Shown here: piece by piece, positions 1 to 64,000 of the stretch | Layout: each line of letters opens with the position of its first letter | How positions within the stretch are numbered: the first letter of the stretch is position 1 | From: Escherichia phage E20 | Direction: 5' to 3' (one strand) | Sequence record: OP745616 | DNA length: 64,000 nt | Program-made: the position numbers and the translations under genes | The notes under the pieces: generated by a model | Seen by the model: only the letters and a program-made list of their open reading frames with translations | Databases searched by the model: none | Told to the model about the DNA's origin: nothing

Positions 1-110
1 AGTTAACGCCCACAAATCCAAGTTTGCTTATTGCTACTATGGAGCATACTCTGCCGGATGTTTTGTATTAGCCGGTTGGATAGCTTACTGGATTTACCAC
101 ATCAACAACT

Positions 111-139
111 AGCCACCCTCAAGGGTGGCTTTCTTTTTT
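111..139 (+). terminator. rho-independent terminator after upstream partial gene
   Basis: GC stem agccaccc/gggtggct with 4-nt loop followed by ttctttttta. Confidence 0.45.
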
Positions 140-186
140 ATCAGCCTTCATAATGATTAGGCATATTTACTCAAGAGGATACATAC

Positions 187-1020
187 ATGCCAACCCTAAA
201 GATTGCGTTTAATAAAACTACCAACGTTGCTACCGTGCTTGATTCAGGTGGCAGTGTTCCAGGTGGTTCCGTGGAAGTAGGTACTTTTGAACATCCAGAT
301 GCCACTTACCCTGATAGCTTAGTTATCTATCACGGTGTTCGTGACCTGTTGTATAAACGTTCTGCTAAAAACCCTGCTGAAGAAGGCTTCTGGCCTGACA
401 ACATCGTGGATATGCAATCGGTCACTATCGACATGCAAGCTACTCCACGACTGACTGTTGCTACCAAACTGCCTCGTGTAGTCTCTGCCATCGAAGGAGT
501 AGATGTTAACTGGCATATTGATGTAGCAGGTGGTAAAGCACCATTTACTTATAAGTGGCAATTCAAAGCTGATACTGCTGGTGCAGTATTCACTGATATT
601 GATTCTGGTGATAACGCATCTGCTATCACTGCAACATTGACCCTTAGTAACGTAACAGCTGCTTCTGCCGGTACTTATAAAGTGATTGTTACTGATGCTA
701 ATGGAACCACGGTAGAAGATACCTCGTTGCTGGCTGTAGGTTACTACGAAGCAAGTTCACTGGTAGCTACTCCTACTTCACTGGCTCTGTCTGTTGCTGA
801 AGATCTCGCCGCTGGCAAGACTGTAACCATTGCTGCTATGCCTGTTGGTTCATCTGCTGGTACTTTGTCTATCAAGACTGCTCCAGATTCTGCCCGTGCT
901 ACAGCTACCATTGCTGGTAACGTACTGACAGTTAAACCTGTGGCTGCTGGTGATGCTACTTCTGTTGTAGTTACCAACGGTACTGTCGATGTAACCATCG
1001 CTGTTACTGTTGCAGAGTAA
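187..1020 (+). CDS. Ig-like domain protein, candidate capsid decoration protein (N4 gp17-like position)
   Basis: 277-aa ORF; Thr/Ala/Val-rich beta-strand repeats such as PFTYKWQF...GTYKVIVTDANG typical of Ig-like/Big folds; strong terminator downstream. Confidence 0.5.
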   Translation: MPTLKIAFNKTTNVATVLDSGGSVPGGSVEVGTFEHPDATYPDSLVIYHGVRDLLYKRSAKNPAEEGFWPDNIVDMQSVTIDMQATPRLTVATKLPRVVSAIEGVDVNWHIDVAGGKAPFTYKWQFKADTAGAVFTDIDSGDNASAITATLTLSNVTAASAGTYKVIVTDANGTTVEDTSLLAVGYYEASSLVATPTSLALSVAEDLAAGKTVTIAAMPVGSSAGTLSIKTAPDSARATATIAGNVLTVKPVAAGDATSVVVTNGTVDVTIAVTVAE

Positions 1021-1071
1021 GGGTATCCCTTATTTGGGGTTATAAACCCCGAAAGGAAACCCTCAAGTTTG

Positions 1072-1100
1072 GCCTCCCTATTGAAGGGAGGTCTTTTTTT
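1072..1100 (+). terminator. rho-independent terminator
   Basis: stem gcctccc/gggaggt, loop tattgaa, then T7 run. Confidence 0.5.
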
Positions 1101-1157
1101 GACTATTGTTTGTCTGTTATATGAATATGTATCAATCTACTAACTAAGAAGGTAACT

Positions 1158-1418
1158 ATGCGTAAAATTGCTATTGGATTCGGTTGTAGTGCTGTTACGG
1201 GCCTTATCGCTTATGCTGCCCACGTAATCTTGGGTATGTCACTGATTGACCTGACACCGGTCATGGTAGCTGCTATCGCAGCCCCACTATTTGGTATCGT
1301 AGTCTTTGACTTTAAAGCATTCAGCCGTGCTGCTGCTGAAGTAAGCAATCTAATCCTGGGCCGACTTGGACATCGTTCCTTTGGTTCTGGTAGTCTATGC
1401 CGACCTCATGGTCTGTAA
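1158..1418 (+). CDS. small hydrophobic (membrane) protein
   Basis: 86-aa ORF with two predicted TM segments (LIAYAAHVILGMSLIDL, VMVAAIAAPLFGIVVF); RBS-like aagaagg upstream. Confidence 0.45.
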   Translation: MRKIAIGFGCSAVTGLIAYAAHVILGMSLIDLTPVMVAAIAAPLFGIVVFDFKAFSRAAAEVSNLILGRLGHRSFGSGSLCRPHGL

Positions 1419-1435
1419 AGTATAAACTGATAGAT

Positions 1436-1463
1436 AAACCCCAGCATTGACTGGGGTTTTTTG
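1436..1463 (+). terminator. rho-independent terminator
   Basis: stem aaccccag/ctggggtt then tttt. Confidence 0.5.
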
Positions 1464-1479
1464 CATCTGGAGCCAGGAA

Positions 1480-1668
1480 ATGTATAAAGAGATTGCATTC
1501 TTCTCGTTCTTGTTAGGAGGGTTAATTGGTGCAGGAATTGTAGCTATTTCTAATACCTACTTTGGTTCTACTCCAAACTCTGTAACACAAACCCACAAGC
1601 ATGAATGTGAATTGAATATCCCTCGTAATCAAAACTGCGTAATGCAGTTCGTACCGGAGAAGAAATGA
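1480..1668 (+). CDS. small membrane protein
   Basis: ORF track frame 1447..1668; first ATG after the terminator at 1480 (MYKEIAFFSFLLGGLIGAGIV), hydrophobic N-terminus. Confidence 0.4.
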   Translation: MYKEIAFFSFLLGGLIGAGIVAISNTYFGSTPNSVTQTHKHECELNIPRNQNCVMQFVPEKK

Positions 1669-1850
1669 AACTTACCCAGTCCCAAGTAATATTCCTTCGC
1701 ATGGTTCAAGGTGGTTCTGCCACCAGCAACCGTAATAACAAAACCGCACAGTCTCTTAAGAAGCTGGGCTTAGTACAGTTCAATACTGGTCTTGGGTGGT
1801 CATTAACCCCTACCGGAGTAATTCAACTCAACGAATTAAAAGGTAACTAA
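1665..1850 (+). CDS. hypothetical protein
   Basis: 61-aa ORF with ATGA start/stop overlap with upstream gene, suggesting translational coupling. Confidence 0.35.
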   Translation: MKLTQSQVIFLRMVQGGSATSNRNNKTAQSLKKLGLVQFNTGLGWSLTPTGVIQLNELKGN

Positions 1851-2177
1851 ATGAAAACTTTAATTGCTGTTGCTGTAGTAGCTTTATCAGTTCTGTCATT
1901 CGGTGCTCAAGCATCTAGTCGTGCAACCTTGCTGGAAGCTGCTGCTGATTACAAAGCTAATAATACAAACTTTGTGAACCAGGGTTACTTCATGGGCATG
2001 GTTACCATGGGGGTGGAAGCAGGAAAGAACTGTGTACCTGACGATATGAAGTTAGGGCACATTTTTGACAGAGTGGCTTCTATTATTCTGTATGACCGAA
2101 AGGTTAATGCAATGAAAGTACCTTCAGACATGGTTCTGTTAGCGATTGATACAGCGTATCCCTGCGTTAAATCTTAA
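1851..2177 (+). CDS. secreted/periplasmic small protein with cleavable signal peptide
   Basis: N-terminus MKTLIAVAVVALSVLSFGAQASS is a classical Sec signal peptide (AQA-S cleavage motif); two Cys in mature part. Confidence 0.5.
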   Translation: MKTLIAVAVVALSVLSFGAQASSRATLLEAAADYKANNTNFVNQGYFMGMVTMGVEAGKNCVPDDMKLGHIFDRVASIILYDRKVNAMKVPSDMVLLAIDTAYPCVKS

Positions 2178-2211
2178 TTAGTAATTCCATTAACTTTAGG
2201 AGAGTAAGTAA

Positions 2212-3264
2212 ATGGCGAGCATTGACTCCTTGACTGTATGTAATACACGCCAAGCCCGTAACTTTATTATCCGTGCCTTACAAGCAGGTAACGTACCGTT
2301 CCTGACTTCATCGCCGGGCATGGGTAAATCTGCAATTATCCGTTCTGTTGCAGAAGAATTTGGCATGAAGCTGATTGACCATCGTCTATCTACTTCTGCC
2401 CCGGAAGACTTATCTGGTCTACCATTCCGTAATGGTGACCGTGCAGAGTTTATCCCTTTCGCTGACTTATTCCCTATTGAGGGGGATGAAGTACCGGAAG
2501 GTTATAATGGCTGGCTCCTGTTCCTTGATGAGTTCAACTCAGCTAAGAAAGAAGTAGTAGCTGCTGCATACAAACTGATTCTAGACCGTATGACTGGACA
2601 GAAGAAACTACATCCTAATGTGATGATTATCTGTGCCGGTAACAAAGCTACTGACCGTGCTATCGTTAACCCACTGGGTACTGCAATGCAGTCCCGTGTT
2701 GTCCACTTCGAAATGGAACTTAACTTCGACATTTTTGTTGAAGACGTAATGATTCCGCAAGAATGGGATGAGCGTCTGGTTGCATTCTTACATGCTAATC
2801 CAGGCTATCTGCATGACTTCGACCCTGCCCATAAGAACAAAACATTCTGTTGTCCTCGTACCTGGGACTTTGTTAACAAAGACCTCAAGAACCGACCAGA
2901 AGGTGCTCTGCCTGATGAAGATTCTATCTACTATGCAGGCCACGTTACTGCCGGTAAAGCTACAGAATTTGTTCAGTTCACCCAGGTATATAATCGTATG
3001 ATTACGATTGAGAAGGTAGTCAAAGACCCATTGGGCTGTGCACTGCCTGAAGATAATAACCTGTGTTGGGCTACTGTTAACCATCTGGCTAACAAGACTA
3101 CTGAAGATAACTTCGTTGATGTACTTAAGTACATTGAACGATTCAAAACGTTCACCCATAAGATTCTGTACTTCCGTACAGCGGGTAAAGCATTACCAGA
3201 AATTCAGGCTACTCCTGAATGGCGTAAAGCTGCTGCCAACATCTCTCGTTACATTCACGGATAA
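2212..3264 (+). CDS. AAA+ ATPase, MoxR-like
   Basis: Walker A SPGMGKSAI and Walker B LLFLDEFN; 350 aa; adjacent to VWA-type partner as in MoxR-VWA pairs. Confidence 0.7.
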   Translation: MASIDSLTVCNTRQARNFIIRALQAGNVPFLTSSPGMGKSAIIRSVAEEFGMKLIDHRLSTSAPEDLSGLPFRNGDRAEFIPFADLFPIEGDEVPEGYNGWLLFLDEFNSAKKEVVAAAYKLILDRMTGQKKLHPNVMIICAGNKATDRAIVNPLGTAMQSRVVHFEMELNFDIFVEDVMIPQEWDERLVAFLHANPGYLHDFDPAHKNKTFCCPRTWDFVNKDLKNRPEGALPDEDSIYYAGHVTAGKATEFVQFTQVYNRMITIEKVVKDPLGCALPEDNNLCWATVNHLANKTTEDNFVDVLKYIERFKTFTHKILYFRTAGKALPEIQATPEWRKAAANISRYIHG

Positions 3265-3271
3265 TCACAAC

Positions 3272-4447
3272 ATGAACCAGATACCTCAGCACACACTTAG
3301 TGATGAACAACTCATGCGCGAGTATGACCGTATTCAGGCCCAAGCTTTCCTAGGCAAGTCTGCTGCGTTTTTTGGTTCATTGCTGTGTAGTCTTAAGTTC
3401 TCATGGAATCGTGAGGATTGCCCCACTGCATGTACTGACGGAATAGAACTCCATTTCAACCCAGACTTCTTTGTCTGGATGTGCCCTGATGCAAGAGAAA
3501 CAGTGCTAATGCACGAACTCTGGCATGTGGCATATCTACATGGCATCCGTTGTGGAAGCCGTGACCCGGAAGTCTGGAACCAGGCATGTGACCACTTCAT
3601 TAACCTTCAGTTAGAAGAAGACGGTTACAAGTTCACTGGTATCGACAAAGGCATTTGCAAAGACCCTCAATATAAAGGATGGGTTGAAGAAGACATCTAC
3701 GATGACCTGATGAAGAACCCTCAGAAAAGGCAGAAGCCGTCAGGGGGTGCTGGAGCAGGTCTTGCTGGCGACATGAAAGCTCCCTCTTCGGGGCAGTCCC
3801 AGGGTGCTGTTGTCAACAACGTAGTACGTGCAATGCAAAGCCAGAAGATGGCTGGTGGAATAATGCCCGGTAAAGGTGCTGGTCGTATGGAAGAGGTTAT
3901 TACCCAATTCCTTAAACCAGTAGTTCCATGGCAGGAAGTCCTGCTGAACTTCTTTACCGACATTGATGACACACACTATACGTGGGCCAGACCTAACCGT
4001 CGTTTTACTGACATCTATCTACCATCACTGGAAGATGATGAAGGTCGTTTACGACACCTAGCTTACTTTGAGGATGTATCTGGTTCTATTAGTAATTCTG
4101 ACTCTCTGCGTTTTAACTCAGAGGTTGCCTACGTTAAGAGCCAGTTCAATCCTAAGAAGATGACCCTTATTACCTTCGACGATATTATCCAAGAAGAAAT
4201 AGACATCACTGAAGAAGATACTTTTGAAGAGATTAAGATTACTGGTCGTGGTGGTACAAACCTTGAACCAGTGCGTGAATGGATTATTAAGAATAAGCCA
4301 ACCGCTGCAATCATATTCTCCGATATGTATGTTCGTCCTATGGAAGAATTACCATTTGATATCCCTATCATCTGGTGTGTTCTGAATAATCCCAATGCTA
4401 CCGTACCTTTTGGGGAGGTAGTTCATATCCCTAAAGGAATGAAATAA
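3272..4447 (+). CDS. putative metallopeptidase-like (HExxH) / VWA-like partner of the AAA ATPase
   Basis: ORF frame 3038..4447; ATG at 3272 directly after upstream stop; HELWH zinc-binding-like motif; overall resembles DUF2201/CoxE-type proteins paired with MoxR. Confidence 0.5.
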   Translation: MNQIPQHTLSDEQLMREYDRIQAQAFLGKSAAFFGSLLCSLKFSWNREDCPTACTDGIELHFNPDFFVWMCPDARETVLMHELWHVAYLHGIRCGSRDPEVWNQACDHFINLQLEEDGYKFTGIDKGICKDPQYKGWVEEDIYDDLMKNPQKRQKPSGGAGAGLAGDMKAPSSGQSQGAVVNNVVRAMQSQKMAGGIMPGKGAGRMEEVITQFLKPVVPWQEVLLNFFTDIDDTHYTWARPNRRFTDIYLPSLEDDEGRLRHLAYFEDVSGSISNSDSLRFNSEVAYVKSQFNPKKMTLITFDDIIQEEIDITEEDTFEEIKITGRGGTNLEPVREWIIKNKPTAAIIFSDMYVRPMEELPFDIPIIWCVLNNPNATVPFGEVVHIPKGMK

Positions 4448-4953
4448 TGGTTGTTAATGGTAATTCTCTATACCGTTCATCTCAATTGCTGGACATCCCA
4501 GACCATAAAGTATCCAAGCATGGTGTAAGTTATGGATTAGGTGAAGCCGGTTATGATATTCGTATCAAACAAGATATCACTTTCTATCGCTTATTCGGGT
4601 TGATTCCAATGGTGAAGACTGTCGATGCTGGGGTTGTTAAACGCCACTTCGGTAAATTCGCATTGGCTTCAGCAATTGAGAAGTTCAACATGTCCCCATC
4701 CTGTGTAGCTATCGTTCACGATAAGTCTACATGGGCAAGACGTGCATTATCAGTGTTCAATACTGTAATAGAACCAGGATGGAAAGGGTATCTTACTCTC
4801 GAACTGGTCTATCATGGTCGTAAGAAACTGCATATCCCGGCTGGTGCTGGGATAGCTCAAGTATTATTTCATCTGGTTCAAGAGCCTGCTAATTACAATG
4901 GCAAGTATCAGAACCAGGAAGACAAACCAGTATCTGCTAGACCTTCAAAATAA
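4447..4953 (+). CDS. dcd: dCTP deaminase/dUTPase-fold protein
   Basis: 168 aa; motifs GYDIRI and VIEPGWKGYLTLEL resemble the dCTP deaminase beta-barrel signature; ATGA overlap with upstream gene. Confidence 0.5.
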   Translation: MVVNGNSLYRSSQLLDIPDHKVSKHGVSYGLGEAGYDIRIKQDITFYRLFGLIPMVKTVDAGVVKRHFGKFALASAIEKFNMSPSCVAIVHDKSTWARRALSVFNTVIEPGWKGYLTLELVYHGRKKLHIPAGAGIAQVLFHLVQEPANYNGKYQNQEDKPVSARPSK

Positions 4954-4983
4954 AAGGCTATCCAGATTAATCAAGGAAATAAC

Positions 4984-5169
4984 ATGTCTGTATTTCAAGT
5001 AACTCCTGCTGACAGTACCCAACGTAAAACTATTGTTGCAACTAACGTAGTAGATGTAGATGAAACTCCGGCTGGTGCTGTAATTCATCTCATTGATGGG
5101 CGAACTGTAACTGTAAAAGAAAGCTACCGTTCGGTACGCGGTTACATTCGTAAAGCTTTAGCTGAGTAA
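4984..5169 (+). CDS. hypothetical protein
   Basis: 61-aa ORF with RBS aaggaaataac upstream and terminator downstream. Confidence 0.4.
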   Translation: MSVFQVTPADSTQRKTIVATNVVDVDETPAGAVIHLIDGRTVTVKESYRSVRGYIRKALAE

Positions 5170-5181
5170 GTAGCTGCCTAA

Positions 5182-5210
5182 ATAGCCCAGCATAGTTGGG
5201 CTATTTGTGA
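5182..5210 (+). terminator. rho-independent terminator (weak)
   Basis: stem atagcccag/ttgggctat then ttgtg. Confidence 0.35.
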
Positions 5211-5242
5211 AGAAACTAACTCAACCCCACATAGGAACTATC

Positions 5243-5503
5243 ATGGAATCTTTAGCAGCAATCCTTATTCTGTTATTTGCACTAGCTGTATACCTTATCC
5301 CTACTATTATTGCTTTTGCACGAGGCCATGCCTCTAAGTGGGGAATTGGTGTACTCAATATTGTATTAGGCTGGTCTTTGGTCTTCTGGGTAGTAGCACT
5401 GATTTGGTCACTGTCTAATAAAGGACAGTCTCAGACTACAATCGTTAACGTTGGTAGTGGGAACCAATACAACGTGTCTCAAACGAGCCAGTCTGATAAG
5501 TAA
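5243..5503 (+). CDS. superinfection immunity (Imm-like) small membrane protein
   Basis: ORF frame 5207..5503; ATG 5243 with RBS aggaac; sequence YLIPTIIAFARGH...IGVLNIVLGWSLVFWVVALIWSL matches the two-TM Imm_superinfect pattern. Confidence 0.55.
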   Translation: MESLAAILILLFALAVYLIPTIIAFARGHASKWGIGVLNIVLGWSLVFWVVALIWSLSNKGQSQTTIVNVGSGNQYNVSQTSQSDK

Positions 5504-5577
5504 CTAACCTAAGCATCATTGCATAGTGGTGCTTGTGGAAGTTACTTTCAGCTCATTGCTTATCCATCTCCTAATCC

Positions 5578-5606
5578 AAGCCCACCTAACCCGTGGGCTT
5601 TTTTAA
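5578..5606 (+). terminator. rho-independent terminator
   Basis: stem agcccac/gtgggct then ttttttaa. Confidence 0.5.
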
Positions 5607-5620
5607 TTACAGGTACTCTT

Positions 5621-6004
5621 ATGTCAAACAGACAAAATGGTAAGTCTATCTTATATGGACTGGACTTAAGTAAACTGGAACAAACTGCAATGCTTACTTT
5701 AGGTAAAACTATACATGACCAAGTAGAGAATGAAATAGAATCAGATGTTTATGCAGCAATGCAAGCTGCTATTCTGAAAGGATGGACTAGTAGATCATTT
5801 AATGTTTTCCCATACATCCCTCCTGAACCTCATCTGAAATCTAAGGTAGACCGTATCATAGATAAGTTCTGGCTTAGTCCTTGCTATGACGAAATGCATC
5901 TTTACCTGGCTCAAATACAAAAGAATCCACGTACTAAGGATTTGTTCAAAGGCAAGAGCACTACCCATCATTACCCTTGGTATAGAAGAGGTAGTAAATA
6001 CTAA
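5621..6004 (+). CDS. hypothetical protein
   Basis: ORF frame 5519..6004; first ATG after the terminator at 5621 (MSNRQNGKSILYG). Confidence 0.45.
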   Translation: MSNRQNGKSILYGLDLSKLEQTAMLTLGKTIHDQVENEIESDVYAAMQAAILKGWTSRSFNVFPYIPPEPHLKSKVDRIIDKFWLSPCYDEMHLYLAQIQKNPRTKDLFKGKSTTHHYPWYRRGSKY

Positions 6005-6447
6005 TGCGTATCCCATTCCTAAGAAAAAGGGAACGAAATCCTGTTCTTTATAATAAAGGCATAGAGGATGAGTACGAACTTAACCGTAAGGCCCGTTCCT
6101 ACGCAGCAAAATTATTAATGGGGGCTACCAACCCTGATAGATTACTGGACTTTGTTTTCGAACAAGTCTTTATCATATACAGCTTAGCTATGTCTGCTGG
6201 TTCACAAGAAGTAAGTGATAAGGCAAGAGATGCTCTCTGTATGCTCCGTAAAGAGTATGAAGCCCTCATGTATGAAGACTTGTACTCCTTTAAAAAAGAA
6301 ACCGCTGTAGCGTGTTCTGTGGCTCTTACTGAAGGTATAGCAGTATTACAGGAACTACCACGTAGTGAGTTTAAACTGGTATATGTTCAGGCCAAGAGGA
6401 TTACAGAAAGCCGTAGTGGTATTACCAACTATCTAAGGTCATTCTAA
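6004..6447 (+). CDS. hypothetical protein
   Basis: 147-aa ORF; ATGA start/stop overlap with upstream gene. Confidence 0.45.
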   Translation: MRIPFLRKRERNPVLYNKGIEDEYELNRKARSYAAKLLMGATNPDRLLDFVFEQVFIIYSLAMSAGSQEVSDKARDALCMLRKEYEALMYEDLYSFKKETAVACSVALTEGIAVLQELPRSEFKLVYVQAKRITESRSGITNYLRSF

Positions 6448-7391
6448 TGATTAAGGCAACTGTCATTGCAGATTCCGTTCATCATGCAACGGGTACTCGT
6501 ATTACTACCTTTGAATTGGTCTATCCCCGATTCATTCACAGTGAGTTTATGACCCACCGTGTATTCAACCGAAATGCTTCAAGTAGTCGTGCTATCCCTA
6601 CTTCTAAGTTCATCGAACAAGTTCGTAATGAACCAGTGATGCCAAGTCACTGGGGCAAGAACCAGAAGGGTATGCAGGCATTTGAGGAACTGTCCGAAGA
6701 CCAACGTAGTGATGCAATCTTTATCTGGAACCAGGCTGCGTCAAGTGCTGCTACCTATGCGGAAATGCTTCGTCGTGGACAAGTTCATAAGCAGATTGTT
6801 AACCGTATTCTGGAACCATTCACACATATCCGTGTAGTGGTAACTTCAACTAGCTGGGCTAATTTCTATGGCTTACGTGACCATGAAGATGCCCAACCAG
6901 AGATTCGTGAATTAGCTCAAGCAATGCGTAAGGCTCATAATGAAAGCACTCCAAGAGCACTCCCACAAGGGGAATGGCATTTACCGTATATTGCTCATAT
7001 TGATCGTGTCGGGGCTTATAATTACTGCAAACATCAGCGAATTACTCGTGATGAACCAAGTAGTGAAGAAGTGTATGGCTTACTTCTTAAGGTAAGTGCT
7101 GCTCGTTGTGCTCGTGCTTCTTACAACAATTTTGAAGGCCGTCCTTCTACTATTGAAGAAGACTTAGGATTGTTTGCTAAGTTAGTAGAGAACCAACCTA
7201 TTCATGCATCCCCTACAGAACACCAGGCAACTCCTATGCTGTTCGGTGATAAGTTCATTAACAACCAGAACCCATTAACCTGGGAACAGGGTGTTACTTC
7301 AATGGATCGTGAAGGTAATCTGTATTCAGGTAACCTGTTAGATTTCATCCAATTCCGTAAACTAATCCCCGGAGAAACAATTACAGAATGA
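6447..7391 (+). CDS. thyX: flavin-dependent thymidylate synthase (ThyX-like)
   Basis: 314 aa; motif EFMTHRVFNRNASSSRAIP resembles the ThyX RHR-x7-S signature. Confidence 0.5.
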   Translation: MIKATVIADSVHHATGTRITTFELVYPRFIHSEFMTHRVFNRNASSSRAIPTSKFIEQVRNEPVMPSHWGKNQKGMQAFEELSEDQRSDAIFIWNQAASSAATYAEMLRRGQVHKQIVNRILEPFTHIRVVVTSTSWANFYGLRDHEDAQPEIRELAQAMRKAHNESTPRALPQGEWHLPYIAHIDRVGAYNYCKHQRITRDEPSSEEVYGLLLKVSAARCARASYNNFEGRPSTIEEDLGLFAKLVENQPIHASPTEHQATPMLFGDKFINNQNPLTWEQGVTSMDREGNLYSGNLLDFIQFRKLIPGETITE

Positions 7392-7624
7392 AACGTTTAG
7401 CTATCCAAGCCCTGTTTATAAGTATCATCCTGGTTCTGGAATTTGTATTTGCACTGCATGGTGCACAGAGCCTAGAAGAGATGTTCTTCGTAGTAGCCCG
7501 TTTTTCTGCATGTGTTCTTAGCTTATGGTGTGTGTATTACTATGCACGCGATTATGTAGCCATCAAGGAACAGGATGATGCTAAGGAACGTCTATTACAA
7601 TTCGTAGAACAGAATCGTAAGTAA
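7388..7624 (+). CDS. small membrane protein
   Basis: 78 aa; hydrophobic N-terminal half (ALFISIILVLEFVFAL, ACVLSLWCVYYYA); ATGA overlap with thyX-like gene. Confidence 0.4.
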   Translation: MKRLAIQALFISIILVLEFVFALHGAQSLEEMFFVVARFSACVLSLWCVYYYARDYVAIKEQDDAKERLLQFVEQNRK

Positions 7625-7630
7625 ACCTAA

Positions 7631-7657
7631 GACCTCCTCCGGGAGGTCTTTTTTTGG
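7631..7657 (+). terminator. rho-independent terminator
   Basis: stem gacctcc/ggaggtc then T7 run. Confidence 0.55.
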
Positions 7658-7684
7658 TTTCAATTAACTCTTTTAGGGGGGCAT

Positions 7685-7897
7685 ATGCCTGCTAAATACC
7701 GTATCAAAGACACTCCACTAATGTGTGAGGGTGAGAAGGGTGACATTGTATATGCCTGTATCCAGGATGATTTCAATGCTGCTCTGATGTTAACCCAAAT
7801 GACAAATACACTGCATGTATCAGTAACACTGGACCCTACCGGTGACTATCCATGCTTCCCTATCCCTGCCCATAACCTGGAGCAAATCCATGATTAA
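7685..7897 (+). CDS. hypothetical protein
   Basis: 70-aa ORF; RBS-like ggggg before ATG. Confidence 0.4.
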   Translation: MPAKYRIKDTPLMCEGEKGDIVYACIQDDFNAALMLTQMTNTLHVSVTLDPTGDYPCFPIPAHNLEQIHD

Positions 7898-8204
7898 TCC
7901 TGAAGTTATTCATAGTAAAACTGGTAAGGCTATTCCACTTAGTGATATTGCAGTTACCGGTGATATTGCTGCTTGTCCGGCTAACATCGCTTCCCTGTGT
8001 ATGTGCATTGCTGCACTAGCAGAGGAACGTAAATTATGGCTGGAACCAAGCAAAGAAATGGTACTAGCTGGCATGTCTGAACTGAATGCACTTCTGAAAG
8101 AAATGTATGACGAGGATGGTCAATTAGTTGAGCCAACTGATGACCAGATTTCTGATGCTGTAGTATTTATCCTTCAAGCAATGGCAGGTAAACGTAATGG
8201 CTAA
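7890..8204 (+). CDS. hypothetical protein
   Basis: ORF frame 7842..8204; internal ATG at 7890 preceded by ggagc and overlapping upstream stop (MINPEVIHSKTG). Confidence 0.4.
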   Translation: MINPEVIHSKTGKAIPLSDIAVTGDIAACPANIASLCMCIAALAEERKLWLEPSKEMVLAGMSELNALLKEMYDEDGQLVEPTDDQISDAVVFILQAMAGKRNG

Positions 8205-8388
8205 TGTAAATATCGCCTCAGAGAAAACATATAGCATTCAAATTAATGGCTTAACAGAATATCAGGTCTTATTCCTAATGAATGCTTTTCAAAACAGTCC
8301 AGTGGGTCACCATCCTAATGATGAACCACGGGAAGAAGCTGAGCTTCGTAAAGCTATTTTTGATAAGTGTAAACAAGTACTACTTTAA
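8197..8388 (+). CDS. hypothetical protein
   Basis: 63-aa ORF overlapping upstream stop. Confidence 0.35.
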   Translation: MANVNIASEKTYSIQINGLTEYQVLFLMNAFQNSPVGHHPNDEPREEAELRKAIFDKCKQVLL

Positions 8389-8415
8389 GCAACATTTAAA
8401 CTGGAGAGTAAATAA

Positions 8416-10983
8416 ATGTTAGTTGCAGATACTAATCAATCAGCCACTTCAGCGACACTGGGTGGCAAAGAAGCAATCGCCTTTGGCATCTCTGATGACC
8501 CGGCATTCTTTCACGTATTAAGTACTTCCTTGTATAACAACCCTACTCTGGCAGTAGTCCGTGAGACTATCTGTAACAGTTGGGATGCCCACATTGAAAC
8601 AGGTAAGACTGATACACCTATCCGTATTACCATTGATACTGACAACTTTATTACCTTCCGTGACTTTGGTAACGGAATCCCGGATGAACTCATTGGTTCC
8701 ATTTACGGTGTCTATGGTGCATCCACTAAGAAGTCCAACAGCAGTGTTACTGGTGGCTTTGGTCTGGGATGTAAATCCCCATTCGCTTATACAGATAGCT
8801 TCCAGGTTACTTCATGGAACCAAGGAAAGATGTCTGTGTATAACGTAGCTAAGGCTGCAATTGAGAATGATGGTAAACCAGGTATTGTTCCTATTGTTAC
8901 TGGTATTCCTACTGAGGAATCTGGTCTGGAAGTTAAATTCCAGTTAGGTAAGCACGACGTAAATACCTTTGTGCATTACATCACATCAATTGTGTTTAAC
9001 GGTGAAATTAAGGCCGAGCTTAGTCTTCCCAAATTAATTCGTGAAGAAACAGGTAATAGTATTCAACAAGGTGACTACACGCTACTGAATACATTAGGTA
9101 TGTCATTTGAACCTGGTTCGTATGATATGTCTGATAGCTGGTATCAAAGCTATATGGGTAGCAGTAACATCTTTGTTCGTTACGGTAACGTAATGTACCC
9201 AATAGTATCCAGCCCAGCTAGTGAAGAAGCTGTAGGTCTTATTCTCAACTTCATGAATATTATTGGTGCTGACACTTTAGTAGTTCAGGCTGCACCAGAT
9301 ACCTTAGCTATTGCCCCTAGTCGTGAAACCCTGTCTAACCAGAAGCTAACTGACGATGGTATTACTGCTCTATGTGTAGATTTAGTAGACCGTATGGAGA
9401 AAGAGATTAAGGCTAAGATTCCTGAAGCTATTAAGCAGATTGAAGAATACGCCTCTGAATCTTCTACTCAATATTGGGAATACCCATCTTTCCTGGGTGC
9501 TGTTACAGATAGAACTGTTCAACGCTATATGTCCTCCAGTTTGTGGGCTAAGCAACGTAAGCATCATATTAAGCACTGGCGTAATCTATCCAATAAGGCA
9601 TTACTAGCTCGCCCTGAGTATGCAGGTCTTAAAAAACTGTATAGTAAAGCTATGAGTGCTCTTAAGGATACTCGTGCAGATGGTACAAGATACCCATTCC
9701 AGGAATTAGTATACCGGCATCTGCACTTACCTCAGCTTGCTGCTTTAAAAGCCACTGGTATTAAGTGGTCTGGTTACATAATGAACCAAGGTTATAGTGT
9801 TGACCTGGTGAAAGGTAAACTTACTGACTACTTTAAGATAGGTTATAACTCCCATCTAGGTATTGGTATTTTCACTACTAAGAACGTTGTAGTTACTCGA
9901 CGTTTATCCGACTGTGCAGTCTCTTTCGCATACTTCCCTGAATACAGTAAAGGTGACCTGGAGCGTACAGCTTTTGTTCACGTTGTTAGTCCTAAGAAGG
10001 GAGAAGCAGAAAAAGCTGTAGCTAAGTTCACTGCTATGGGTTATCGGGTTATTAACCTTACTCAATATAATGAGTGGGACAAGCCAACTAACCTCCGCAG
10101 AGAACAAGCTAAGATAGCTGCTGAGAAACGTGCTAAGACGATAGCTGCCAATAAAACCAAAGCAGGAGGTAAAACTAATGCACTGGTTTCATTGAATGCA
10201 GTACTTGGTACTAACCCTGTACGAGATAAAAGTGGCGATTGGGTATCTAAGCCGTACATTGACGGGGGATTTGCTGACCCAGCACGCCATGAGAAATACG
10301 GTTTTGTTGAGGTAGAACAGCCTAAGTACTACGTACTAGCCAATCAGGTTGGTTCTGGTAGTCCTGTAACTGCTCGAATTGGAACCATGTGGAAATGGTA
10401 CGAGTTATCTGATGAGATGAAAGCAGAGACTGTTGTCTGTCGCAATCAAATCGAGGCTAACAAGGCCAAACGACGTGGTGCTATACACATTGATGATGTT
10501 CGTTTTAACGAACTGATGTCAGTTATTACCAGTAAAGTTTTCAAGAAATATGTTACTGAACACCGTATTGGTATTCTGGAATATGTAGGACTTGATGACA
10601 GAGAATATTGGGAAATCCTTGATATTCTGGGGCTAACCTTCAAACCATTACAGAATCTGATTTTTAAACCAGAGTATGAATGGGCATATGACTTTCTAAG
10701 GAATCGACCACATGGCTACAAAGAAAAACTTGTTGAAATGGGTTGTATTAAGTCAGTGGATGACTTAGAGCCATATACAATGATGGTTAATCCACGTAAT
10801 CATAAGTACTTTGAAATGCTTAATCAATACAAAGGATTATTCCGTTATAGCTGGGGTGCTGGTGACATACTACAGAGTCTGGACTTAGGTAGTTTAGTTA
10901 AACATCTCAAGAGAAATCCAGAGGATATTCCTGGGTTTAAGTCCCTCTACCGTAATCGTCTAAATAAACTGAAAGGTAAATAA
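8416..10983 (+). CDS. rIIA: rIIA-like protein (GHKL-type ATPase N-terminal domain)
   Basis: 855 aa; N-terminal motifs VRETICNSWDAH, RDFGNGIP, GGFGLGCKSPFAYTDSFQVTS match the conserved T4 rIIA ATPase-like block. Confidence 0.75.
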   Translation: MLVADTNQSATSATLGGKEAIAFGISDDPAFFHVLSTSLYNNPTLAVVRETICNSWDAHIETGKTDTPIRITIDTDNFITFRDFGNGIPDELIGSIYGVYGASTKKSNSSVTGGFGLGCKSPFAYTDSFQVTSWNQGKMSVYNVAKAAIENDGKPGIVPIVTGIPTEESGLEVKFQLGKHDVNTFVHYITSIVFNGEIKAELSLPKLIREETGNSIQQGDYTLLNTLGMSFEPGSYDMSDSWYQSYMGSSNIFVRYGNVMYPIVSSPASEEAVGLILNFMNIIGADTLVVQAAPDTLAIAPSRETLSNQKLTDDGITALCVDLVDRMEKEIKAKIPEAIKQIEEYASESSTQYWEYPSFLGAVTDRTVQRYMSSSLWAKQRKHHIKHWRNLSNKALLARPEYAGLKKLYSKAMSALKDTRADGTRYPFQELVYRHLHLPQLAALKATGIKWSGYIMNQGYSVDLVKGKLTDYFKIGYNSHLGIGIFTTKNVVVTRRLSDCAVSFAYFPEYSKGDLERTAFVHVVSPKKGEAEKAVAKFTAMGYRVINLTQYNEWDKPTNLRREQAKIAAEKRAKTIAANKTKAGGKTNALVSLNAVLGTNPVRDKSGDWVSKPYIDGGFADPARHEKYGFVEVEQPKYYVLANQVGSGSPVTARIGTMWKWYELSDEMKAETVVCRNQIEANKAKRRGAIHIDDVRFNELMSVITSKVFKKYVTEHRIGILEYVGLDDREYWEILDILGLTFKPLQNLIFKPEYEWAYDFLRNRPHGYKEKLVEMGCIKSVDDLEPYTMMVNPRNHKYFEMLNQYKGLFRYSWGAGDILQSLDLGSLVKHLKRNPEDIPGFKSLYRNRLNKLKGK

Positions 10984-10987
10984 TCTG

Positions 10988-13018
10988 ATGAAAATCGAAT
11001 TGATTTCTATCATCGCACTGGCAGTTGACAGTCGAAACCTTACACTGTGGAAGCCTGATGGCTCCACGGTTGTATATCCACAGAGTGACCCACGGGTTGC
11101 TCGTATTGTATCTGAAGCACAGACTAAAGGTCTGGGCACTATCCATGACCAAATAGAAGTAAACATTGCACCAGAAGTAGAGTTACGTACTGAATATCTG
11201 GAAGCAGAGAAGAACACCAACGGATTCGTCCGTTTCTTCAAGGTAGCTAAGGCTAAACTCATAGAGTTCTTCGAGGATGGTACAAGTGACCAACCAGCCC
11301 GTACCATCCCGGATATTAAGCTGGGTAATCCTACGAAAACTCTGGTGTCTAAAGCCATGGATACCTTCCTGGCTGTTCAGGCTAATGAACCAGAAGTAAC
11401 AGTAGCAGACGGTTGTTACGATAAACGTGACAATCTAATGTGGGTTACTGGCTGGGATAAAGACCATAACCATCCTGCACTGGTTCGTTTTATTAACGAC
11501 GTACTAGGTTGGGGTTATGACCATACTAACCGTATTCTTAGACGGGAATGGCCTATTGGAATTCGTGCAGTATCTGATGATGAAATGGGGGAGTTTGCTA
11601 AACAAGCCCAGAACATCAAAGGTGTACACGTTGTATTTACCAACCGTGAAGAAACACCATTGCCTTATGAGGAAGTAGTTAAAACTACGAACCAGGATAA
11701 GCTGGCTGCTGCTTCTGAGAAGTTAGCTGCATTAGGTGCTATCAGTACCGATAATGCTAACTTCCACACTGATGTGAAGGAAGATGAGGTAGTTGTTGCT
11801 GTTACCAACAATGGGGTTATCCCTGGAGTTGAGAACCTGCAACGTCACCTGCGTCAATCTGCCAAGCTAAAAGACTACAAGGGCTTTACCAAGTTCCTTG
11901 AGCGTCTAGCTCCGGTTATTAAAGACCGTTTGCACTCAGTGGAAGACCTGATGAAGTTCATGGAAACTGCTGAACTGCCTATTGCTGATGATGGTTCCAT
12001 CCTGTTCCTGAAACGCCTTAAGTTCAGAGGCGAAGAAAATGGTAAACGTGTATTCGTTGACTGTCACTCAGGCAATATCCGTCAATGGGTAGGCTGTAAG
12101 GTACAGGTACGAGAAGACCTGGTAGACCCTGACCGTCGTCAGGACTGCTCTAACGGTCTGCATGTGGCATCCATGAGTTACATCCGTACCTTCGGTGGTA
12201 ACGTAACTATTCTTGGTAAAGTAGCACCAGAAGATGTATTTGCTGTTCCTGAGTACAACACTAATAAGATGCGTGTAGCTGCGTATCACATTATTGCTGA
12301 ACTTCCAGAAGAGGAACGTATTAACGTTAACAATGGTATCTACCTGTCTAAGACAAAAGTGGGTAAGAAATTACTTAATGATGCCATCGTTGGGAACCAT
12401 AGTTCACCTACCACACTTGTTATGGTTGGTGGTCACTATGGTACTAACCTCAAATACACCAATCTCTCATCTGGTTCTGTAGAACAATTCCGTACAGTTG
12501 CTAACAAAGAAGCACTGAATATGGAAGAGTCACTCAATGAAGCTGTAGCTGCTGAACCAGTGAAGGCTACTGACCTTAAACCTATTGTTAATAAGGCCCC
12601 TACCGTGAAAGAACAAATTCAGGAACTGGTAAAAGAGTTCCTCACTGCAACAACCCCAGAAGATAAATTAGCTGCTGCTGACCTTCTGGTAGAACTGCGT
12701 TCCAAAGCCAGAAAGCCTTGGGGTGCATTCGATGTAGGTAGTGATGTAGTAGCTAAGATTGCTGATGTACGTGCAACCTATACAGCTAAGCCTGTTGGCA
12801 AACCTGTGAAGGTTAAAGCCACCAAGTCTAAGTCAGTATCTAAGGGTAAGAATGCAGACATCATTCGTTCCTGGCTCAATGATACTGGTATGTCTGATTA
12901 TCAGAAAGCCCACTCCATTCATGACCTGAAACGTGCAGCTAAGAAGTCATATGCTGCTATGGGTCTTACTGAAGAAGAGTGCAAAGCCATTGATAAGCTG
13001 AAGCACCACCTTAAGTAA
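10988..13018 (+). CDS. rIIB: rIIB-like protein
   Basis: 676-aa ORF immediately downstream of rIIA homolog (conserved rIIA-rIIB synteny); no diagnostic motif verified. Confidence 0.45.
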   Translation: MKIELISIIALAVDSRNLTLWKPDGSTVVYPQSDPRVARIVSEAQTKGLGTIHDQIEVNIAPEVELRTEYLEAEKNTNGFVRFFKVAKAKLIEFFEDGTSDQPARTIPDIKLGNPTKTLVSKAMDTFLAVQANEPEVTVADGCYDKRDNLMWVTGWDKDHNHPALVRFINDVLGWGYDHTNRILRREWPIGIRAVSDDEMGEFAKQAQNIKGVHVVFTNREETPLPYEEVVKTTNQDKLAAASEKLAALGAISTDNANFHTDVKEDEVVVAVTNNGVIPGVENLQRHLRQSAKLKDYKGFTKFLERLAPVIKDRLHSVEDLMKFMETAELPIADDGSILFLKRLKFRGEENGKRVFVDCHSGNIRQWVGCKVQVREDLVDPDRRQDCSNGLHVASMSYIRTFGGNVTILGKVAPEDVFAVPEYNTNKMRVAAYHIIAELPEEERINVNNGIYLSKTKVGKKLLNDAIVGNHSSPTTLVMVGGHYGTNLKYTNLSSGSVEQFRTVANKEALNMEESLNEAVAAEPVKATDLKPIVNKAPTVKEQIQELVKEFLTATTPEDKLAAADLLVELRSKARKPWGAFDVGSDVVAKIADVRATYTAKPVGKPVKVKATKSKSVSKGKNADIIRSWLNDTGMSDYQKAHSIHDLKRAAKKSYAAMGLTEEECKAIDKLKHHLK

Positions 13019-13033
13019 TAGCCTGTTCAAATG

Positions 13034-13064
13034 GCCTCACTTATAATAAAGTGAGGCTATCTTT
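13034..13064 (+). terminator. possible terminator (weak U-tract)
   Basis: stem gcctcac/gtgaggc with 10-nt loop then tatcttt. Confidence 0.3.
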
Positions 13065-13080
13065 GAAGAGGAAATAAGCT

Positions 13081-13476
13081 ATGTCTAAAGTATTCAGAAG
13101 TAATCGCAAAGCAACTGATGAAGACATCATTCGTATGAATGCTGTTGGTCTGTCCCTCGCAACTATCGCTAAGACGTTGGGGGTTCACCCCACTACGGTT
13201 ACTTTGCGATTGCGTTCTCTAAACATTGAACCAGCCGACACACGTCGGACGTTCATGGAGAATGTACTCCGTCCATTACCAACCCATGTGGCAGATTGGC
13301 TTTCAGAACAAGTTGGTCCTAAGTACGAGATTCGCTCATACGTAAGAGACTTGATTCTGGAGGCATATAATAATCGCCACCTTAACCAAGAGAGTGAGCA
13401 TGACAAGTTCATCCGTTTGTACGCTGGCAAAAACCGAAGCCTGGTTCAAGAAGGTAGTACCGAATCCAACGAGTAA
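13081..13476 (+). CDS. putative HTH DNA-binding protein
   Basis: 131 aa; helix-turn-helix-like segment LSLATIAKTLGVHPTTVTLRL. Confidence 0.4.
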   Translation: MSKVFRSNRKATDEDIIRMNAVGLSLATIAKTLGVHPTTVTLRLRSLNIEPADTRRTFMENVLRPLPTHVADWLSEQVGPKYEIRSYVRDLILEAYNNRHLNQESEHDKFIRLYAGKNRSLVQEGSTESNE

Positions 13477-13492
13477 GAATATTAGTACCCAG

Positions 13493-13864
13493 ATGGGTTG
13501 CCATTTGGAGGAAGTAGTAGAGATGCTGGATGTACTCCAGACTAAATATCCTGGTTACAAAAACAAGTTAGATGATGCTCGTAAACATTTACGCTTCATT
13601 TCCAACTTACTGAAACAGGAAGAAGGTAGCTTCTTCATTCAGGAAGAAGACCGTGTGGAACTACTGGACGCACTGGCAGATCAGATTGTTACAGCAACTG
13701 GCGTCGGTACTTTCCTTGGGATGAATGTCTCCGGAGCATTGGCAGAAGTAAATCGCTCAAACTATTCAAAATTTAACGCTGAAGGTGAACCAATCTTCAA
13801 CGAAAATATGAAAGTCATGAAAGGCCCATTTTATACAAAGCCTGATTTAACCCCTTACGTCTAA
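13493..13864 (+). CDS. MazG-like nucleotide pyrophosphohydrolase (all-alpha NTP-PPase) candidate
   Basis: ORF frame 13394..13864; ATG 13493 is first start after upstream stop; acidic helix motifs EEVVEMLDVL and EEDRVELLDALADQIV resemble MazG/HisE metal-binding helices; start uncertain. Confidence 0.35.
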   Translation: MGCHLEEVVEMLDVLQTKYPGYKNKLDDARKHLRFISNLLKQEEGSFFIQEEDRVELLDALADQIVTATGVGTFLGMNVSGALAEVNRSNYSKFNAEGEPIFNENMKVMKGPFYTKPDLTPYV

Positions 13865-13886
13865 CCCTCTACGGAGGGTTTTTTAC
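13864..13886 (+). terminator. rho-independent terminator
   Basis: stem accctc/gagggt with 4-nt loop then T6. Confidence 0.5.
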
Positions 13887-13897
13887 TGGAGATTTAA

Positions 13898-15208
13898 ATG
13901 TTTTCCAAACCTACCAAAGCCCCATTGAACCAGGGGCAAGAAGCGGTTGCGAAGGAGTTCTTCGACTTCCTGCTCGACCCTAATGCCACAGAGTTCGGAA
14001 TCAGTGGACCTGGAGGAACTGGTAAGACATTCCTGATGTCGCACCTGATTGATGACACTATGCCTGCATATATGGAAACCTGTTCTCTGATGGGAACCAA
14101 GCCTCTGTATAACGAAGTTGTCATGACAGCGACCACGAACAAAGCTGCTGAAGTTCTGGCTCAGGCTACTGGACGTCCAACGTCTACCTATCATTCCTTC
14201 CAGGGGCTGATTGTTAAGAATGACTTTAAGACAGGTGAGGCTAATGTCGTACCGTCTAAGTCATTCACTATTAAGAAGAACAAAATCATCTTCGTAGATG
14301 AAGCATCCATGATTGACCGTCAGTTACTTAAGTATGCTCGTGAAGGTACTCACCAGTGCAAACTGGTATTCGTAGGTGATGCTTCTCAGCTTCTGCCCGT
14401 TAAAGAGAGTAAGTCTCCAGTGTATGCAGGTAATATCCCAACACACTATCTGACTGAACAAATGCGTACCGATACACCAGAACTCAAAGCATTGCACCAG
14501 CAATTGCGTGATACGGTGGAGGGTAAGACAGGCTTCCTGCCTATTAAATGTATTCCGGGCATTATTGACTGGGTACAAGGAGAAGAGATGGAGAAACTGG
14601 TTCTCAGTCACTTCACCCAACCCACCAACAGCCGTATTGTTGCTTACACAAATGACCAGGTTATTAATTACAATAACTACATTCGTGAAGCTAATGGCTA
14701 CGTGGGTGAATACTCCATCGGTGAACAGCTTGTTTCTAACTCAGCCGTTCGCTTAGGCGTGGATGACCGTCTGTCTATCGAGCAGGACGTAAAACTCATT
14801 GACCAGGATAGCAGTACTCGCATGATTAAGGTTACAGGTGACCTGGAACTGGAAGTTCGTGATAGTACTCTCGATCTTGGTTATGGTGGTATCGTAAGTG
14901 AAGTACCAGTTCCTACCGACCCAGACTACTTTAACCGTTTGGTTAAGTGGTTAGGTAAAGAGAAGAACTGGGAACCTTATTTCCGTCTTAAAGAAACCAT
15001 TCCAGACCTCCGTGCTACTCATGCATGTACTGTTCATAAATCACAAGGCTCTACTTACGACACAATCTTCATTGATGCAGATGACCTCTCAAGCTGTCGC
15101 CAACCTGATATGGTTGCCCGTCTGCTTTACGTCGCTGTGTCCCGTGCCCGTAAGCGTGTAGTGTTCTATGGCAATCTTGCCAGTAAGTATGGTGGTCTAA
15201 CTTTCTAA
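13898..15208 (+). CDS. SF1 DNA helicase (RecD/Dda-like)
   Basis: Walker A GPGGTGKTF, Walker B IIFVDEASMI, C-terminal VHKSQGSTYD motif typical of RecD/Dda/Pif1 helicases. Confidence 0.75.
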   Translation: MFSKPTKAPLNQGQEAVAKEFFDFLLDPNATEFGISGPGGTGKTFLMSHLIDDTMPAYMETCSLMGTKPLYNEVVMTATTNKAAEVLAQATGRPTSTYHSFQGLIVKNDFKTGEANVVPSKSFTIKKNKIIFVDEASMIDRQLLKYAREGTHQCKLVFVGDASQLLPVKESKSPVYAGNIPTHYLTEQMRTDTPELKALHQQLRDTVEGKTGFLPIKCIPGIIDWVQGEEMEKLVLSHFTQPTNSRIVAYTNDQVINYNNYIREANGYVGEYSIGEQLVSNSAVRLGVDDRLSIEQDVKLIDQDSSTRMIKVTGDLELEVRDSTLDLGYGGIVSEVPVPTDPDYFNRLVKWLGKEKNWEPYFRLKETIPDLRATHACTVHKSQGSTYDTIFIDADDLSSCRQPDMVARLLYVAVSRARKRVVFYGNLASKYGGLTF

Positions 15209-15218
15209 GGGAGGGTAT

Positions 15219-15749
15219 ATGCCTCAGATTGGTTCAGCAACTATTGGTCAGGTTGCCAATAGCAGCGAAATAGTCAAGCACCTGTTCTTAGCAGAACTGG
15301 TTCGTCTTGATGGTGTGTTAAACGGTATCATTGATAAGAATGACCGTATTAATGGTGTAGATGTATCGGCTGGATTCCTTCACCAAGGGGAGTTCTATCA
15401 GCGTTCTAATGCTTCCAGACCCCCAACCTACGGAGAACGATTAACGCTTAATCCAGAACTCTGGCCTGCAATGGACAAGTATCTAAAAGCCTCCAGCCGT
15501 CTGATTATGGAAGTACACCTTGTGAACCAGACTGTATATCGACTGGTTCGTGGTTGTATGTCCTATCAGGATGTACGTGATGCTTTACCTGAATGTCTGG
15601 TAGCACAAGACCAGACTGGTCAGTACAAAGGACTACCGCGTACTCGTGAAGCAGCTTGGACTCTTGCTGGTGATGCTATGGCAATCAAACAGTATGAGAA
15701 GATTCTACCTTCTATTGAGTACTATGCAGCTTCACATCTGATCTTCTAA
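15219..15749 (+). CDS. hypothetical protein
   Basis: 176-aa ORF between helicase and polymerase; RBS gggagggta. Confidence 0.45.
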   Translation: MPQIGSATIGQVANSSEIVKHLFLAELVRLDGVLNGIIDKNDRINGVDVSAGFLHQGEFYQRSNASRPPTYGERLTLNPELWPAMDKYLKASSRLIMEVHLVNQTVYRLVRGCMSYQDVRDALPECLVAQDQTGQYKGLPRTREAAWTLAGDAMAIKQYEKILPSIEYYAASHLIF

Positions 15750-15758
15750 GGTAAAGCT

Positions 15759-18338
15759 ATGCGTTACATCACCTCTCAGGATACTGGCAAGTATCCTATT
15801 GCTATCCTCGGTCATCAAATCCGAAGGGAGGAGATGATTAAAACCTACCTGCTGCCTTATGACCTAAGCATGGAAGATTTCATCTTCCTTGAACTTCATT
15901 CTGCCCCAGGTAAGAAGAAGACTCCTGCAAGGGAGATCAAGGAGTTCATACAGCAGGAACTGCAACAAGTACTGGACGATGCAGAGACTCGGTACATTAT
16001 CTGTACCGATTCTGACTATTTCAAAATACTGACTAAAGAAGCTAAAGCAGAGGCAAACCTCGGCTATGTTTGTGATTCAGTATGGGGTAAGCAGAAGGTT
16101 ATCTATACACCCAGTTACAGACAGGTCTTTTATGACCCACCTGTAGTGAAAGCCAAGATTGCTCAGGGTATGGATGCATTACTTAACCACATTCGTGGAC
16201 AGTATGCTGAACCAGGACAGGGAATCATTGAGTTTGAAGCCTATCCAGATACGCCTGAAAAGATTAAAGCCTGGTTAGACCAGTTGCTTGAGATGAATAA
16301 GCCTCTGGCTATAGACATCGAATCCTTCGGTTTAAAGCACTATAACGCTGGTATAGGAACGATTACGTTCTGTTGGAGTAAGACACAAGGCATAGCCTTT
16401 AATGTGGACTACGAGCCGATTAAGGGGGCTACTGAAGCTCCTTATGGGCGTATCAACAGGAACGATGTTGTTCGTAACCTATTACGTGAGTTCTTCATTA
16501 AGTACACACAGCGGCAGATGTATCACAACATTAGCTATGACGTGTACATACTTATCTATCAGTTATTCATGGATAATCTGATTGATACGGAGGGCTTACT
16601 GCATGGCATGGAAATCATGCTGCGTAACTGGGACTGTACTAAGTTAATCACATATCTGGCTACTAACAGTTGTGCTGGCAATCACCTTAGTCTTAAAGAC
16701 CAGGCTCAGGAGTATGCTGGTAACTATGCTCAGGATGATATTAAAGACATTCGTCTTATTCCTAATGAGCAATTGTTACGCTACAACCTCATTGATGGTT
16801 TGTGTACGTGGTACACCTACGAGAAGCACTGGGATACTCTCATTGCTGATGACCAACTGGATGTTTACAACAACATCTTTAAACCAGCCTGTGAAGACAT
16901 TATTCAGATGCAGTTAACCGGTATGCCCATGAATATGGAAACCGTTAACCAAGTAGCTGAAGAGATGGAAACTGACAGGAACCAGGCACTGAAAACTATT
17001 CATGAGTCTAAGCTCATGAAGAACTTCACCCTGATGCTTCGTCAGGAATGGGTAGACGATAAGAATGCTAAGCTTAAGAAGAAGCAGGTAACGCTGGCTG
17101 ATTGTGACATCGAGTTTAATCCTAACTCCGGTCCACAATTACAGAAACTGTTATTTGATTATATTGGCTTACCAGTTCTTAGTCTTACTAAGAGCAAGCA
17201 ACCTGCTACTGACGGTGACACTATTAAAGCACTGCGTACACATACGCAGAGTGAAGATGTTAAGGAACTGCTCAATGCACTTATCGACTATAAACTCGTG
17301 GATAAGATTATCACTTCATTCATACCAGCTTTCCGTAATGCACAACCTGGACCAGATGGATGGCACTACCTGTTCGGTAACCTCAATCTTGGAGGAACGG
17401 TATCAGGACGTCTCTCAGCGTCCGAACCTAATCTACAGACCATCCCCAGTGGTTCTAAATATGCCAAGAAGATTAAGAAATGCTTCGAAGCACCACCAGG
17501 CTGGATATTTTGTGGACTGGACTTTGCAAGCCTTGAAGACCGTATCTCAGCTTTAACTACGAAAGACCCTCAGAAACTTAAGGTATATACCGATGGTTAC
17601 GATGGGCATAGTCTACGTGCGTATGCTTACTTTGGTGAGCAGATGCCAGACATTGTAGATACAGTTGAGTCAATTAATTCTATTCAGACGAAGTACAAGC
17701 ACTTGCGTAGTGATTCCAAAGCCCCAACGTTCTTGCTTACCTATGGTGGCACGTATATGGGCTTGATGAAAAACTGTGGCTTCTCAGAAGAGAAAGCTAA
17801 GACAACAGAGAAACGTTATCACGACCTCTATGTAGTTAGTGATATGTGGGTTCAGGCTAAGCTAGACGAAGCTGCCAAAACTGGTTATGTAACTGCTGCA
17901 TTTGGTTTGAGAGTGCGTACTCCTTTACTGGCTCAGGTATTACGTGGGACATGTAAGACTCCATATGAAGCAGAAGCTGAAGGTAGAACTGCTGGTAATG
18001 CCTTGGGGCAAAGCTGGTGTCTACTGAATAACCGTGCTGGTTCAGAGTTTATGCGTAAAGTCAGAGCCAGTGAGTTCAGATTAGATATACGTCCTAGTAT
18101 TCACATTCATGATGCTCAGTACTTCATGATTCGTGACAACATGGATACCTTGCAGTACACGAACAAGCATTTGGTTGAAGCCGTTAACTGGCAAGACCAT
18201 CCTGATATTGCTCATCCAGAAGTTGGTTTGGGTGGGGAACTATCCTTGTTTTACCCAACGTGGGCTAACGAGATTGAGATTCCAAATCACGCTACCCCAG
18301 AAGAAGTTAATCAAATAATTCAAAAGGCATTCGCATGA
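15759..18338 (+). CDS. DNA polymerase, family A (Pol I-like) with 3'-5' exonuclease domain
   Basis: 859 aa; exo motif LAIDIESFG, polymerase motif A-like LDFASLEDRI, plus conserved downstream Lys/Tyr-containing region. Confidence 0.8.
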   Translation: MRYITSQDTGKYPIAILGHQIRREEMIKTYLLPYDLSMEDFIFLELHSAPGKKKTPAREIKEFIQQELQQVLDDAETRYIICTDSDYFKILTKEAKAEANLGYVCDSVWGKQKVIYTPSYRQVFYDPPVVKAKIAQGMDALLNHIRGQYAEPGQGIIEFEAYPDTPEKIKAWLDQLLEMNKPLAIDIESFGLKHYNAGIGTITFCWSKTQGIAFNVDYEPIKGATEAPYGRINRNDVVRNLLREFFIKYTQRQMYHNISYDVYILIYQLFMDNLIDTEGLLHGMEIMLRNWDCTKLITYLATNSCAGNHLSLKDQAQEYAGNYAQDDIKDIRLIPNEQLLRYNLIDGLCTWYTYEKHWDTLIADDQLDVYNNIFKPACEDIIQMQLTGMPMNMETVNQVAEEMETDRNQALKTIHESKLMKNFTLMLRQEWVDDKNAKLKKKQVTLADCDIEFNPNSGPQLQKLLFDYIGLPVLSLTKSKQPATDGDTIKALRTHTQSEDVKELLNALIDYKLVDKIITSFIPAFRNAQPGPDGWHYLFGNLNLGGTVSGRLSASEPNLQTIPSGSKYAKKIKKCFEAPPGWIFCGLDFASLEDRISALTTKDPQKLKVYTDGYDGHSLRAYAYFGEQMPDIVDTVESINSIQTKYKHLRSDSKAPTFLLTYGGTYMGLMKNCGFSEEKAKTTEKRYHDLYVVSDMWVQAKLDEAAKTGYVTAAFGLRVRTPLLAQVLRGTCKTPYEAEAEGRTAGNALGQSWCLLNNRAGSEFMRKVRASEFRLDIRPSIHIHDAQYFMIRDNMDTLQYTNKHLVEAVNWQDHPDIAHPEVGLGGELSLFYPTWANEIEIPNHATPEEVNQIIQKAFA

Positions 18339-18640
18339 CTAAAAGTACTAAAGAAACCGTCGTCAAAAAATATCATTGGATGGTGGCAGCACAGGTAATC
18401 TTCCAGCTTCCTAAAGCTGAAGATGGTTCCCTGCTTACCATGAACACAATGCTGCTCACTGACGAACCTCATGTGACTTATAAAGATTTGGCTCGTGTCA
18501 ATCACTCCCTGAAGATTAGTCTGGACCAGCGTTTCGACACCTCGGTTGACCTGAAAGATATTGTTTATCTGTCTCTTAGCAACCTGGGTCTGATGTCTGA
18601 ACCAGAGTTCCAGGCAAACATGATTCCCAAGGGGGAATAA
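18335..18640 (+). CDS. hypothetical protein
   Basis: 101-aa ORF; ATGA overlap with polymerase gene. Confidence 0.4.
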   Translation: MTKSTKETVVKKYHWMVAAQVIFQLPKAEDGSLLTMNTMLLTDEPHVTYKDLARVNHSLKISLDQRFDTSVDLKDIVYLSLSNLGLMSEPEFQANMIPKGE

Positions 18641-18924
18641 TGACTAAGCTCTCCGGTGGTCTTAATAACTACTATGTAGTTCCAATTAAGAATCCCCAAC
18701 GGAAAGAGCAAGAGCCATATCAAGCAGAGTGTGAGGATATTATCCAAGCACTGGGCATGACCTTCGATGAAGGTTGTGCCTTTAAAGCTCTATGGCGAAA
18801 TGCTGCTGCCCGTATGGGTAATGGTAAACCAGGTAACTCTTCGGTGTACGACTCAGAGAAGATTGTGCACTATGCCAATCGAATATTGAAAAAGGCTTAT
18901 AATGAAGATAACCAACAATCATGA
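18640..18924 (+). CDS. hypothetical protein
   Basis: 94-aa ORF; start overlaps upstream stop. Confidence 0.4.
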   Translation: MTKLSGGLNNYYVVPIKNPQRKEQEPYQAECEDIIQALGMTFDEGCAFKALWRNAAARMGNGKPGNSSVYDSEKIVHYANRILKKAYNEDNQQS

Positions 18925-19882
18925 TGTCTCATTGGCTCTGGCTGTATGGCTATTACATGACGAGTATGATTACGTAGACAATCCTAAGTACCTGTCTGCT
19001 ACCACATTGCTTAAACCTATTAAGCAAATCGTCATGAAGCATCGTGTAGATTTTAGTGACCAGTCCATTGATGTTATGGATTTCGTATCCACATCAATGG
19101 GTACTGGCTTACATGACTCTATAGAGAAAGCCTGGAAGCTGGGCCATAAGACTGCATTGAAGAAGCTAGGTTATCCTCAGCGAGTAATTGATGCAGTAGT
19201 CATTAACCCAACCAAAGCAGACTTTGCTGCTAATCCTGACCTTATCCCAATCTACATTGAACAACGTGGAACCAAACAGGTTAAGGGATGGACTATTGGT
19301 GGTAAGTTCGACATCGTAACGGAAGGTCTGCTGCAAGACTTCAAGTCTACCTCAACCTATTCCTGGGTTGCTGGTTCCCGTGATGATGAACACAAGATGC
19401 AAGGCAGCTTGTATCGTTGGATTCACAACGACATCATTACTGAGGATGTAATTCGTATTAACTACATCTTCACCGACTTCATGAAACACATGGCTAACAG
19501 CAATCCGAACTATCCTGCTAATCGCATTATGCATAAGGATATTCCATTGCTATCTGTCGAGAAGACTGAGCGTTGGGTAGAGGAGAAGATTCACTTAATT
19601 GAAAAGTACTGGGATGCACCTGAAGAGGAAATCCCTGAATGTACTGACGAGGAGTTGTGGCGAACAGAGCCACAGTTCAAATACTTCTCTGATGCTTCTA
19701 AGGTAGATGTACCTGGAGCCAGAAGTACCAAAAACTTTGACGATATGGCATCTGCCCGTATCTTCATGGCTGAAAAAGGTGGCAAGGGTGCTATCAAGGT
19801 CGTGGAGGGACAGGTTAAAAGATGTCTTTACTGTCCTGTCGCATCTATTTGCAAACAAAGAGAGAGATATTTTCCATCATGA
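18902..19882 (+). CDS. PD-(D/E)XK-family exonuclease with C-terminal Cys cluster (Cas4/RecB-like)
   Basis: 326 aa; D...E.K-like segment FDIVTEGLLQDFKST; C-terminal cysteines ECTDEE...CLYCPVASIC consistent with Fe-S cluster nucleases. Confidence 0.45.
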   Translation: MKITNNHDVSLALAVWLLHDEYDYVDNPKYLSATTLLKPIKQIVMKHRVDFSDQSIDVMDFVSTSMGTGLHDSIEKAWKLGHKTALKKLGYPQRVIDAVVINPTKADFAANPDLIPIYIEQRGTKQVKGWTIGGKFDIVTEGLLQDFKSTSTYSWVAGSRDDEHKMQGSLYRWIHNDIITEDVIRINYIFTDFMKHMANSNPNYPANRIMHKDIPLLSVEKTERWVEEKIHLIEKYWDAPEEEIPECTDEELWRTEPQFKYFSDASKVDVPGARSTKNFDDMASARIFMAEKGGKGAIKVVEGQVKRCLYCPVASICKQRERYFPS

Positions 19883-22032
19883 GTATTGACCTTACCGGAG
19901 TAGTGCACCATCCAGCGATTGAAGAAATCGTAGATGTGCTCTGCAATAAAACCCAGAATAACGACCGGGGATTCTTCCGTGTCGAAGTAGCCTACTTCTT
20001 GGCTAAAATGGCATCCTGCATGGGTGCAACCATCGTAACTAAAGACCGTGGTGACCTGCCGGTAAACATCTACGCTATGGCGTTGGCTACATCTGGTTTC
20101 GGTAAAGGTCACTCGGTAAATATCATTGAAGACGGGTTCATGACTGGCTTCCGTAAACGTTTTATGGAAGACACCATGCCCGTCATTGCAAATGACCGTT
20201 TATGGAAGATTGCTAACGAACGTGCTGCTCGTCAGGGTACGGACCAGAATGATGAGTTTGATAAAGTCGAAGCAGAGTATAAACGTGCTGGGGCATTCCC
20301 ATTCACATTCGACTCTGGTACAGCACCTGCTGTAAAACAACTTCGTCACAAACTACTTATGGCTGGTTGTGGTGCTATTAACCTACAGATTGATGAGATT
20401 GGTTCCAACCTCATTGCCAACGTTGAAGTACTTAACCTGTTCCTTGAGTTGTATGACCAGGGGAAAGTAAAACAGAAGTTAACCAAGAACACTGCTGAAA
20501 GTATTCGTGGTGAAGAACTGGATGGTAAGACTCCTGCTAACCTGCTGCTGTTCGGTACTCCGAGTAAGCTGCTGGATGGTGGGCAGACTGAAGACCAGTT
20601 CTATGACTTCCTCGATACAGGGTATGCACGTCGTTGTCTGTTTGCGATTGGACACTTAGACAAGCGAGCACATGCAACGCTGACCCCGGAAGAAATCTAC
20701 CGTAACCTGATTAAGCAGGATAACGTTCAATCTCTTGGTAAGTGGGCTAACCACTTCCATAGTCTGGCTGACCCAAACCTGTTTGGCTTTAAGATGATTG
20801 TGGAAGATGCAGTGGGTATTGCTTTAATTACTTACAAAATTGATTGTGAGAAAAAAGCAGAAGCTATGGCTGACCACGAAGAAATTCGTAAGGCTGAAAT
20901 CTCTCACCGTTACTTTAAGGCTCTTAAGCTGGCAGGTGCACTGGCGTTTGTTGACCAGAGTTCATTCATTGAGATGTCTCACCTTAAACAAGCAATCCTG
21001 CTCGTAGAAGAATCCGGGGCAGCATTCCAGGGTATTCTCAATCGCGAGAAAGCCTATGTGAAGCTGGCTAAGTACATTGCCTCCGTAGGTAAGGAAGTGA
21101 CACATGCTGACTTGCTGGAGTCATTACCGTTCTATAAGAGTGGTAATGCAGCTCGCAATGAGATGATGACTCTTGCTACAGCATGGGGTTACAAACAGCA
21201 CATCATTATTAAGAAAACCTTCAATGAAGGTATTGAGTTCTTTCGTGGTGAGACTCTGAAAGAGACTGACACCAATGAGATGATAGTGGCATATAGTGAT
21301 AGCTTTGCTTATGACTATGTTGGTGAACGTGTACCGTTTGACCAGCTACATGTATTAACCCAAGCTCCCGGTATGCACTGGGTGAACCATCACATGAAGA
21401 ATGGGCATCGTTCTGAAGAGAACGTTATTCCAGGATTTAACATGATTGTTATTGATTGTGATGGCGGAGTACCTCTGCATACGTGCCATGAACTGATGAA
21501 GGAATATAAGTTCATGACCTATACCACTAAGCGTCATACCGACGAAGAGAACCGCTTCCGTCTGATTATTCCAATGAACTATGAGTTACACCTCGACACT
21601 GAGGAATACAAAGAGTTCATGAATAACGTTATGGCTTGGCTACCATTTGAAACGGATGAGTCTGCTAACCAACGAGCCAAGAAGTGGATGTCCTGTGAGA
21701 CTGGTTCCTATCATTACAACCTTGATGCAAATCTGTTGGATGTACGTGACTTTATTCCTCGTACCAGTAAGAACGAGCAGTTCCAGAACCAGATGAAGGA
21801 AGTTCAGTCGTTAGACAATCTGGAGCGTTGGTTCGCTGGTCGTATTGCCTCCGGTAATCGTAATAATCAAATGATTAAGTACGCACTGGCATTAGTAGAC
21901 AGTGGTTGGGACTTTGCTCAAGTACAGCAAGCCGTCTACTCATTCAATAAGAAACTGGCTAATCCATTACCAGATGATGAATTGAATTCAACCGTAATGG
22001 TCACCGTGGCTAAACGCTTCGCTGGCAAGTAA
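19879..22032 (+). CDS. primase-like replication protein (N4 gp43-like position)
   Basis: ORF frame 19822..22032; ATG 19879 overlaps upstream stop (ATGA); 717 aa; position between exonuclease and SSB in an N4-like replication module; function inferred from synteny only. Confidence 0.4.
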   Translation: MSIDLTGVVHHPAIEEIVDVLCNKTQNNDRGFFRVEVAYFLAKMASCMGATIVTKDRGDLPVNIYAMALATSGFGKGHSVNIIEDGFMTGFRKRFMEDTMPVIANDRLWKIANERAARQGTDQNDEFDKVEAEYKRAGAFPFTFDSGTAPAVKQLRHKLLMAGCGAINLQIDEIGSNLIANVEVLNLFLELYDQGKVKQKLTKNTAESIRGEELDGKTPANLLLFGTPSKLLDGGQTEDQFYDFLDTGYARRCLFAIGHLDKRAHATLTPEEIYRNLIKQDNVQSLGKWANHFHSLADPNLFGFKMIVEDAVGIALITYKIDCEKKAEAMADHEEIRKAEISHRYFKALKLAGALAFVDQSSFIEMSHLKQAILLVEESGAAFQGILNREKAYVKLAKYIASVGKEVTHADLLESLPFYKSGNAARNEMMTLATAWGYKQHIIIKKTFNEGIEFFRGETLKETDTNEMIVAYSDSFAYDYVGERVPFDQLHVLTQAPGMHWVNHHMKNGHRSEENVIPGFNMIVIDCDGGVPLHTCHELMKEYKFMTYTTKRHTDEENRFRLIIPMNYELHLDTEEYKEFMNNVMAWLPFETDESANQRAKKWMSCETGSYHYNLDANLLDVRDFIPRTSKNEQFQNQMKEVQSLDNLERWFAGRIASGNRNNQMIKYALALVDSGWDFAQVQQAVYSFNKKLANPLPDDELNSTVMVTVAKRFAGK

Positions 22033-22088
22033 GCAAACAGGAGTCTTTCTTTGGTTTGAAGGACTCCTAAACTAAACGAGGAAAAATA

Positions 22089-22841
22089 ATGTCCGAAGAA
22101 ATCTCCAACGATATGAACACTCAGCTAATCCTGATTGCAGGATTCTCAGCAAGTGGTAAATCAGCATCGCTGCGTAATATCCGGAACCAGGAACGCTGGC
22201 TGTATCTGAATACAGAAGCAGGCAAGCGTCTACCTTTTCGTAATAAATTCAACACCTACAACATTGAAGACCCATATCAGATTTGGGAAGCATTTGATGT
22301 TGCATCTCCAGGTGGTGAAATGGCAGATGATGTTGATGGTATCATCATCGACTCTGCTACCTTCATGATGGACATGTTGGAATCCCAGTATGTATTGCCA
22401 TCTGCTAATACTCAGAAAGCCTGGGGAGACTTTGCACAGTTCTTTAAAATACTGCTGCAACAGAAAGTCGTTAAGTTTGGTAAGCCAGTAATTATTACTG
22501 CACATGCCAAAGATGAACTCGACGAAGCTGCTGGTGTGATGAAAACATTCATCCCAGTTAAAGGCTCCCTGAAGAACAATGGCCTTGAGGCTTACTTCTC
22601 TACAGTGGTTTACGCAGAACGTGTAGACATTAAGGAACTGGAGAAGTACGGCAACAAGATGCTTGATATTACGGAAGAAGAACGTGACTTAGGCTATAAG
22701 CACGTATTCCAGACACGTCCAACCAAGAAGTCTGTTGGTAAACGACTTCGCTCACCGATGGGTATGTTTGATAAGTCGCAGACTTACATTGATAATGATG
22801 CCCAAAAACTCTTAGACCATCTGGCTGAATACTACGCTTAA
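22089..22841 (+). CDS. P-loop NTPase (RecA-like/AAA-like)
   Basis: Walker A GFSASGKSA near N-terminus; hydrophobic-strand-Asp IIIDSATF as Walker B candidate. Confidence 0.45.
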   Translation: MSEEISNDMNTQLILIAGFSASGKSASLRNIRNQERWLYLNTEAGKRLPFRNKFNTYNIEDPYQIWEAFDVASPGGEMADDVDGIIIDSATFMMDMLESQYVLPSANTQKAWGDFAQFFKILLQQKVVKFGKPVIITAHAKDELDEAAGVMKTFIPVKGSLKNNGLEAYFSTVVYAERVDIKELEKYGNKMLDITEEERDLGYKHVFQTRPTKKSVGKRLRSPMGMFDKSQTYIDNDAQKLLDHLAEYYA

Positions 22842-22881
22842 GCGTTTGCCTGGTTGTTAATCACTTATTAGGAAAAATATT

Positions 22882-23685
22882 ATGTCACTGTTCGGTAACT
22901 TGAAAGAAAAAACCAAAAACGTTGAAGCTGCAAAAGACACTCTTGGTGGTGGTGGCTTCGGTGCTAAAGAATCTGATATCTACACTGGTACTGTAAAAGT
23001 AGCTTACGTAGGTAAAGCTGATTCTGGTGCAGACTGGATGCAGTTAATCATCGAAAACCTGAAAGGTTCTGACGGCAATGATGCTGGTGAGTTCCGTGCT
23101 CAGGTGTACTTTACTTCCGGTAATGCTAAAGGCAATAAGCCGACTTACGAGAAGAATGGTAAAGAATACTTCCTGCCTGGCTACACTGTCATTAATGACA
23201 TGATGCTGATGGCTACTGGTTGTGAACTGCCAGATGCAGACTTCGAAGAGAAGATTGTTAAAGTCTATGACTTCGACCTGAAAGCTGAAACCAATAAGTC
23301 TGTCATGGTTCCAGTTGACCTGGTTGGGCAGACTGTTACCTTCGCTCTGGAAAAGGTTCTGGAAGCTAAGCAGGTTAAAGGTGACAACGGTTACGTTGAC
23401 TCCGGAGAAACTCGTGAAGTAAACGAGATTCAGAAAGTATTTCACCCGGAATTGCTGGTCACAGTCGTCGAGGCTCAGGAAGCAGAGAAGGCTGAGAAAG
23501 AACTGACCCCAGAACTGGCTGTATTCTATGCAGCATGGCTGGAAAAGAACAAAGGTAAAACCCGTGATAAGACCAAGGGTTCTGCTGGTGGTAATGGTAA
23601 AGGTGGCTTACCTCCTAAACCAGGTGCAGGTGCTGGCACAGGTACTACTCCTGCTGGTGGTAAATCTCTGTTCGGTAAGCGTTAA
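22882..23685 (+). CDS. single-stranded DNA-binding protein candidate (N4 gp45-like position)
   Basis: 267 aa; Gly-rich flexible C-terminal tail (GSAGGNGKGGLPPKPGAGAGTGTTPAGG) typical of SSB tails; synteny. Confidence 0.45.
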   Translation: MSLFGNLKEKTKNVEAAKDTLGGGGFGAKESDIYTGTVKVAYVGKADSGADWMQLIIENLKGSDGNDAGEFRAQVYFTSGNAKGNKPTYEKNGKEYFLPGYTVINDMMLMATGCELPDADFEEKIVKVYDFDLKAETNKSVMVPVDLVGQTVTFALEKVLEAKQVKGDNGYVDSGETREVNEIQKVFHPELLVTVVEAQEAEKAEKELTPELAVFYAAWLEKNKGKTRDKTKGSAGGNGKGGLPPKPGAGAGTGTTPAGGKSLFGKR

Positions 23686-24239
23686 TGAAAATCCCAATTG
23701 TCGGTGCAGACATTAGTCTCCGCAATTGGGGATTAGCTCGTGGGATGCTGGACATTGAGTCCGGCGTCTTCGAGCAGGTCGAACTTAAACTGGTTCAAAC
23801 TGAAGTTGACCACAACAAACAAGTTCGAACCAACTCCAAAGATATACAAGCTGCCCATGATTTGTTTCTTGGTTGTGAGGAATGGTTACGGTCTGCTAAA
23901 GCAGTATTCGTAGAAGTACCAGTAGGCTCTCAGTCTGCTAATGGTATGAAGTCCTATGGTGTATGCGTAGGACTAATCGGTGCATTCCGTGCATTGGGTT
24001 GCCCAATCTTTGAAGTATCCCCAATTGAAAACAAACTTGCACTGGTCGGTGATAAAACTGCATCCAAAGACACGATGATCCGTGCTGCTCATGCCATCTA
24101 TCCTGAAGCCAACTGGCTCACGGATAAGAAAGGTAAACTTCTGAATAAGAATGAGCACTTAGCCGATGCAATCGGTGCAATCCACGCTGGGGTAAATCTA
24201 CCAGCTTTCCAGAATCTCATTAAATTAATAAAGGCATAA
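23685..24239 (+). CDS. RuvC-like Holliday junction resolvase candidate
   Basis: 184 aa; N-terminal IVGADISL (catalytic Asp in first strand), VFVEVP Glu, C-terminal EHLADAIGAIHAG His/Asp motif consistent with RNase H-fold resolvases. Confidence 0.45.
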   Translation: MKIPIVGADISLRNWGLARGMLDIESGVFEQVELKLVQTEVDHNKQVRTNSKDIQAAHDLFLGCEEWLRSAKAVFVEVPVGSQSANGMKSYGVCVGLIGAFRALGCPIFEVSPIENKLALVGDKTASKDTMIRAAHAIYPEANWLTDKKGKLLNKNEHLADAIGAIHAGVNLPAFQNLIKLIKA

Positions 24240-24240
24240 T

Positions 24241-24690
24241 ATGCAAATCGTTCTGAACCAGTCTGAAGTAGAAGCTGCTATTGAAGCTTATGTAAATGAA
24301 CAAGTTAATCTTGCCGGGGACATTAATATCCTGGTGAATGCAGATGGTACTGCCACTATTGGTATCAATGAAGAGGTCGGTCATAGTGATGACACTCCCC
24401 CCGTGGTAGAGAAGAAGACTCGCCGTCCTCGTAAGAACCCACAAGAAGCCAAACACCGTCCGGTAGAACCAGAACCGGTTGTTGAGGATGAAGCCGAAGA
24501 AGAGGTAAAGGAAGAAGAAATCCAGACCTCTACTGGTGGAGCGAACGAGAGTTCTACGCCGGAACCTGAAGAAACAGTAGCTGAACCAGAAGCACAAGAA
24601 GAAGTTGTGCAGGAGGAAGTTAAGGCTGAAGAACCAGCAGAGAAACCTGCTGCGAAGCCTTCACTGTTCGCTGGCCTGAAACGTAGTTAA
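24241..24690 (+). CDS. acidic Glu/Pro-rich protein
   Basis: 149 aa; C-terminal half is strongly acidic low-complexity (EPEPVVEDEAEEEVKEEE...). Confidence 0.45.
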   Translation: MQIVLNQSEVEAAIEAYVNEQVNLAGDINILVNADGTATIGINEEVGHSDDTPPVVEKKTRRPRKNPQEAKHRPVEPEPVVEDEAEEEVKEEEIQTSTGGANESSTPEPEETVAEPEAQEEVVQEEVKAEEPAEKPAAKPSLFAGLKRS

Positions 24691-25791
24691 TCTGGTAGGT
24701 GGCTCAGAAGCTGCTGCTAGGTGTGGTAGTGTTTATAGTCCTGATGCTACTACTGGTCAGGATTATAGACGTGTCGGCTCCATACATAGCTTTTATCATC
24801 ACTGTCATTATCCTGTGGAAATGCAGTGGTAAACACGGTGGTGACAAGCCGCCAGAATAACAACAACCGAACCAGTGGATTGGAATACTCTCCCCAGTCC
24901 ATTGGTTCAATCGGGGTTACTATGAACAAATTTACTATTCACTGGCTCAATGGAAAGGTTAGTTCTTTCATGGGTGGAGAACCTGCTGAAGGAAGCATTG
25001 AAAAAGAGTAGTTAATATCGTGAAGGGTTCTGTTAGAATCTTTTGAGATAGGAACTCCTATCATAACCTTTCTTAACTTAATCTTTGCCGTATGGCACTG
25101 ACGCTAGGGGTGGCCCCCCATCCGTCAGACAGACTATTTTAAGAATGGGTTATCTCAGAAAATGTAAAGCAACATTCGGGTTAATCAATGGCCTCTCCTA
25201 TAGGGGCCATTTCTGAATCTTAGGCTATATCCCAAAGGTTAGTATCTTTGGGATAAGGCTTCAGATCCCTTATCAAACTAACCGCTCATGTTGAGCATAT
25301 TAATTAACCCAGCCCACTAAGGGGGCGGGAGTTTAATGCCGGTAAGCATAAGCCTATCCGACTACAACATCGAACTGTTAGGTCTTACATGCAACATAGG
25401 GTATAAAGGGAGGATTCGTCCCCTCCCTCCTATTATGAACTACCGGAGAGTGCATTAGTTGATTAGCTGTGGAAGGTAGGCCGATGTCCACAAGCGTGGC
25501 CCAGAGCTAGTGTACTCCCCGATAGTTTTCGTAGCGATTATGCGGTTTTTTAGAAACGAACCAATAACATAAATGCAAACGAAGAAGCGTATCTGATGGT
25601 CGCCTAACAGCGTAACCTCAGTCAGGAGTGAGTCGTCCTGATTATCAAACGACCATGGAGTTCTCCCGTCCATGTATTAGAAACGGGGGGCCAATTACCA
25701 GTTGCACGAGATGGCTTGACATGCTCAAGTTTGGACTAAGTGTGACACCGCTAGATTGGAGGGCTGCTGCGGTAAGCTATAGACTCCAACC

Positions 25792-25819
25792 GGAGGTTCG
25801 AATCCTTCACTGGTAACCA
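25792..25819 (+). other. tRNA 3'-half-like element (T arm + acceptor strand + CCA); full tRNA not resolved
   Basis: ggagg-ttcgaat-ccttc T arm followed by actggta-a-cca; matching 5' acceptor strand taccagt lies ~120 nt upstream (25697), too far for a standard tRNA. Confidence 0.25.
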
Positions 25820-25947
25820 ATCAGAAGTAGCACTGCATAGAACGCGAAAAGGTTCAGCGACGTTAGCCATACGGTATTGTAAGGTTCGAGTCCTTACCTA
25901 TGAGCAGTGACGACTGCAACAGTGCTACTTCTAATTGGAATAAATAT

Positions 25948-26025
25948 TGTGGGTGAGCATACGGTTATGCTACAGGCTTCCACACCTGTATGTGAAGTGA
26001 GGTTCAACTCCTCCGCCTGCAACCA
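25948..26025 (+). tRNA. tRNA-like element with atypical anticodon arm (possible tRNA or pseudo-tRNA)
   Basis: manual cloverleaf: acceptor tgtgggt/gcctgca (3 G-U pairs), D stem gcat/atgc, anticodon stem acagg/cctgt with 8-nt loop cttccaca, T arm gagg-ttcaact-cctc, 3' CCA encoded. Confidence 0.3.
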
Positions 26026-26592
26026 AACAATGGGGGTAAGTCGTAAATACGACGGCGTAAGTACCAGATGAAACCTCTGGACGCCCCTACCATATTTGAG
26101 ATGTAACAGTTAAATCCGTACCCGGAAGTGCTATTCTAGATACGCTGCCAATGTGGAGACGGTAAGGCTGTACAGGACTCGGACTCCCATCTCAAACCAA
26201 AGTCGCCAGGTACTTATGGCAAACGGGTAGTAACGAACTAGTCATTCGTCAAACGCCCACCTAATTATGAGTCAGCAAGAACGCCTTCACTTAAACTTAA
26301 ACAAAAAAGCTTAACGCAATAATTATGTAGGGGTATGTAAGGATTGCGAAGAAGGAGCCAGTTAGAGCCTGGCATGACTCACCTAATATGAGCACGTCTA
26401 ATCATCCTGGTTAAGCAGTAGCTAATTACTTATTGCTGTAAAATGAACTACTTAATATAGTTCTTCAGATACAGAGTAACTTGGTTGGATGGGGTAGGTA
26501 TCCTGCCCCTGCTCATTCTATTATAGGTAGCTCGTACTAGTTACGAGGCAGTCAATCTGTGGCAGTGTAAGGCTGCCCTACCCTTTCATTAA

Positions 26593-26665
26593 TACCCGGT
26601 AGGCTTAGTGGCAAAGCCCCACTAGTAAACTAACTAGGACGCAGGTTCGAATCCTGCCCGGGTAA
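26593..26665 (+). tRNA. tRNA (isotype undetermined; non-canonical anticodon arm)
   Basis: manual cloverleaf: perfect 7-bp acceptor tacccgg/ccgggta, D stem ggct/agcc with loop tagtggcaa, T arm gcagg-ttcgaat-cctgc; anticodon arm ctag/ctag core does not give a standard 7-nt loop. Confidence 0.5.
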
Positions 26666-26674
26666 TCATACTAT

Positions 26675-26748
26675 GTCCACTTAGCTTAGACTGGGAAAGC
26701 AACCGACTAATAATCGGAAGGTCACTGGTTCAAATCCAGTAGTGGACA
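26675..26748 (+). tRNA. tRNA (anticodon read as AAU in 7-nt loop cuaauaa; isotype uncertain)
   Basis: manual cloverleaf: 7-bp acceptor gtccact/agtggac, D stem gctt/aagc, anticodon stem ccga/tcgg, T arm actgg-ttcaaat-ccagt; 74 nt; 9 nt after preceding tRNA. Confidence 0.55.
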
Positions 26749-26985
26749 CCCATTCAGCAGTAACATAGTCCTGATTGCATAGCACTCTAAAGACAACACT
26801 GGTAAGACAGTCCAGTGGCTGCTAATGTATTGTTATTCCCCTCGACGGGAATTTCGCTAGTGAAGGTAACACTTAAAAATCCAAACCTACGTCTTACTAC
26901 TATCGGGCTATCAACCCACGGTCGCTTAACCCACTAGTGGTAGTAGTTTGACGGCCTGCCTCGTTGACTGCGTTAAAGTCACTAA

Positions 26986-27021
26986 GTCCCCTGGAGCCGT
27001 CACTCTGGGGGACTTTTTTAT
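26986..27021 (+). terminator. rho-independent terminator closing the RNA-gene region
   Basis: stem gtcccc/ggggac with 15-nt loop followed by ttttttattt. Confidence 0.5.
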
Positions 27022-27190
27022 TTGAGAACTACTTATTGGACGATTCATATGATTGACCTAATCTTAACCCCGTATGCCTATGAGGTAACGGATAACCGAG
27101 GACGTAAGTCTTTGGTGTTTGCAGGTAGCGTAGCCTATAACAACGCAGTCATGTTTAAATACAAACTCAAACCACTCTATGAGGCTAATA

Positions 27191-27571
27191 ATGGCAACAG
27201 TAAGTAAAGAATCAATCGAAGCTAAGATTAAGAGCGTCTACTATTTCAATGGTGCTGATGCAGTAAAGTCTGCCTTCGTTAACCCTTCTGCACTTCCGGC
27301 AGATGATTTGACTAACCTGGGCCTAGTAACATACTGTATTATCATTCTGGAAAATGACTTCAAAGTTGAAGGTGTATCTGCCTGTGTTGACCCAGCTATC
27401 TATGATGAGCAGAAAGGCCGTCAGTATGCATATGAGAATGCATTCAATAAGATTTGGGAATTGGAGGGTTACCTCCTACGTCAGGCACTGCATGAGAAAG
27501 AGGAGACTGCTAAGGCTCTGGCTTCCTTTGCAGAAAACAACACCTGTGATGGTGGTGGTTGCACCATTTAA
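27191..27571 (+). CDS. conserved hypothetical protein (Cys-containing)
   Basis: ORF frame 27179..27571; ATG 27191 preceded by gagg RBS; motifs CIIILENDFKVEGVSACV and C-terminal CDGGGC. Confidence 0.45.
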   Translation: MATVSKESIEAKIKSVYYFNGADAVKSAFVNPSALPADDLTNLGLVTYCIIILENDFKVEGVSACVDPAIYDEQKGRQYAYENAFNKIWELEGYLLRQALHEKEETAKALASFAENNTCDGGGCTI

Positions 27572-27652
27572 CAAACAGGTATATGGTAGTTTTTACCGAA
27601 AGGTACTGAACTACCCGACATGTGGTAAGGCTCATGAAGCCAAAACAAAACA

Positions 27653-27680
27653 AGCCCTCCTAGTGAGGGCTTTATCATTT
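27653..27680 (+). terminator. rho-independent terminator
   Basis: stem agccctc/gagggct then tttatcattt. Confidence 0.45.
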
Positions 27681-27689
27681 GAGGTAGTT

Positions 27690-28190
27690 ATGTCAGAAGA
27701 AATTAAAGTTCACTTCACCAACTACATTGGAACCAAGTGTGTAAATGGTTTCAAGATGAACAAGGAAACATATTGCAAACTTCGTGGATGGGATGTGCCT
27801 GCTAATGAGGACCCGTTAGAAGTAGGTTACTTAGTAGAATACCCGGATTCTAAACCTAACCATGAGCAATTCCGTGGTTATATTAGCTGGTCACCAAGGG
27901 CTGCATTTGAAGCTGCATATTGTGATGTAGACAAAGGCTGCACGTTTGGTCATGCCGTAGAGCTTCTTAAAACAGGCTTCAAACTAGCCCGTAAAGGCTG
28001 GAACGGTAAGGGAATGTACATTGAGTATGTTGCCGCTGAAGAATGGAACAGCAGTAGCCTAGAGCGTCCAGGATTTGCCGATGAACTGAAGCCTCGACCG
28101 TGGATTGGTATCAAAACTGCTGATGACCAGTTTATGCCTTGGGTTCCTTCTCAATCGGATGTATTAGCCGAAGATTGGATAATTCTGTAG
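27690..28190 (+). CDS. DUF2829-domain protein (Tad2-like anti-Thoeris candidate) with extra N-terminal domain
   Basis: ORF frame 27354..28190; ATG 27690 with RBS gaggtag; C-terminal ~85 aa FGHAVELLKTGFKLARKGWNGKGMYIEY...PWIGIKTADDQFMPWVPSQSDVLAEDWIIL matches the DUF2829 consensus pattern as recalled. Confidence 0.5.
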   Translation: MSEEIKVHFTNYIGTKCVNGFKMNKETYCKLRGWDVPANEDPLEVGYLVEYPDSKPNHEQFRGYISWSPRAAFEAAYCDVDKGCTFGHAVELLKTGFKLARKGWNGKGMYIEYVAAEEWNSSSLERPGFADELKPRPWIGIKTADDQFMPWVPSQSDVLAEDWIIL

Positions 28191-28199
28191 GAAACTATT

Positions 28200-28478
28200 A
28201 TGACGCAAGTATCTATTACCTCTGTTGTTCGTGAAGCCATTCTCAACAATACAGTCCGTACTTATTCATTCGATGAAATCGCAGAGAAGCTGGGAGTAAC
28301 CCGTTACGTAGCTAAGAAACTTTACTTCTCTTTCCTGTGGTTCCCTACGGAAGAAACATTACAGAAGATAAAAGAGACTGGTAAATTACCTAGTGAAGGG
28401 CGTAAGTCTAAAATGTGGGAAACATATGACAAAATCATTAGCAGCACATCAAGTACGGGTACTAGTAGAAAGAGATAA
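28200..28478 (+). CDS. hypothetical protein (possible HTH)
   Basis: 92-aa ORF; segment FDEIAEKLGVTRYVAKKL is HTH-like. Confidence 0.35.
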   Translation: MTQVSITSVVREAILNNTVRTYSFDEIAEKLGVTRYVAKKLYFSFLWFPTEETLQKIKETGKLPSEGRKSKMWETYDKIISSTSSTGTSRKR

Positions 28479-28629
28479 TCTCAAAGAGAAGTATGAAGCT
28501 TTGGGTACTTTCTTACTCAGTCACAAGTCCCGTGAAATTGAGCCAGAAGATAAGTACCTACTTGGTTTACAGCATCAAGCTATGGGTTCTTATTTGTATG
28601 TTCTTAATAAGCGAATTGAAAGATTCTAG
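28438..28629 (+). CDS. hypothetical small protein
   Basis: ORF frame 28393..28629; ATG at 28438 (MTKSLAAHQVRVL); overlaps upstream gene in another frame; start uncertain. Confidence 0.3.
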   Translation, partial: LAAHQVRVLVERDNLKEKYEALGTFLLSHKSREIEPEDKYLLGLQHQAMGSYLYVLNKRIERF

Positions 28630-28636
28630 GAGCAGT

Positions 28637-28930
28637 ATGGAACTCTTTAAGAAAGGGCAGCTTATACCAAAGCGTATCGGTGGATTGCATGTCCATCGTA
28701 AAGCAAGACACCGTTTAGTCTTTGGTTGTGATGTACAAATTGATGGTAATAATTGGATTGCCATACCTGATACTGGTAACACAATGATTCACTGCAAGAA
28801 GTTAGGTATTCGTAGAAACAATGGTACTTATCAAAGTGTACATGCTGATTTTGTAGATATTCATTTTGAAGCTAACAAAATTGATTATGTAATCAAGACT
28901 GAACGAAAAATTCTTGTAGTTAAGAAATAA
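28637..28930 (+). CDS. hypothetical protein
   Basis: ATG 28637 preceded by aggagcag RBS within ORF frame 28493..28930; followed by strong terminator. Confidence 0.4.
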   Translation: MELFKKGQLIPKRIGGLHVHRKARHRLVFGCDVQIDGNNWIAIPDTGNTMIHCKKLGIRRNNGTYQSVHADFVDIHFEANKIDYVIKTERKILVVKK

Positions 28931-28936
28931 ATTAGA

Positions 28937-28967
28937 AGCCCCTCCTTTGAGGGGCTTTTTTATTTTA
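28937..28967. terminator. bidirectional terminator between convergent plus and minus blocks
   Basis: stem agcccct/aggggct flanked by A-run upstream and T-run downstream (ttttttatttt); sits between 28930 (+ stop) and 28965 (- stop). Confidence 0.55.
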
Positions 28968-31900
28968 GTTTACTAAGTTCATCCAAGGGTTCAGGTTGTG
29001 AGCACGAAGACCCTGACCAAAGCCCCAAGAGTAATCCAGACTACCCTTAGCAGCAATACTAAAGATGTTGTCCTGAATAGGTAAGCCAACGTTACCAAAC
29101 ATGGTAGGGGTTGGAGCCAGCATCGCCATTGCTGCATGAACCGGGTTGTTACGAATCATGGACACTGCAACCTTAGCTGAACGAATCTTAAAGTTGTAGA
29201 ACCACATCAAACCAACACTTTCCATATACCCACGGAAGCGACCTGGTAAACGGTCATAGTTAACGAACTCTTCCGTTACACGTCCCAGTGCTTCTTCACG
29301 AGTCTTACCTTTACGCTGAGTCAGTTCATCATAGATGATTGCTTTAGCGATGAAGTCGGAGTACTCAACAGTCTTCTGGATACCCTGGAACAAAGCAGTA
29401 TCCTTAGTGATAAGTGCATAACGACCAGCAGTACGTACAGACTTAGGTAATTTATCAGCCAGCTTTTCCATGTATTCGTGAAGTTTGCCCTCAGTAATCA
29501 AGATGTCATCACGACCAATACCAGCATCTGCAATTGAAGAGAACTCACCTGCTTCTAACAGAGGCCAGATACTCATACGCTTATGGCTATCAGTAATAGA
29601 CTGAATTTCAGCCTTAAGTTTACGAATCTGGTTCGGGTTAGTAGCTGCACGTAATTCTGCTTCTGCATCTACCTGACGCAGACGAGATTTAAGATACTGG
29701 TTAATCTCAGCAGTTTTCTGTGGAATGCTCTTAGCAATATTCTTAACAGGTACACCACGAGCAACCATCTGGTAAAGGTTAGCCAAGAAGTTAACAGCAG
29801 GTACGACTACTGACTTAACTACAATCAGCGTCTTAGCTTCTTTAACTAAGTTTTGAACCAGGTTCTCACCACCCATTGTGTACTTATAAGCACGGTTGCC
29901 AAATACACCCAGCATAGCTTTCTTGAAGGTATCCAATGTTTCCGGGGACCAACGAGAATTACCTGACCAGGCATCTCCAACGGAAGCTGCACGATAACCT
30001 AGTGCATCATTCAGCATGTCACGACGTACCCACAGTTCACCTTCACCGAACAAACTCTCTGCTTTCTGGCGTGTTTCACTATTCATCAGCTTAAGAGCAT
30101 CAGCAGTTACTGGGTCCAGTTTAGAACCAAGAAGGTTAACGTACTGGGACTTATTAGCAGAAGACATCTTAATGTCATTCTCATACATGCTATGCAGGTT
30201 CTCAATCAGCATATCGTTGAAACGCTGAGCCTTAGCTTCTTCCACCTGACGACCACGCCATACACCTATTGCACGGGCAAGATGGTTTTCACCTTCAATG
30301 TGTTTCAGCATGTTAGGGTCAATGGATTGTTCATAGGCAACCACATTACCTTTATCGTCATATACAGGCATCAGTGGTTCATTACCACGTTCCCCACGAG
30401 CCAATGCTTTAGTGATACGGTCTACGGAAGGCTTGTCAGTAATACGACCAGCTACCATGGAACCCATCGTAAAACCTGTGCCGATGTCTACACCACCAGC
30501 AGTATTGCGAACGTTTTGTAGGATACCCTGTGAGAAAGGAGCTTGTGCCTGTACCGGTGCAAAATAGTAGCTACGTGCTGGACCACGATTAGCGGAGCTA
30601 CCTTGATAAGTACCCAGACGTACATAGGACTTCTCAATCAAATCACCAAACTGACTATCTTCAGCAACAATCAGATTAACACCTTGTTTAGTCTCACTCG
30701 GGATATGTCCTTTGTACTGGTTCAAGGTTGCACGCATATCAGATTTGGCTTTAGCCATTTCATCTTTACGCTGACCAACCAGGTAAGAAGTAGCAAAATC
30801 CATTCCATCAACTTCTGATTGAGCCAGTGAAGATAACATCTCACGGTCGGACTTGTTCATTGCTTCCAGTGCATACAGGGTAATCAGCTTATCCAGTTGA
30901 GCTACATCTACAGTAGAACGAGCAGCCTGACGTTCGCCCAGCATACGGGAGATTGCAGTAGCATTACGCAGCAGGTTATTACCGACTGTACCGTTAATCA
31001 TGAACTGAGCCAGTTGCTTAGATTTACGACTAATCAGAGGCCAGTTACGGCCTGCTTGTTTCTGTAAATCTGCTTCCAGCTTATTCACTTCACGGTCAAC
31101 AATCTTCTGGTCAGACAGCAAGTCACGGATTTCAGCCAGAGACATGGTGTCACGCAGAACAGCCAAATCAGTTTTACCCATACCAGTGTGCATTGCTTTC
31201 CACTCATCGTTAGTCAGCTTACGGCTGAACTTAGATGCGATAGTGGTAGGCAGATGTTCACGGAACTGCTGACGATCTGCCTGCACCTGTGCACGCACTG
31301 CTTTAATCAAATCGTATACAGAAGCATTACTCTTAGTACGACCAGTTAAGTCATTAACCAGGTCATGGAAAGGTTGCCATACCTTACCCTGGTTCATTGC
31401 AGCCATAACACCTTCAGCTACGATTGCACCATTCTTCTCTGTAGCAATAGCAGCTATCAGTTGTGCAGCATGAGCAGCACCTTTGACCAATGGATTCTTG
31501 GTATTAGCTGCAACTTCACGAGCACTTTCTAAAGCACGGGTAGACAGTGCATCAATAGAATCCACCAGATACTGGTTAGAACGGTCAATAGCATTACCAC
31601 TAGGAGTAGCAACAGAATCATATAATGACTGTGCATTGAGGCTAGTCTGCATGATTGTTTGAGCCAGTGCATCCATACCTTCCTGTACGTTGGTAGCTTT
31701 AGTGTCACCTGCTACACGGGCATTCAAGCTAGACATTGCAGCAGTACCGATGTTAGTCAGCATTGCATCAATGGTATTCCCAGATTTCTTATCTGCTTTC
31801 ATAACAGGAATGTTAGCCAGTACGTTACGTACTTCTTCGCTTACCATTGCCAGACCAACAAAGGTAGGCAGTAAGGAAGAACGACCCTGTGCGTCAAACT

Positions 31901-34900
31901 CAATATTGTTAGCACCCATGATGGTATCGAACTTCTGCTGAGCATAGTAACGGTCAGCTGGGTTAGTGCTATCCGGGTCAGCCATGAATGCTTCAACTGT
32001 CAGGTTCTTAGTAACGTGTGCATAGTATTCCTGTGCCCGAGAAAGAGCAGCCGGACTAATAGCAGCTTCAATAGCCAAAGCAGCAACGATATTAGTGAAC
32101 AGGCGTTGTTCCTGCATATTCATAGTAAAGCCATGAGCCTGAACATCACGGGTTACTTTAGTTGCATTCACTACTGCATCAGAGAACTTACCTTTACGAA
32201 TTACTTGCTGTACTGGTTCAGAACCAATGTAGTTAGTAATCAGTTTGTCAAAAGTCTGTCCCAACTCTTCCAGACGGATATTGTCACCATACGCCTTGTT
32301 ATGGAACAAGGTAGTGTCTTTGGATACAGCAGCCGTAGGAGCCTGTCCACGCATAACTACAGAAGAGTTAAACAGCAAGCCGGAGAACATATCATCTGCA
32401 TTAGCAGGTGCTTTCTTACGACCAAATACCAGACGCTTGATTGCCTCATACACAGACTGAACCATAGTTTTCAATGCAGTGGTTTTCTTCTGCTTACCAA
32501 TCAGTTCACGGTTGGTTAAACCCCAAGCCATATACTCATTCAGTGCAGCAGCTTTAGCCATTGCAGGTTCAATAAAGCCATTAGACAAGTGACCGTTAAT
32601 GGTATTGAGAGCATCAGCATATGCTTCACGTACTGCCGGGGATTCATTCTTAACATCCAGAGTACGGAACTGGTTCATCAGGTCTTCAATATTCTGAACT
32701 GCTTCATTAGGAGTACCCTCATAGTGAGCCAGTACAGATTCAAAAGTAGAAGCATGTACTAATTCATGAACCAGAGTCTCTAAGGAAGGGGTAACTAAGT
32801 AGATGGTCTTATCATCAAAGTTAGTCCAGCCATATGCATTACCAGCTTCGGCAGCTTCAATATCTTCTGGTGCTGGGCGAGTAATGTTCTTCTCAATAGC
32901 ATAAGCATCCAGTTGAGCAGGAGTACCGTAAACAACCTTGTAGTCTTTAGCAGCAAGGGATTTCTGTACTTCTTTCAATACTGCTTGCTGTTCAGGAGAC
33001 ATCTCTTTAGCCAGCCTAGTGATAGCAGTATTGGACAGCATACGTACACCAGACTTCAGTACACGACCAACCTGTTCCATTGCTGGTACTTCTTTAACAG
33101 GTACTTCTTTCACTGGTTCTGCTTTAGCAGCACGTACTGCATCGCGACGCTTGTTTAATTCAGCATCAAACAGTTCGTTCAGCTTAGCTACTTGCTGGTC
33201 TACAGTCAGACCTTCCAGAGAGATTTTACCGTTGTTCACATAAGGAGCACCCACAGCAGCCATCTGATCAACAGTGGTCTGTACCTGGTTCATTACTTTG
33301 TGGCGAATATCTACACCCAGAGCAATGTTACGCAGGTTACGTTCAATAAGGTTAACACCGGAATTCTTAATCATATCAATCTTATACTGCCTGTCTCCCT
33401 CAACACGACTGATATGAGAAAGCTGTTCAAAATCCAAAGCAGAACGGGCAATGTCATCAATTGTCTTATCCGACAACTTATTAAAGTCTACGTTCTTCAT
33501 GAACTTAGAGAAGGAGTCATAAACATTCTTGATAGGATTACCCTGCCAAGAAGTATATACAGCCTCATTAGCTTTACGGCTTGCATCAGTGATGTCATTG
33601 ATACCAATGTTCATACCATCAAAGATTTTCAGGGTATTCTTCGGTGCACCTTTCATAGTAGAAAGGGTCTGCATCATCATGCCATCACCAGTACCAATGG
33701 TCATAAATGGAATACCTGCAACACCTGCTTGTGAAGGAGCATAGACGCTCATTGGCACACGCATACGGTCATCTAAGTTGGTAGCCAGTACTTGGTTAGC
33801 AACATCAGTATTCTCACTACCAGCAATGTAGAAAGTTTGTGAGCCAGTCTCAATCATTGGAGCCAGTGGAGATAATGATTCCTGGATTTCATTAAGTTCT
33901 TTCTGCGTTAAGAAATCGCCCTTCTTCCAGGTTGGGTCTTTTTCTTTTTCTGCTAGTTTAGCCTGTACTGCTTGTTGGAACATATCCTGCAATACTAAAG
34001 ACTGAATTTGAGTAGCCTTCTGCAAGTTCTCAGTGGAGTGCATCAGACCTTCACCAACAGTGAACCGGATACTTTGTCTCATTGGTTCAACGAAGAAGTG
34101 CAACATATTCTCTTGTAAGTTCTTAAGGGCATCACCAGATACAGTAAACTCCTGGGGATCTAACTCACCAGTCAGAGCACCATCTACCTCCTTAATAAAT
34201 AACTTACCTTTACGCTTGGCTGGAATTTTACCAGTCAGTGCTTCCATAGAAGTAAGGAAAGTATCCAGCATAGCCTGAGCATCCGCTTCAGACGCAGCCT
34301 CCTTACCAAACATTGCCATAGCTGGGGAAATGCTAGGGTCAGCAGCACGTGCTTGCAGAACGTCACTGAGGCGTTCATAGATGGTATCAGTAATTGCACT
34401 AACCATCTTGCCAGCAATACCACGAGCACCAGAACCATAGATGGTAATGGTCAGTGGGTTTTTAGCTATACCACGTTTCAGGTCCAGAGTACCGTCTTCA
34501 TTCAGGTTAAAGTCTTTAATGAACAGGTCCATTAACTTCTGGAGATGATTCATCTGGCTCATAATCGGAACGTTGTTACGGTAAGCACTACGTAATTCAT
34601 TTAGATAGAATTGCAAACTATTGGTAGATGCTTCATATAAGTCAATGCTGTCATCATATGAATGATGTTCATTCATAGTCTTACCGGCTTTACCGAAGAA
34701 CAAGCCACCCTTAGCAGTATTCTTAATCCAATTTTGGGTGAACTTACCACCAGTCATTAATACCATTGCGTTGATTGGGCCGTTGGTTACACCATCAGCT
34801 TCGACATACAGTGGGGTATTAAAGTTGGCACGGTCATCGCTGTTCAGGTAACGGGCATATTCCATCAGAGCCATGAGAGCTACAAAGGATTTGTTATCAC

Positions 34901-37900
34901 CCAGGGAGGACTTCAGAATATCTACTGCATCTGTGGGTAAGTAACCAGACTTATTAAATTCAACCATCATATCAACAGCAGGCTTCAGATTGCCTTCCAG
35001 AGCTTTGGTCAGATTTTCAGACATAGCTTCACGGGACATTTTATGTACCTTAATGCCTAATGCCTGAGCCAGTCCCAGCTGGAAGTCAGAGAACGCTTGG
35101 CTATTTTCATTACTCAGGTCAATAGTAGAGAAGGTTGGCAGAATTGCTTCACGAACCAGCTTACTGGATTGTGGGTTGTTCTTACCAAGCATCTGCATAC
35201 GACCTACTCGGGTCATGTTATAGCCATAGTGAATGGGGGTATCCAAACCATTCTCTTGTTCTTTTAGCTGATTAATTAAACCGAACAAGGAATCATATGC
35301 CATAGATACTGATAAGTTCTTACCTTCCAGTGATTTGGCATTGTTCTTATTCAGCAAATCGGGATTAAGAGTACCAGCACCCATTAGTTCCAGAATGCTG
35401 TCTCGACCCAATGCTTCATAGAAGTTAACCATCGGCATGTGTACACGGAACTCAGTAGCCTGTTCAGCTTTCAGTGCAGCTTTCTGTTCGGGGGTATTCT
35501 TAACAGCAGGATTACGTAACTGAGTTTGGGCCACGGAAGGAATGTCGTCACCAAAGTACATTTTCTCTTCCGGATTTACCAACACAGCTTCTTCAATTGC
35601 TGTAGGGAAATTATTAATAGGGTCTTTATCAGCCAACTTATTAATAGTGTACAGACCAATAGTCTTATTAGAGTCCGGGTCAATCTCAGACACATCCAGC
35701 ATAGTCTCTGTAACTGCACCCATCTCAATGAGGGAAGACAGAATCTCTGTAGCCATTGCCACTGGAATGCCTTTTGTATAACCCAGTGGTGCATTAGGGT
35801 TACGATTCAAACCCCAATAAGATTCAATCTTCTGAGCCAGTGAGCTAGTAGCTTCGACCAGGGTCTGGGCATTCTCAAATTCAGCCAGAATACTTTCTGG
35901 TAACAAGGATGCTTCTACTCCAGTAATGGCAGCTACGTCTTTTATGTCTTTAATGGCAGCATTCTGTGCAGCAGTCAGTCGCCATTGCAGACCAGCAAGC
36001 ACGGCAGTCTCTAACAACTGGTCATTGAACTTAAAGGTATCACCATCTTTTTCAACGATATTCAGCAGTTTGCCACCTACCCAACGGTTAGCTTCAGTAC
36101 CTTCTGCAAAACGTTTACCAACGTTCTTATTAGCAAGGAACTTAGCCAGTCGTTCAGACAGAGTAGTCTTCAGTGTTTCCCCAAAGTCCATCAAATCTTG
36201 GTAACGTTCTAACACATCACCCGTGAGAGCGTTATTTTCTTTTTGAGTGAATGCTTCAAAGCGAGCAGCAGAAGACAGTGCTTGCTTAATATCAGCTAAA
36301 GGAGATTCAGAACCAATGGTACGGGACTTGGGTTCTTCTGGCAGGGTAAATGCTTTCAGGAACTGGTTCGGTGTCTTTTCATTGTTATAGACAGGGAACA
36401 CTGTTTCCATCTCAGAAAGAGGTTTGCCACCTACTGTATAATCTGCTTTTAGCTGAGCCAGCGATACTTCATCTTTCTCCACGTTGTTAGTGTTACGGCC
36501 AGAGGTATCTACACCAACCAGAATCTGTGCATTATTGGCTTCAACGAAAGATTGAACAGTATTGAATTGTTCAGCGGTCAGCTTTTGATTATCAAACAGT
36601 TGTAGGGACACAAACGGTTGTTCACTGCCTTTATAGAAAGTAGAGCGAATAGAACCAGTATCCAAAGACATATCACGATAGCCATCATGCCCAAATACGT
36701 CAGACAGGCTGATATGGTCGCCATTAGAACCAACCACAGTACCATCAGCAAACAACCACGGACTCTCTCTACGGTCACCACTCTTATTAAGAGTTTCCTG
36801 TGAAATGGTATTTTCTTTCACATAAGCATCTCTTTCAGATTCAGTAGGTTGCTCAATGGTATCCTCATTAGTGAGGGTAGCATCTACTGTTTCAGGCTTA
36901 GTAGTAGAAACTTCTTCTGTTTTTGGGCTAGTCTCCTTAGTAGGAGCAGTCTTATTTTCTACCACTGGTTTAGCTTTAGGCTGTACAGTAGTAGTGTCCT
37001 CTTGCACTGGTGCAGGAGTTTCATCAACCTGATTCACTGGTTCATTAGTCTGTTGAGACTGAGTGGCATCAAGACCACCTTGACGGAACTCTTTAACTAC
37101 CTGGGCAGCAGGCTTGTTCAGACGTGAATCCAACGAGGTAACTTTCACATGAGAAACATTAAGCTCCGGGTAAGCCGTAGCAAGTGCATTAGCAATATCA
37201 GCTACGGTCTTGGCTTCCAGTCCTACTTGCTGGGCAAACTTAACAGACTTGGTATCATACGGATTGACACCGAGGCCAGTACGACTACGTACCCATTCAC
37301 GGGAAGGCGAGAGAGCCTGATAATGAACAGACTTATTCTTATCCGCATTCCCCGAAATCAGATGCTCATTCAACGCTCCGACCTTATTCTGCATGTGCTG
37401 GGCGAACTTCATAAAGTCGCTCAGATAAGCGGAGGCCAAATCGAAGTTACCAGAGTTATACGCAGAACGAATGCGTTTCGCATGTTGCAACGCAGAGTAC
37501 TGTCCTTCATTAGAACGAGACTCATCGGTTTTAATCTGTTTACTAACAATGTCTTGAGGACGTAAGCCTAGTTCTTCTGCTTTAGCGTCGAACTCACGTG
37601 CACCCTGTAACAAGGCAGCAGCAGATTGCAGGGCAGCACGTTGACGATTCCCTAATGTAATCTTACCTTCACTCGCATGTTTCAGAATCATGTTAACTGA
37701 ATCTGCATCCAGTACTTCTGGAGACACATCAGCAGCCATAGCAATATTGTTTGCTTGGGCTTGATTAGCTTCTTCAGTAGCTTTCAGCTTACCTGCTTCA
37801 GCCTGTTCCTGAATCATGGAATGGATGGCACGGAATGCACGAAGTACTTTAGGGGTATTCTGTACGTTAGCCATCAGGCCAGAGAACTGGTCTACGATTG

Positions 37901-39797
37901 CAGCAGCAGGGGAACCTTGTTCCAGATTAGCCAGAGCACCCGGGTCACGGTTAATGAAGCTATCCATAGACATGATGTTGTCGTACATCTGGATTGCAGC
38001 TTCCATTTGAACGTTGGGGTCTTCGGCAGTATTAACCAAGTCAGCCATCTTCTGAATAGCTTCTACACGGTTAGTGGAACCAGAAACAGCTTCACGGATT
38101 ACTGGGTTAACTTGTTCCAGTTCTACTGGGTCAAACTTCATTGCCTGAGTTAAGTCAGCAGCATACTGGGTAGCAGCAGCTTTCTCTTCCGGAGAAATAT
38201 CCATTGCATCTACTGCTTCCTGTACAGTTGCTTGTGCTTGTTCTGCCTGAGCAGCAGCTTCCTGTGCAGCAGCATTAACCGTAGCATCAGCTACAGGGGA
38301 TGCTTGTTCATTACGCTTGGCAACTTCTTCACCACGTTGAACCAGAATGTTAGTAAGAGGAGATGCAGCTTTTGCTAGTGTTTTACCAACCAGAGAAGCA
38401 CCAGCCAGGGTAGTACGAAGAGTAGGGCCAGCAGCAGCACCGGCAGCTTTAACAGTTGCACCAGGGACTTGAGCAACTCCAGCACTACCGAAGCCATAAA
38501 GTGCACCAAGACCTGCTTGCTCACCAACCCCTTTGAGGGTGTCACGGGATGCATCAACGTTTTCTTTGATTGCAGTATTCTGTGCGAACTGACCAAAGCC
38601 GGATTGAATACCTTCCTCTACAGTTTCACGCAGCATATTAGAACCAGCACCTGCCAGTGAACCTACCTTAAGTGGGTTAAGTTCAAAGCGAGATACCAGT
38701 GGGCCGGTAGCAGCAGCAACTGGAGCAGTTAAGCCAGCAGCAATGATACCTGTTTCAGATGCAGTCTGACGACGTGCTTCATCAGGAGATAAACCATCAG
38801 CAATATGCTGTTGGTAAACAGGAGACTTACTTGCCAGTTCTTGGTGGGACATCTTCATGATTTCAGAAGCAGTCTGTTGGTATGCACCACCAGCTTCCAT
38901 ACCACCGATTGCAATAGCAGGTGCAGCAACACGACCAGCAGACAGTGCAACCTGTGCAGGACGTGAACCTAACCCAGCAGCTAAGGTAATACCCTTAACA
39001 GCTTTATCACCACCTACCATTACTTTACCGAGTGCAGATACACCACGAATAAGTGGACCACCGGTAAAGAGGGAACCAACACCTTCACTCAGTCCGTCAG
39101 AGGCAGCCATACCATTATCAAGTGTATTAGCAACAGAATCGAAAGCATCACGACCAATACGAGACAAGGAGGCAACCAAATCGTTCTCCCCATTTTTGAT
39201 GTCTTGTTCATAAAGTTTCTGATTCTTTTGAGCAGAAATCTGGTTCTGATTCTGAACAACCTTACGGGTAGCATTCAGTGCATCAGACTGTAGATTGTGT
39301 ACGCCTTCATTCAACCAATCCATCCCGGAAGCAATGGTTGCCCCGGCATTATCATTGACCAAACCTGTGCCAAGAGCAGCAATGCCCCCAAGGGTATTAG
39401 CAACACCAAGACCAACACCAGAAAGAGTATCGCCAAATGCTTCTGCGTTAGTACGTTGTTTAGATAAGTCCTGACGTACAACATCCGCAGCATTAGCTCG
39501 GCTATTAAGAATTTGTAGACCTTGCTCATTACCGTATTTATTAATGATTTCTAATGGGGAGGCTTGAGTGAAATCTGCCTGAAGTGAACCTGGTTCGAAT
39601 GCACCGATTCCAAGATTACCTACACGTCCGGTCTGGAGATTGTAAGCATTCTCTGGGGTTAATTGGAAAGGGATTTGCCCTTGTGCAGCTTGCTTCTGAG
39701 AGGTTGCAGTAGAGACATCGACTCGCTTAGCATTAGTGATGCTGTCTGCGAAACCTGCCAGACGGTCAAATGTTGACATAGCATGTTTCCTGTTCAA
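28965..39797 (-). CDS. giant virion-associated RNA polymerase (N4 gp50-like vRNAP) candidate
   Basis: single 3610-aa ORF on minus strand at head of late block, in the size range I recall for N4 vRNAP (~3500 aa); context of N4-like replication and structural genes; catalytic motifs not verified by eye. Confidence 0.75.
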   Translation of the reverse strand: MNRKHAMSTFDRLAGFADSITNAKRVDVSTATSQKQAAQGQIPFQLTPENAYNLQTGRVGNLGIGAFEPGSLQADFTQASPLEIINKYGNEQGLQILNSRANAADVVRQDLSKQRTNAEAFGDTLSGVGLGVANTLGGIAALGTGLVNDNAGATIASGMDWLNEGVHNLQSDALNATRKVVQNQNQISAQKNQKLYEQDIKNGENDLVASLSRIGRDAFDSVANTLDNGMAASDGLSEGVGSLFTGGPLIRGVSALGKVMVGGDKAVKGITLAAGLGSRPAQVALSAGRVAAPAIAIGGMEAGGAYQQTASEIMKMSHQELASKSPVYQQHIADGLSPDEARRQTASETGIIAAGLTAPVAAATGPLVSRFELNPLKVGSLAGAGSNMLRETVEEGIQSGFGQFAQNTAIKENVDASRDTLKGVGEQAGLGALYGFGSAGVAQVPGATVKAAGAAAGPTLRTTLAGASLVGKTLAKAASPLTNILVQRGEEVAKRNEQASPVADATVNAAAQEAAAQAEQAQATVQEAVDAMDISPEEKAAATQYAADLTQAMKFDPVELEQVNPVIREAVSGSTNRVEAIQKMADLVNTAEDPNVQMEAAIQMYDNIMSMDSFINRDPGALANLEQGSPAAAIVDQFSGLMANVQNTPKVLRAFRAIHSMIQEQAEAGKLKATEEANQAQANNIAMAADVSPEVLDADSVNMILKHASEGKITLGNRQRAALQSAAALLQGAREFDAKAEELGLRPQDIVSKQIKTDESRSNEGQYSALQHAKRIRSAYNSGNFDLASAYLSDFMKFAQHMQNKVGALNEHLISGNADKNKSVHYQALSPSREWVRSRTGLGVNPYDTKSVKFAQQVGLEAKTVADIANALATAYPELNVSHVKVTSLDSRLNKPAAQVVKEFRQGGLDATQSQQTNEPVNQVDETPAPVQEDTTTVQPKAKPVVENKTAPTKETSPKTEEVSTTKPETVDATLTNEDTIEQPTESERDAYVKENTISQETLNKSGDRRESPWLFADGTVVGSNGDHISLSDVFGHDGYRDMSLDTGSIRSTFYKGSEQPFVSLQLFDNQKLTAEQFNTVQSFVEANNAQILVGVDTSGRNTNNVEKDEVSLAQLKADYTVGGKPLSEMETVFPVYNNEKTPNQFLKAFTLPEEPKSRTIGSESPLADIKQALSSAARFEAFTQKENNALTGDVLERYQDLMDFGETLKTTLSERLAKFLANKNVGKRFAEGTEANRWVGGKLLNIVEKDGDTFKFNDQLLETAVLAGLQWRLTAAQNAAIKDIKDVAAITGVEASLLPESILAEFENAQTLVEATSSLAQKIESYWGLNRNPNAPLGYTKGIPVAMATEILSSLIEMGAVTETMLDVSEIDPDSNKTIGLYTINKLADKDPINNFPTAIEEAVLVNPEEKMYFGDDIPSVAQTQLRNPAVKNTPEQKAALKAEQATEFRVHMPMVNFYEALGRDSILELMGAGTLNPDLLNKNNAKSLEGKNLSVSMAYDSLFGLINQLKEQENGLDTPIHYGYNMTRVGRMQMLGKNNPQSSKLVREAILPTFSTIDLSNENSQAFSDFQLGLAQALGIKVHKMSREAMSENLTKALEGNLKPAVDMMVEFNKSGYLPTDAVDILKSSLGDNKSFVALMALMEYARYLNSDDRANFNTPLYVEADGVTNGPINAMVLMTGGKFTQNWIKNTAKGGLFFGKAGKTMNEHHSYDDSIDLYEASTNSLQFYLNELRSAYRNNVPIMSQMNHLQKLMDLFIKDFNLNEDGTLDLKRGIAKNPLTITIYGSGARGIAGKMVSAITDTIYERLSDVLQARAADPSISPAMAMFGKEAASEADAQAMLDTFLTSMEALTGKIPAKRKGKLFIKEVDGALTGELDPQEFTVSGDALKNLQENMLHFFVEPMRQSIRFTVGEGLMHSTENLQKATQIQSLVLQDMFQQAVQAKLAEKEKDPTWKKGDFLTQKELNEIQESLSPLAPMIETGSQTFYIAGSENTDVANQVLATNLDDRMRVPMSVYAPSQAGVAGIPFMTIGTGDGMMMQTLSTMKGAPKNTLKIFDGMNIGINDITDASRKANEAVYTSWQGNPIKNVYDSFSKFMKNVDFNKLSDKTIDDIARSALDFEQLSHISRVEGDRQYKIDMIKNSGVNLIERNLRNIALGVDIRHKVMNQVQTTVDQMAAVGAPYVNNGKISLEGLTVDQQVAKLNELFDAELNKRRDAVRAAKAEPVKEVPVKEVPAMEQVGRVLKSGVRMLSNTAITRLAKEMSPEQQAVLKEVQKSLAAKDYKVVYGTPAQLDAYAIEKNITRPAPEDIEAAEAGNAYGWTNFDDKTIYLVTPSLETLVHELVHASTFESVLAHYEGTPNEAVQNIEDLMNQFRTLDVKNESPAVREAYADALNTINGHLSNGFIEPAMAKAAALNEYMAWGLTNRELIGKQKKTTALKTMVQSVYEAIKRLVFGRKKAPANADDMFSGLLFNSSVVMRGQAPTAAVSKDTTLFHNKAYGDNIRLEELGQTFDKLITNYIGSEPVQQVIRKGKFSDAVVNATKVTRDVQAHGFTMNMQEQRLFTNIVAALAIEAAISPAALSRAQEYYAHVTKNLTVEAFMADPDSTNPADRYYAQQKFDTIMGANNIEFDAQGRSSLLPTFVGLAMVSEEVRNVLANIPVMKADKKSGNTIDAMLTNIGTAAMSSLNARVAGDTKATNVQEGMDALAQTIMQTSLNAQSLYDSVATPSGNAIDRSNQYLVDSIDALSTRALESAREVAANTKNPLVKGAAHAAQLIAAIATEKNGAIVAEGVMAAMNQGKVWQPFHDLVNDLTGRTKSNASVYDLIKAVRAQVQADRQQFREHLPTTIASKFSRKLTNDEWKAMHTGMGKTDLAVLRDTMSLAEIRDLLSDQKIVDREVNKLEADLQKQAGRNWPLISRKSKQLAQFMINGTVGNNLLRNATAISRMLGERQAARSTVDVAQLDKLITLYALEAMNKSDREMLSSLAQSEVDGMDFATSYLVGQRKDEMAKAKSDMRATLNQYKGHIPSETKQGVNLIVAEDSQFGDLIEKSYVRLGTYQGSSANRGPARSYYFAPVQAQAPFSQGILQNVRNTAGGVDIGTGFTMGSMVAGRITDKPSVDRITKALARGERGNEPLMPVYDDKGNVVAYEQSIDPNMLKHIEGENHLARAIGVWRGRQVEEAKAQRFNDMLIENLHSMYENDIKMSSANKSQYVNLLGSKLDPVTADALKLMNSETRQKAESLFGEGELWVRRDMLNDALGYRAASVGDAWSGNSRWSPETLDTFKKAMLGVFGNRAYKYTMGGENLVQNLVKEAKTLIVVKSVVVPAVNFLANLYQMVARGVPVKNIAKSIPQKTAEINQYLKSRLRQVDAEAELRAATNPNQIRKLKAEIQSITDSHKRMSIWPLLEAGEFSSIADAGIGRDDILITEGKLHEYMEKLADKLPKSVRTAGRYALITKDTALFQGIQKTVEYSDFIAKAIIYDELTQRKGKTREEALGRVTEEFVNYDRLPGRFRGYMESVGLMWFYNFKIRSAKVAVSMIRNNPVHAAMAMLAPTPTMFGNVGLPIQDNIFSIAAKGSLDYSWGFGQGLRAHNLNPWMNLVN

Positions 39798-39842
39798 ACT
39801 TATATCGTATATAGGTAACTTACTCTACAGTAAGCCAGTGTA

Positions 39843-39868
39843 AGAAAAAAGCCCCGTAGGGCTTTTAT
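39843..39868 (-). terminator. rho-independent terminator (minus strand) upstream of vRNAP gene
   Basis: minus-strand reading aaagccctacggggctttttt: stem agccc/gggct then T6. Confidence 0.45.
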
Positions 39869-39873
39869 TAGTA

Positions 39874-41838
39874 TTACCGATTTTGTCTTGGTTGCATATA
39901 CTCGGGCAGTCCTTGTGCCTGACGTAAGTATCGTGCAGCACGCTCTTCATCTTCCTTGGCTCGTGCCCTGTCCACACTAGCCTGTGACTGGAAACCTCTT
40001 GGAGCCAGGTTAGCTGGGTCAGCTTGAACTTGTGCCTGTGCAGCTTGGAGCATTGCAGCAGCTTTAGTAACAGCTTCCTGTCTTGCAGGTAACAATGCAG
40101 TAAGACCTGTTTGTCCGGTGTTAATCTTATTCTGGGTATTTGCCAGTGCAGCTACAGCAGCATCATATGCAGTCTGTGCTGCCTGAATATTCTGCATAGC
40201 TTGAGCACGACCCAGGTTACGAACACTACCTTCCAGTGGCTCTCCCCGTTTCACACCCTCAATTAACTGTTCTACCTGACGGTCATTAAGACGCATACCA
40301 TTACCAGCTTCATTGGTAATGAATGGGTTAACTGCATCAATAGCACGGCTAATATAACCCTCCGGTACACCAGTCTGTGCACGTTGCATAACAGCAGCAG
40401 CCATAGCTGGTGACATATTCCCACGTTGAGAAATATCATTCAGTCGGTTCAGTACCCAGTTACGGTCAGCACCTTTAAAATCACCCTCCAACAGACGGTT
40501 AGCAATCTCACCTACTGGGGTATTATCAGTGACAGTACCAAGGAAGTCGGTGTTAAGACTACCGGTGTTATCCTGCATAGAACGAGTACCAATCATACCA
40601 GTAGCCAAAGTAGATACTGCCTGATTACCTTGATTATTCTGAACCATAGCGAGTGGGTCAGCCCCCACTTCTGCTTGGGCAATAACAGGTTTAATCTGTT
40701 CCCAAGTCATATCCTTATAAGCACCCGGAGTAGAGTTAGGTAGAGCAGCCCAGGTATCTTTAAGATTACCATTCTTGCGAGACTCGAAGATAGCCTTACC
40801 AATCTTATCCTGGTTCTCAGGAGAAAGCGGCTGGCTTTGCCAATCTGAACCAAGAACTTTAGGAGCGAAGTCTTGCAGAGTAGCTTGGTTAATCTGGAAT
40901 GCACCAACAGGTGAAGCACCCTGGTTCGTCTTCATACCTTCTTGATGCTTAACTACATCACCAATACTCATTTGAGTAATAGGAGTAGAAGTACCAGCAA
41001 ACTGGTAAGTAACATCATAAGGGGAACCCTGACGTGTACCAGCAGTACCCGGAGCAGATGCAGCACCCACACCATTACCGTATACACCCGGGTAAGCACT
41101 AGCCAGTAATCCCTGCAAACGTGCCTGTGCAACCGGGGACAGGTTCTTACTATATGCTTCTGCCAACAGACGGGCATCATTAGGGTTCTCAGCACCACGG
41201 GTAATCTGTGACATTACACCCATAGCAGCCTGACTATCAGCATCATTACGCTGAGCAACACCTAAATCAAAACGATTCTGAGCTTGATTAATAGCCTGAC
41301 CACCCTGACCTTGAAGACTACTCAGCATGTCCAATTGCTGGTTAGCAGGGAGTGCAGACAATGCATCACGGGTCTGACTTAATGCAGCATTAATACGGTT
41401 CTGGTCACCGGACTGATAAGCCTCAGACAGTAAACGAATAGCAGGGGAAGCATTATCTAATGCAGAGTTAGTATCCTGCAAACGTCCAAAGATATAAGCA
41501 TTGTAGTCATTGGTTCCCTGCTGACCTTGTTGAGTCAGTAATGTACCTGCTCTCTCGTCCAGATTCTGGAGAGTACGCTGGTTTATCAGTGAAGGGTCAA
41601 CCCCCTGAAACAATGCACCAGATGCTAAAGCATTACGGTACTCATTCGGGTCTTGATACTGCATAGCATTCATCATGACGGCATTGCCAGCCTCCTGCTT
41701 GGCAGCGTTCTGGAAATTACCCAGTGCATCACTTAAGCCGGAGGTGGCGTTACCAATCATGTTGCCAAATGTGCGAATGCTGTCACCAACTCCAGAGAAG
41801 TTAGGTGCATCAACATTTCTCCACGTTATCTGAGCCAT
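39874..41838 (-). CDS. virion structural protein (N4 gp51-like position)
   Basis: 654-aa ORF, Gln/Ala/Asn-rich, directly upstream of vRNAP gene in late block. Confidence 0.45.
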   Translation of the reverse strand: MAQITWRNVDAPNFSGVGDSIRTFGNMIGNATSGLSDALGNFQNAAKQEAGNAVMMNAMQYQDPNEYRNALASGALFQGVDPSLINQRTLQNLDERAGTLLTQQGQQGTNDYNAYIFGRLQDTNSALDNASPAIRLLSEAYQSGDQNRINAALSQTRDALSALPANQQLDMLSSLQGQGGQAINQAQNRFDLGVAQRNDADSQAAMGVMSQITRGAENPNDARLLAEAYSKNLSPVAQARLQGLLASAYPGVYGNGVGAASAPGTAGTRQGSPYDVTYQFAGTSTPITQMSIGDVVKHQEGMKTNQGASPVGAFQINQATLQDFAPKVLGSDWQSQPLSPENQDKIGKAIFESRKNGNLKDTWAALPNSTPGAYKDMTWEQIKPVIAQAEVGADPLAMVQNNQGNQAVSTLATGMIGTRSMQDNTGSLNTDFLGTVTDNTPVGEIANRLLEGDFKGADRNWVLNRLNDISQRGNMSPAMAAAVMQRAQTGVPEGYISRAIDAVNPFITNEAGNGMRLNDRQVEQLIEGVKRGEPLEGSVRNLGRAQAMQNIQAAQTAYDAAVAALANTQNKINTGQTGLTALLPARQEAVTKAAAMLQAAQAQVQADPANLAPRGFQSQASVDRARAKEDEERAARYLRQAQGLPEYMQPRQNR

Positions 41839-41850
41839 GATGGTTTCCTA

Positions 41851-42315
41851 TTAACGGGTTAGTTTATTAGCTGCAATGTAAGCATCAGCTGAAGACTGGT
41901 CACGGTTCTCTGCTGTAGCACGACTACGAGCACGGTCTTCCAGTGCAGTGTTATAAGACTTAATCTGGTTATTCAGGTTAGTGTTAGTAACACTCTTAGT
42001 AAAGTTCAACTGGTCTTTGGCTAACTTGTTAGCCTGGAAACCACTATAGATACCAGCTAAGGAACCAAGTGCACCAAGTCCTAGTTGGAAGGTAGGTACA
42101 TTCATACCAAACTGATTAGCTGAACCAGACAAGAAAGAGGTAGGGGTAGTTAACCCTGTACCTGCATTCATACCAATAGCTGCACCGGGGGCATAGTTCA
42201 TAGCTGGGGTATTAAAGTTCTGATTGTTATTAGACATCCAAGACATAGCCGCTGGCTGTGGGGTTTGGTTGCCTGTTAAGAATGACAAATCCATAGGGAT
42301 TCTCCTGTTAAACAA
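41851..42315 (-). CDS. virion protein, hypothetical
   Basis: 154-aa ORF in late block; Gly/Ala/Asn-rich. Confidence 0.4.
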   Translation of the reverse strand: MFNRRIPMDLSFLTGNQTPQPAAMSWMSNNNQNFNTPAMNYAPGAAIGMNAGTGLTTPTSFLSGSANQFGMNVPTFQLGLGALGSLAGIYSGFQANKLAKDQLNFTKSVTNTNLNNQIKSYNTALEDRARSRATAENRDQSSADAYIAANKLTR

Positions 42316-44962
42316 GGTCAGTATTAAGAGTCATATCAGAGTAGCTGCCAACCATGTTTAAAGACATGTCAGCTATATCCGAACCAGTCATAAGAGTACG
42401 TGAGAGGAAAGAATCCAACGACTCCATTGACACAAATTGCATAGGGTCAATTACACCCTGCCCAGCAGTACCAAACATTTCTTCATACTGCTTATTGATT
42501 GCCATCATATCAGTATTGTACTGCTGCATTACATTCTCTGCTTTCTGAATAGTAACAGCCGTAGATGCATTAATATACTGGCTAATGCCGTTACCTACTG
42601 AACTGGTAAGTTGCATGATGTTCTGAGCATTCATCATTTCACTGGCTAAAGTAGATAAGGATGTACCAGTAGACAGAGCAGTACCAACGTTCATGGCTAC
42701 CATTGAAGCAACAGCAGCAATGATAAAGCCTAGCTTATCACCAAAGAGTGAAGTGGATACTTTAGTGATAATAGATACCAGAATCATTGCAGCAATGGCG
42801 TTTGCTACAGCACCTACTATTACAGCAGCCAATCCAACAAAACCAAGTGATGCACCAACTGCACCGTATGCCCCAAGAATACCTGCACCACCAGCACCCA
42901 TAGTGAATACGGATACAACAACAGCAACTACAACAACCACAATCTTAAAGGCAGATGTTGTATACCATTTCTGCTTAACTTTCTTATATGAGTTCATTAC
43001 TAAGTAGGAACAAGCAGTAGACAGTTGAGTACTACGAGTCAGTGACATTGAACGGTAGATGTTAGTGTGCAGTGGGATAATGAATCCACTCTCTTCTGCA
43101 TCACCCATTGCTTCAGCAACATCAATGCTTACTGACTTATTTTTATATACCCTGTTATTGTGATTTAAACCAAGTACCCTAAGTTTACGGTAGGTATTGT
43201 TACCATCCTGCCAAAGCAATTCATACTCCTGCATAGAATAAAACGTAGTGGTAACTTCCAGTTTCTTAGTCGAACCAGAGTTACTAGCAGTTCGTATATT
43301 CTTACGGGTAAGTGTTATATCTCCTGCATACCTGGCTCGAAGTTGCCCTTGCTTAGCACCAGTCCATGCTTCACCGGAATGGGTAGTTTCAGACGCATAG
43401 TTCCACCCAATGGTCATGTCGTACTTGTACTGTTTATTACTATGTACCCTAAACTCTCGCTTAGGTATAACAGGGTATTCTGGAAGAGGTGGAGGTGTTC
43501 CAACAGTTTGACCTTCCTGCCTGTTCCACCATTCTACGTATGCATCAACTGCATCATTTGCTGCCTGATAACCTGCAATCACTGCTTCCAGTGTGGGGTA
43601 GGTTGGGTCAGGTGGGAATGCTTCAGTAGCCATCTGAAAGAAACGGTAGATGTATTCCTTAGCAGTATCCTCAGGAGTATTAAGAGATACACCGAATGTG
43701 CCATAGATGTATTGGATATCACCTATGTCGTCATTCTTCTTAAGCTCAGTCACTACTTTATTGAGCTTACCACCAGTAGCTTTATAGAGTGCCTTCTTGC
43801 AGTGAGGGTAGATTGGGTCATTCTCTACCCATTGCTTATCATTCCTGATTGGAATGAATGGATAGAATCGGTTATCAGTAGCTTCAGTCTCAAACAGAGA
43901 ATCGAGTGCAACGTTGCCAGAGTTCTGCTTATAGATAAGCATCTTAGGTGTACCAACAGCAGTCATCTCAGTATCAGTACGAGTAGTCTGGGATGAGTAC
44001 TTACGAACCAGTGTCTCTGTAGTTGTAGTGATTGTATCAGTGCGAGTAACACCTCCACCTAAATCAACAACATTGGTAGTTACAGTAGTACTGGATTGAA
44101 TCTCACCAAACTTTGTATGAGTCATTACCCTGTCAGATACAACTACAGTTACATCATCAGGTTTCTCAGTGAACCCTCTACGGTAAACCTTAACGTAAGA
44201 GTTCCAGTTATCCACACTTGGTTCAGTAACAGTACTGTCTTCATCCGGTCTACCATCAGAGTAAACAGAATGAGTCTGTATAGTCTTAGTAAGATTGGTT
44301 GTGTTAGCTGTCGTATCGCTTGAGATGGTAGTCCACAACAAAGTAGACGGTAAGTCATCCTCGTCATCATAGACAGTAGTCGGTCCTACTACTGGTGGAT
44401 TAGTAGCTGGGGACTTATAGAATGTGTAATCAGCATAGAGGTATAAAGCACCTGGTTCAAAGTTAGTAGGTGTGAATGTAATGGTAGAACCTCCATCCAG
44501 GGAGGTCATAGTAATTTCATTAGTATCCTCATCAATGTCTACGTCGAATCGTTCCATGATTCGACTTGGGGCATTCTCGTAAAGATACTGATCACACCAT
44601 TGCTCAAAGTCAGCAAAGCCAATCTCTGCTGCCTGAACATAGACTGATTCACCAGCAGGTGGAGTAATTTGACCCTCTATAACAGTAGGGTCAATCTTAG
44701 CCAGTACACCTAATGAAGAACCTGCCATACCAACTTCTGAGTCATAGTGGTTCTTACTCCAGCTGGAGAACAGTCGCATACGAATACCAGGCCCATTCAG
44801 ATAACTATCAGAGATAGTGTCTGCCATAGTGAAACCTGTATCAGCAACAATCTTACCGATGACTACAGTCTTCATATAGTTTGGACGCTTATGAATATCC
44901 CCTGCCATGTTATAGACAGAGGATGCTACGTATACTTTGGTCTTCCCACTGAATAAGCCCAT
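42308..44962 (-). CDS. large virion structural protein (internal/ejection protein candidate)
   Basis: 884-aa ORF; C-terminal region has hydrophobic Gly/Ala-rich segments (VVVVVAVVVSVFTMGAGGAGILGAYGAVGASLGFVGLAAVIVGAVANAIAAMILV) suggesting membrane insertion. Confidence 0.45.
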   Translation of the reverse strand: MGLFSGKTKVYVASSVYNMAGDIHKRPNYMKTVVIGKIVADTGFTMADTISDSYLNGPGIRMRLFSSWSKNHYDSEVGMAGSSLGVLAKIDPTVIEGQITPPAGESVYVQAAEIGFADFEQWCDQYLYENAPSRIMERFDVDIDEDTNEITMTSLDGGSTITFTPTNFEPGALYLYADYTFYKSPATNPPVVGPTTVYDDEDDLPSTLLWTTISSDTTANTTNLTKTIQTHSVYSDGRPDEDSTVTEPSVDNWNSYVKVYRRGFTEKPDDVTVVVSDRVMTHTKFGEIQSSTTVTTNVVDLGGGVTRTDTITTTTETLVRKYSSQTTRTDTEMTAVGTPKMLIYKQNSGNVALDSLFETEATDNRFYPFIPIRNDKQWVENDPIYPHCKKALYKATGGKLNKVVTELKKNDDIGDIQYIYGTFGVSLNTPEDTAKEYIYRFFQMATEAFPPDPTYPTLEAVIAGYQAANDAVDAYVEWWNRQEGQTVGTPPPLPEYPVIPKREFRVHSNKQYKYDMTIGWNYASETTHSGEAWTGAKQGQLRARYAGDITLTRKNIRTASNSGSTKKLEVTTTFYSMQEYELLWQDGNNTYRKLRVLGLNHNNRVYKNKSVSIDVAEAMGDAEESGFIIPLHTNIYRSMSLTRSTQLSTACSYLVMNSYKKVKQKWYTTSAFKIVVVVVAVVVSVFTMGAGGAGILGAYGAVGASLGFVGLAAVIVGAVANAIAAMILVSIITKVSTSLFGDKLGFIIAAVASMVAMNVGTALSTGTSLSTLASEMMNAQNIMQLTSSVGNGISQYINASTAVTIQKAENVMQQYNTDMMAINKQYEEMFGTAGQGVIDPMQFVSMESLDSFLSRTLMTGSDIADMSLNMVGSYSDMTLNTDLV

Positions 44963-44963
44963 A

Positions 44964-45806
44964 TTAGTTCAGCCCGTTGTTAGACTTCAGCTTGGTCAGA
45001 ATGGTATCAATACTTGCGTTAGTGAAACCATTAGGTGGGTTCAAGCCTTCATCAATAGTCTTCTGTGTAATCCATGCATCAGTAAACAGTTTAGATGCTT
45101 TAACTTCTGCATCACGTTGGTAAGAAGTAATCTGTTGAGAGTACAACTCTTTCTGCTTACCTACGGAACCAGTAACAGTAGCTCCATCACTGCGAGTATC
45201 CAGTGTCTGTGCACGCTGTGCTTCGGTCTGCTCAGTAATCAGTTTAAGCTGTTGAGGTAACATCTGGTCAGCATTAAACAATGCAGCACAGTATGTTTCA
45301 GACTCAGTAGCAATCTTCAACTTAGTGAGAGCATATTCACTCTTAGCAGACAGTGCCTGAATCTTAGCTAGCACAAACTGTGCCTTAGATGCTGCCAGTT
45401 GAACACGAGCAGTAACTGCCTGAATCTGTGCCATAGCAGCAGCCCAGTATGCTTGGTCACGACCAAGTAAGAACTGAACAGCATTGCTCATGCACGATTC
45501 CATCATAGCAATATATGCTTTGGTATATTCACCACCGGTAATACGGTTAGCTTTAAACTCAGCTTTAAGATGGTTATGTGCAGATTCCATTAATGCATCA
45601 AACGTACCACTACCACCTACTTCACGGGTAGTAAGTGATTCGTTGGTTACTTTAGAAATAGCATCAAAGATTGGGGAATCATCACCACCAGGAATATCCC
45701 ATTCAGGGCCAGACATATCAATATCAGGGAGGGTAAAGTCATCACCCTTAGTTAACTCTTCTAGGAGTCGGTTAGCTTCTACCTCAGCAGAACAAGACAT
45801 AATCAT
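44964..45806 (-). CDS. virion structural protein, hypothetical
   Basis: 280-aa ORF in late block. Confidence 0.4.
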
Positions 45807-45814
45807 TCCTCTTG

Positions 45815-45858
45815 GTTCAAAAAGAAACGGCCCACGGAGTTACCCCAGTGAGCCGTGT
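45815..45858 (-). terminator. possible terminator (minus strand)
   Basis: stem cacgg/ccgtg with long loop; minus-strand sequence continues gggccgtttcttttt. Confidence 0.3.
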
Positions 45859-45876
45859 TGAACTGTAGCTTATACG

Positions 45877-46518
45877 TTAATCGTTCAGGCTACCAGCAGC
45901 AATCTGTGCTTGAGCCAGTTGAGCCAATTCTGCTTCAGTCAGCGGAGGCAATACTTCAATGGAGAACTCTCGTGCTTCTGTTGCACGGATATCCGGTAAG
46001 CCATTTTTACCTTTACGAGTCGTAATGTTGATGAACTTACGTTCTTTGAGGAACTCGTAGATACAGTACGGAATATGATAACCATTGTCGGTCACTTCAC
46101 CGAATGGAACAAACTTACGTACAGTACCCATATATTCGTTAGCTACGGTGATAATCTCACCAGGCAGGTCTTTCTTCTTAGGATCAAGGTTCTGGATACG
46201 TACACGAATCAGTCGAGTCTGTTCTGCACGAATCTTCTGACCCAGAGTCATTTTCTTAACACCTGCTTCTTGTTTTTCACCCAAAGGATTAACAGCAGTT
46301 TCTTTTACTTCTGGTTCATCTTTTGCTTGTGCAGCTTCAATCTTCTCACGGAGTTTCTCAACGGAGATGTTGTTAGAGAACTTAATATTCATCAACGTTG
46401 CACGTTGCTTAAGAACTTCAAGTTCGCTAGGCATTGCAATATCGTTAACGGTATCTTCGTTGCCCTGTACGTCCAGTTCTACGTCAGTGGTCGGTTTATC
46501 GTTAATGCTCATGTTCAT
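45877..46518 (-). CDS. hypothetical virion-associated protein
   Basis: 213-aa ORF downstream of capsid gene. Confidence 0.4.
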   Translation of the reverse strand: MNMSINDKPTTDVELDVQGNEDTVNDIAMPSELEVLKQRATLMNIKFSNNISVEKLREKIEAAQAKDEPEVKETAVNPLGEKQEAGVKKMTLGQKIRAEQTRLIRVRIQNLDPKKKDLPGEIITVANEYMGTVRKFVPFGEVTDNGYHIPYCIYEFLKERKFINITTRKGKNGLPDIRATEAREFSIEVLPPLTEAELAQLAQAQIAAGSLND

Positions 46519-46547
46519 ATTTCCTGTGGTTCAACTAGTTTTATTAA

Positions 46548-46578
46548 GAGGGGGACTTATGTCCCCCTTGTTTTATTT
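46548..46578. terminator. strong hairpin after major capsid gene (terminator/attenuator candidate)
   Basis: 8-bp stem agggggac/gtccccct with loop ttat; T-rich tract on plus side only. Confidence 0.35.
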
Positions 46579-46585
46579 AGGACTA

Positions 46586-47788
46586 TTACAGAGGAGCAAC
46601 AGTCTTAATCAGAGCCAGACGTTCTGGACGTTTAACCAGGATACCGTAGTACCACTTGATGGAACTGAAGCCAGTCTCACCATACGGATCATTACGGTCA
46701 GCAGTTTCTCGACCAGGCATCTTAGTCATGATGGAGAACTTAACAGACTTACCATCAGTCTGGAAGCCAATGGTAGAGAAGGAGTCATCACCAACTACCA
46801 GCATCGGGAATACGTCGTAGTGTTCTTGACCACTAACCATAGAAGAACGATAACCTGGGTTAGTAGTAACCTGAGCACCAGCACCTGCCCAATGCAGCAT
46901 TTCTGGAACCTGGATAATACGGAACTTGTCGATACAACCAATCTCACCATTCATCAGAGTACCAGCATCAGCATAGTGCTGAACCTCGATGAATGCTTTG
47001 TTACCGAACAGGTCTTTCATCGCTTTCAGTTCTGGAACCAGTTCAGAACCAACGTACATTACACGAGTACCACCAAGTACTTTGGTATCAGTAAGTTTAG
47101 AACCAGTGATGATAGTAGTCTGGGTCGGAGTACGGTTCTCAGTAAGAATCTGGTCAAGACGCATCAGGTTCTTATAAGAAACTACAGACGGGGTAGAACC
47201 TTCGCCAGTGATGGTAGCATCAGAGGTAGCAGCACCTGCATACAGTACAGTACCAGCAGCAGCCAACAGGTCTTTCTGGAGAACAGCTTCAGTCAACTGT
47301 ACAGCACCGTTCATCAGTTCACGAGACAGGTGTTCTTTCAGCTGGTCATCAGAATCAAAGTCCAGGGACTCTTGAGTAAATTCGTAGAAGAAACCGAACT
47401 TATGAATGGAACCTTCACGAGACAGACGGGTAAAGCCTACACGGTTAACACGACCACCGTTCTCTGACAGCAGAGGCAGTTTAGAGGTGATGTTACCAAC
47501 GTCTTTAGAAGAACCGTACAGGTTACCATTAACGATGGTAGCACCGTTGGCATCAATACCCTGGTCGTTAATGTTCTTATCGTCAAGCAGTGGAACGTAC
47601 TCATACACCTTAACAGTCTTACCGTAGTGCTTCGGCATGTTAATGGTGTTAGCCAGTGGCATGAAGTACTGGTCTTTACGAGACTGAATAATAGCTTTCT
47701 TCAGCCAGTAATAGGTATTCATCTGGTCGGAACCAGCACCATCAATGCTAGATTTCTGGCCGTCAATTGGGGCGTTATAGTTTAACAT
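46586..47788 (-). CDS. major capsid protein candidate (N4 gp56-like)
   Basis: 400-aa ORF (N4 MCP is ~401 aa as I recall); position between scaffold-like and virion genes; followed by strong hairpin. Confidence 0.6.
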
Positions 47789-47804
47789 ATCATCTTATTC
47801 CTGT

Positions 47805-49025
47805 TTAAAGACTACCCGGTACTGGGAGTTTAGCGAAATCTTCATCACTCATAGCGAGTGGGTTTACAATAGGTGTTGCTTTACGTGTAGCAGCCCGATT
47901 AAGGGAAGCTGCTTTAGCTTGCTCACTGTTAGCCAGAGTCTGCTTAGGTTGTGCTACACGCACTACCGGCTGAACTACTGGTTTAACTGCTTGTACCGGT
48001 TCTGGCTTAGCTACTCGGTTAAATGCCCCTTGTTGTGCAAGGAGGTTACCGACGTGGTTATAAGCCTGAATGAACGGAGTACCTACCGGAATCTGACCTA
48101 ACATCTGAAGACGGTTCACTTCATTTGCAATGGTGTCATAAATACCATTCTCACGTTGTTCGTGAATAGTCTGGAGTAGGCCACGATTCTGGTAAAGAGC
48201 ATCTTTACTGGCAGCATCCCATGTCGAGCCGATAACACCTAATGTAGCTTGTCCTTCTTGAGTAGACTTTAAGTCGTCAATTTCGGTTGCAAAATCTGCT
48301 TCGGTGTCGGTAACACGGTGATTGCCACCCTGGTAGTTAATTTCCTCATCTGGGTTAAAGTCCAGAGGATCTGTACCAGAGTCTTTGAGCAACTTCTTAA
48401 TGGCTTCAGGATTCTTTTTATCCAGGTCAATAAGGAAAGAAAGTTTATCCTCATCCATTAAACCGTTGTTCTGTAACATCAGCATTACCTTACGGTAAGG
48501 CTTTAGTTCTTGCATCTTACGAGTATAGTTAGCACCCATCTGCATCAGGCTAATGGCCTCCTCCGGTGAACGGGGAGTAATCACTTTGCCGTTAGCTTTA
48601 AAAGGAGCCATCAACTTCTCGTAACTTTCCTTATAGTTGAAGTCAGCAGGCAGACCTTCAGACTGTTTGCCTTCTTCTTCCTGTTCCTGGCCTGGTTCAG
48701 TAGTAGAAGGTTCAGCTTTAGTAATCGGCTCGCCGTTACTATCAACTTCTGTGTCAACAACTTTATCATCAACTTTATCAGAAGTTAAAGGATTTGCTGA
48801 ATCTTCTTCATCAGGTTCAATTTCAGGGGAGGTTTCTTCGGTTGGTGGGTTTTCAACAGCAGGGGTGTCAACTTCTTCTTCAGGAGTCTGTACGCCGTTG
48901 GTTTCTGGGTTGTTCTGAGTGGAAGTATCTTCCTCAGCGATAATTGCTGGGGCTTCCATATTCAGAATCTCATCATCCGACATTGCGAGAATGTCGGAAG
49001 CTGTGGCTGCAGCTTCCGTAGTCAT
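47805..49025 (-). CDS. scaffolding-like protein candidate
   Basis: 406 aa; acidic low-complexity N-terminal third (EEDTSTQNNPETNGVQTPEEEVDTPAVENPPTEETSPEIEPDEED); located between portal and capsid genes. Confidence 0.35.
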   Translation of the reverse strand: MTTEAAATASDILAMSDDEILNMEAPAIIAEEDTSTQNNPETNGVQTPEEEVDTPAVENPPTEETSPEIEPDEEDSANPLTSDKVDDKVVDTEVDSNGEPITKAEPSTTEPGQEQEEEGKQSEGLPADFNYKESYEKLMAPFKANGKVITPRSPEEAISLMQMGANYTRKMQELKPYRKVMLMLQNNGLMDEDKLSFLIDLDKKNPEAIKKLLKDSGTDPLDFNPDEEINYQGGNHRVTDTEADFATEIDDLKSTQEGQATLGVIGSTWDAASKDALYQNRGLLQTIHEQRENGIYDTIANEVNRLQMLGQIPVGTPFIQAYNHVGNLLAQQGAFNRVAKPEPVQAVKPVVQPVVRVAQPKQTLANSEQAKAASLNRAATRKATPIVNPLAMSDEDFAKLPVPGSL

Positions 49026-49044
49026 AGGAAATATCTCCGGTTAA

Positions 49045-49389
49045 TTATTCGTCTTCAGGTTCAGCACGAACTGCGTCGAGTTCTTCTTCTACCTGTAGAA
49101 TAACGTCAGCTTCATTTTCGCCCATGCGAATGGCGAGGTCGAGCCAACGACGTAAGTGACCAGCAGCTTGAGCCATGTTCAATGCATCTGCACGGTTATT
49201 AGCTTCAAGCAGTGGGTCACCAGACTCTTGCACGTAACGTGCACAATCTTCCGTACAGAACTGGCGAAGAATTACTTTACGGAACAGTGGATTCTCCAGA
49301 AGTTTACGTACATCTTCTGCATGTGCAACTGCACCTTTAGCAGCTTCCAGGCGATGTTCCAGTCCAGCGATTGTTGTTTCTTTACTCAT
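49045..49389 (-). CDS. hypothetical protein
   Basis: 114-aa ORF between portal and scaffold-like genes. Confidence 0.4.
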   Translation of the reverse strand: MSKETTIAGLEHRLEAAKGAVAHAEDVRKLLENPLFRKVILRQFCTEDCARYVQESGDPLLEANNRADALNMAQAAGHLRRWLDLAIRMGENEADVILQVEEELDAVRAEPEDE

Positions 49390-49402
49390 GTGAAGGTCTG
49401 CC

Positions 49403-51673
49403 TTACAGGTTCATGCCAAGAGCCGATGCTGGGTCTTGGCTAGGGTCATAGTATTGGGAACTAAGTGAATAAGCCGGGTCTTGCTGAGCAGCTAAATCAC
49501 GTTCTGGTATAGAGTTCCCGTCAGTCAAAGTATTATATCCAACAGCAGCAGATATGTTGGGGGTAGTTTCCCCTTCTTTAATAGGTGTTGTCAATGCCTT
49601 AGTTATTTGAAGGTTCTGGTTTCCTTGGGATTGTGCTTTTTGTTTTTCCATATCACGAGCATGTTTAGTACCAGATTCCTGTTCCAGATAATCCAGATCT
49701 TTAAGGTCACCAGCAGAAGCAGCCTCTTTAGCCTTAGCCATATTGAGTGCAATCTTACTTTGTAACTCTTCATTCTCAAGCTGTGCTTTCTGAATTGCCA
49801 ATTGCTTAAGCTGTTCTTCCATAGGGTCTGGTTGTGGTTGCCAAGTACGTAACTCATGGGCCAGGTCAGGCATACGTTTAAGTTCTGCAATTTTAGCTAC
49901 AAGAGATAATGTAATAGTCTGGTCAACCGTATTACCCAATGTTTGAACCATGAAGCTCAAGTCCTGGGATTTATGGTTATCAATTTCAGCAGTGTTAATA
50001 TCAACCTCAATGTCGAAGTTACCTTTAAGGTCTTCACGGTTAATCTCTACATACTGCTCGTTAGTAATACGTACTACTTCCTTCTCAGATAAGAACACAG
50101 CATTCATTGCACAAATCTTAGTACCAATATCTGCCATACCCTTAGCTAATCGACGAAGGATTGCCATCTCACGTTTGGATGCTGCATCAAGTGCTCCACG
50201 AATACCAGCAGCCACATCTCCATAAGCTGAACCAGTTACACCACCAGAGAATGCTTTAACACCAGTTAGGGATTCAGCTTCCTGGTTTTGCATCTGGGTC
50301 ATTATTATTGCCGACTGAGGTAACTCAGGGAACTTATGTTCCATAATGGCCTGACTAGGATTGCCCTGCATCGGGTTGTATTCATAGTCTTGCCCATCGT
50401 CATATCGACGGCGGTTTAGTGTATCCAGCATCCCTTTAGGATAACCACGTTGACCATTTGCACTTCGACCTAACAGGTCAATCATCCCACGCATAGTTGC
50501 ACCAAGAATTGCTTGGTTATCTCCTAACAGTTCAGCATCAGCTTCACCGAATAGCTCTCGTTTACGTGGCATGTAAGGAACAACTACCAAAGGTAACTTA
50601 CCATCCGGGAAAGGGTTCTTCTCCATACGAATAAGAGTAGAGCCAATCCAGGTAGCAACAATTGGTTCCAGAGAACCATCATCATTGATGTCGTAAAATC
50701 CCCAGTACTCATAAGCAACGACTTTCTTACGTAGTGCATCCTTAAACTGGAAGTCGCTTGGAGTTTTACTCTCATGGTCTGGATCAGTCATAGGACTGGA
50801 GCTTTCCCAATCAATCTTATCTAAATTGTGGTAACGATCTTTGTTCTTCATGAGGTCTGCTTTACATGTCTCAAACGAGATAACTGCATACAGAGCCTTA
50901 TCCAAATCACCATTACAACTAGGGTCAATAACTACGTTATTAGGGTTAAGCATTTCAACGGTGGGTCTGTTAACCAGTGCCTTCTCTACTTCTACTTCAG
51001 TAACCCCAGTCTGGATTGCATAGGTAGCTTCCCCAGTTTCATTGAAGTAGTTAACAGCTTCTTTAATATCTTCAGGCATTGTTTCATCGTACTCACGAGG
51101 ATTCTCTGCCTGAAGCTGTAAAGCCTGTTGAAGAACATCTGCCTGTTCCTGGTTCTCAATTGGATACAACTGAAATACTGGAGTTTCAGTTTTAATCTTA
51201 ACAGTCTTACGTTCCCAACCAATACGAGCAATACCAGTACCGTCATCTACGACACTGTGTACGTAATCATCTATCAGTTTCACTTTATTAAGCTGGGTAC
51301 GGAATTGGTAGTTAAGAACTAATTCATTCTGACGTGCAGCTAATTCATCTTCAAAAGTAACCGGAGTTACTTTAAAGAGTTTATTAGATGAGAGGAATGG
51401 TTCAGACAATGGAGCATATCGCCACTCTGCCTGACGGCGAACCAGTCTAGGCTGGACTTGCGAACGTCCCTTAACCTTTGGGGGTTTAGCCTTACCCTTG
51501 ACTTCCATCAGGTCATTCCACTCACGAATCTGTGCCATAATCGCATCGTGAGCAGGTTTAGCTGATTCCAAATCACCCTTCAGCAATTGGATACTTGGTT
51601 CCTTCTTCCAGTCCGTTATCTTCTCTGATTGAGCCGGGTCTGGTAAAGGCTTAAAAGTGTCTTGGTGTTCCAT
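49403..51673 (-). CDS. portal protein candidate (N4 gp59-like)
   Basis: 756-aa ORF (N4 portal ~763 aa as I recall) upstream of scaffold-like and capsid genes. Confidence 0.55.
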
Positions 51674-51681
51674 AGTTATTC

Positions 51682-52182
51682 CTATTCAAAAAGTTTACGG
51701 TCAGCCTGAATTTGTTTACCCAACTCAATTAGTTGGTTGTCACGGAGTCTAACAGTTGCCCGGAGTTCTTCAACCAAACGTCTGCCTTCTTCAAGACTGT
51801 TGTCGAGTCTGGCTGCATGGCTTGCAAGACTTCTGCACTCAAGGGTTCCGGCTTCGGCTTGACGTTTATATACCGATGCTCGTCTTTCAGACTGTTGCAT
51901 CCGGCTGTCGTAATCACTGCTAACGCGAGCAAGCTCGCTTGCGTAATTACTCTCAGCCGTCTGCAACCGGGAAGTGAGTAACCCGACTTCATAACTATGG
52001 TTTCTTTGGAGAGCATTGTATTTGTCCTGTAGTTTTTGTATTGCCTTCAGGTCTTCAACCTTTTGGACATCCCACTTCTTTTGAACAGTAGACTGCCCAT
52101 TGGAATTGCCCCAAAAGTAAATGGTGGCCCCGAGGACCACCACCAGAAGATAAGGCCAACCTTTAGAGATTAGCATCTTCAT
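51682..52182 (-). CDS. Rz-like i-spanin
   Basis: N-terminal TM ([16 protein letters not shown]) then coiled-coil periplasmic domain; start assigned to internal Met (MKMLISKG), uncertain; overlaps end of muramidase gene. Confidence 0.45.
51729..51992 (-). CDS. Rz1-like o-spanin embedded in Rz gene (different frame)
   Basis: [32 protein letters not shown] lipoprotein-like signal with lipobox-like TAGC, then short Pro-rich mature peptide (KPKPEP). Confidence 0.4.
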   Translation of the reverse strand: MKSGYSLPGCRRLRVITQASLLALAVITTAGCNSLKDEHRYINVKPKPEPLSAEVLQAMQPDSTTVLKKADVWLKNSGQLLDSVTTN

Positions 52183-52798
52183 TACATGCCTCCAGTGGTA
52201 CATTACCAATTCGGTTAGCTACCCAACCATACGTAAAGTCTGGCATGTTCAATGAGGTGTAGTGGTTCAGCTGTTTAGCATCAAGTAACTTAATCACTAC
52301 CTGACATGCTGCAACTTTGCCTCGTTTTTTCTGTAATGCTTTATATGCATTAACAGTACCTGCACCGACTTTACCATCAACTTGTATTTTAGGGTAGTCT
52401 TTGCCATCACGGGACATTTCATTAAGAGATTGCTGCAACCACTTAGCTGGTCTGGTTACACCGGTATTAACACCAGCATCAACCAGTTTATGTGTTACAG
52501 CAGGAGATATATCAGCGAAGGCTACGAAGTTAGGCTTAAGTACGTAGTCATCAATGTATATCTCAGCAGCCATCTCTTTCGATAAACCCTTCATGGAACC
52601 ATTCCAACCATACTCCGTAGCCAGAACTTCTTTATGAGACTTAGCTACTGATTGGGTAATACCATGATTAGTTTCCCCACCTGGGTCACGGGGATTGTTT
52701 ACGTACCCTCCTTCCATATAAAACACTGCCCCCAGAATAGCAGCGACAACTCCTCCCACTGCACCACCTTTTGCAGCAAGTTTCTGTTTAGCTTTCAT
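52163..52798 (-). CDS. GH108-family N-acetylmuramidase endolysin with SAR-like N-terminus
   Basis: hallmark EGGYVNNPRDPGGETNHGIT motif; N-terminal Gly/Ala-rich weakly hydrophobic segment KGGAVGGVVAAILGAVFY. Confidence 0.7.
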   Translation of the reverse strand: MKAKQKLAAKGGAVGGVVAAILGAVFYMEGGYVNNPRDPGGETNHGITQSVAKSHKEVLATEYGWNGSMKGLSKEMAAEIYIDDYVLKPNFVAFADISPAVTHKLVDAGVNTGVTRPAKWLQQSLNEMSRDGKDYPKIQVDGKVGAGTVNAYKALQKKRGKVAACQVVIKLLDAKQLNHYTSLNMPDFTYGWVANRIGNVPLEACNEDANL

Positions 52799-53114
52799 GA
52801 GAATCTTCCTTTGGATGGAATCGTATTAGTCTGCCTACAATGTTTAGGGCAAACAAAGCGATTGTAATGCTGGAACCATGGGGAATATCTTCAAGGATGT
52901 GACGAGGTAGTCCTGTTAGCATTGGTTGGATAATATCTACAGCAGAAAACAGAATTAACCCAAACGTACTAATCTGAACAGATGCCCACTTCCAGGACTT
53001 CTTCCAGTTAGGTACTAGCCCTATCTTTCTTTTTAGCCTGCAAACCATGCGAATATCTCCCGTCTTGCAGCAGCCAATACACCAATAATTGCACCTGCTC
53101 CAGCCCACACCCAC
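52788..53114 (-). CDS. holin-like membrane protein candidate
   Basis: two predicted TM segments (VQISTFGLILFSAVDIIQPML, SITIALFALNIVGRLI); adjacent to endolysin; true start may be internal Met. Confidence 0.35.
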   Translation of the reverse strand: MGVGWSRCNYWCIGCCKTGDIRMVCRLKRKIGLVPNWKKSWKWASVQISTFGLILFSAVDIIQPMLTGLPRHILEDIPHGSSITIALFALNIVGRLIRFHPKEDSHES

Positions 53115-53365
53115 TTACCAAAAATTCCAGCACCAGCAACTTTATGTTTAATGGTGATGAACTCTTCGATAGTAGGTTCAGACTTAGTGATGCTCTCCTC
53201 TACCCGTTTAAGTCGGGTACTAAGATCGCCCATAGACTCACTTAGTTTTTTAATAGACTCTTCCATTTTCTCCCTTTCCCTCGCTTCTCGGGTTTGGTTT
53301 TCGAAAATGTTTCTCAATCTCTCTTCGAGTCTGGCTAGAGTTACGTTATCTGGTTCATTTCCCAT
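53033..53365 (-). CDS. membrane protein with N-terminal coiled coil and C-terminal TM
   Basis: 110 aa; charged coiled-coil N-terminus, C-terminal GIFGKWVWAGAGAIIGVLAAA TM. Confidence 0.35.
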   Translation of the reverse strand: MGNEPDNVTLARLEERLRNIFENQTREAREREKMEESIKKLSESMGDLSTRLKRVEESITKSEPTIEEFITIKHKVAGAGIFGKWVWAGAGAIIGVLAAARREIFAWFAG

Positions 53366-53435
53366 AGGGACTTTCTCAGGTTAGTTAAGTCGTGATTGAC
53401 TGAAACAGTCTACATAAAGGATTGTTTGGGATACA

Positions 53436-53470
53436 ACAAAAAAGCCCCCAGACGGGGGCTTTGTTTTATT
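53436..53470 (-). terminator. rho-independent terminator (minus strand; bidirectional-looking)
   Basis: stem agccccc/gggggct with loop agac, A-run before and T-run after on plus; reads as stem + ttttttg on minus. Confidence 0.55.
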
Positions 53471-55725
53471 TAGGTGTTATCAGCAACTACCTCAAGTACT
53501 CCGTTATTAGAACGAAGGCGTTTGTAAGTACTATCCCCCACATCTCGGAGTATAATCCCTTTGGTAGCATACATAGTACCGAAACGTCCATCCTTAGAAC
53601 CAATATCCTGCAAGGAATCTGTTACTGCTGTCATAACCCCTGCAACACGATTAACTTTACGGGCATACCAGACATTTTTGCCAACATCTTTATCCATAGC
53701 AACATCGAAGTTAAAGTTTGCAGTATTGGTAGATAAACCATTCATTGCTGCACTAGAAGTATCAACAGTAATCTTGAGAGTACCTCCAGTAAGTCCATCA
53801 GCAGAAACGTACAACTCTGCATTCTTAAAGTTACGAATGCCACCTAGACCATTGGCAAAGGTAACTTTAGATGCATCACCATAAACAATTAACCGATTCT
53901 CTTTGAATCGTTCTGCGTAAAGACCGAAAGGAGTAGCGTCCTGATCTTCAATATTAATTGTTGCATGGTTAGTGTTAATGGTGGGTGGGATACCAAATGT
54001 AATAGTATTCCCTTTAAACTCTTTAACTTTGAAATTCAAACGATACTCATCAGCATAATCATTTGCATATCTGTTCTGAAGTTCACAATCAATAAAGCTA
54101 TAACACTCAAAACCCATAGCAGCAGGCCAGCCAGTATCAATAATACTGCCTATGATGGTTGTGCCTACAAACTTAATATTACGGGCATTACCAGCATTGG
54201 ATACAGCACCCTCAGAGTGCATACTATGTAGCACGCCACCCACAACCAGAATATCGTTAACAGTCCCCGGTACGGATACAGTCTGGAATGCACACTTACC
54301 GGTGTTAACAATTTTAGGGTTAATAACACGAATGTTGTAAGGGTTTCCCCCTTCAGCTTCAATATCAATACCTGCTTCCGGTCCGGTATAATGAGTACCA
54401 ATCCCACCAGCTTTATTGCCTGAGCGGGTAATTACTGGATTAATGATATCAATGTTAGCTCCACCAGTCAGGGAGTAGCAGTTGCGCCCACAGGAATCCC
54501 AGTAACAGTCTTCAATAACAGTGCGTGGAACAATATCCAAGAAACTGAAGCTACCGGTAGATTGATGATATAAGCCATCTACAGGCGAATTAAGGTATTT
54601 ATGTCGGTAAACACGAGCACCTGCTGACTGGTTAATCCACATGTTATAACAAGGAATCTGATAACCAGTGTTACCAAACTTACCCCCCCATACAGCAGAG
54701 GCTAAGTTACCATCACTGGTCCCACCATTAATTACGACGTTAGGTGCTTTGTACAGTTTAATAAGAAAACCTTGGTAAGCCATATAGCTATAATCAGGGG
54801 TTTCAGCTACAACATCCGGTGCAATAGAACCAGTAACAGGATCAAAAGCCCCTAAACGCATACCGTCATTAATCTTAAGTGTCCAGTTACTCATCTCCAG
54901 TTCGATATTAGCATCCGTCATATGAATGGAGAACCAGCCTTTAGCAGAAGCATCTGTCCAGGCACGCTGCTCATAGGAAGGTTTATAAGAACCACCCTGA
55001 CCAGTAGAACCAGTGAGATACTGGGAACCTACTAAACTAGTGCCAGCAGGGAATATCACCTTAACCGGTTCAGTTACCTGTGTGCTTAAGTATTGACCCA
55101 ATTCCCAAAGAGCGTCTGCGTTATCAGCAGAGTCAACAGTTACACCAAAATCCGTAGCATAGATTACACGTCTACCCATTAAATCCATGTTAGCAGCTAC
55201 GTTGGTATTAATTGCATTAGGCATACGAACATAGGGAACTTCTTCAGACTTAACTAATGGGCTTAACTTACTCCAGGCATCATTAGCTACACCACCTGAG
55301 TTTTCTGGTGTAGAGGATGCCGGGACAACTTTAGGGAATGCACCATTCCAAATATAATACTCACCATTATGAATCAGTCTTTGGTTTTTAACGGTAAGGG
55401 TAGCCCCAGTAGTAAATGAACCGGGAGAGTTAATATACTCCTTACGTTCTACAGCCAGAGCACCTAAGTCAACATTACCAGCAGAGTGAACTAATACCCC
55501 AGCAGGACTAAGACTTACAGCAGTAACACCTGAACCAATATCAGCAGGTAAGGAGTAAGCACGCTGTGACGCTTTGTCATAGATGACTTTATAACCGCTT
55601 AGTACAGCACCAGTAGAGAAGTAAACAACCTCAGATTGCTTAACCCCAAAGTGACGGGCTACTGCTTGTTTGTTGGTTAAGATTCCAGTTGAACCCTTAC
55701 CACCTTGTGAAAACATTTCGTTCAT
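53470..55725 (-). CDS. tailspike/tail fibre protein (beta-helix-type) candidate
   Basis: 751 aa; Gly/Asn/Thr-rich repetitive beta-strand composition typical of phage receptor-binding proteins; position before terminase module. Confidence 0.45.
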   Translation of the reverse strand: MNEMFSQGGKGSTGILTNKQAVARHFGVKQSEVVYFSTGAVLSGYKVIYDKASQRAYSLPADIGSGVTAVSLSPAGVLVHSAGNVDLGALAVERKEYINSPGSFTTGATLTVKNQRLIHNGEYYIWNGAFPKVVPASSTPENSGGVANDAWSKLSPLVKSEEVPYVRMPNAINTNVAANMDLMGRRVIYATDFGVTVDSADNADALWELGQYLSTQVTEPVKVIFPAGTSLVGSQYLTGSTGQGGSYKPSYEQRAWTDASAKGWFSIHMTDANIELEMSNWTLKINDGMRLGAFDPVTGSIAPDVVAETPDYSYMAYQGFLIKLYKAPNVVINGGTSDGNLASAVWGGKFGNTGYQIPCYNMWINQSAGARVYRHKYLNSPVDGLYHQSTGSFSFLDIVPRTVIEDCYWDSCGRNCYSLTGGANIDIINPVITRSGNKAGGIGTHYTGPEAGIDIEAEGGNPYNIRVINPKIVNTGKCAFQTVSVPGTVNDILVVGGVLHSMHSEGAVSNAGNARNIKFVGTTIIGSIIDTGWPAAMGFECYSFIDCELQNRYANDYADEYRLNFKVKEFKGNTITFGIPPTINTNHATINIEDQDATPFGLYAERFKENRLIVYGDASKVTFANGLGGIRNFKNAELYVSADGLTGGTLKITVDTSSAAMNGLSTNTANFNFDVAMDKDVGKNVWYARKVNRVAGVMTAVTDSLQDIGSKDGRFGTMYATKGIILRDVGDSTYKRLRSNNGVLEVVADNT

Positions 55726-55744
55726 ATAAACCTCATTGTTTTTC

Positions 55745-55775
55745 TATAAAAGCCCCCTCGGGGGCTTTCTTTAAA
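55745..55775 (-). terminator. rho-independent terminator (minus strand)
   Basis: stem agccccc/gggggct flanked by a/t runs. Confidence 0.5.
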
Positions 55776-58452
55776 AGAATTGAGAATCAATTGAGTAGGT
55801 AATTGTCCCACGTAATTCAGCAGTAGGAGTAATGTCCGATTCTAATAGTGCTGTCGTAGCCTCTTCAGGCTGTTTAAGTATTTGAATTACATTAGACCCT
55901 CTATTCATTACTACAGAAAGTTGTGGGGTTCCTGGTTGCAATCCAGTATATGCACTAATAGTACCACTTGCAGCATTCTTAGCAGGGTAGGGCATATTAC
56001 GTATTTGCATAGCACCCGTTTGACCACCTGCACCATTAAGCTTAATAAAGAACTCTACGGTAACTGTATTACCTGTTTTAGTGTACTTAATATCTTTAGT
56101 AGCACCTCCCACATCTGAGGTTACTGAACCAAAAGTAATAGCTGCAAGGGGAACGTCAGCAGTTTCATTCCATGCCTCAAAATTGATGAGGTTGGAATCT
56201 CCAGTTACAATATGTATAAACTTGTTGCTGCCAGTATTAACAATAATCTTAGAGCCAGCAGCATTAGCACTTACCCCAATCTTAGGCAGTTCTCCATTAG
56301 AGAAACGTCCATTGTTAAAGACAATATGGTTGTTAGGTCCATGTATCCACATATCCCTGGAGTATGTAGTTCCATATGCTAAAAAAGTATTAAATATGAT
56401 AAAGTTATCATTACCTACTGAAATTAAAGGGTTTTGCTCATTTGTTTTAGGCAAGCAATAAAAATCATCAACAGTCATATCATTGCCAGAATTAAAATGA
56501 GCAGCTACCCCATAACCTGCATCAGTAGCAGATGGTAACTCAGAACCACAACCACTAATGTGAAGTCCATTGTTATTGTCAAAGTAATAGGCAGTACGCA
56601 CCGTACCATCAGAAGCACAGCTTTGCATATTACCATATTGATGATTCAGGATACGGTACGCCCCTGGTGCAACAGAAGGATCTGTTACTTTAGCAAAACA
56701 GTTTCTATAGTTAGCGGACGTACCACCCTCATGTAATATCTGACCCCAGGCACTAATATTACTAATTTCAGTCATCCACACTTCTTTCATCCAAAGTGCA
56801 ATTTTGGTTTTTAGAAAACCAAGATGATGCAGTTTAAAATTATGACCTTGTAATATTACTAAACCTGCTTCGCCCCCAGAGTCATCCCCCTCAAAGGTAA
56901 TCCCCTCAATTATAGTACCAGCAGGGAAAGAATTTGCTTGGGGTTGATCTGGGTTAACATAACCAACTGTATCTACTGTTAATGGCCCTACTGGTGTACC
57001 ACTACCCATAGAAGAGGTCAGTGTAATGGTATCATTACCAGTCTTTTTAATACGTCTGGTTGAAATAGGTATAGACCCACTTTCGGTAAACCTTAAGTCG
57101 TGATTACCTATATATGTTTCATACGAATCAAACATATAACCTGTAGATGGTGCTGAGAAACCATTTCTAATGTTGGCATATGAAATATCCAAAGCACTTT
57201 TAACATCCATAGCAGTATTAGTTATGGGTTCTTCATAACCAATGGTTGTTGCACCACCAATTGCTGCTAATTCTTGTTTATGCTTGGGTACTAAATCTTC
57301 CGCTGAATTTGGCACAGGAGTTAAAGATACAACTACATTACCAGGCTGGTAAGTTAACTGACCATTACTAACGGATGCAATGTATACATTAGTAGGCAAA
57401 GCAGGTAACCCATACGCCTTCTGTTCACTAACAGAGTAGACAATCTTCTTATCATTTAGGAATTGAGTGGTGTCAGTACTAAGAATTACCTCACTATCCT
57501 TAACGTTAGCTGCACGAGCCACTTCCTGAACAGTATGGTCTACTATTTCAAGTATCTTAGCTTCCCCACCTAACTGGACAATCAAACGATCATTGGTTGC
57601 TAATGGTTCAGTAAGAATGATTAGGTTGTTATCTGCGTCAATTGTATAGGAGTTATTGGCTAACCCTTTGTAGAATCGTAAACCATTTTTATATACAGCT
57701 GGTACAGATTGGAAGGTATAGGGGATATCAATTACCTGTTCCCCACCTACAGCAGCTCCATGGTTGTACAACCAGTTAAGGGTTACCCAATCGGAAACGT
57801 TAGGATTATCTGGGGTTGCAGGAACACCAGTACGCATTACTACTACAAAGTCACCCGATTCCAGTGGCGTAGCGAAGCTAACCTCAAAAGCTACTGGGTC
57901 GTACTCAAAATCATATCCCTCAGTCTGCCAGTCACCATTAACAATCATAAAGGGTGCACCAGCCGTTTCATCCGGGATACGAATGGTAGTCTCACCACCA
58001 TTAGCAGAACCAGAGTTATAAATCCACGGGATGTATCCACCATCATTGGTAGACTCGCCACCATCTCCACCAGTACCTGAAGTAGCTACCTTAACCCATG
58101 AACCAGTTGCAGTAACATCATCCGGGATGACTCCAGTACGATCACCCTCTACGTACAAGTAGTCAGTAACCTGACGGTCACCAGCAGGAGTCTTATCATA
58201 GATACGGGCAAAGGTAGCCTTAGTAGTTAATGCTTTAAGTTCTGCTTCAGACTGTACACCAAGAACCATTCCATACTGGTTCAGGAAGTCGTAGATAAGT
58301 TTCAGGTTACCCAAGTTACAGTAGACAGTACGAACCACGTGGTAAGCATTACCAAGCAGTGCATCTACCATCGGGTCATTGGAACTGTTCTGGCAGTAAG
58401 GATTGGTCCAATCCTGTTTTGCATCGAAGGGGGTATGTGCGTTCATCGCCAT
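55771..58452 (-). CDS. tail fibre/tailspike protein candidate
   Basis: 893 aa; Gly/Asn/Thr/Ser-rich; overlaps start of downstream gene. Confidence 0.45.
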   Translation of the reverse strand: MAMNAHTPFDAKQDWTNPYCQNSSNDPMVDALLGNAYHVVRTVYCNLGNLKLIYDFLNQYGMVLGVQSEAELKALTTKATFARIYDKTPAGDRQVTDYLYVEGDRTGVIPDDVTATGSWVKVATSGTGGDGGESTNDGGYIPWIYNSGSANGGETTIRIPDETAGAPFMIVNGDWQTEGYDFEYDPVAFEVSFATPLESGDFVVVMRTGVPATPDNPNVSDWVTLNWLYNHGAAVGGEQVIDIPYTFQSVPAVYKNGLRFYKGLANNSYTIDADNNLIILTEPLATNDRLIVQLGGEAKILEIVDHTVQEVARAANVKDSEVILSTDTTQFLNDKKIVYSVSEQKAYGLPALPTNVYIASVSNGQLTYQPGNVVVSLTPVPNSAEDLVPKHKQELAAIGGATTIGYEEPITNTAMDVKSALDISYANIRNGFSAPSTGYMFDSYETYIGNHDLRFTESGSIPISTRRIKKTGNDTITLTSSMGSGTPVGPLTVDTVGYVNPDQPQANSFPAGTIIEGITFEGDDSGGEAGLVILQGHNFKLHHLGFLKTKIALWMKEVWMTEISNISAWGQILHEGGTSANYRNCFAKVTDPSVAPGAYRILNHQYGNMQSCASDGTVRTAYYFDNNNGLHISGCGSELPSATDAGYGVAAHFNSGNDMTVDDFYCLPKTNEQNPLISVGNDNFIIFNTFLAYGTTYSRDMWIHGPNNHIVFNNGRFSNGELPKIGVSANAAGSKIIVNTGSNKFIHIVTGDSNLINFEAWNETADVPLAAITFGSVTSDVGGATKDIKYTKTGNTVTVEFFIKLNGAGGQTGAMQIRNMPYPAKNAASGTISAYTGLQPGTPQLSVVMNRGSNVIQILKQPEEATTALLESDITPTAELRGTITYSIDSQFF

Positions 58453-59153
58453 CCTCGTTGTTCAAATTTAGTTTCGGTAATTGAAATACTTCCATTAGCT
58501 AGGTCGTAATCAACAACCTCACCACAGATGCTTTCATACGTTTGCAGATATTCTGCTGCTTTAGCGTTAGCTTCCGGGGTATTCAAACCAGTGTGGTAAC
58601 GGTAACCCACCCAGTTATGAAGTGCCGTCATTAGCGTATCAGCTAAATCAACTTCCTGTTCTTCATCCCCCGTAAGTACTGGGTGCTTAGCTTGATACGT
58701 TACGTTAAGTGCCTCGAAGTGTCGAGGTCGCATACACTGAATAGTATCAGGCCGTGGGGTGAAAATAGCACGAGGGTCTGAGTCGTCGTTCAGTCTACGT
58801 CGATTCCCAGAGTTATCAAACACATTTAAGATTTTAATAACATCATCCTGGAAAGGTTTCATGAACCCATCCATGATGTACGGATATTGAACCTCAAGGG
58901 TAGGCTTAGTAAACCTGGAGTAAGCATATTTGGATTGAAGGGGATAATCAGTACGACCTTCCTTCATCTCCACAATGCAGCTATTAGTCTTAAGTGGGAA
59001 ACGACTATGAAGTCGTACCAACCCCTCATTAATAGCTGCTAGTATCTCAGGCTTACTATCTGATTCAATGCCCAGTCTGTCATCCGTGACTGAGCCAGTA
59101 CCCTTCAAGGTACTCAGTGCCAAGCCACGGTATACTTCCGATAATTTCTGCAT
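58443..59153 (-). CDS. hypothetical virion/tail-associated protein
   Basis: 236-aa ORF between terminase large subunit and fibre genes. Confidence 0.4.
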   Translation of the reverse strand: MQKLSEVYRGLALSTLKGTGSVTDDRLGIESDSKPEILAAINEGLVRLHSRFPLKTNSCIVEMKEGRTDYPLQSKYAYSRFTKPTLEVQYPYIMDGFMKPFQDDVIKILNVFDNSGNRRRLNDDSDPRAIFTPRPDTIQCMRPRHFEALNVTYQAKHPVLTGDEEQEVDLADTLMTALHNWVGYRYHTGLNTPEANAKAAEYLQTYESICGEVVDYDLANGSISITETKFEQRGWR

Positions 59154-59159
59154 GGTTCC

Positions 59160-60770
59160 TCACACAATGTATGAACGTAGTGGGTTAACACTATCTTCTT
59201 CTTCCTCATCCCACATCGGGTCACCCTTGTTATCCACCAAAGTCATACCTGCTTGTGGTTTCCAAGGATTGAGATAACCCAGCATGGAGATAGTATCAAT
59301 ACAGTCATCCTTACCTTTAATTCCATTAATGGTAGCTAGTTTAATCTGGCCCATGAACAAACCCATAATAGTTGTATCTCTCAACTCTTCTGGGAAATAC
59401 ATCTTACCGGCTTTGAACCATGGAACCACCAGGTTAAAGCGTGACAGTTTAGAGGTTACAGGACGGATGCCTGGCTTACCACCCTCAGAGGATGCAAAGT
59501 TAAAGAAGACATTTCGGTTAATCATTTCTTTCTGAAGTAGTGAAATGAATCCACCTTGCTGTCCTGTAATTTCGACCCCAACGTTTTGAGGTTGGTATTC
59601 TTGAACCAGACGGAACAAGTCGTCAAAGTTTTTATCCATAAGCTGACGATTAGCCACACCATCAACCCAGAACCAATCTCCATTAGAACTATAAGCCCAA
59701 ACTGATATGACACTGTAGTCACTGGTCTGTTTCTCCGAAGTAGCAAAGTCGGTTGTAATGTAATAGTTATAGCAAGACTTCATCCTTAATAGTTGCTGCC
59801 TGCTATACCATCTAATTTCACTATCCTGAACCAGTCTCTCATCTTCAGAGCTAATACGGAGCATAAGTTCCTGGTAGAAGCCCGCCAGCTTACCGGTCTT
59901 AACTGCCATGTCGTATTGGGCTTTGATGTAGTCATATGAGAAACGGTCATCCCATGCACCCTGAAATTCTTCCCTACTACAAGGGAACTTCTCACACACA
60001 GGCCATACGTTGACATCCCATGCACCGGACTCTACTGCTTCAATGATAATGTCTTCCTTATTAAAGGGAGTACCATTGAAAATTACTTTACGACGTGTCG
60101 GGTCAAGAGCATGGTTCACACCTTTATAAACAGTATCCTTAATAGCTTCCATGCTTGTCTTAGAGTTAGCATCACCATCACTAATTAAGTCATCCAGTAC
60201 GCAGAGTGTTGGACGTTTGCCGTATATCTTCGTACCACGAAGACCTGTCTTAGCACCAAACAACTTAACGCCCAGTCGATGACCTTCTGCATTACGAAAC
60301 TCTAACAGGTTATCCGTAAAGGTAGCTTCAGGTATCCATTGCTGAAGGAACTCACTATTCTTGTATCGGAATTCAATGTTCTTGCGTGCAGACTTAGCAC
60401 CATTATCCATTGAGTCAGATACGTAAATCATCCCTTCTACCTTACCTAAACTTGGTAAGTGCCCAAACACTGCCAGGAACAAAGTAAAGTATTCCATGAA
60501 CACAGCAGTCTTACCTGCACCACGGAAGCACAGGTTAACTACATACTGGTTCGGGGTAATCATCTTATCCAACATCTTCAGATGAACTGGGGGTGTTTTG
60601 TTGGATTCACCTTCTTTGCCATTAACTAACTTAATAAAGTTGGCAAAGGTAAGAGCAAACTGACTAGGAACATAGTTAGAAGAATTAAGGTGGGAGTAAT
60701 CCACCTGGTCTAGCCATTCATCTAGTTCCTGTTTAATTAACTCAGACATCTGTAATGTCCTCATCTGCAC
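59160..60770 (-). CDS. terminase large subunit
   Basis: Walker A-like CFRGAGKTAVFM near N-terminus, Walker B-like TLCVLDDLISD, C-terminal nuclease-like acidic motifs; 536 aa. Confidence 0.75.
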   Translation of the reverse strand: MQMRTLQMSELIKQELDEWLDQVDYSHLNSSNYVPSQFALTFANFIKLVNGKEGESNKTPPVHLKMLDKMITPNQYVVNLCFRGAGKTAVFMEYFTLFLAVFGHLPSLGKVEGMIYVSDSMDNGAKSARKNIEFRYKNSEFLQQWIPEATFTDNLLEFRNAEGHRLGVKLFGAKTGLRGTKIYGKRPTLCVLDDLISDGDANSKTSMEAIKDTVYKGVNHALDPTRRKVIFNGTPFNKEDIIIEAVESGAWDVNVWPVCEKFPCSREEFQGAWDDRFSYDYIKAQYDMAVKTGKLAGFYQELMLRISSEDERLVQDSEIRWYSRQQLLRMKSCYNYYITTDFATSEKQTSDYSVISVWAYSSNGDWFWVDGVANRQLMDKNFDDLFRLVQEYQPQNVGVEITGQQGGFISLLQKEMINRNVFFNFASSEGGKPGIRPVTSKLSRFNLVVPWFKAGKMYFPEELRDTTIMGLFMGQIKLATINGIKGKDDCIDTISMLGYLNPWKPQAGMTLVDNKGDPMWDEEEEDSVNPLRSYIV

Positions 60771-61431
60771 GTACTAGTTTAGAACCAGCAATCTCTTTGG
60801 TAGGTACGCCACTATTGATTGCATTAATTTGCTGTTCAGCTAATGCAGCAAGTGTTGCCTTGAGGTCAGTCAACCCTGAGTTCTCCCTCAAGTCCAGATT
60901 GATATTCGTTACCTGGTCTTTTGGTTTAGCTAAATGAGTAAGGATAGAGTTAGCTGCATCGCATCTTACTTTCTCACTTGCTGCTGTAGTCATCAGCTCA
61001 ACTTGAACATTGATTGCCTTCTGATAATTGTCTTGGTTCACAATCCACACTGGAACTAAACTTTGTTCCATAATGAGGTTAACTAACTTACCTCTGTGAT
61101 AAGCAGATACATAAGCACTAATATCTTTCTCACTGGTTCCTCGTGCTATGAGTTCTGCTTGTCGGTTAGGGAATGTTTTGAAGTAGGCTTCCTTATTTGA
61201 ATAGCCCATGTGTTTGTAAGTCACATACTGAACTGCATTCATGTAGTCCTGTGTCTTAAACTTACCTTCCTTCATAACACCAGAGTAAGAGATGAAGTTT
61301 TCCCGGAATGCTTCAGCAACTAGTTGGTCTTGGGTTATGTTATTAATCGTGTCTACCAACTCCTGGCTTACACTGTTCTTGAAGTTAGCAGGTAAGGCAT
61401 TAATGATCTGCTGCTTAGTTAGCTCACTCAT
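60742..61431 (-). CDS. putative terminase small subunit / DNA-packaging accessory protein
   Basis: 229-aa ORF immediately upstream of and overlapping terminase large subunit; positional inference only. Confidence 0.3.
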   Translation of the reverse strand: MSELTKQQIINALPANFKNSVSQELVDTINNITQDQLVAEAFRENFISYSGVMKEGKFKTQDYMNAVQYVTYKHMGYSNKEAYFKTFPNRQAELIARGTSEKDISAYVSAYHRGKLVNLIMEQSLVPVWIVNQDNYQKAINVQVELMTTAASEKVRCDAANSILTHLAKPKDQVTNINLDLRENSGLTDLKATLAALAEQQINAINSGVPTKEIAGSKLVRADEDITDV

Positions 61432-61602
61432 ACTTATCTCTCTACAAAGTTATGTCTATTAACGAAGATTATTTTCTTGGGGTGAGATACCCCTTGAAGA
61501 AACCATACCATACAGTTACACTTTAGTCATGATATAGAAAAAGTTCATGATACTAAATAGTATGTAATGTTCCGATGACCCTATTCCCCAAGGAGTACTC
61601 CC

Positions 61603-61893
61603 TTGAGAATCTATATGAGAGTCCTCGACTCTAAAGATGAATACAAGGAGCTAGACCATACCAAGGCTGGTATTCTACCGGATGATATTATCATTACACA
61701 TGATGAAGATACCTACCATGAATTAGCTGGGATGATGCTGTTAGAGAATCGTCCAGGCATTAAGATTTTAGAACCAAGAGAAACTTACTCTTTAGAAAAA
61801 CGCTTTTCAGCTCTTGTGTTCTTCACAAAATTACCTCATAGTGTCTCCATCAAACGAAGCAAAGATAGCGTTCGGATGACGGTGATGATGTGA
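61603..61893 (+). CDS. small protein, paralog family member 1
   Basis: shares core motif with five downstream ORFs (DDIIITHDEDTYHELAGMMLLENRPGIKILEP); start 61603 or 61615 uncertain. Confidence 0.4.
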   Translation: MRIYMRVLDSKDEYKELDHTKAGILPDDIIITHDEDTYHELAGMMLLENRPGIKILEPRETYSLEKRFSALVFFTKLPHSVSIKRSKDSVRMTVMM

Positions 61894-62042
61894 TTAGTCA
61901 TACCGCCTAGTAGACAGTGGCGGTACTCGTAAAGAGTTAATAACTTCTACAGTCAGGGTTCCCCGGCTCCTTTCCTACTCCGTAGGTCTAACGGTACATA
62001 AGTACCTAGGGGGATGAACTGACCCGTGATTGAAAACGGTAA

Positions 62043-62080
62043 GGGGTAGAGTCGAGAGGCTCTACCCCATTTCTTTTTCT
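62043..62080 (+). terminator. rho-independent terminator
   Basis: 9-bp stem ggggtagag/ctctacccc with 8-nt loop then atttcttttt. Confidence 0.5.
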
Positions 62081-62094
62081 GGAGGTATGCAATT

Positions 62095-62493
62095 ATGAGC
62101 ATCTACTTTTTTGATATTGATATTACTGGTGTACTACGCAAACAGGAACCCTATTACCTCGAAGAACCAGAGGTAGTAAGTAAGATGTTATCCCCGAGAC
62201 AATCAGTATTCTTTCCTGATTGCGAGGAGTCCCATGAGATTATTGGTTCTCTTTTTCTATCCAACCATCAGCTTAACGCTGAGATTCTTACTGAACCAAA
62301 GGTATACGACATTACCAAGTATAGTGATTTCGAGGAGTTCTTCCCCGGTGTACGATTCTATAAGATAGATGGTTGGGAATTGATAGCTGACCATAACGTC
62401 TTTAATAAAACACTTTCCATTTACTTCAGGCCTATCCCTAAAGGAAGGAAAATTAATCATGAAATTCGTAATGACCGCCCCCAGTTTTGTTAA
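62095..62493 (+). CDS. small protein, paralog family member 2
   Basis: 132 aa; core motif SVFFPDCEESHEIIGSLFLSNHQLNAEILTEP; RBS ggaggtatg upstream. Confidence 0.5.
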   Translation: MSIYFFDIDITGVLRKQEPYYLEEPEVVSKMLSPRQSVFFPDCEESHEIIGSLFLSNHQLNAEILTEPKVYDITKYSDFEEFFPGVRFYKIDGWELIADHNVFNKTLSIYFRPIPKGRKINHEIRNDRPQFC

Positions 62494-62773
62494 AGGGGAG
62501 TCCATGTACACAACTGACTTCACTTTAGAAGAAGTCATGGATAGCAACCCAAATCGTGTGATCCTGGTTCCTACCCTAGAGGATTACCATGAAGTAAGGG
62601 GTCAACTGTTCCTAGCAGGTAATGACCGTAAGGTTGTATGTATTATTCCACCCTCTGTCTATACAAACCACAATGCTAATGATCCTATACCTTACATGCT
62701 GGTATCCGATGAATACCAATGGGATAGTCGCTATGAGAATGGTGAGTACCGTTACTACTATGTGAGGAAGTAA
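62459..62773 (+). CDS. small protein, paralog family member 3
   Basis: 104 aa; core motif RVILVPTLEDYHEVRGQLFLAGNDRKVVCIIPP; overlaps upstream gene end. Confidence 0.5.
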   Translation: MKFVMTAPSFVKGESMYTTDFTLEEVMDSNPNRVILVPTLEDYHEVRGQLFLAGNDRKVVCIIPPSVYTNHNANDPIPYMLVSDEYQWDSRYENGEYRYYYVRK

Positions 62774-62776
62774 GCT

Positions 62777-63097
62777 ATGCACTTCTACTCATTAATTGCA
62801 CTAAGTACAAGCTGCTATCTCAGTAAGGTAACTAAGCAAGATTTCTTAAATGGTATACTGGATGGTGCTACTGTTTTATATGAACCTAGCGAAGAAGCTG
62901 ATGAGTTTATTGGTTCTTGTCTGATGTTAGGTATACCAATTACATTCATTAAGATAGATACATCGGTTGAAGTATCTGAGTTTGCACGGATATACATCTT
63001 CTCCTCCTGTGAACCTATGGTAGCTACTACTCTTACTGGTAGACTCATTACCCTCTATCCTTCCTCATATTTATCTAGCGACGAGTGTACCCAATGA
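62777..63097 (+). CDS. small protein, paralog family member 4
   Basis: 106 aa; core motif TVLYEPSEEADEFIGSCLMLGIPITFIKID. Confidence 0.5.
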   Translation: MHFYSLIALSTSCYLSKVTKQDFLNGILDGATVLYEPSEEADEFIGSCLMLGIPITFIKIDTSVEVSEFARIYIFSSCEPMVATTLTGRLITLYPSSYLSSDECTQ

Positions 63098-63432
63098 GTA
63101 GAGTGCTATTCTTACATCAATATACGGATGAGGTTTCTTTTTACTCAGGGAACGTCACTAAAGCTATTGAGTGGTTATTGCCAGAAGACTGTCATATGCT
63201 CATGCTACCGGGTGAACTAGCAGATAGTACTCGTGGTTCCATTCTTCTTCTAAATAGTCCAGCTAAGTTAACCATCCTTAATCCTGGAGAATCCATAAGG
63301 ATACCTGCTGGTGAATCCGCATTCTTGTTCTTTGAACCAAGGATAGATGAAGGTTTTGATGGGCTTACTATAGATGGTAGACCTAATAAAGATTTTAAAA
63401 GAGTAAGGATTATATCTCATGAAACTTACTAA
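63085..63432 (+). CDS. small protein, paralog family member 5
   Basis: 115 aa; core motif HMLMLPGELADSTRGSILLLNSPAKLTILNP. Confidence 0.5.
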   Translation: MYPMSRVLFLHQYTDEVSFYSGNVTKAIEWLLPEDCHMLMLPGELADSTRGSILLLNSPAKLTILNPGESIRIPAGESAFLFFEPRIDEGFDGLTIDGRPNKDFKRVRIISHETY

Positions 63433-63745
63433 GATAGGTTATGCTGGTGGACCCAATCCCACTATTCATACAACTTTACAGAACCTTGAACCAGGTAGAC
63501 TCACTCCTATTATCCTAGTACCTGATGAGCAAACCCTCCATGAAGTGAAAGGTCTCGCTCTAATACTAGGCAGGAAAGTTATTGTAAAACTACAAGAACC
63601 AGGAAAGGAATTACCATGGTCCTCTTCCTTGTACTCCCCCTGGCATGTGAATACGGATAAGTACACTCTTACCTTCATCATGAGTGATACCTTACAATCT
63701 CCCCATTTGGTATACGCTCCCTCCTATTTAACTGCTTATAAGTGA
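63419..63745 (+). CDS. small protein, paralog family member 6
   Basis: 108 aa; core motif TPIILVPDEQTLHEVKGLALILGRKVIVKLQEP. Confidence 0.5.
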   Translation: MKLTKIGYAGGPNPTIHTTLQNLEPGRLTPIILVPDEQTLHEVKGLALILGRKVIVKLQEPGKELPWSSSLYSPWHVNTDKYTLTFIMSDTLQSPHLVYAPSYLTAYK

Positions 63746-63946
63746 GATAGTTATAATATTTTTGCATACCAATTTGGTCATAGCTATGTGTAACTGTAGT
63801 GGTGTGGCAGGGGCTACACCCTTACACTCAACCATCCCCCCCGGTATGTTGACCGTGTAGCCACTACCCTACCCCACCTTACACGTTACACGTTGCTCCG
63901 CAACCTATGGACATGTCGTCCTATCATCAACTATTGGAGCTATCAT

Positions 63947-64000
63947 CATGACTACTACCGCTACTGTACGTATGACCGCAGGAACTTTACTTGGTACTGT
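63947..64000 (+). CDS. 5' end of a plus-strand gene truncated by window edge
   Basis: ATG at 63947 (MTTTATVRMTAGTLLGT...) continuing to window end; preceded by 200-bp non-coding region. Confidence 0.3.

Follow-up and report, generated by a model that had tools for sequence, protein, structure and literature searches.

The phage gene gp17.3 very probably encodes a periplasmic protein of the Rap1a family, and its mature domain behaves as an exchangeable cassette. We propose a model, to which as a whole we give slightly less than even credence, in which the exported protein acts as an orphan Rap1a-type inhibitor of an external Tae4-type amidase, most likely a T6SS effector. The family assignment itself was already known from UniProt and GenBank labels. 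New here are the Tai4a fold class, the orphan status, the genus-wide fixed locus, the loop-centred hypervariability of the cassette and the exclusion of the endolysin as a partner.

gp17.3 is a conserved gene of G7C-like coliphages

The window, i.e., the whole stretch of 64,000 nucleotides that was analyzed, belongs to a G7C-like N4-type podophage (Schitoviridae, Enquatrovirinae, Gamaleyavirus) and shares 98% identity with Escherichia phage vB_Eco_F22 across 1.9 kb. Both the ORF list and the sequence confirmed the position at which a sequence-only reading had placed gp17.3: the coding sequence (1851 to 2177, + strand) consists of an ATG-initiated ORF of 108 codons followed by TAA. That reading had also called the protein phage-encoded, and indeed gp17.3 is a gene of a G7C-like N4-type coliphage. 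A Shine-Dalgarno-like AAGGT (1840 to 1844, + strand) was read from the sequence 6 nt 5' of the ATG. The gp17.2 stop codon TAA (1848 to 1850) directly abuts this ATG, a junction that suggests translational coupling of gp17.2 and gp17.3, and the gene 3' of gp17.3 begins at 2212. With its own ribosome binding site, the abutting upstream stop and this downstream boundary, gp17.3 is not a fragment.

The protein is 100% identical to F22_0027 of vB_Eco_F22 and 93% identical to G7C gp17.3. Full-length gp17.3 with the same start and stop was found in 56 phage records, all labelled as Escherichia, Shigella or Klebsiella phage or as Gamaleyavirus. Furthermore, a dN/dS of approximately 0.16 to 0.20, calculated for 13 phages of the common allele group, revealed purifying selection. 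Since gp17.3 is retained at full length in these records and is under purifying selection, it is a real coding gene, far beyond chance. The same two observations, together with the confident fold prediction described below, the ribosome binding site and the tight gene boundaries, exclude a chance ORF or a non-functional piece of a larger gene.

gp17.3 is encoded on the early/middle strand and follows the RNAP2 genes and the Hoc-like gp17. A terminator scan detected a strong terminator-like hairpin with a T-run after the Hoc-like gp17 (1071 to 1101, with the hairpin at 1071 to 1093, + strand; 9-bp stem with 6 GC pairs, T7 run), which corresponds to features annotated in G7C and PhAPEC7. It opens a middle-gene unit comprising ORF86, gp17.1, gp17.2, gp17.3 and gp24 to gp27. 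In this block, gp17.3 is accompanied by two small membrane proteins, gp17.2, the AAA ATPase gp24, the DUF2201/VWA protein gp25, a dCTP deaminase and ThyX. The 86-aa membrane protein (phrog_26763; 1158-1418, + strand) is present in F22 and CU10EC and absent in G7C, and gp17.1 (1480-1668, + strand) is a TM protein. The 61-aa gp17.2 (phrog_7665; 1665-1850, + strand) has no signal peptide; given its size, a role as an effector is unlikely. The lysis cassette (pinholin, regulator, GH108 SAR endolysin and spanins) is located approximately 50 kb away on the opposite strand, in line with the earlier description of gp17.3 as a non-lysis gene.

gp25 (3272-4447, + strand) follows gp24 and combines DUF2201_N (a putative metallopeptidase) with a VWA-like DUF2201 domain, so that the two genes form a MoxR-VWA-like pair. 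It is mislabelled "HNH endonuclease" in several GenBank/RefSeq records, and the GTG start at 3038 given for it in the ORF list, inside gp24, is an artefact. In phage U1G (locus L020, 1862-3324), an HNH homing endonuclease in an annotated phage intron splits the gp24 ATPase gene. For the dCTP deaminase gp26 (4447-4953, + strand), the identity falls to 45% in PhAPEC5 and in one contig of IMG/VR (loci L009 and L010), while the genes beside it are 95-99% identical, which points to a second allele replacement within a conserved frame.

The gp17-gp24 interval is an accessory-gene slot (in compared loci, L015 1669-3093 and L016 1901-2215). N4 instead carries gp18 (PF17420, P22 gp17-like exclusion), gp19 (membrane protein) and gp20 (SPFH/Band 7 lipoprotein) in this slot. 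In St11Ph5, U1G and PGN829.1, the slot also has a P22 gp17-like superinfection-exclusion gene (PF17420). In the phage analyzed here, a T4 Imm homologue, a membrane protein, is encoded at 5207-5503 (+ strand; Pfam PF14373, 61 bits); the start annotated for it in relatives is an internal ATG (MESLAAIL...). Together, the Imm homologue and gp17.3 show that the phage invests in envelope-level protection.

gp17.3 is predicted to be exported and cleaved

By rule and by homology, gp17.3 is predicted to be a Sec-exported periplasmic protein. Its Sec signal peptide comprises residues 1 to 21 (MKTLIAVAVVALSVLSFGAQA; 1851 to 1913, + strand), with the predicted cleavage between AQA and SS. The n-region is M-K, the h-region LIAVAVVALSVLSF has 14 residues with a mean Kyte-Doolittle value of 2.81, and the c-region is GAQA. 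According to the -3/-1 rule, the cut is after A21 (A19-Q20-A21, followed by S22). At this A-x-A site, A21 is conserved in 100% and A19 in 92% of the sequences. No lipobox was found in the gp17.3 N-terminus, and the leader features recur in the other alleles. The call is based on the n/h/c and -3/-1 rules, the A-x-A conservation and homology to proteins whose leaders were shown by experiment to be cleaved (PMC3852654, PMC3695027). In the AlphaFold2 model, the leader appears as a low-pLDDT N-terminal helix. The 5' part of its coding segment stays conserved where the mature domain is swapped.

The signal peptide proposed by the sequence-only reading was thus complete in its n-, h- and c-parts, with A-x-A at -3/-1 and without a lipobox. 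The reading had further described a small, Cys-containing domain of approximately 85 aa. The domain is indeed small and its mature part contains two Cys; its size is 87 aa, the first two mature residues having been included in the leader string of that reading.

gp17.3 has a Rap1a/Tai4a-type fold

The mature domain (1914 to 2174, + strand; 87 aa, 9.5 kDa) is all-helical and has, by prediction, the Rap1a/Tai4a fold. The AlphaFold2 model has a mean pLDDT of 86, with values of 87-98 over residues 21-100, and contains approximately five helices after the leader. The structure prediction proposed along with the earlier reading therefore gave a confident model, and its compact five-helix fold is that of Rap1a. 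A Foldseek search placed seven Tai4/Rap1a chains on top, with probabilities of 0.75-0.99 compared to <=0.15 for the rest. YmgD and HdeA scored approximately half as high as Tai4/Rap1a. The canonical Tai4 fold (Salmonella, Enterobacter) was absent from the structural matches to gp17.3.

At the sequence level, the best Pfam match was Rap1a (PF18602) over residues 44-105 with an E value of 0.002. Its score is below the Pfam gathering threshold (18.9 vs 27.7 bits), which is exceeded by the allele that Shigella phage Moonfish carries at this locus (29.6 vs 27.7 bits). A word-indexed search of 5.8 billion clusters yielded 107 relatives, none with a bacterial name; the few that are named belong to Escherichia phages, and many are located on phage-sized contigs of approximately 70 kb. 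An exhaustive search of 1.84 billion (1.84e9) representatives with the phage-family profile gave only 17 matches: further proteins of N4-like phages and, ranked after them, bacterial proteins that are bona fide members of the Rap1a family. The bacterial members P0118-P0122 were matched at E values of 6e-5 to 4e-4 and themselves score 53-67 bits on Pfam Rap1a. Two other matches of this search, P0115 and P0123, were rejected as repeat-protein artefacts (PPR and a 4x repeat). When P0118 was used to scan genome contigs, three uninformative partial matches were obtained. An hhalign comparison of the phage-only profile with the bacterial Rap1a profile resulted in 98.9% probability (E 1e-17, 106 columns), a score to which the leaders contribute; the matches to Pfam and to the PDB profiles, in contrast, are confined to the mature domain.

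In sequence searches of the PDB, neither the single protein nor the close-family profile gave a match. Only a widened profile reached Tai4 and Rap1a, weakly, and its best match was AtTai4 (E 0.012) with both Cys aligned. In NCBIfam, we detected only signal-peptide-level noise (the YbiJ and YhcN leaders), and in PHROGs gp17.3 is assigned to phrog_11132, of unknown function.

Mature gp17.3 contains exactly two Cys residues. Cys61 (TGT, 2031 to 2033, + strand) is the equivalent of Rap1a Cys78, the first disulfide Cys of Rap1a/AtTai4, and Cys105 (TGC, 2163 to 2165, + strand), part of the conserved AYPCxKS motif near the C-terminus, corresponds to Rap1a Cys122. Both align with the disulfide Cys of Rap1a (Cys78-Cys122) and of AtTai4 without a gap between them, and their spacing of 44 residues is identical in gp17.3 and Rap1a. 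Neither varies among the 100 close sequences or in any distant relative, and we infer a C61-C105 disulfide. The rules for a Sec leader and the alignment of the Cys pair agree with the features of the Rap1a family. Codons 44-53 (QGYFMGMVTM; 1980 to 2009, + strand) encode a nearly invariant helix with a mean entropy of 0.04 bits. It aligns with Rap1a helix alpha2 (R62-A71), and in the profile alignment Y46 corresponds to Rap1a Tyr64 and G49 to Rap1a Gly67. Since alpha2 is the main dimer-interface helix of Rap1a (PMC3852654), gp17.3 probably also dimerizes, via its invariant QGYFMG helix. Codons 64-71 (DDMKLGHI; 2040 to 2063, + strand) correspond to a hypervariable loop. In the ungapped alignment between the two Cys, it is the equivalent of the Rap1a S81-T87 loop; it has the same length as this inhibitory loop and differs in its residues.

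We conclude that gp17.3 is solidly placed as a divergent Rap1a/"Tai4a"-fold protein, of the class described in PMC3852654, and not as a canonical Tai4. In UniProt, the orthologues of SP5M (96% identical) and Bp4 are named "Rap1a immunity protein domain-containing protein". A few GenBank records of orthologues say "Tai4" or "Rap1a"; most say "hypothetical protein". Our literature search found no study of a phage-borne Tai4 or Rap1a, and the genome papers of UE-S5b and PBM-3, whose GenBank records carry the label "Tai4", do not mention the protein.

The gp17.3 family is old and, at approximately 27% identity, far removed from cellular Rap1a, and no close bacterial donor was found among 15 billion proteins. 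Its specificity may therefore have shifted to another target. In BFVD, the matches A0A6J5LJN0, A0A6J5KWX0 and A0A6J7W580 are Rap1a-domain proteins of uncultured Caudovirales, and in uncultured N4-like contigs (loci L003-L007) Rap1a-domain proteins come after a 250-aa AAA protein. The Rap1a fold may therefore extend beyond Gamaleyavirus and be more widespread in phages.

The mature domain behaves as a cassette

At every locus examined, gp17.3 is located between gp17.2 and gp24. The close-family alignment matched four IMG/VR loci. More distant versions were detected in uncultured N4-like phage contigs, likewise beside AAA and DUF2201 genes. In N4, no gp17.3 homologue was found by tblastn of the phage collection or with the family profile on the gp16-gp33 region.

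The protein itself is strongly divergent at this conserved position. Compared to the phage analyzed here, gp17.3 is 37% identical in St11Ph5, with flanking proteins at 87-97%, and 50% identical in Moonfish, with flanking proteins at 85-97%; in these two phages, gp24 is 96-97% and gp17.2 is 87-97% identical. The gp17.3 of phiG17 is 59% identical. In a sliding DNA comparison, the identity is 90-100% up to approximately codon 10 of the leader, falls with sharp edges to 33-60% between this codon and the AYPCxKS codons, and is again 90-100% from these last codons. Since the sharp drop is confined to its coding part, the mature domain behaves as an exchangeable cassette, and the fixed locus has no fewer than four or five strongly diverged gp17.3 alleles that can replace one another.

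Within the mature domain, the most variable 7-residue window corresponds to residues 64-70 (100 close sequences; permutation p 4e-4). Positions equivalent to Rap1a contacts are also more variable than the average (0.71 vs 0.39 bits, p 0.024), according to a rough test that relies on a remote alignment. The synonymous divergence of gp17.3 is approximately twice that of gp17.1 and gp17.2, and in the segment 59-71 both pN and pS are elevated. A test of gp17.3 for positive selection did not reveal any: the dN/dS is approximately 0.2, and the variable loop also has a high dS. These values suggest that the diversity results from cassette exchange and not from adaptive point evolution. It looks like mosaic ancestry, with recombination between old alleles, and not like demonstrable positive selection.

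A possible role against incoming amidases

Rap1a blocks Tae4/Ssp1-type T6SS peptidoglycan endopeptidases: its S81-T87 loop plugs the Ssp1 active site, with Gln84 inserting against the catalytic His (PMC3852654). In general, proteins of the family dimerize and plug a papain-like gamma-D-Glu-mDAP endopeptidase in the periplasm (PMC3852654, PMC3695027). By analogy, gp17.3 is on balance likely to be an inhibitor of a peptidoglycan hydrolase. T6SS effectors are the only known targets of the Rap1a fold, and a T6SS effector may also be the specific target of gp17.3, an extension of the analogy that we make with some doubt.

We searched for a possible target within the phage. Among 17 late-strand proteins (virion, vRNAP, tail spikes, portal and lysis cassette), no Tae4, NlpC/P60 or CHAP domain was detected, and the GH108 endolysin was the only peptidoglycan hydrolase found in this set. 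The neighbors of gp17.3 are gp17.2 and the gp24 AAA ATPase; it is not adjacent to an Ssp1/Tae4-type effector. Because the late-strand proteins scanned lack such domains, the target should be external, and the divergence of gp17.3 between conserved flanks suggests that it is also variable.

According to the proposed model, gp17.3 would be made in the middle phase of infection, exported by Sec and cleaved after A21. Oxidation of C61-C105 to a disulfide would accompany formation of the five-helix Rap1a/"Tai4a" fold, and the protein would then dimerize, with the invariant QGYFMG helix as the probable interface. In analogy to the pairs Rap1a-Ssp1 and AtTai4-AtTae4, gp17.3 would bind a papain-like Tae4-type peptidoglycan amidase/DL-endopeptidase acting in the periplasm, and the loop after Cys61 would sterically block the active site of the enzyme; the mapping of contact residues from Rap1a to gp17.3 rests on a remote alignment. 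The target would come from outside, most likely as a T6SS effector injected by neighboring Enterobacteria, and the sacculus of the infected cell would stay intact until the phage itself lyses the cell. The mature cassettes would represent the specificity determinant facing diverse targets. A point against the model is that immunity of the Rap1a type is highly specific, and the search for a cognate effector gave no candidate. That lytic N4-like coliphages carry swappable orphan T6SS-immunity cassettes, which give the infected cell temporary immunity to amidases, is a more doubtful proposition, offered as a possibility.

In another reading, which we consider unlikely, gp17.3 serves superinfection exclusion or protection from lysis-from-without: following the logic of T4 Spackle, it would inhibit the wall hydrolase of other or related virions. 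A middle-phase, periplasmic product would be suited to this role, and so would cassette-like allele diversity, as expected in a conflict with diverse competitors. Moreover, the exclusion gene (PF17420) and other envelope proteins share the gp17-gp24 slot in N4, St11Ph5, U1G and PGN829.1, and a T4 Imm-like protein is encoded at 5207-5503 of the same phage. However, all characterized Rap1a-fold members inhibit T6SS Tae4 effectors. In addition, N4-type ejection proteins are without a recognizable peptidoglycan hydrolase (PMC13434306), and no such hydrolase was found in the virion proteins of this phage that were scanned, which leaves self-exclusion without a visible target. Even less probable is a repurposed Rap1a fold that acts on a host periplasmic protein (e.g., the NlpC/P60 endopeptidases MepS, MepH, NlpC or YafL) or has a non-inhibitor role, such as that of a stress protein or small chaperone of the periplasm. 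The catalytic fold of Tae4 is papain-like, as is that of the host NlpC/P60 enzymes, and the long divergence inside N4-like phages, without a close cellular relative, would be consistent with such a change of target. Yet these host enzymes are nearly invariant in E. coli, while gp17.3 cassettes are only 37-59% identical among phages of the same host species, and the YmgD and HdeA scores, approximately half those of Tai4/Rap1a, argue against the non-inhibitor roles.

It is improbable that gp17.3 regulates the phage's own lysis, as an anti-endolysin or lysis-inhibition factor acting on the SAR endolysin in the periplasm. This was suggested by the sequence-only reading, and the periplasmic location, the inhibitor-type fold and the delayed lysis for which N4-like phages are known (preprint 10.1101/2025.11.12.688109) would agree with it. 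However, the endolysin is a GH108 muramidase and not a Tae4-like cysteine peptidase, and it does not covary with gp17.3: it is 95-99% identical across Gamaleyaviruses whose gp17.3 alleles are 37-100% identical, including those with alleles at 37-59%. gp17.3 also belongs to a different transcription class than the lysis cassette, some 50 kb distant. Furthermore, N4 shows lysis inhibition without a gp17.3 homologue in its gp16-gp33 region or in the tblastn of the phage collection, and the mutations that affect lysis inhibition in N4 are located in gp61, gp63 and the terminal repeat. Of the functions named by the earlier reading, a broad periplasmic protective factor is compatible with these data, with exclusion as a live rival; the specific role of lysis inhibitor is not supported, and nothing was found in support of receptor masking.

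T6SS immunity proteins are regarded as a means by which bacteria protect themselves, and orphan copies are known on chromosomes and integrative elements. Should gp17.3 neutralize amidases that enter from outside, phages would be protecting their host cell from rival bacteria for as long as the latent period lasts. Phage infection and interbacterial warfare would then be directly linked at the molecular level, and the alleles would follow the effector repertoires of the gut community. Such a role would bear on the performance of phage therapy strains in dense, T6SS-armed gut communities, and the alleles would supply a naturally occurring set of small Tae4 inhibitors that differ in specificity. 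If gp17.3 instead acts on a host enzyme or on a lysin from a different phage, it would be the first case in which the Rap1a fold is used outside T6SS.

Comparison with known systems

The closest known system is Rap1a (SMA2260) of Serratia marcescens, the founding Tai4a protein (PF18602; PDB 3ZFI, 4BI8). Like Rap1a, gp17.3 has a Sec leader, a mature part of approximately 90-100 aa with five helices, a disulfide-type pair formed by a mid-chain Cys and a C-terminal "PC" motif at a 44-residue spacing, and a conserved "xYxxG" helix that matches the dimer helix. In contrast, the identity in structural alignments is 9-12%, and the Ssp1-contact residues are not conserved; e.g., Gln84 aligns with gp17.3 K67. 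Moreover, gp17.3 is located in a strictly lytic phage, without an adjacent Ssp1/Tae4 gene or T6SS cluster. Tai4 of Agrobacterium tumefaciens (PDB 6IJE; complex with Tae4, 6IJF) is approximately 15% identical to gp17.3. It is the cognate immunity gene beside its effector in a T6SS locus, whereas gp17.3 is an orphan. The canonical Tai4 proteins (Salmonella STM0278, Enterobacter cloacae Tai4 and Rap1b/Rap2a/Rap2b) are small periplasmic helical dimers with a disulfide that block the Tae4 active site (PMC3695027, PMC3852654), and the job and logic proposed for gp17.3 would, by analogy, be the same.

An orphan Rap1a-type gene, ESA_03939, was described in Cronobacter sakazakii, together with an arms-race logic in target bacteria (PMC3852654). 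This gene and the interbacterial defence clusters that Bacteroidales have acquired on mobile elements resemble gp17.3 in that an immunity-type gene without an effector, with diversified alleles, protects a potential victim. Unlike in those orphans, the carrier of gp17.3 is a virulent phage and not a chromosome, integrative element or prophage. The latent period of an infected cell lasts tens of minutes; any protection by gp17.3 would be limited to it and would serve the virus.

A further parallel is T4 Spackle (Sp), likewise small, helical and exported by Sec to the periplasm, which is made early and inhibits a peptidoglycan hydrolase that comes from outside, the gp5 lysozyme of superinfecting T4. 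A comparison of gp17.3 with T4 Sp revealed no homology or fold similarity. T4 Sp accompanies T4 Imm, and in the phage analyzed here gp17.3 is accompanied by an Imm homologue.

Follow-up and report, generated by a model that had tools for sequence, protein, structure and literature searches.

The gp24/gp25-type gene pair of an N4-like Escherichia phage encodes an AAA+ ATPase and a zincin-like VWA protein that may act together on a host protein

We found that two adjoining genes of Escherichia phage E20 (record OP745616; the 64,000-nucleotide stretch that was analysed is referred to here as the window) are, judged by their sequences, the orthologues of gp24 and gp25 of phage N4, the first encoding an AAA+ ATPase of the MoxR/midasin/dynein type and the second a protein that joins a zincin-like domain to a VWA domain. 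The two proteins most likely form one machine. Our leading reading of what this machine does, tentative and at somewhat less than even confidence, is that of a remodeller-protease, driven by ATP, whose target lies outside the virion and is probably a host protein. The pair itself is already known: these are published, annotated genes that we have rediscovered, in a phage ~95% identical to sequenced isolates, and a preliminary description of this DNA was correct to state that what they do in a lytic phage has yet to be established.

Results

Identity and layout of the locus

The window belongs to a Gamaleyavirus (G7C/N4-like) and shares 92-97% nucleotide identity with Gamaleyaviruses. Both open reading frames were found on the plus strand at 2212 to 4447, where the preliminary description had placed them, and all coordinates below refer to that strand. 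The ATPase gene (from 2212) is followed by the VWA protein gene (from 3272), a dCTP deaminase (DCD) gene (from 4447) and an rIIA-like gene (HATPase_c_3; from 8416), an order that matches that of N4 (gp24, gp25, dCTP deaminase, then rIIA); strand and downstream dCTP deaminase are likewise shared, whereas the intergenic gap is 167 nt in N4 and 7 nt in the window. Gene 1 is ~61% identical to N4-type ATPases over 100% of its length, gene 2 is 60.8% identical to N4 gp25 over 98% of its length, and the Schitoviridae copies share ~50% identity between genera. In N4, gp24 and gp25 are Schitoviridae core genes, annotated as ‘Unknown’ or ‘AAA+ ATPase’ and as ‘vWFA domain’, respectively (PMC4193335; PMC7650795), and both are middle rather than late genes (PMC4193335). 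The preliminary description had missed this core-pair identity (PMC4193335; PMC7650795), as it had the precedent for the architecture in jumbo phages (PMC7824862), for which a pair of a MoxR ATPase and a vWA protein with an N-terminal metallopeptidase was reported in 2021. The neighbours of the pair in the window are nucleotide-metabolism and rII genes (dCTP deaminase, a ThyX-like gene and rIIA), not capsid genes.

Chance is far from explaining the pair, given Pfam E-values of 1e-54 and 1.2e-34 for the two families matched by gene 2 and thousands of homologues. A scan for sigma-70 promoters returned fewer sites than shuffled controls; such a shortage is expected for N4 middle genes, and we therefore claim no promoter. 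PADLOC gave no usable defence-model match (gene 1 had only a sub-threshold DolB hit, E 0.0044, with no matching stretch, and gene 2 had none), and NCBIfam matched neither protein.

Gene 1 encodes an AAA+ ATPase of the MoxR/midasin/dynein type

Gene 1 (2212-3264; 350 aa) starts 7 nt downstream of a Shine-Dalgarno-like AGGAGAG (2198-2204) that was read from the sequence. Its product matched the generic AAA family of Pfam (2.3e-6, 28.5 bits) and PHROG 1297, ‘ATPase’ (6e-134), and was modelled by AF2 with a pLDDT of 87.4. The Walker A motif, or P-loop, is SSPGMGKS (aa 33-40; 2308-2331), of which N4-like relatives keep G38, K39 and S40 without exception, and G36, G38 and K39 are found in at least 98% of 55 phage and bacterial sequences; the Walker B motif is LLFLDEF (aa 102-108; 2515-2535), with D106 and E107 invariant in N4-like relatives and D106 conserved in 98% of the wider set of 55. 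The sensor-1 residue Asn144 (2641-2643), also invariant, stands at the end of a strand (137-144) in the model. Two further residues are 100% conserved, namely Arg162 (2695-2697), whose position makes it a candidate arginine finger, and Arg216 (2857-2859), a candidate sensor-2 arginine in the helical lid. Taken over 43 N4-like relatives, the Walker motifs, N144, R162 and R216 are invariant or nearly so, and over the 55 phage and bacterial relatives the key residues, E107 excepted, are at least 90% conserved.

A PxDLxGLP motif (aa 64-71; 2401-2424; P64, D66, G69 and P71 96-100% conserved) opens a putative helix-2 insert, and by analogy with the H2 insert of NorQ (PMC13036017) this region would be expected to contact the VWA partner. 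The model places a β-hairpin (71-80) between strands 2 and 3, within an insert predicted at a pLDDT of only 53-68, and a short strand (131-133) ahead of strand 4, candidates for the helix-2 insert and the pre-sensor-1 β-hairpin of MoxR-class ATPases.

The preliminary description had seen clear Walker motifs of a MoxR-like ATPase, a label stronger than the sequence warrants. The motifs are indeed there, and the closest solved folds (NorQ, CbbQ, midasin and dynein) are MoxR-lineage ATPases, with midasin the sole sequence match in the PDB; by sequence, however, the protein qualifies only as a generic AAA member, since AAA_5 scored 17.7 bits against a cutoff of 22 and the Pfam search returned no AAA_3 match. 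A bacterial homologue passed for AAA_5 (23.1) and stayed below the cutoff for AAA_3 (24.2 against 27). Because the Pfam thresholds for MoxR-type families are not reached, gene 1 is best called MoxR/midasin/dynein-like rather than a named member of a MoxR subfamily.

Gene 2 encodes a zincin-like domain and a VWA domain

Gene 2 (3272-4447; 391 aa) begins 7 nt after the stop codon of gene 1, and ends in a TAA that overlaps the start codon of the dCTP deaminase gene (ATG, at 4447). A mechanically called GTG start at 3038 was rejected: it would create an overlap of 227 nt with gene 1, and the alignments of homologues (390-394 aa) start at the ATG at 3272, one of them (391 aa) with 100% coverage. 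Pfam assigned the protein to DUF2201_N (1e-54) and DUF2201 (1.2e-34), and the AF2 model reached a pLDDT of 80.6. PHROG 1314 and many RefSeq records label the family ‘HNH endonuclease’; we discarded this label, as Pfam gave no HNH match and the two DUF2201 families cover the whole protein.

The N-terminal putative metallopeptidase domain (aa 17-253; 3320-4030; PF13203) carries HELWHVAYLH (3512-3541), a putative zinc-binding and catalytic HExxHxxxxH motif whose core HELWH (aa 81-85; 3512-3526) had already drawn attention in the preliminary description. In the model, HExxH falls in a helix (72-87) that is preceded by strands (42-62). Across 38 diverse sequences from phages and bacteria, H81, E82, H85, H90, D107 and E140 do not vary; H90, D107 and E140 are the candidates for the third zinc ligand. 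No PDB match was obtained when gene 2 was searched as a single sequence; zincins emerged only with a profile of the N-domain, and weakly, as the M48 peptidase 3c37 (E 9e-4), the minigluzincin MJ1213 (0.019) and HtpX and BepA (~0.1), and these weak matches are consistent in that all of them span the strand and the HExxH helix. Within the N-domain region lies a low-confidence linker rich in Gly, Ala, Ser and Pro (aa ~150-175; 3719-3796), with a pLDDT of 65-73 that drops below 50 at 158-164; that the ATPase might engage this segment would be speculation.

The C-terminal region (aa 263-386; 4058-4429) is a minimal VWA domain with the VWA α/β fold. Its MIDAS is complete, comprising DVSGS as read from the sequence (D268-x-S270-x-S272; 4073-4087), Thr329 (4256-4258) and Asp351 (4322-4324), and all five residues are invariant in 45 sequences. 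The domain spans ~125 aa and shows no long insertion in the model, only an 18-residue loop (314-331). The metallopeptidase and VWA similarity anticipated for this protein was thus borne out by domain searches.

The pair is co-conserved in phages, plasmids and bacteria

Homologues of the family number 21,768 cluster representatives (E up to 1e-3). Among the IMG/VR loci with enough upstream sequence, 68 of 69 keep the ATPase gene upstream on the same strand, in many cases with the two reading frames abutting or overlapping, and nearly all bacterial loci keep the same arrangement; the expectation that the two genes travel together in related phages was therefore upheld. We also found the ATPase/VWA cassette on 93 plasmids. 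On conjugative plasmids it adjoins type IV secretion genes, and a DUF3150 gene often separates its two members; in the conjugative plasmid bgla_4p it is flanked by a PRTRC cassette on one side and by VirB11/VirB3/VirB4/TraI/TraD genes on the other. This bacterial mobile-element cassette (AAA ATPase, DUF3150, DUF2201) encodes counterparts of both proteins in unchanged order (26-33% identity), but its context is one of conjugation and PRTRC genes, whereas the window pair sits among phage genes.

The DUF3150 gene (~310 aa) occurs between or beside the pair in 44 bacterial loci, and a profile built from these loci found no homologue in the window. In some IMG/VR contigs the pair is split by genes of ~220 and ~300 aa; these belong to no Pfam family, hhalign did not relate them to DUF3150, and the window lacks homologues of them. 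A search of the literature on DUF2201, DUF3150 and DS-28 (a predicted defence system, see below) turned up nothing informative.

Vequintavirus homologues are conditionally required

The only members of the family with a phenotype are those of Vequintavirus. In the HIDEN-SEQ preprint of 2025, bas54_0063 (MoxR ATPase) and bas54_0055 (metallopeptidase) of phage Bas54 were both non-essential on K-12, where ~94% of the TA sites in both homologues tolerated transposon insertion and plaque formation was normal, and both were depleted in the natural host E. coli CFE311 (log2FC -7.23, adjusted p 0, for bas54_0063; log2FC -2.20, adjusted p 0.009, for bas54_0055; doi 10.1101/2025.11.20.689424). Knockout of bas54_0063 left the phage sensitive to DS-28, a predicted defence system that had been cloned; bas54_0055 is not among the genes that the authors named as anti-defence, and a DNA helicase gene of Bas54 became conditionally essential on the host on which the MoxR gene did (doi 10.1101/2025.11.20.689424). 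As for other essentiality studies, a transposon preprint does not contain these genes, and CRISPRi-ART cites N4 for rII genes only.

We linked the window pair to these proteins through phage Bas48. Gene 1 matched bas48_0063 by BLASTP at 3e-21 over the ATPase and the C-terminal helical domain, and bas48_0063 is 98.8% identical in nucleotides to bas54_0063; gene 2 matched bas48_0055 at 4e-20 over the zincin and the VWA domain with its DVSGS, and bas48_0055 was equated with bas54_0055 by annotation, gene length and position rather than by direct alignment. The Vequintavirus loci have rIIA, rIIB and helicase genes downstream, as do the N4-like phages, but the pair is only ~23% identical to that of the window, its genes lie 3.6 kb apart on opposite strands and its peptidase has 486 aa.

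Discussion

Systems that combine a ring-type ATPase with a VWA partner offer further points of comparison. NorQ/NorD and CbbQ/CbbO, of the MoxR CGN subfamily, are 13-17% identical to the window pair; NorQ, at ~255 aa, lacks the additional C-terminal helical region of ~100 aa that the gene 1 model shows, and NorD and CbbO lack a peptidase domain and have a finger insertion that is not evident in the gene 2 model. Their clients are metalloenzymes, and for NorQD a ‘finger-in-pore’ and linker-stretching model has been proposed in which the VWA finger enters the ATPase pore (PMC13036017). Midasin/Rea1, a 550-kDa eukaryotic ribosome-assembly factor that has no protease, is a single polypeptide in which an AAA ring of six concatenated modules is combined with a MIDAS domain. 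The group 2.2 jumbo phages (PMC7824862) have the same two-protein arrangement; by tblastn the window proteins match the jumbo phages 121Q, GAP32 and Erwinia pEa_SNUABM at 23-30% identity, a distant relationship, and these are myoviruses whereas the window virus is a podovirus of ~72 kb.

The preliminary description had offered virion maturation, replisome maturation and host manipulation as possible roles, and of these the evidence favours host manipulation over virion maturation. A role as a chaperone-protease that folds, assembles and trims structural proteins was put forward for the pair of the group 2.2 jumbo phages, on the model of Acidianus two-tailed virus, whose tail development needs a MoxR-like ATPase (PMC7824862). 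The match of the window proteins to the 121Q, GAP32 and pEa_SNUABM lineage, as well as a second structural module near the gp24/gp25 homologues of roseophages (PMC4193335), would agree with it, and no prohead protease was noticed in the portion of the window that was inspected. We nevertheless consider this role unlikely: the N4 genes are middle and not late, the neighbours serve nucleotide metabolism and rII functions rather than the capsid, conjugative plasmids carry the same cassette yet build no virions, and the Vequintavirus homologues take insertions across most TA sites with normal plaques on K-12. A virion-only role is thus disfavoured by the 93 plasmids, the conjugation context on bgla_4p and the N4 middle-gene class, and the published jumbo-phage proposal is hard to square with the occurrence on plasmids and with the Bas54 results.

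A replication role, in which the pair would extract or degrade DNA-bound or cross-linked proteins in the manner of SprT or Wss1 with an AAA+ unfoldase, or would mature a replisome component of mobile elements, appears to us quite unlikely. It would suit the replication-side middle region (dCTP deaminase, ThyX-like gene and rIIA), a plasmid ‘DNA polymerase III subunit beta’ gene between the ATPase and DUF3150 genes, RNase H and Sipho_Gp157 neighbours in Acidobacteria, the conditional essentiality of the Bas54 helicase gene on the host that also makes the MoxR gene necessary, and the HExxHxxxxH spacing, which we take to recall small zincins; against this, Pfam detected no DNA-binding domain in either protein, neither Bas54 homologue is needed for replication on K-12, and neither sequence nor profile searches matched SprT or Wss1, the hits being M48 peptidases and minigluzincins. 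Very improbable, in our estimate, is a chaperone that inserts a metal or cofactor into a phage or host enzyme (as NorQD, CbbQO or CobST-like systems), with HExxH as a metal-binding module and not a protease. NorQ and CbbQ are indeed among the closest solved ATPase structures, a ‘porphyrin biosynthesis’ (CobS-like) ATPase family of PHROG matched weakly (E 9e-4) and a cyanophage ‘MoxR-like ATPase’ is 30% identical; however, the invariant catalytic Glu of HExxH suggests hydrolysis over mere metal binding, and no conserved metalloenzyme client gene accompanies the pair in phages and plasmids.

We therefore return to the host-directed remodeller-protease as the preferred reading. The gp24-type protein, an AAA+ ATPase of the MoxR/midasin/dynein type, would assemble into a hexameric ring, on which the VWA domain of the gp25-like protein would dock, as NorD does on NorQ and the MIDAS domain on midasin; because the minimal VWA domain has no obvious NorD-like finger in the model, the docking mode may differ. 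The MIDAS metal site might then grip an acidic residue of the target protein, ATP hydrolysis would remodel the target or the linker of the adaptor, and the fused HExxHxxxxH zincin domain would cleave the target. We infer that the two proteins form a complex, that the complex is proteolytic and that the target is a host protein, for example an immunity factor or another obstacle to the establishment of incoming mobile DNA.

Several observations run counter to this preferred reading. The Vequintavirus proteins are so distant from those of the window that their function may differ, and the Bas54 peptidase gene was far less depleted than the ATPase gene. Counter-defence genes are usually variable accessory genes. 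The pair, in contrast, is core across Schitoviridae of very different hosts, which is atypical for counter-defence and points to a conserved target. On a more specific version of the reading, which we regard as possible but rather doubtful, the N4 gp24/gp25-type pair would be a shared ‘establishment’ weapon, an AAA+-powered, MIDAS-guided zinc protease that breaks down an immunity protein of the host, or some other conserved host factor that stands in the way of incoming DNA. The range of such a weapon would take in N4-like podoviruses, rV5-like and jumbo myoviruses, and conjugative plasmids.

The pair is among only ~14 genes common to all N4-like phages, and the family, with members in phages, on plasmids and on chromosomes, exceeds 20,000 cluster representatives. 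Were the reading as a host-directed remodeller-protease true, it would account for a core gene set in phages considered for therapy, and would define an anti-defence machinery of a new type that phages have in common with conjugative elements; and should the ‘establishment’ weapon prove real, it would constitute a new mechanistic class of counter-defence, with DS-28 as its first known opponent.

Gene order and transcriptional context

The window derives from an N4-like podovirus of E. coli that belongs to the G7C-like group (Gamaleyavirus), and 55 sequenced phages (e.g. SP5M, PhAPEC7 and IME11) are 92-97% identical to the 2,236-nt span that carries the gene pair. Gene 1 (2212-3264, + strand, 350 aa, with AGGAGAG ahead of its start) and gene 2 (3272-4447, + strand, 391 aa) are co-directional, separated by 7 nt, and together fill this span. 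A mechanical ORF call would start gene 2 at GTG 3038, inside gene 1; we dropped it in favour of ATG 3272, since homologues of 390-394 aa align from there. Gene 2 is followed by a dCTP deaminase gene (4447-4953) whose ATG overlaps the gene 2 stop codon, reproducing the N4 order of gp24, gp25 and dCTP deaminase. The other neighbours encode a Hoc-like Ig-domain protein (187-1020), a divergent ThyX-like thymidylate synthase (6447-7391; Thy1, 6.5e-14) and an rIIA-like protein of 855 aa that contains a GHKL ATPase domain (8416-10983; HATPase_c_3), and the layout of the neighbourhood is that of N4 genes 17-33.

A sequence scan of the + strand returned strong terminator-like hairpins with T-runs at 1071-1093, 5578-5600 and 7629-7650. 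The first two, the nearest to the pair, bracket a ~4.5-kb block (genes 1158-5503) that holds it, and the pair and its neighbours therefore probably form one transcription unit. Sigma-70-like promoter matches in the window were fewer than in shuffled sequence.

This is an already described and annotated core gene pair, to which the window adds only the cross-links assembled here. Gene 2 is 60.8% identical to N4 gp25, and N4 genes 24 and 25, annotated in the 2006 GenBank record as ‘similar to S. coel. protein 1/2’, are both N4-like core genes and N4 middle genes (PMC4193335; PMC7650795).

An AAA+ ATPase paired with a zincin-VWA protein

The preliminary description had proposed a MoxR-type AAA ATPase paired with an HExxH/VWA-like protein; we found both genes, their domains and their pairing to be present, which supports that interpretation. 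For gene 1, the term ‘MoxR-type’ holds for the broad MoxR/midasin/dynein lineage, but the protein fits no named MoxR subfamily: generic AAA is the sole Pfam family to pass (28.5 bits), AAA_5 falls under threshold, and midasin AAA modules are the sole PDB sequence match. Gene 1 matches PHROG 1297 ‘ATPase’ at 6e-134. Its Walker A (G38/K39/S40) and Walker B (D106/E107) residues, the residues of a PxDLxGLP motif (aa 64-71), and N144, R162 and R216 are invariant in 43 N4-like relatives; all except S40 and E107 remain at least 96% conserved once bacterial and rV5-like homologues are added. Compared with NorQ, gene 1 has ~100 extra helical residues at its C-terminus.

In gene 2, Pfam confirms the HExxH/VWA assignment, with a DUF2201_N ‘putative metallopeptidase’ domain at aa 17-253 (1e-54) followed by a DUF2201 ‘VWA-like’ domain at aa 263-386 (1.2e-34). 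Across 38 diverse sequences from phages and bacteria, H81, E82, H85, H90, D107 and E140 do not vary; all five MIDAS residues are invariant in a set of 45 sequences. The N-domain profile matches M48 peptidase (E 9e-4), minigluzincin MJ1213, HtpX and BepA, the aligned part being the strand and HExxH helix, while the VWA domain, stripped down and with no obvious finger insertion, matches the NorD VWA and midasin MIDAS domains. Gene 2 is named ‘HNH endonuclease’ in PHROG 1314 and in many RefSeq and GenBank records (e.g. NC_070869.1, NC_070873.1); no HNH domain is detectable in it, and the label thus looks, on domain content, like a propagated annotation error.

Distribution on phages and mobile elements

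The gene 2 profile matched 21,768 cluster representatives at E ≤ 1e-3, and tblastn hits came from 696 phage records for gene 2 and from 806 for gene 1, with every N4-like group represented as well as jumbo phages, rV5-like phages and a cyanophage. The ATPase lies upstream on the same strand in 68/69 IMG/VR loci with enough upstream sequence; the reading frames abut or overlap in many, and one or two small genes intervene in others. In some phage lineages a conserved uncharacterised gene of ~220 aa or ~300 aa, depending on the group, sits between the two, and these intervening genes belong to no Pfam family and show no detectable relationship with DUF3150.

Cellular genomes repeat this arrangement, with a DUF3150 gene (~310 aa) conserved between or beside the pair in 44 loci; no DUF3150 homologue was found within the window, and a literature search on DUF3150 returned nothing informative. 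These bacterial loci, whose neighbours include VirB4-/VirB11-like ATPases, Sipho_Gp157 and RNase H, are mobile elements, and 93 plasmids carry the cassette. In bgla_4p, a conjugative plasmid of Burkholderia gladioli, it (9036-13137) lies between a PRTRC system and VirB11/VirB3/VirB4/TraI/TraD, and a gene annotated ‘DNA polymerase III subunit beta’ is inserted after the ATPase and ahead of the DUF3150 and VWA-peptidase genes.

Several records were unusual. Unlike the window, where both genes are intact, Escherichia phage U1G (NC_070872.1, 1501-3435) has its gp24-like gene split (106 aa and 224 aa) by a ‘Phage intron’ HNH homing endonuclease, and its gp25-like gene is called as two ORFs; split gp24-like genes also occur in Mimir124, pSb-1, NAN33P5 and Vibrio phage JA-1. 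Acinetobacter baumannii ‘plasmid’ pRBH2-3 (NZ_CP110465.1, 75 kb, the size of an N4-like phage) encodes both an N4-type RNA polymerase and the AAA/VWA pair; the record probably represents a phage genome, or an episomally kept phage, filed as a non-mobilizable plasmid. Over the MoxR gene, sixteen ‘Campylobacter phage’ records (MG0656xx, ~135-143 kb) share 96-98% identity with rV5-like phages of E. coli, and their host attribution looks doubtful.

Host-dependent requirement for the Vequintavirus homologues

Both proteins also occur in rV5-like phages, where bas48_0063 (‘MoxR ATPase’) matches gene 1 (BLASTP 3e-21 over 316 residues) and bas48_0055 (‘putative metallopeptidase’) matches gene 2 (4e-20) over both the zincin and the VWA domain. 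In contrast to the window, these genes are encoded on opposite strands with 3.6 kb between them, with rIIA, rIIB and a helicase just downstream. Phage MaxBurger is Bas54, and its bas54_0063 is 98.8% nucleotide-identical to bas48_0063. A HIDEN-SEQ preprint classed bas54_0063 and bas54_0055 as ‘Non-essential’ on K-12 (60/64 and 81/86 TA sites hit, respectively), but on the natural E. coli host CFE311 both were depleted (log2FC -7.23, adjusted p 0; and log2FC -2.20, adjusted p 0.009), as was the DNA helicase bas54_0068 (log2FC -6.32; doi 10.1101/2025.11.20.689424). The effect for the peptidase is modest, and these homologues are only ~23% identical to the window proteins. The depletion table (supplementary file 9, Data S6) is titled ‘resampling_K-12_vs_CFE303’, whereas its recorded command compares BW25113 with ‘311’.

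Proposed function

We reasoned that the two products probably work as a single ATP-driven machine, with the VWA/MIDAS domain as its likely adaptor and the zincin as its likely effector, because the catalytic and metal-site residues are intact in both proteins, gene order is strict, and NorQ/NorD and midasin offer close structural analogues, where the AAA+ ring is the docking site of a VWA domain and a linker comes under strain as ATP is hydrolysed (PMC13036017). For a pair of the same architecture in group 2.2 jumbo phages, Iyer et al. proposed that it takes part in virion assembly and processing (PMC7824862). However, the N4 pair belongs to the middle genes, the cassette resides on conjugative plasmids, which produce no virus particles, and the Vequintavirus homologues are dispensable on K-12 but required in a natural isolate; all three favour a target outside the virion, and we consider the assembly role unlikely. 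Remodelling of DNA or the replisome appears quite improbable, and cofactor insertion very much so.

We therefore tentatively prefer a remodeller-protease acting on a non-virion target, a reading to which we give slightly less than even weight; the most likely target is a protein of the host, perhaps an immunity factor. Notwithstanding, the pair remains ~50% identical among phages that infect Escherichia, Pseudomonas, Vibrio, Rhizobium and Roseobacter, and conservation this wide across very different hosts is atypical for counter-defence and suggests a conserved target, which might just as well be element-encoded or replication-linked.

Follow-up and report, generated by a model that had tools for sequence, protein, structure and literature searches.

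Identity and Gene Order of the Block

The interval 4447-13864 of Escherichia phage E20 is the conserved gp26-gp36 synteny block of N4, that is, early/middle genes of an N4-like coliphage, and its one unusual feature is a rearranged order of segments in the ThyX homolog. The window analysed here, 64,000 nucleotides of record OP745616, belongs to Gamaleyavirus (N4/G7C-like Schitoviridae) and contains an ORF for a 3610-aa virion RNA polymerase. Taken whole, it matches 85 phage records at up to 95% identity, and for 55 of these the match covers at least 80% of it. The interval itself, which opens at the start codon of the dCTP deaminase (Dcd) homolog and closes at the stop codon of the gp36-like gene, is 88-95% identical in nucleotide sequence to dozens of deposited phages, PhAPEC7, F22, ST4 and SP5M among them, and the annotations of these relatives name its genes as homologs of N4 gp26 (dCTP deaminase), gp30 (ThyX), rIIA, rIIB and gp36.

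Gene set, order and orientation are identical to those of the Gamaleyavirus genomes PhAPEC7 (NC_024790), vB_Eco_F22, ST4, SP5M, St11Ph5 and nithesis. The products annotated in those records, namely dCTP deaminase, immunity to superinfection, FAD-dependent thymidylate synthase, RIIA, RIIB and nucleotide pyrophosphohydrolase, are likewise present here, and the differences are merely allelic. The gp36-like gene is apparently mosaic toward its 3' end, the match to F22 ending at about window position 13527, and in some relatives the region holds an HNH gene in addition. A first-pass annotation of this DNA had singled out a nucleotide-metabolism set together with an rIIA/rIIB pair. All five ORFs that it named do exist (Table 1), and the finding as it was given is already known, since the nucleotide and rII gene set is annotated in public records and nothing in it is special to E20. 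Taken as a whole, the interval is probably best described as an N4-like (Gamaleyavirus) early/middle block with a putative dCTP-to-dTMP route, a T4-type rIIA/rIIB pair, an Imm-like gene and a permuted ThyX.

Table 1. Features of the interval 4447-13864 and of the hairpin at its right end (window positions)
Feature	Position	Strand	Basis
dCTP deaminase homolog, N4 gp26-like, 168 aa	4447..4953	+	Pfam PF22769 DCD; PHROG 1663
61-aa ORF	4984..5169	+	PHROG 7594, 1e-30, no assigned function; hypothetical in PhAPEC7
Imm-like superinfection immunity membrane protein	5243..5503	+	Pfam PF14373 Imm_superinfect, 9e-17; PHROG 1039 'immunity to superinfection', 2e-34
Terminator-like hairpin and T-run	5578..5600	+	Terminator annotated at the matching place in PhAPEC7
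N4 gp28-like ORF	5621..6004	+	PHROG 12812, 2e-72, residues 35-161
N4 gp29-like ORF	6004..6447	+	PHROG 9867, 4e-87
ThyX-family protein, N4 gp30-like, 314 aa, non-collinear segments	6447..7391	+	Pfam PF02511 Thy1; PHROG
ThyX core, residues 20-171 (T. maritima ThyX ~64-215)	6504..6959	+	HMM; hhalign
Relocated ThyX module, residues 217-261 (canonical N-terminal ~25-59)	7095..7229	+	HMM; hhalign; shuffle control
78-aa ORF, N-terminal half hydrophobic	7388..7624	+	PHROG 12633, 3e-41
Terminator-like hairpin (9 bp stem) and T-run	7629..7650	+	Terminator annotated at the matching place in PhAPEC7
N4 gp31-like ORF	7685..7897	+	PHROG 7900, 1.5e-29; PhAPEC7 note
N4 gp32-like ORF	7890..8204	+	PHROG 9004, 1e-54, residues 17-120 (Met17 onward of the 7842 ORF)
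63-aa ORF	8197..8388	+	PHROG 7471, 6e-32
rIIA homolog, 855 aa	8416..10983	+	PHROG 2979 (RIIA), 7e-293; Pfam HATPase_c_3, 3.3e-9
rIIB homolog, 676 aa	10988..13018	+	PHROG 2886 (RIIB), 6e-211
N4 gp35-like protein	13081..13476	+	PHROG 6377, 5e-74, full length
N4 gp36-like all-alpha NTP pyrophosphatase	13400..13864	+	PHROG 671; PHROG 12019; 3nl9 likeness
Terminator-like hairpin and T-run, closing the rII-gp36 unit	13863..13880	+	PhAPEC7 terminator at the matching place

The dCTP Deaminase Homolog

The product of the first gene matches the Pfam DCD family above threshold (1.1e-15, 58.4 bits against a cutoff of 27) and the dCTP deaminase family PHROG 1663 at 5e-58, and its closest solved relatives, 3km3 and 4dhk (E about 1e-11), have an 'EPGW/EPEW' motif in common with it. 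In the alignment with E. coli Dcd (b2065), the fold family and the residues that we take, from the E. coli structures, to be catalytic (Ser111, Arg115 and Glu138, corresponding to S94, R98 and E119) are kept, as is the C-terminal 'KYxNQ' lid segment. The protein differs from its E. coli counterpart in being shorter (168 against 193 aa), in lacking two residues ahead of the 'I(D/E)PGW' motif and in the replacement of Asp128 by Glu109, a position at which 3KM3 and 4DHK also have Glu.

The ThyX Homolog and Its Permuted Segment Order

The ThyX homolog likewise exceeds its Pfam gathering score (Thy1, 6.5e-14, 52.6 bits against 24.8, with profile positions 60-190 of 191 covered), so that both enzyme assignments of the first-pass annotation withstood the profile searches. 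It also matches the PHROG thymidylate synthase family at 4e-115, and its high-confidence model has the ThyX fold, with ThyX enzymes as the only strong structural neighbours. Because both proteins score under the NCBIfam equivalog cut-offs (Dcd homolog, TIGR02274, 77.8 against 92.8 bits; ThyX homolog, TIGR02170, 55.3 against 87.9 bits), we infer their exact functions rather than read them from the profiles.

In canonical members of the fold (T. maritima TM0449, PDB 1O26/5CHP; M. tuberculosis 2AF6; and PolB 4P5A, a UMP/dUMP methylase of the ThyX fold), the module that bears Ser30 and His53 is N-terminal, whereas in the E20 protein it is C-terminal. Positions 66-215 of an HMM made from six canonical ThyX proteins fall on residues 20-171, the core (hhalign, Prob 95%, E 2e-8), and positions 25-65 match residues ~217-261 in 32 of 32 family members (hhalign, Prob 82-87%, E 4e-6 to 1e-5). 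This relocation is not due to chance, since the real score of 42.7 exceeds every one of 200 column shuffles (mean 13.4, sd 2.6, max 27.7). The relocated module carries both the 'folate loop' of Ser30 and the 'HxSPxEH' motif of His53. The permuted subfamily amounts to thousands of sequence clusters; inteins in relatives adjoin both conserved motifs, and a 51%-identical relative has a dUTPase-family gene two genes away and ribonucleotide reductase nearby. A published description of the permuted order or of the replaced flavin residues described below was not found.

The core has equivalents of T. maritima H79, R80, N85, S88, R90, N169 and R174, and the relocated module has those of S30, H53, E58 and H59; most of them are invariant or nearly so among 131 diverse representatives. 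R90, R147 and R174 are, as we take it from the T. maritima structures, substrate/cofactor residues; the first and the last are kept as R48 and R144, and the invariant R120 would correspond to R147 by its R-x3-P spacing, the hhalign alignment being one residue off. Among the other substrate/cofactor residues S30, H53, R78, N85, S88 and Y91 (PMC11940539), four are kept, as S225, H253, N43 and S46, respectively for S30, H53, N85 and S88, and two flavin-contacting ones are replaced in the same 131 representatives, R78 by T36 (98%) and Y91 by A49 (100%). Arg78 has been reported to stabilise FADH-, and Tyr91 to gate His53 (PMC11940539). The signature motif RHRX7S (Myllykallio 2002, as quoted in PMC2826268) accordingly reads T36-H37-R38-x7-S46-S47-R48-A49, with Thr for the first Arg in 128 of the 131 representatives; the motif filter used in PMC2826268 allowed up to two deviations, and the E20 protein deviates at one residue. 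Further differences from canonical ThyX are E86 to A, Q75 to E, about 90 additional residues, and five positions invariant in the permuted family that have no canonical counterpart (G75, M76, K115, H178 and R304). In view of the profile match, the model, the kept residues, the intein positions and the gene neighbours of the relative, the protein is most likely still a thymidylate synthase, despite the permutation and the two replacements at the flavin site.

The same departures could also be read as the mark of a flavin-dependent pyrimidine modifier, either a PolB-like UMP/dUMP methylase or an enzyme of a modified-dU route, in which case the Dcd, ThyX and gp36-like trio would feed a modified base into DNA. 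The sub-equivalog score, the loss of the first Arg and of Tyr91, the extra invariant residues and the rearranged order would all agree with such an enzyme, and a route to 5hm-dUTP through a dCTP deaminase, a dUTPase and a TS homolog is known in T-modified phages (10.1101/2025.03.26.645540). We nevertheless consider it improbable, given that the three arginines and the His53 and Ser30 equivalents are kept and that PhAPEC7, between 8.5 and 40 kb, has no annotated kinase, glycosyltransferase or other post-replicative modification gene. To our knowledge, moreover, the hydroxymethylases of the 5hm-dUTP route are of the ThyA type and not of the ThyX type. The restriction behaviour of N4-type phages was also ordinary in the BASEL collection, where it was explained by missing sites (PMC8594841), and a literature search turned up no member of the Schitoviridae reported to have modified DNA. 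Thymidylate synthase thus remains our reading. What speaks against the overall explanation on the enzyme side is the set of features given above, namely the missing Arg78 and Tyr91, the non-canonical order and the sub-equivalog scores of the Dcd and ThyX homologs.

The gp36-Like Putative NTP Pyrophosphatase

The last gene of the block had been called MazG-like, with the remark that phage homologs of MazG have been linked to the depletion of alarmone or signalling nucleotides. Its ORF (13394/13400-13864, 154-156 aa) likely starts at ATG 13400, after GAGAG, and overlaps the gp35-like gene by 77 nt in a different frame; N4 gp36 is 60% identical to the product. The protein matches PHROG 671 'nucleotide pyrophosphohydrolase' at 9e-35 and PHROG 12019 'MazG-like' at 6e-10. 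It matches no Pfam model at E <=0.01, including MazG (PF03819), MazG-like (PF12643) and PRA-PH (PF01503), and 35 members of the gp36 family stay under the Pfam cutoffs throughout (range 0.0077-0.1; best PRA-PH 0.0077, best MazG-like 0.029). The AF2 model is all-helical (pLDDT 79), with 3nl9 as the top Foldseek match (prob 0.90), and a weak sequence match to 3nl9 (E 0.05) aligns D92, D96 and N123 with Asp95, Asp99 and Asn126. E39, E40, E43, D92, D96 and Asn123 are invariant in the 35 homologs. E39/E43 and D92/D96 form the metal-ligand pattern on the helical bundle, which is that of Exiguobacterium YP_001813558.1 (PDB 3NL9, DUF2166) and Deinococcus DR2231, with E-x3-E and D-x3-D on separate helices, and the one-residue offset reported for Asp95 of 3nl9 is seen here as well. 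The name thus has support as far as the all-alpha NTP-pyrophosphatase superfamily is concerned and fails at the Pfam MazG models; the assignment is supported at the superfamily level only, where the 3nl9/DUF2166 type is nearest and MazG, HisE and the dimeric dUTPases are more distant kin.

According to PMC2954211, Asn126 of the 3nl9 enzyme discriminates deoxyribose, and members that prefer dNTPs keep it, whereas the HisE and E. coli MazG families, which hydrolyse rNTPs, lack it. The E20 protein keeps this residue, and the invariant Asn123 is the sole hint that it may prefer dNTPs. Where 3nl9 has the sugar-stacking Tyr102/Phe103, the E20 protein has Val99/Thr100. It is doubtful, and in our judgement unlikely, that the protein is a MazG-type degrader of (p)ppGpp or of defence second messengers. 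The superfamily shared with MazG, seen in the PHROG 12019 match, and base-recognition residues that are not assignable would leave room for such a role, whereas the lack of threshold-level matches to the Pfam MazG, MazG-like and PRA-PH models, nearest solved relatives (3nl9 and DR2231) other than MazG, the dNTP-type Asn (PMC2954211) and the position of the gene, last in the rII operon and directly upstream of helicase and DNA polymerase genes, all point away from it. The proposed link to alarmones therefore found no support.

A Candidate Route from dCTP to dTMP

Because the Dcd-like and ThyX-like homologies are real, we may reasonably infer a phage-encoded dCTP to dUTP to dUMP to dTMP route, and the idea that the phage supplies its own dUMP and dTMP keeps its place. 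Going by homology, the Dcd homolog would convert dCTP to dUTP. The step from dUTP to dUMP could then fall to the host Dut, to the Dcd homolog if it is bifunctional or, more speculatively, to the gp36-like protein acting as an all-alpha dNTP pyrophosphatase; the 8.5-40 kb portion of the PhAPEC7 record shows no annotated trimeric dUTPase. Finally, the ThyX-family flavoprotein would turn dUMP into dTMP with methylene-tetrahydrofolate and reduced FAD. If the route is true, its net effect would be a shift from the dC to the dT pool, in a genome of ~43-44% G+C, without dependence on the host ThyA.

The rIIA/rIIB Pair and the Imm-Like Gene

The rIIA and rIIB genes are adjacent, as in T4, with rIIB on the same strand and starting 4 nt past the rIIA stop, and sequence comparison confirms both as genuine homologs of their T4 namesakes, as had been claimed. 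BLASTP aligns the rIIA homolog with T4 rIIA at E 7e-27 (28% identity over 344 aa) and the rIIB homolog with residues 107-310 of T4 rIIB at E 7e-19 (27% identity over 219 aa). The likeness to T4 rIIA lies in the N-terminal ~340 aa, with the shared motifs 'RExIxNxxDAH', 'RDFGxG' and 'GGFGLGxKSPF', and includes a GHKL-type ATPase-like domain (residues 47-155, nt 8554-8880); no similarity is detectable past about residue 350, and the protein has 855 aa against 725 in T4. The rIIB homolog has 676 aa against 312 in T4 and matched no Pfam model; its T4-like core (residues 227-442, nt 11666-12313) is flanked by an N-terminal extension of ~226 aa and a C-terminal one of ~234 aa. Both proteins thus have large regions without a T4 counterpart, which counts against the overall explanation, and the phage is a podovirus, unlike T4.

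An rIIAB locus in N4-type phages had already been noted in the BASEL study (PMC8594841). By analogy, the pair may shield the infection against abortive-infection systems that target the membrane, e.g., RexAB. The interval also contains an Imm-like gene that the first-pass annotation had missed and whose product would block superinfection. Its ORF opens at GTG 5207, the likely start is ATG 5243, and the homolog of phage nithesis measures 261 nt.

Transcription Units and Small ORFs

Three terminator-like hairpins divide the five named genes into separate units, with eight other ORFs interspersed, and the block would be transcribed rightwards as three terminator-delimited units. The five genes had been taken together as an investment in nucleotide-pool control and exclusion evasion, and what we find is an ordinary N4 gp26-gp36 synteny block in several transcription units. 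That they form one coordinated system, rather than being backbone neighbours, is highly improbable: their order is kept in the examined Gamaleyavirus genomes and gene by gene to N4, all on one strand, but shared descent among closely related genomes predicts just such conservation, the hairpins and eight unrelated ORFs come between the genes, T4-like phages have rII genes without Dcd or ThyX, and the N4-like phage phiA41 has a canonical-order ThyX elsewhere, adjoining exonuclease and primase genes.

Among the small ORFs, the gp28-like one had no match among solved structures and the gp29-like one chance-level matches only. The mechanical ORF of the former, from TTG 5519, crosses the terminator, and the family match begins at Met35; the stop of the latter overlaps the ThyX start codon. 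The gp35-like protein has a weak helix-turn-helix signal (Pfam HTH_38, 2.6e-4, and HTH_23, 5.9e-4, both sub-threshold).

Gene content and organization of the interval

The first-pass annotation had read this interval as a nucleotide-metabolism set (dCTP deaminase, ThyX and a MazG-like enzyme) with an rIIA/rIIB pair, acting together. The mechanical ORF list placed all five named genes exactly where it had put them, the interval running from the Dcd start codon through the pyrophosphatase-like gene's stop codon (Table). Profile searches supported the Dcd, ThyX, rIIA and rIIB assignments at the family level, in Pfam (DCD 1.1e-15 for Dcd; Thy1 6.5e-14 for ThyX; HATPase_c_3 3.3e-9 for rIIA) and in PHROGs (dCTP deaminase 5e-58; thymidylate synthase 4e-115; RIIA 7e-293; RIIB 6e-211; nucleotide pyrophosphohydrolase 9e-35), while the stricter NCBIfam equivalog models were missed (dCTP_deam, 77.8 bits vs. 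a cutoff of 92.8; thyX, 55.3 vs. 87.9). The observation was hence correct and its interpretation partly so, being right for Dcd, ThyX and the rII pair and over-reaching for MazG, alarmones and the idea of a joint system.

Table. Features discussed in the text (window positions)
Feature	Position	Strand	Remark
Gene upstream of gp25-like gene	2212-3264		
gp25-like protein	3272-4447	+	
Dcd homolog	4447-4953	+	168 aa
Imm-type superinfection-immunity membrane protein	5243-5503	+	T4 Imm-type; Pfam PF14373 9e-17
Terminator-like site 1	5578-5600	+	hairpin and T-run
ThyX homolog (gp30-like)	6447-7391	+	314 aa
Terminator-like site 2	7629-7650	+	hairpin and T-run
gp36-like protein	13400-13864	+	
gp35/gp36 overlap	13400-13476		77 nt, different frames
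gp36-like part beyond vB_Eco_F22 match	~13527-13864		
Terminator-like site 3	13863-13880	+	hairpin and T-run
DNA polymerase	15759-18338	+	859 aa, uninterrupted
tRNA-like gene 1	26593-26665	+	
tRNA-like gene 2	26674-26752	+	
Virion RNA polymerase		-	3610 aa

A nucleotide search with the 9.4-kb interval found matches in 85 deposited phage genomes, and in 55 the match spanned 80% or more of the interval. Best matched were vB_EcoP_PhAPEC7 (92.0% identity, 97% covered), vB_Eco_F22 (95.4%, 92% covered), ST4 and SP5M, all Escherichia phages of the genus Gamaleyavirus (Schitoviridae, Enquatrovirinae). The very large virion RNA polymerase, a hallmark of N4-like phages, is also encoded in the window. 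In the PhAPEC7 RefSeq record the corresponding genes are labelled singly as homologs of N4 gp24-gp39: ATPase, VWA-like protein, dCTP deaminase (gp26), immunity to superinfection, gp28, gp29, FAD-dependent thymidylate synthase (gp30), gp31, gp32, RIIA, RIIB, gp35, gp36, helicase, gp38 and DNA polymerase; the gp36 homolog of phage nithesis is named "nucleotide pyrophosphohydrolase". The content of the finding therefore stood already in public annotation: the gene block is known and ordinary for N4-like phages, and noting it is a re-identification of conserved coliphage genes with little significance.

Three terminator-like sites on the coding strand, each at a place where PhAPEC7 also has an annotated terminator, split the interval into three units, namely the tail of an ATPase/VWA/Dcd/Imm unit, a gp28-gp29-ThyX unit with a 78-aa ORF, in which stop and start codons overlap, and a gp31-gp32-ORF-rIIA-rIIB-gp35-gp36 unit. 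This argues against the proposal that the genes work together; their synteny came down with the backbone of the genome, and they form no dedicated module. Eight ORFs between the named genes received weak or no functional assignments in profile searches, and the gp28- and gp29-like ORFs, co-transcribed with ThyX, had no match in solved-structure searches.

A ThyX homolog with rearranged segment order

The single point here that deserves specialist attention is the ThyX homolog. By eye, its C-terminal "SAARCARASY...HASPTEH" resembles the canonical ThyX N-terminal "AARVSY...HxSPFEH". The C-terminal half alone gave no Pfam match even at E <= 1, and the relocated module was seen only by hhalign and by a purpose-built canonical HMM, made from six ThyX sequences (five from phages, and that of T. 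maritima, identical to PDB 1kq4/1o26). In 32 of 32 family members, residues 20-171 were matched by HMM positions 66-215, and residues ~217-261 by the earlier positions 25-65. In the profile-profile comparison the core reached Prob 95% (E 2e-8) and the relocated module Prob 82-87% (E 4e-6 to 1e-5). The real C-terminal alignment scored 42.7, against a mean of 13.4 (sd 2.6, maximum 27.7) for 200 column-shuffled controls and 15.0 for the reversed alignment. Judged by these profile comparisons, the protein is a non-collinear ThyX, with the canonical N-terminal module at its C-terminus. A candidate degenerate second core copy at the extreme C-terminus ("GNLxGWIQxRK" vs. canonical "NxxxxxR") was not significant (hhalign E 0.2), and an origin of the arrangement by duplication would be speculation.

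Table. Residues of T. maritima ThyX and their equivalents in the E20 homolog, with conservation among 131 representatives of 50%-identity clusters
T. maritima	E20	Conservation
S30	S225	100%
H53	H253	100%
E58	E258	100%
H59	H259	100%
Q75	E33	Glu in 94%
R78	T36	Thr in 98%
H79	H37	100%
R80	R38	96%
N85	N43	92%
E86	A44	Ala in 70%
S88	S46	99%
R90	R48	100%
Y91	A49	Ala in 100%
N169	N139	99%
R174	R144	100%

The invariant R120 corresponds to T. maritima R147 by R-x3-P spacing (one residue off in hhalign), and G75, M76, K115, H178 and R304 are family-invariant with no counterpart in canonical ThyX. According to a structural study of the reduced T. maritima enzyme (PMC11940539), R78 stabilizes the anionic FADH-, S88 and S30 bond the flavin C4=O, and H53, which comes from another monomer and stacks on flavin or folate, is held by Y91 and N85 and gated by Y91. 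Set against these roles, the residue map places two functional residues in the relocated module and finds two flavin-site residues systematically absent.

The rearranged family is large: a cutoff of E <= 1e-3 gathers 5264 representative clusters, of which 2866 also pass E <= 1e-30. Its longer members (P0249, P0266, P0281, P0303, P0334, P0337 and P0353; 550-650 aa) carry HNH- or LAGLIDADG-type inteins. Split matches put the insertion close to the THR motif, around residues 26-32, in several members, and in P0337 immediately behind residue 257, next to the HxSPxEH motif; inteins typically settle at such functionally important positions. The gene of one member, 51% identical and encoded on a phage-like contig of 76 kb, has a dUTPase-family gene two genes away and a class II ribonucleotide reductase in its vicinity. 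Family and context data thus favour a working thymidylate synthase of unusual architecture. The N4-like Pectobacterium phage phiA41 has instead a ThyX of canonical order at 3977-4744, adjoining exonuclease and primase genes and not at the gp30 position, so that two ThyX architectures occur at different positions within the Schitoviridae.

Tentatively, and with confidence somewhat short of even, we propose that the N4 gp30-type "ThyX" represents a large, so far undescribed structural subclass, marked by the relocated S30/H53 module, the replacements Arg78 to Thr and Tyr91 to Ala, and the new invariants K115, H178 and R304. Were this so, these features would imply that its reduced-flavin and folate steps differ from those of every studied ThyX, or even that it performs another pyrimidine modification. 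No member of the family appears to have been characterized. We found no description of a ThyX permutation or rearrangement, and nothing relevant on modified DNA in Schitoviridae, in the open-access literature, whose incomplete coverage makes both weak evidence of absence. Since ThyX is targeted in antibacterial work and its mechanism is under debate, a natural variant lacking both Arg78 and Tyr91 would be informative for comparison.

The gp36-like protein, a probable pyrophosphatase

The protein called MazG-like in the first-pass annotation shares 60% identity with N4 gp36 and has 720 homologs. Homologous proteins start at the Met whose codon lies at 13400, behind a GAGAG purine run; with this start the gene overlaps gp35. 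The PhAPEC7 homolog is annotated at 113 aa, and because this short form would lose the conserved metal-binding HLEEVxEM motif, the long form is likely to be the real gene. It matched no Pfam family at threshold (best among 35 homologs, PRA-PH 0.0077 and MazG-like 0.029), and there were significant PHROG cross-hits to "MazG-like pyrophosphatase" families (6e-10 and 1.7e-6). A phmmer search of the PDB returned marginal matches to two solved all-alpha NTP pyrophosphatases, 3nl9 (E 0.052) and DR2231 (E 0.055); a profile search with the gp36 alignment, which was too shallow, did more poorly than the single sequence, giving spurious coiled-coil and designed-protein matches only. On 3nl9 the invariant D92 and D96 align with Asp95 and Asp99 and the invariant N123 with Asn126, while E39 and E43 correspond by spacing to Glu43 and Glu47. 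Those two glutamates and two aspartates are the metal ligands of 3nl9, with the same one-residue offset, and Asn126 discriminates for deoxyribose, being kept in dNTP-preferring members but not in the HisE and E. coli MazG families, which hydrolyse rNTPs (PMC2954211).

The gp36-like protein is thus probably an all-alpha NTP pyrophosphatase acting on dNTPs. It is not a member of the MazG family and nothing points to alarmones, so that the suggested link to alarmone depletion went too far; the label "MazG" is better read as an all-alpha dNTP pyrophosphatase of unspecified base specificity. As no trimeric or classical dUTPase is annotated in the PhAPEC7 stretches examined, it is possible that this protein turns dUTP into dUMP and thereby links the phage Dcd with ThyX. 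The match to the closest relative, vB_Eco_F22, ends inside the gene, and the C-terminal tail of the protein, "NAEGEPIFNENMKVMKGPFYTKPDLTPYV", recurs in the more remote homolog P0025 and not in the closest ones, which suggests a recombination junction within it.

Dcd and the proposed pyrimidine route

Among solved structures the Dcd homolog comes nearest to the dCTP deaminases 3km3 and 4dhk (E ~1e-11), with which it shares an "EPGW/EPEW" motif. Aligned with E. coli Dcd (MG1655), its S94, R98 and E119 match S111, R115 and E138, which we take to be the catalytic residues; it differs in having Glu for Asp128 and a two-residue deletion ahead of that motif. The enzyme may yield dUTP, as a monofunctional deaminase, or dUMP, as a bifunctional Dcd-dUTPase, and no sequence criterion is known to tell the two apart. 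By homology, Dcd would deaminate dCTP to dUTP, host Dut, a possibly bifunctional Dcd or gp36 would then act as the dUTPase that gives dUMP, and ThyX would convert this to dTMP, regenerating tetrahydrofolate without DHFR as in known ThyX chemistry. The net outcome would be more dT for a genome of ~43-44% G+C.

rIIA, rIIB and exclusion

Compared by BLASTP with the T4 proteins (NC_000866), the rIIA homolog showed 28% identity over 344 residues (E 7e-27), sharing the motifs "RExIxNxxDAH", "RDFGxG" and "GGFGLGxKSPF" of a GHKL-type ATPase-like domain, and the rIIB homolog 27% over 219 residues (E 7e-19; T4 residues 107-310). Both are larger than in T4, rIIB by ~226 residues N-terminally and ~234 C-terminally. 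The BASEL study had already noted an rIIAB locus in N4-type phages and called it poorly understood (PMC8594841), and T4 rIIA/rIIB are conditionally essential when RexAB is present (10.1101/2025.11.20.689424). Evasion of exclusion by the E20 pair would be a role by analogy only. The Imm-type gene, which the first-pass annotation did not mention, is the most direct "exclusion" gene of the region; with rIIA/rIIB it may, to judge from T4, provide membrane- and exclusion-related accessory functions.

Other loci in the window

The gp25-like protein is labelled "HNH endonuclease" by PHROG 1314 and in one GenBank relative (nithesis), whereas Pfam finds DUF2201_N (putative metallopeptidase, 1e-54) and a VWA-like domain (1e-34), and the label looks like a propagated misannotation. 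With its upstream neighbour it forms a MoxR-type AAA ATPase/VWA pair. Unlike that of E20, the PhAPEC7 DNA polymerase gene is interrupted by an intron that carries an HNH endonuclease; the same phage has a split gp44 homolog as well. A preprint describes an N-terminal UDG-like domain, its catalytic residues lost, in N4-like polymerases, which is relevant here because the phage is predicted to make dUTP. Finally, ARAGORN found two adjacent tRNA-like genes, one a tRNA-Ile (AAT) and the other without a determined anticodon, where PhAPEC7 has a single annotated "tRNA-Xle".

What the first reader, a model, noticed from the sequence alone, without database searches (positions are those of the whole stretch)
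5243..5503. Imm-like superinfection immunity membrane protein
The small two-TM protein YLIPTIIAFARGH...LGWSLVFWVVALIWSL strongly resembles the T4 Imm family, which blocks DNA injection by superinfecting phage. Finding it in an N4-like podophage suggests acquisition of a superinfection-exclusion function and marks this stretch, flanked by terminators on both sides, as an accessory island.
Basis: partly seen in the sequence, partly recalled or inferred. Interest (0 to 1): 0.45.

Follow-up and report, generated by a model that had tools for sequence, protein, structure and literature searches.

The report
Known Imm-family membrane gene in G7C-like phage
This is a real, conserved small two-helix membrane protein gene of the phage T4 Imm ("superinfection immunity") family, but nearly all G7C-like N4-type coliphages carry it at this spot and it has been annotated since 2012, so the finding is correct and ordinary, and its function in these phages is still untested.

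Summary
The ORF at 5243-5503 (+) is real. It has 86 codons, a Shine-Dalgarno AGGA 6 nt upstream, and dN/dS of 0-0.19. It matches Pfam PF14373 Imm_superinfect at 61.6 bits (cut-off 27.9) and aligns with T4 Imm itself (32% identity, E 2e-10; 0 of 2000 composition-preserving shuffles reach the score). Hydropathy and AlphaFold2 give two helices joined by a fixed 6-residue basic loop.

The window is a Gamaleyavirus (G7C-like, Schitoviridae). The protein is 100% identical to the annotated "superinfection immunity protein" of phage vB_Eco_F22 and is the ortholog of G7C gp27.1 ("putative membrane immunity protein").

It is not a recent acquisition:
- 54 of 58 related records carry it at the same gp27/gp28 junction.
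- So do more distant ~71-74 kb contigs.
- Its GC content matches the surroundings.

It is dispensable: N4, Jgk1, phiG17 and Moonfish lack it. The last two look like secondary deletions between two related long hairpins that bracket the gene. Only the downstream hairpin cluster contains a canonical intrinsic terminator.

An exclusion function is inferred from one characterised relative (T4 Imm) in a family of more than 8,000 clusters, and no experiment exists for any N4-like phage.

Verdict: already known, low interest.

The parts
5243..5503 (+). imm-like CDS (86 aa plus stop): TM1 about aa 3-26 (kink at P20), basic loop R27-K32, TM2 about aa 33-58, polar uncharged C-tail aa 59-86
5233..5236 (+). 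Shine-Dalgarno AGGA, 6 nt upstream of the ATG
   Evidence: sequence read
5163..5223 (+). long imperfect hairpin A directly after the gp27-like stop codon (core 13-bp stem 5179-5207). No canonical U-tract. Candidate RNA-processing or stabilising element and left recombination boundary of the imm cassette.
   Evidence: I1, 27-nt arms, 78% complementary; -27.8 kcal/mol, z -5.4; annotated stem_loop in G7C
5495..5549 (+). long imperfect hairpin B overlapping the imm stop codon, paralogous to hairpin A (shared outer arms AAGTA[A/G]CT...). Right boundary of the cassette.
   Evidence: I2, D4; -22.8 kcal/mol, z -4.65; alignment
5578..5607 (+). intrinsic terminator (8-bp GC-rich stem plus TTTTTT), conserved in imm-less relatives and in N4
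   Evidence: annotated terminator in PhAPEC7
4984..5169 (+). gp27-like small ORF (phrog_7594), upstream neighbour. It occurs as very divergent alleles among close relatives.
5621..6004 (+). gp28-like ORF (phrog_12812), downstream neighbour. Present or absent among relatives: missing in G7C, phiG17 and Moonfish.

Best explanation
The ORF encodes a stand-alone member of the T4 Imm family (PF14373). It is an 86-aa inner-membrane helical hairpin. The conserved basic loop (R27-G-H-A-S-K32) is predicted to face the cytoplasm, and the short N-terminus and the polar, almost uncharged C-tail are predicted to face the periplasm. The gene lies in the rightward-transcribed region that in N4 is the 'middle' class, read by phage RNAPII. 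It lies downstream of the dCTP deaminase and gp27-like genes, with which it may be co-transcribed through hairpin A, and upstream of the terminator at 5578-5607. By analogy with T4 Imm, the protein accumulates in the inner membrane of the infected cell. There it would stop secondary phages from translocating their DNA (for N4-like phages, the vRNAP/ejection-protein channel) across the inner membrane, leaving that DNA outside the cytoplasm. Shown here: gene reality, family membership, two-helix architecture, conserved position, dispensability. Inferred: membrane topology, expression class, and the exclusion activity and its targets.
For: - Profile hits: PF14373 61.6 bits against a 27.9 cut-off over the full 42-position profile. 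phrog_1039 'immunity to superinfection' E 2.1e-33.
- T4 link: T4 Imm itself is a PF14373 member at 58.2 bits. It aligns with this protein over both helices at 32% identity, E 2e-10. The Smith-Waterman score is 105, against 41.6 +/- 8.9 for segment-preserving shuffles, with 0 of 2000 reaching it.
- Motif: Y17, P20, A24, R27, W44, W49 and W55 have the same spacing as in T4.
- Loop: it is exactly 6 residues in 151 of 151 relatives. K+R averages 2.1 in the loop against 0.34 in the N-flank, which by the positive-inside rule puts the loop in the cytoplasm.
- Architecture: AlphaFold2 gives a helix-loop-helix and a disordered tail.
- Selection: dN/dS 0-0.19.
- Synteny: dCTP deaminase, gp27, imm, gp28, gp29, ThyX in Gamaleyavirus genomes and in more distant contigs.
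- T4 Imm function, from the RefSeq note: superinfecting DNA is left in the periplasm. A review gives the same account.
- N4 programme: early genes are read by vRNAP and middle genes by RNAPII, both rightward. By synteny imm lies beyond the RNAPII genes gp15 and gp16.
Against: - No experiment exists for any N4-like Imm homolog. Literature searches found none.
- PF14373 is a very large family: 8,265 50%-identity clusters at E<=1e-3.
- The 42-residue hairpin is also fused to Zn-ribbon, SHOCT/DUF4429 and LemA+TPM domains. The domain may therefore be a generic membrane module, so the family name does not guarantee the function.
- T4 Imm acts against T-even myoviruses, whose entry machinery differs from the N4 ejectosome.
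- The gene sits in the presumed middle region, which means later expression than T4's early imm.
- The gene is absent from PADLOC and NCBIfam.
- Viable relatives lack it.
Confidence: 0.6

Rival explanations
1. It is an Imm-family membrane hairpin with a job other than blocking DNA entry. It could modulate lysis timing or lysis inhibition. It could also anchor or remodel inner-membrane sites used by the membrane-associated N4-type transcription and replication machinery.
For: The PF14373 module is widespread and is fused to unrelated domains, so its role may be generic. N4 RNAPII activity is tightly associated with the membrane. N4-type phages show superinfection-linked lysis inhibition, and the sensor for it is unknown.
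Against: The protein is a stand-alone protein of about 85 aa in a virulent phage, the same format as T4 Imm. It lies far from the lysis cassette (N4 gp60-63 in the late region). N4 does lysis inhibition without any Imm homolog.
Confidence: 0.2
2. It is a class II-type holin or antiholin, that is, a small two-TM lysis protein.
For: It is small, has two TM helices and a polar C-tail.
Against: There are no holin-family hits. The strong, specific hits are to PF14373 and phrog_1039. Its neighbours are nucleotide-metabolism genes in the rightward middle region, not an endolysin or spanin. The N4-type lysis cassette lies elsewhere.
Confidence: 0.04
3. It is a chance ORF or a hydrophobic low-complexity artefact, and the Pfam hit comes from TM composition.
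For: Short TM-rich ORFs can give inflated profile scores. Weak sub-threshold hits to DUF3302 and DUF3810 were also seen.
Against: None of 2000 composition- and segment-preserving shuffles reach the T4 alignment score. The motif spacing is position-specific. dN/dS is 0-0.19 with dS up to 1.9. The start codon and Shine-Dalgarno sequence are conserved. The gene is present in more than 80 protein clusters on ~72 kb phage contigs.
Confidence: 0.01

Closest known systems
Escherichia phage vB_EcoP_G7C gp27.1 'putative membrane immunity protein', with its orthologs PhAPEC7_26 and the vB_Eco_F22 'superinfection immunity protein'
   Same: Same gene. It is 100% identical at protein level to F22. In G7C and PhAPEC7 it occupies the same position after the gp27-like gene and hairpin and before the terminator.
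   Different: Nothing of substance. PhAPEC7-type genomes carry an alternative 80-aa allele with a different C-tail. None of these orthologs has been tested functionally.
Phage T4 Imm (NP_049660, 83 aa), the only characterised PF14373 member
   Same: Both match the same Pfam family over the full profile. They share 32% identity across both helices, with identical spacing of Y, P, R-G, W, W and W. Both are about 85 aa, stand alone, and are encoded by a virulent coliphage.
   Different: T4 imm is an early gene of a myovirus, sits next to gene 42/imm.1, and works together with Sp. This gene is in the presumed middle region of a podovirus that injects a giant vRNAP. No Sp homolog was looked for. 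The C-tail here is uncharged and S/T/N/Q-rich, while T4's is charged. H29 and N39, conserved in most of the family, are S and S in T4.
Escherichia phage Mangalitsa gp034 (Chaseviridae, Carltongylesvirus), 'superinfection immunity protein'
   Same: It is the closest homolog outside the N4-like lineage: 61% identity over 80 aa, including the C-tail motif SNKGQ...VVNVGS.N.
   Different: It belongs to a different virus family and sits among small early ORFs. There is no similarity in the flanking DNA or hairpins. This is consistent with old horizontal exchange of the ORF alone.
P22 SieA and HK97 gp15 (inner-membrane DNA-entry blockers of temperate phages)
   Same: They share the proposed mode of action: an inner-membrane protein that stops incoming DNA after adsorption (for SieA; HK97 gp15 from general knowledge).
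   Different: They are unrelated in sequence and size and are expressed from prophages. No profile hit links them to this protein.

Membership tests
T4 Imm family (Pfam PF14373 Imm_superinfect; phrog_1039) | Profile HMM match above the curated gathering threshold over the whole domain | tested here: met
   61.6 bits against 27.9, residues 16-57 matched to profile positions 1-42 of 42. phrog_1039 E 2.1e-33.
T4 Imm family (Pfam PF14373 Imm_superinfect; phrog_1039) | Direct similarity to the founding member, T4 Imm, beyond hydrophobic composition | tested here: met
   BLASTP E 2e-10, 32% identity over 69 aa. 0 of 2000 global shuffles and 0 of 2000 segment-preserving shuffles reach the Smith-Waterman score. 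T4 Imm is itself PF14373 at 58.2 bits.
T4 Imm family (Pfam PF14373 Imm_superinfect; phrog_1039) | Architecture: about 80-90 aa, two TM helices joined by a short basic loop; conserved Y-x2-P...A-x2-R-G...W...W...W | tested here: met
   Hydropathy. AlphaFold2 helices 2-26 and 32-58. A 6-residue loop in 151 of 151 relatives, and conserved columns.
T4 Imm family (Pfam PF14373 Imm_superinfect; phrog_1039) | Inner-membrane location and topology | not testable with these tools
   Only predicted: the positive-inside rule places the loop in the cytoplasm. PhoA/LacZ or GFP fusions are needed.
T4 Imm family (Pfam PF14373 Imm_superinfect; phrog_1039) | Expression soon after infection | not testable with these tools
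   The position corresponds to the N4 middle region, after the RNAPII genes. No transcriptome of a Gamaleyavirus was found.
T4 Imm family (Pfam PF14373 Imm_superinfect; phrog_1039) | Phenotype: blocks DNA entry of superinfecting phage after adsorption | not testable with these tools
   No published test for any N4-like homolog was found. The superinfection exclusion system of N4 is stated to be uncharacterised.
Moron-like or accessory gene cassette | Presence/absence polymorphism among close relatives with otherwise collinear flanks | tested here: met
   Absent in phiG17 and Moonfish, whose flanking genes are 90-99% identical (dCTP deaminase, vWA-like gp25, gp29, ThyX). Also absent in Jgk1 and N4. 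Present in 54 of 58 records.
Moron-like or accessory gene cassette | Own promoter and terminator | tested here: inconclusive
   The downstream terminator is present, but imm-less genomes share it. No sigma-70-like promoter lies upstream. N4 middle promoters cannot be scanned with these tools.
Moron-like or accessory gene cassette | Deviant base composition indicating recent transfer | tested here: not met
   GC is 0.41-0.44 across the gene and 0.35-0.47 in the neighbouring 2 kb.
Holins (class II) | Encoded in a lysis cassette next to an endolysin or spanin, with a holin-family profile match | tested here: not met
   The neighbours are the dCTP deaminase, gp27/28/29-like genes and ThyX. There is no holin hit. 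The N4-type lysis genes gp60-63 are in the late region.

The most novel reading that the evidence does not exclude
Imm is the still-unidentified exclusion factor of G7C-like N4-type phages and blocks the inner-membrane step of the vRNAP/ejection-protein channel. This would show that the Imm hairpin targets a generic host inner-membrane step shared by myo-, sipho- and podovirus entry. It might also supply the superinfection signal for lysis inhibition in these phages. In addition, the gene would be a hairpin-bounded cassette that is gained and lost by recombination between two paralogous, RNase III-like stem-loops.
Probability: 0.2. Interest if true: 0.5.

Novelty: already known. Interest (0 to 1): 0.15.

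Why it matters
As an annotation it adds nothing new. The same protein is already labelled 'superinfection immunity protein' or 'putative membrane immunity protein' in dozens of Gamaleyavirus records, starting with G7C gp27.1.

The remaining interest is experimental:
- PF14373 is a very large family resting on one characterised member, T4 Imm.
- No structure is solved.
- The exclusion system of N4-type phages is explicitly uncharacterised.
- Natural imm-plus and imm-minus Gamaleyaviruses with 90-99% identical flanking genes (dCTP deaminase, gp25, gp29, ThyX) exist: this phage against phiG17 and Moonfish. They offer a ready comparison for testing whether Imm excludes N4-like phages.
- This matters for designing phage cocktails that contain Gamaleyaviruses.

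Tried and rejected
- NCBIfam and PADLOC gave no hit.
- A PDB sequence search with a family profile found only a designed repeat protein and DegP at E 0.8. Both are spurious, so no solved relative exists.
- Rfam on 4900-5800 gave only a sub-threshold Trp_leader match (19.8 bits against 41) over hairpin B plus the terminator. I treat it as chance.
- I looked for a genome-wide family of the flanking hairpin. TTGTGRAAG occurs 3 times against 1.6 expected, and the window-wide inverted-repeat scan showed no other copies. It is a local duplication only.
- I checked whether the closest non-N4-like homolog, Mangalitsa, shares the flanking hairpins. It does not.
- I suspected a broken imm in PGN829.1 because it is annotated as two fragments, one on the wrong strand. 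The ORF is intact (80-aa allele), so this is a misannotation.
- Literature searches for functional work on G7C gp27.1, Gamaleyavirus or Schitoviridae Imm found none.
- Lu & Henning 1989 (PMC250924) is not held. Details of T4 Imm topology and host range therefore rest on my memory, and I did not use them as evidence.
- I did not run a fold search. A two-helix hairpin at pLDDT 68 would give meaningless matches.

Full report
**Observation**

The window holds an ORF from ATG 5243 to TAA 5501-5503 on the + strand, 86 aa. An AGGA lies at 5233-5236, 6 nt upstream of the ATG. The mechanically longest ORF starts at GTG 5207, but that codon sits in the 3' arm of a hairpin and all homologs begin with ME, so 5243 is the start.

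Hydropathy shows two hydrophobic stretches, about 3-26 and 33-58, separated by RGHASK. A polar, nearly uncharged tail follows. An AlphaFold2 model built on 20 homologs gives helices 2-17, 19-26 (kink at P20) and 32-58, and a disordered tail. Mean pLDDT is 68.

Over the 62-codon core, dN/dS is 0.00-0.19 in all six pairwise comparisons among the window, PhAPEC7, G7C and L009 (dS 0.115-1.885). The gene is therefore protein-coding and under purifying selection.

**What the genome is**

The 3.3 kb around the gene is 93.7% identical at full coverage to Escherichia phage vB_EcoP_PhAPEC7. It is 98.2% identical to vB_Eco_F22 and about 91% identical to vB_EcoP_G7C. All three are Gamaleyavirus (Schitoviridae, Enquatrovirinae). 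'N4-like podophage' is correct.

**Family assignment**

- Pfam PF14373 Imm_superinfect matches residues 16-57 over the entire 42-position profile: E 6.6e-17, 61.6 bits, gathering score 27.9.
- PHROGs gives phrog_1039 'immunity to superinfection' at E 2.1e-33.
- T4 Imm, taken from NC_000866, is itself a PF14373 member at 58.2 bits.
- T4 Imm aligns directly with this protein across both helices: 22 of 69 identical, E 2e-10.
- Because TM proteins can give compositional matches, I shuffled T4 Imm 2000 times globally and 2000 times within its TM, loop and tail segments. The observed Smith-Waterman score of 105 was never reached. The segment shuffles averaged 41.6 with sd 8.9 and a maximum of 82.
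- The shared residues Y17, P20, A24, R27-G28, W44, W49 and W55 have identical spacing in the two proteins.

**It is already known**

The protein is 100% identical to the annotated 'superinfection immunity protein' of F22. It is the ortholog of G7C gp27.1, 'putative membrane immunity protein; similar to Imm of phage JS98'. It is also the ortholog of PhAPEC7_26.

In the phage collection, 54 of the 58 records that match this locus carry the gene. In the 5.8-billion-protein collection there are 85 clusters, nearly all on ~70-74 kb contigs.

**Is it an acquired island?**

N4 itself has gp27, then a hairpin, then a terminator, then gp28, with no gene in between. A profile search of all six frames of the whole N4 genome finds no Imm-like ORF; the best E is 2.1. 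The window gives E 2.6e-45 for this one ORF. Relative to N4, the gene is therefore an insertion into the gp27-gp28 spacer, upstream of a terminator conserved in both lineages.

The insertion is old, for three reasons:
- Imm homologs only 60-65% identical (P0066, P0069) sit at exactly the same place in contigs of 71-74 kb. The order is dCTP deaminase, gp27, imm, gp28, gp29, ThyX. The conserved flanking proteins of those contigs (dCTP deaminase, gp25, ThyX) are 82-92% identical to the window's.
- The GC content of the gene (0.41-0.44) does not differ from its surroundings.
- The closest homolog outside the lineage is in the myovirus Mangalitsa (Chaseviridae). It is 61% identical, including the tail motif SNKGQ..VVNVGS.N, and has no flanking DNA similarity. 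This points to an ancient exchange of the ORF alone.

The gene is dispensable. phiG17 (Gamaleyavirus G17) and Moonfish lack imm and gp28. Jgk1 lacks imm only. G7C lacks gp28 only. The flanking genes of phiG17 and Moonfish (dCTP deaminase, gp25, gp29, ThyX) are 90-99% identical to the window's, closer than those of the imm-bearing L009 and L010. Secondary loss is thus the parsimonious reading.

**Anatomy of the cassette**

imm is bracketed by two related long imperfect hairpins:
- Hairpin A, 5163-5223: -27.8 kcal/mol, z -5.4.
- Hairpin B, 5495-5549: -22.8 kcal/mol, z -4.65.

They share outer arms (AAGTA[G/A]CT... / ...AAG[A/T][A/T]ACT). The imm-less phiG17 and Moonfish keep a single hairpin (-25.6 kcal/mol in phiG17). 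Its inner stem resembles A and its 3' flank is identical to that of B (TTGTGGAAGTTACTTCCAGC). This is the footprint expected from recombination between A and B.

A canonical intrinsic terminator follows at 5578-5607. The upstream element has no proper U-tract. My scan did not call it, and ARNold did not call it in PhAPEC7. 'Terminators on both sides' is therefore only half correct.

The hairpin is not a genome-wide repeat. Long imperfect stems of this kind resemble RNase III sites or 3' stabilisers. That is my inference and is untested.

**Mechanism**

For T4, the RefSeq note and a review state that Imm alters the membrane so that superinfecting DNA stays in the periplasm, acting alongside Sp.

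For this protein I infer the same kind of activity. It would be an inner-membrane hairpin made after infection that prevents later phages from getting DNA across the inner membrane.

Topology is predicted from the family. The inter-helix loop is exactly 6 residues in 151 of 151 relatives. It carries on average 2.1 K+R, against 0.34 in the N-flank. By the positive-inside rule the loop is cytoplasmic and both ends are periplasmic. A conserved polar beta-like motif (T/V-V-I/V-V-N-N) about 8 residues after TM2 is also shared with T4 (QVIII).

Expression class is inferred from synteny with N4. There, early genes are read by vRNAP and the rightward genes beyond the RNAPII genes gp15 and gp16 are middle genes. 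That would make this Imm later than T4's early Imm.

**Caveats on function**

- PF14373 is very large: 8,265 50%-identity clusters at E<=1e-3 with this single query.
- The hairpin is fused to Zn-ribbons, SHOCT/DUF4429 and LemA+TPM, and is tandemly duplicated in some proteins.
- There is no solved structure.
- PADLOC and NCBIfam have no model for it.
- I found no functional study of any N4-like Imm.
- A 2025 preprint states that the superinfection-exclusion system of N4 is uncharacterised, although superinfection seems to trigger its lysis inhibition.

I put family membership at about 0.97 and the exclusion function at about 0.6.

**Rivals**

- A different membrane role, such as lysis timing or membrane-site organisation: about 0.2.
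- A holin or antiholin: about 0.04. It has the wrong neighbourhood and no holin hit, and the lysis cassette is elsewhere.
- A chance ORF: about 0.01, refuted.

**Verdict**

The 'acquisition/island flanked by terminators' reading needs the qualifications above.

The finding is an already annotated, genus-typical gene, so interest is low. The modest open points are the untested function in N4-type phages, the two natural C-tail alleles (86 aa and 80 aa, switching right after SNKGQ), and the hairpin-bounded gain and loss of the gene.

Noticed in passing
window 5163-5223 and 5495-5549; L005 2500-2560 (phiG17); L006 (Moonfish): Two paralogous long imperfect hairpins bracket imm. The imm-less relatives phiG17 and Moonfish retain one hybrid hairpin, with an inner stem like A and a 3' flank like B. 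This looks like the footprint of a deletion by recombination between the hairpins. The stems are long enough to be RNase III-type processing sites or 3' stabilisers.
   Followed up: partly
window 4984-5169: The gp27-like small ORF (phrog_7594) exists as very divergent alleles in otherwise near-identical genomes: 95-97% identity to G7C and PhAPEC7, but only 41% to phiG17 and Moonfish and 49% to PGN829.1. Many relatives match the window's DNA only from about 5161 onward, so a recombination breakpoint lies at the 3' end of this gene.
   Followed up: partly
window 5621-6004: The gp28-like ORF (phrog_12812) is also a presence/absence gene. It is missing in G7C, phiG17 and Moonfish, and it is highly divergent (35-65% identity) in N4, L009, L010 and PGN829.1. 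The gp27-gp29 interval is a variable spot inside a conserved nucleotide-metabolism module.
   Followed up: partly
window 5426-5500 (Imm codons 62-86): Gamaleyavirus Imm has two C-tail alleles that switch right after the conserved SNKGQ. One is an 86-aa form (…SQTTIVNVGSGNQYNVSQTSQSDK) and the other an 80-aa form (…NQVTNVTVVQTNGGSKAE). Both are common. The tail could determine specificity.
   Followed up: no
L007 1567-1825 (Escherichia phage PGN829.1, MH733496): The imm gene is annotated there as two fragments, one on the opposite strand, but the DNA holds an intact 80-aa ORF. This is a database misannotation, not a pseudogene.
   Followed up: yes
family level (P0086-P0235): PF14373 is far larger than its name suggests: 8,265 50%-identity clusters at E<=1e-3. 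The 42-aa hairpin is fused to Zn-ribbon, SHOCT/DUF4429 and LemA+TPM domains, or tandemly duplicated. The inter-helix loop is always 6 residues. A polar V-I/V-V-N-N motif follows TM2 in many members.
   Followed up: partly
L013 7668-7982 (phage N4 gp18): N4 RefSeq annotates gp18 as 'superinfection exclusion, similar to P22 gp17', while a 2025 preprint says N4's exclusion system is uncharacterised. I did not check whether the window carries a gp18 homolog.
   Followed up: no
window 3038-4447: The mechanically listed 469-aa ORF with a GTG start is over-extended. The conserved vWA-like, DUF2201-type gp25 homolog starts at ATG 3272 (MNQIPQ…, 391 aa; 96-98% identical to G7C and PhAPEC7).
   Followed up: partly
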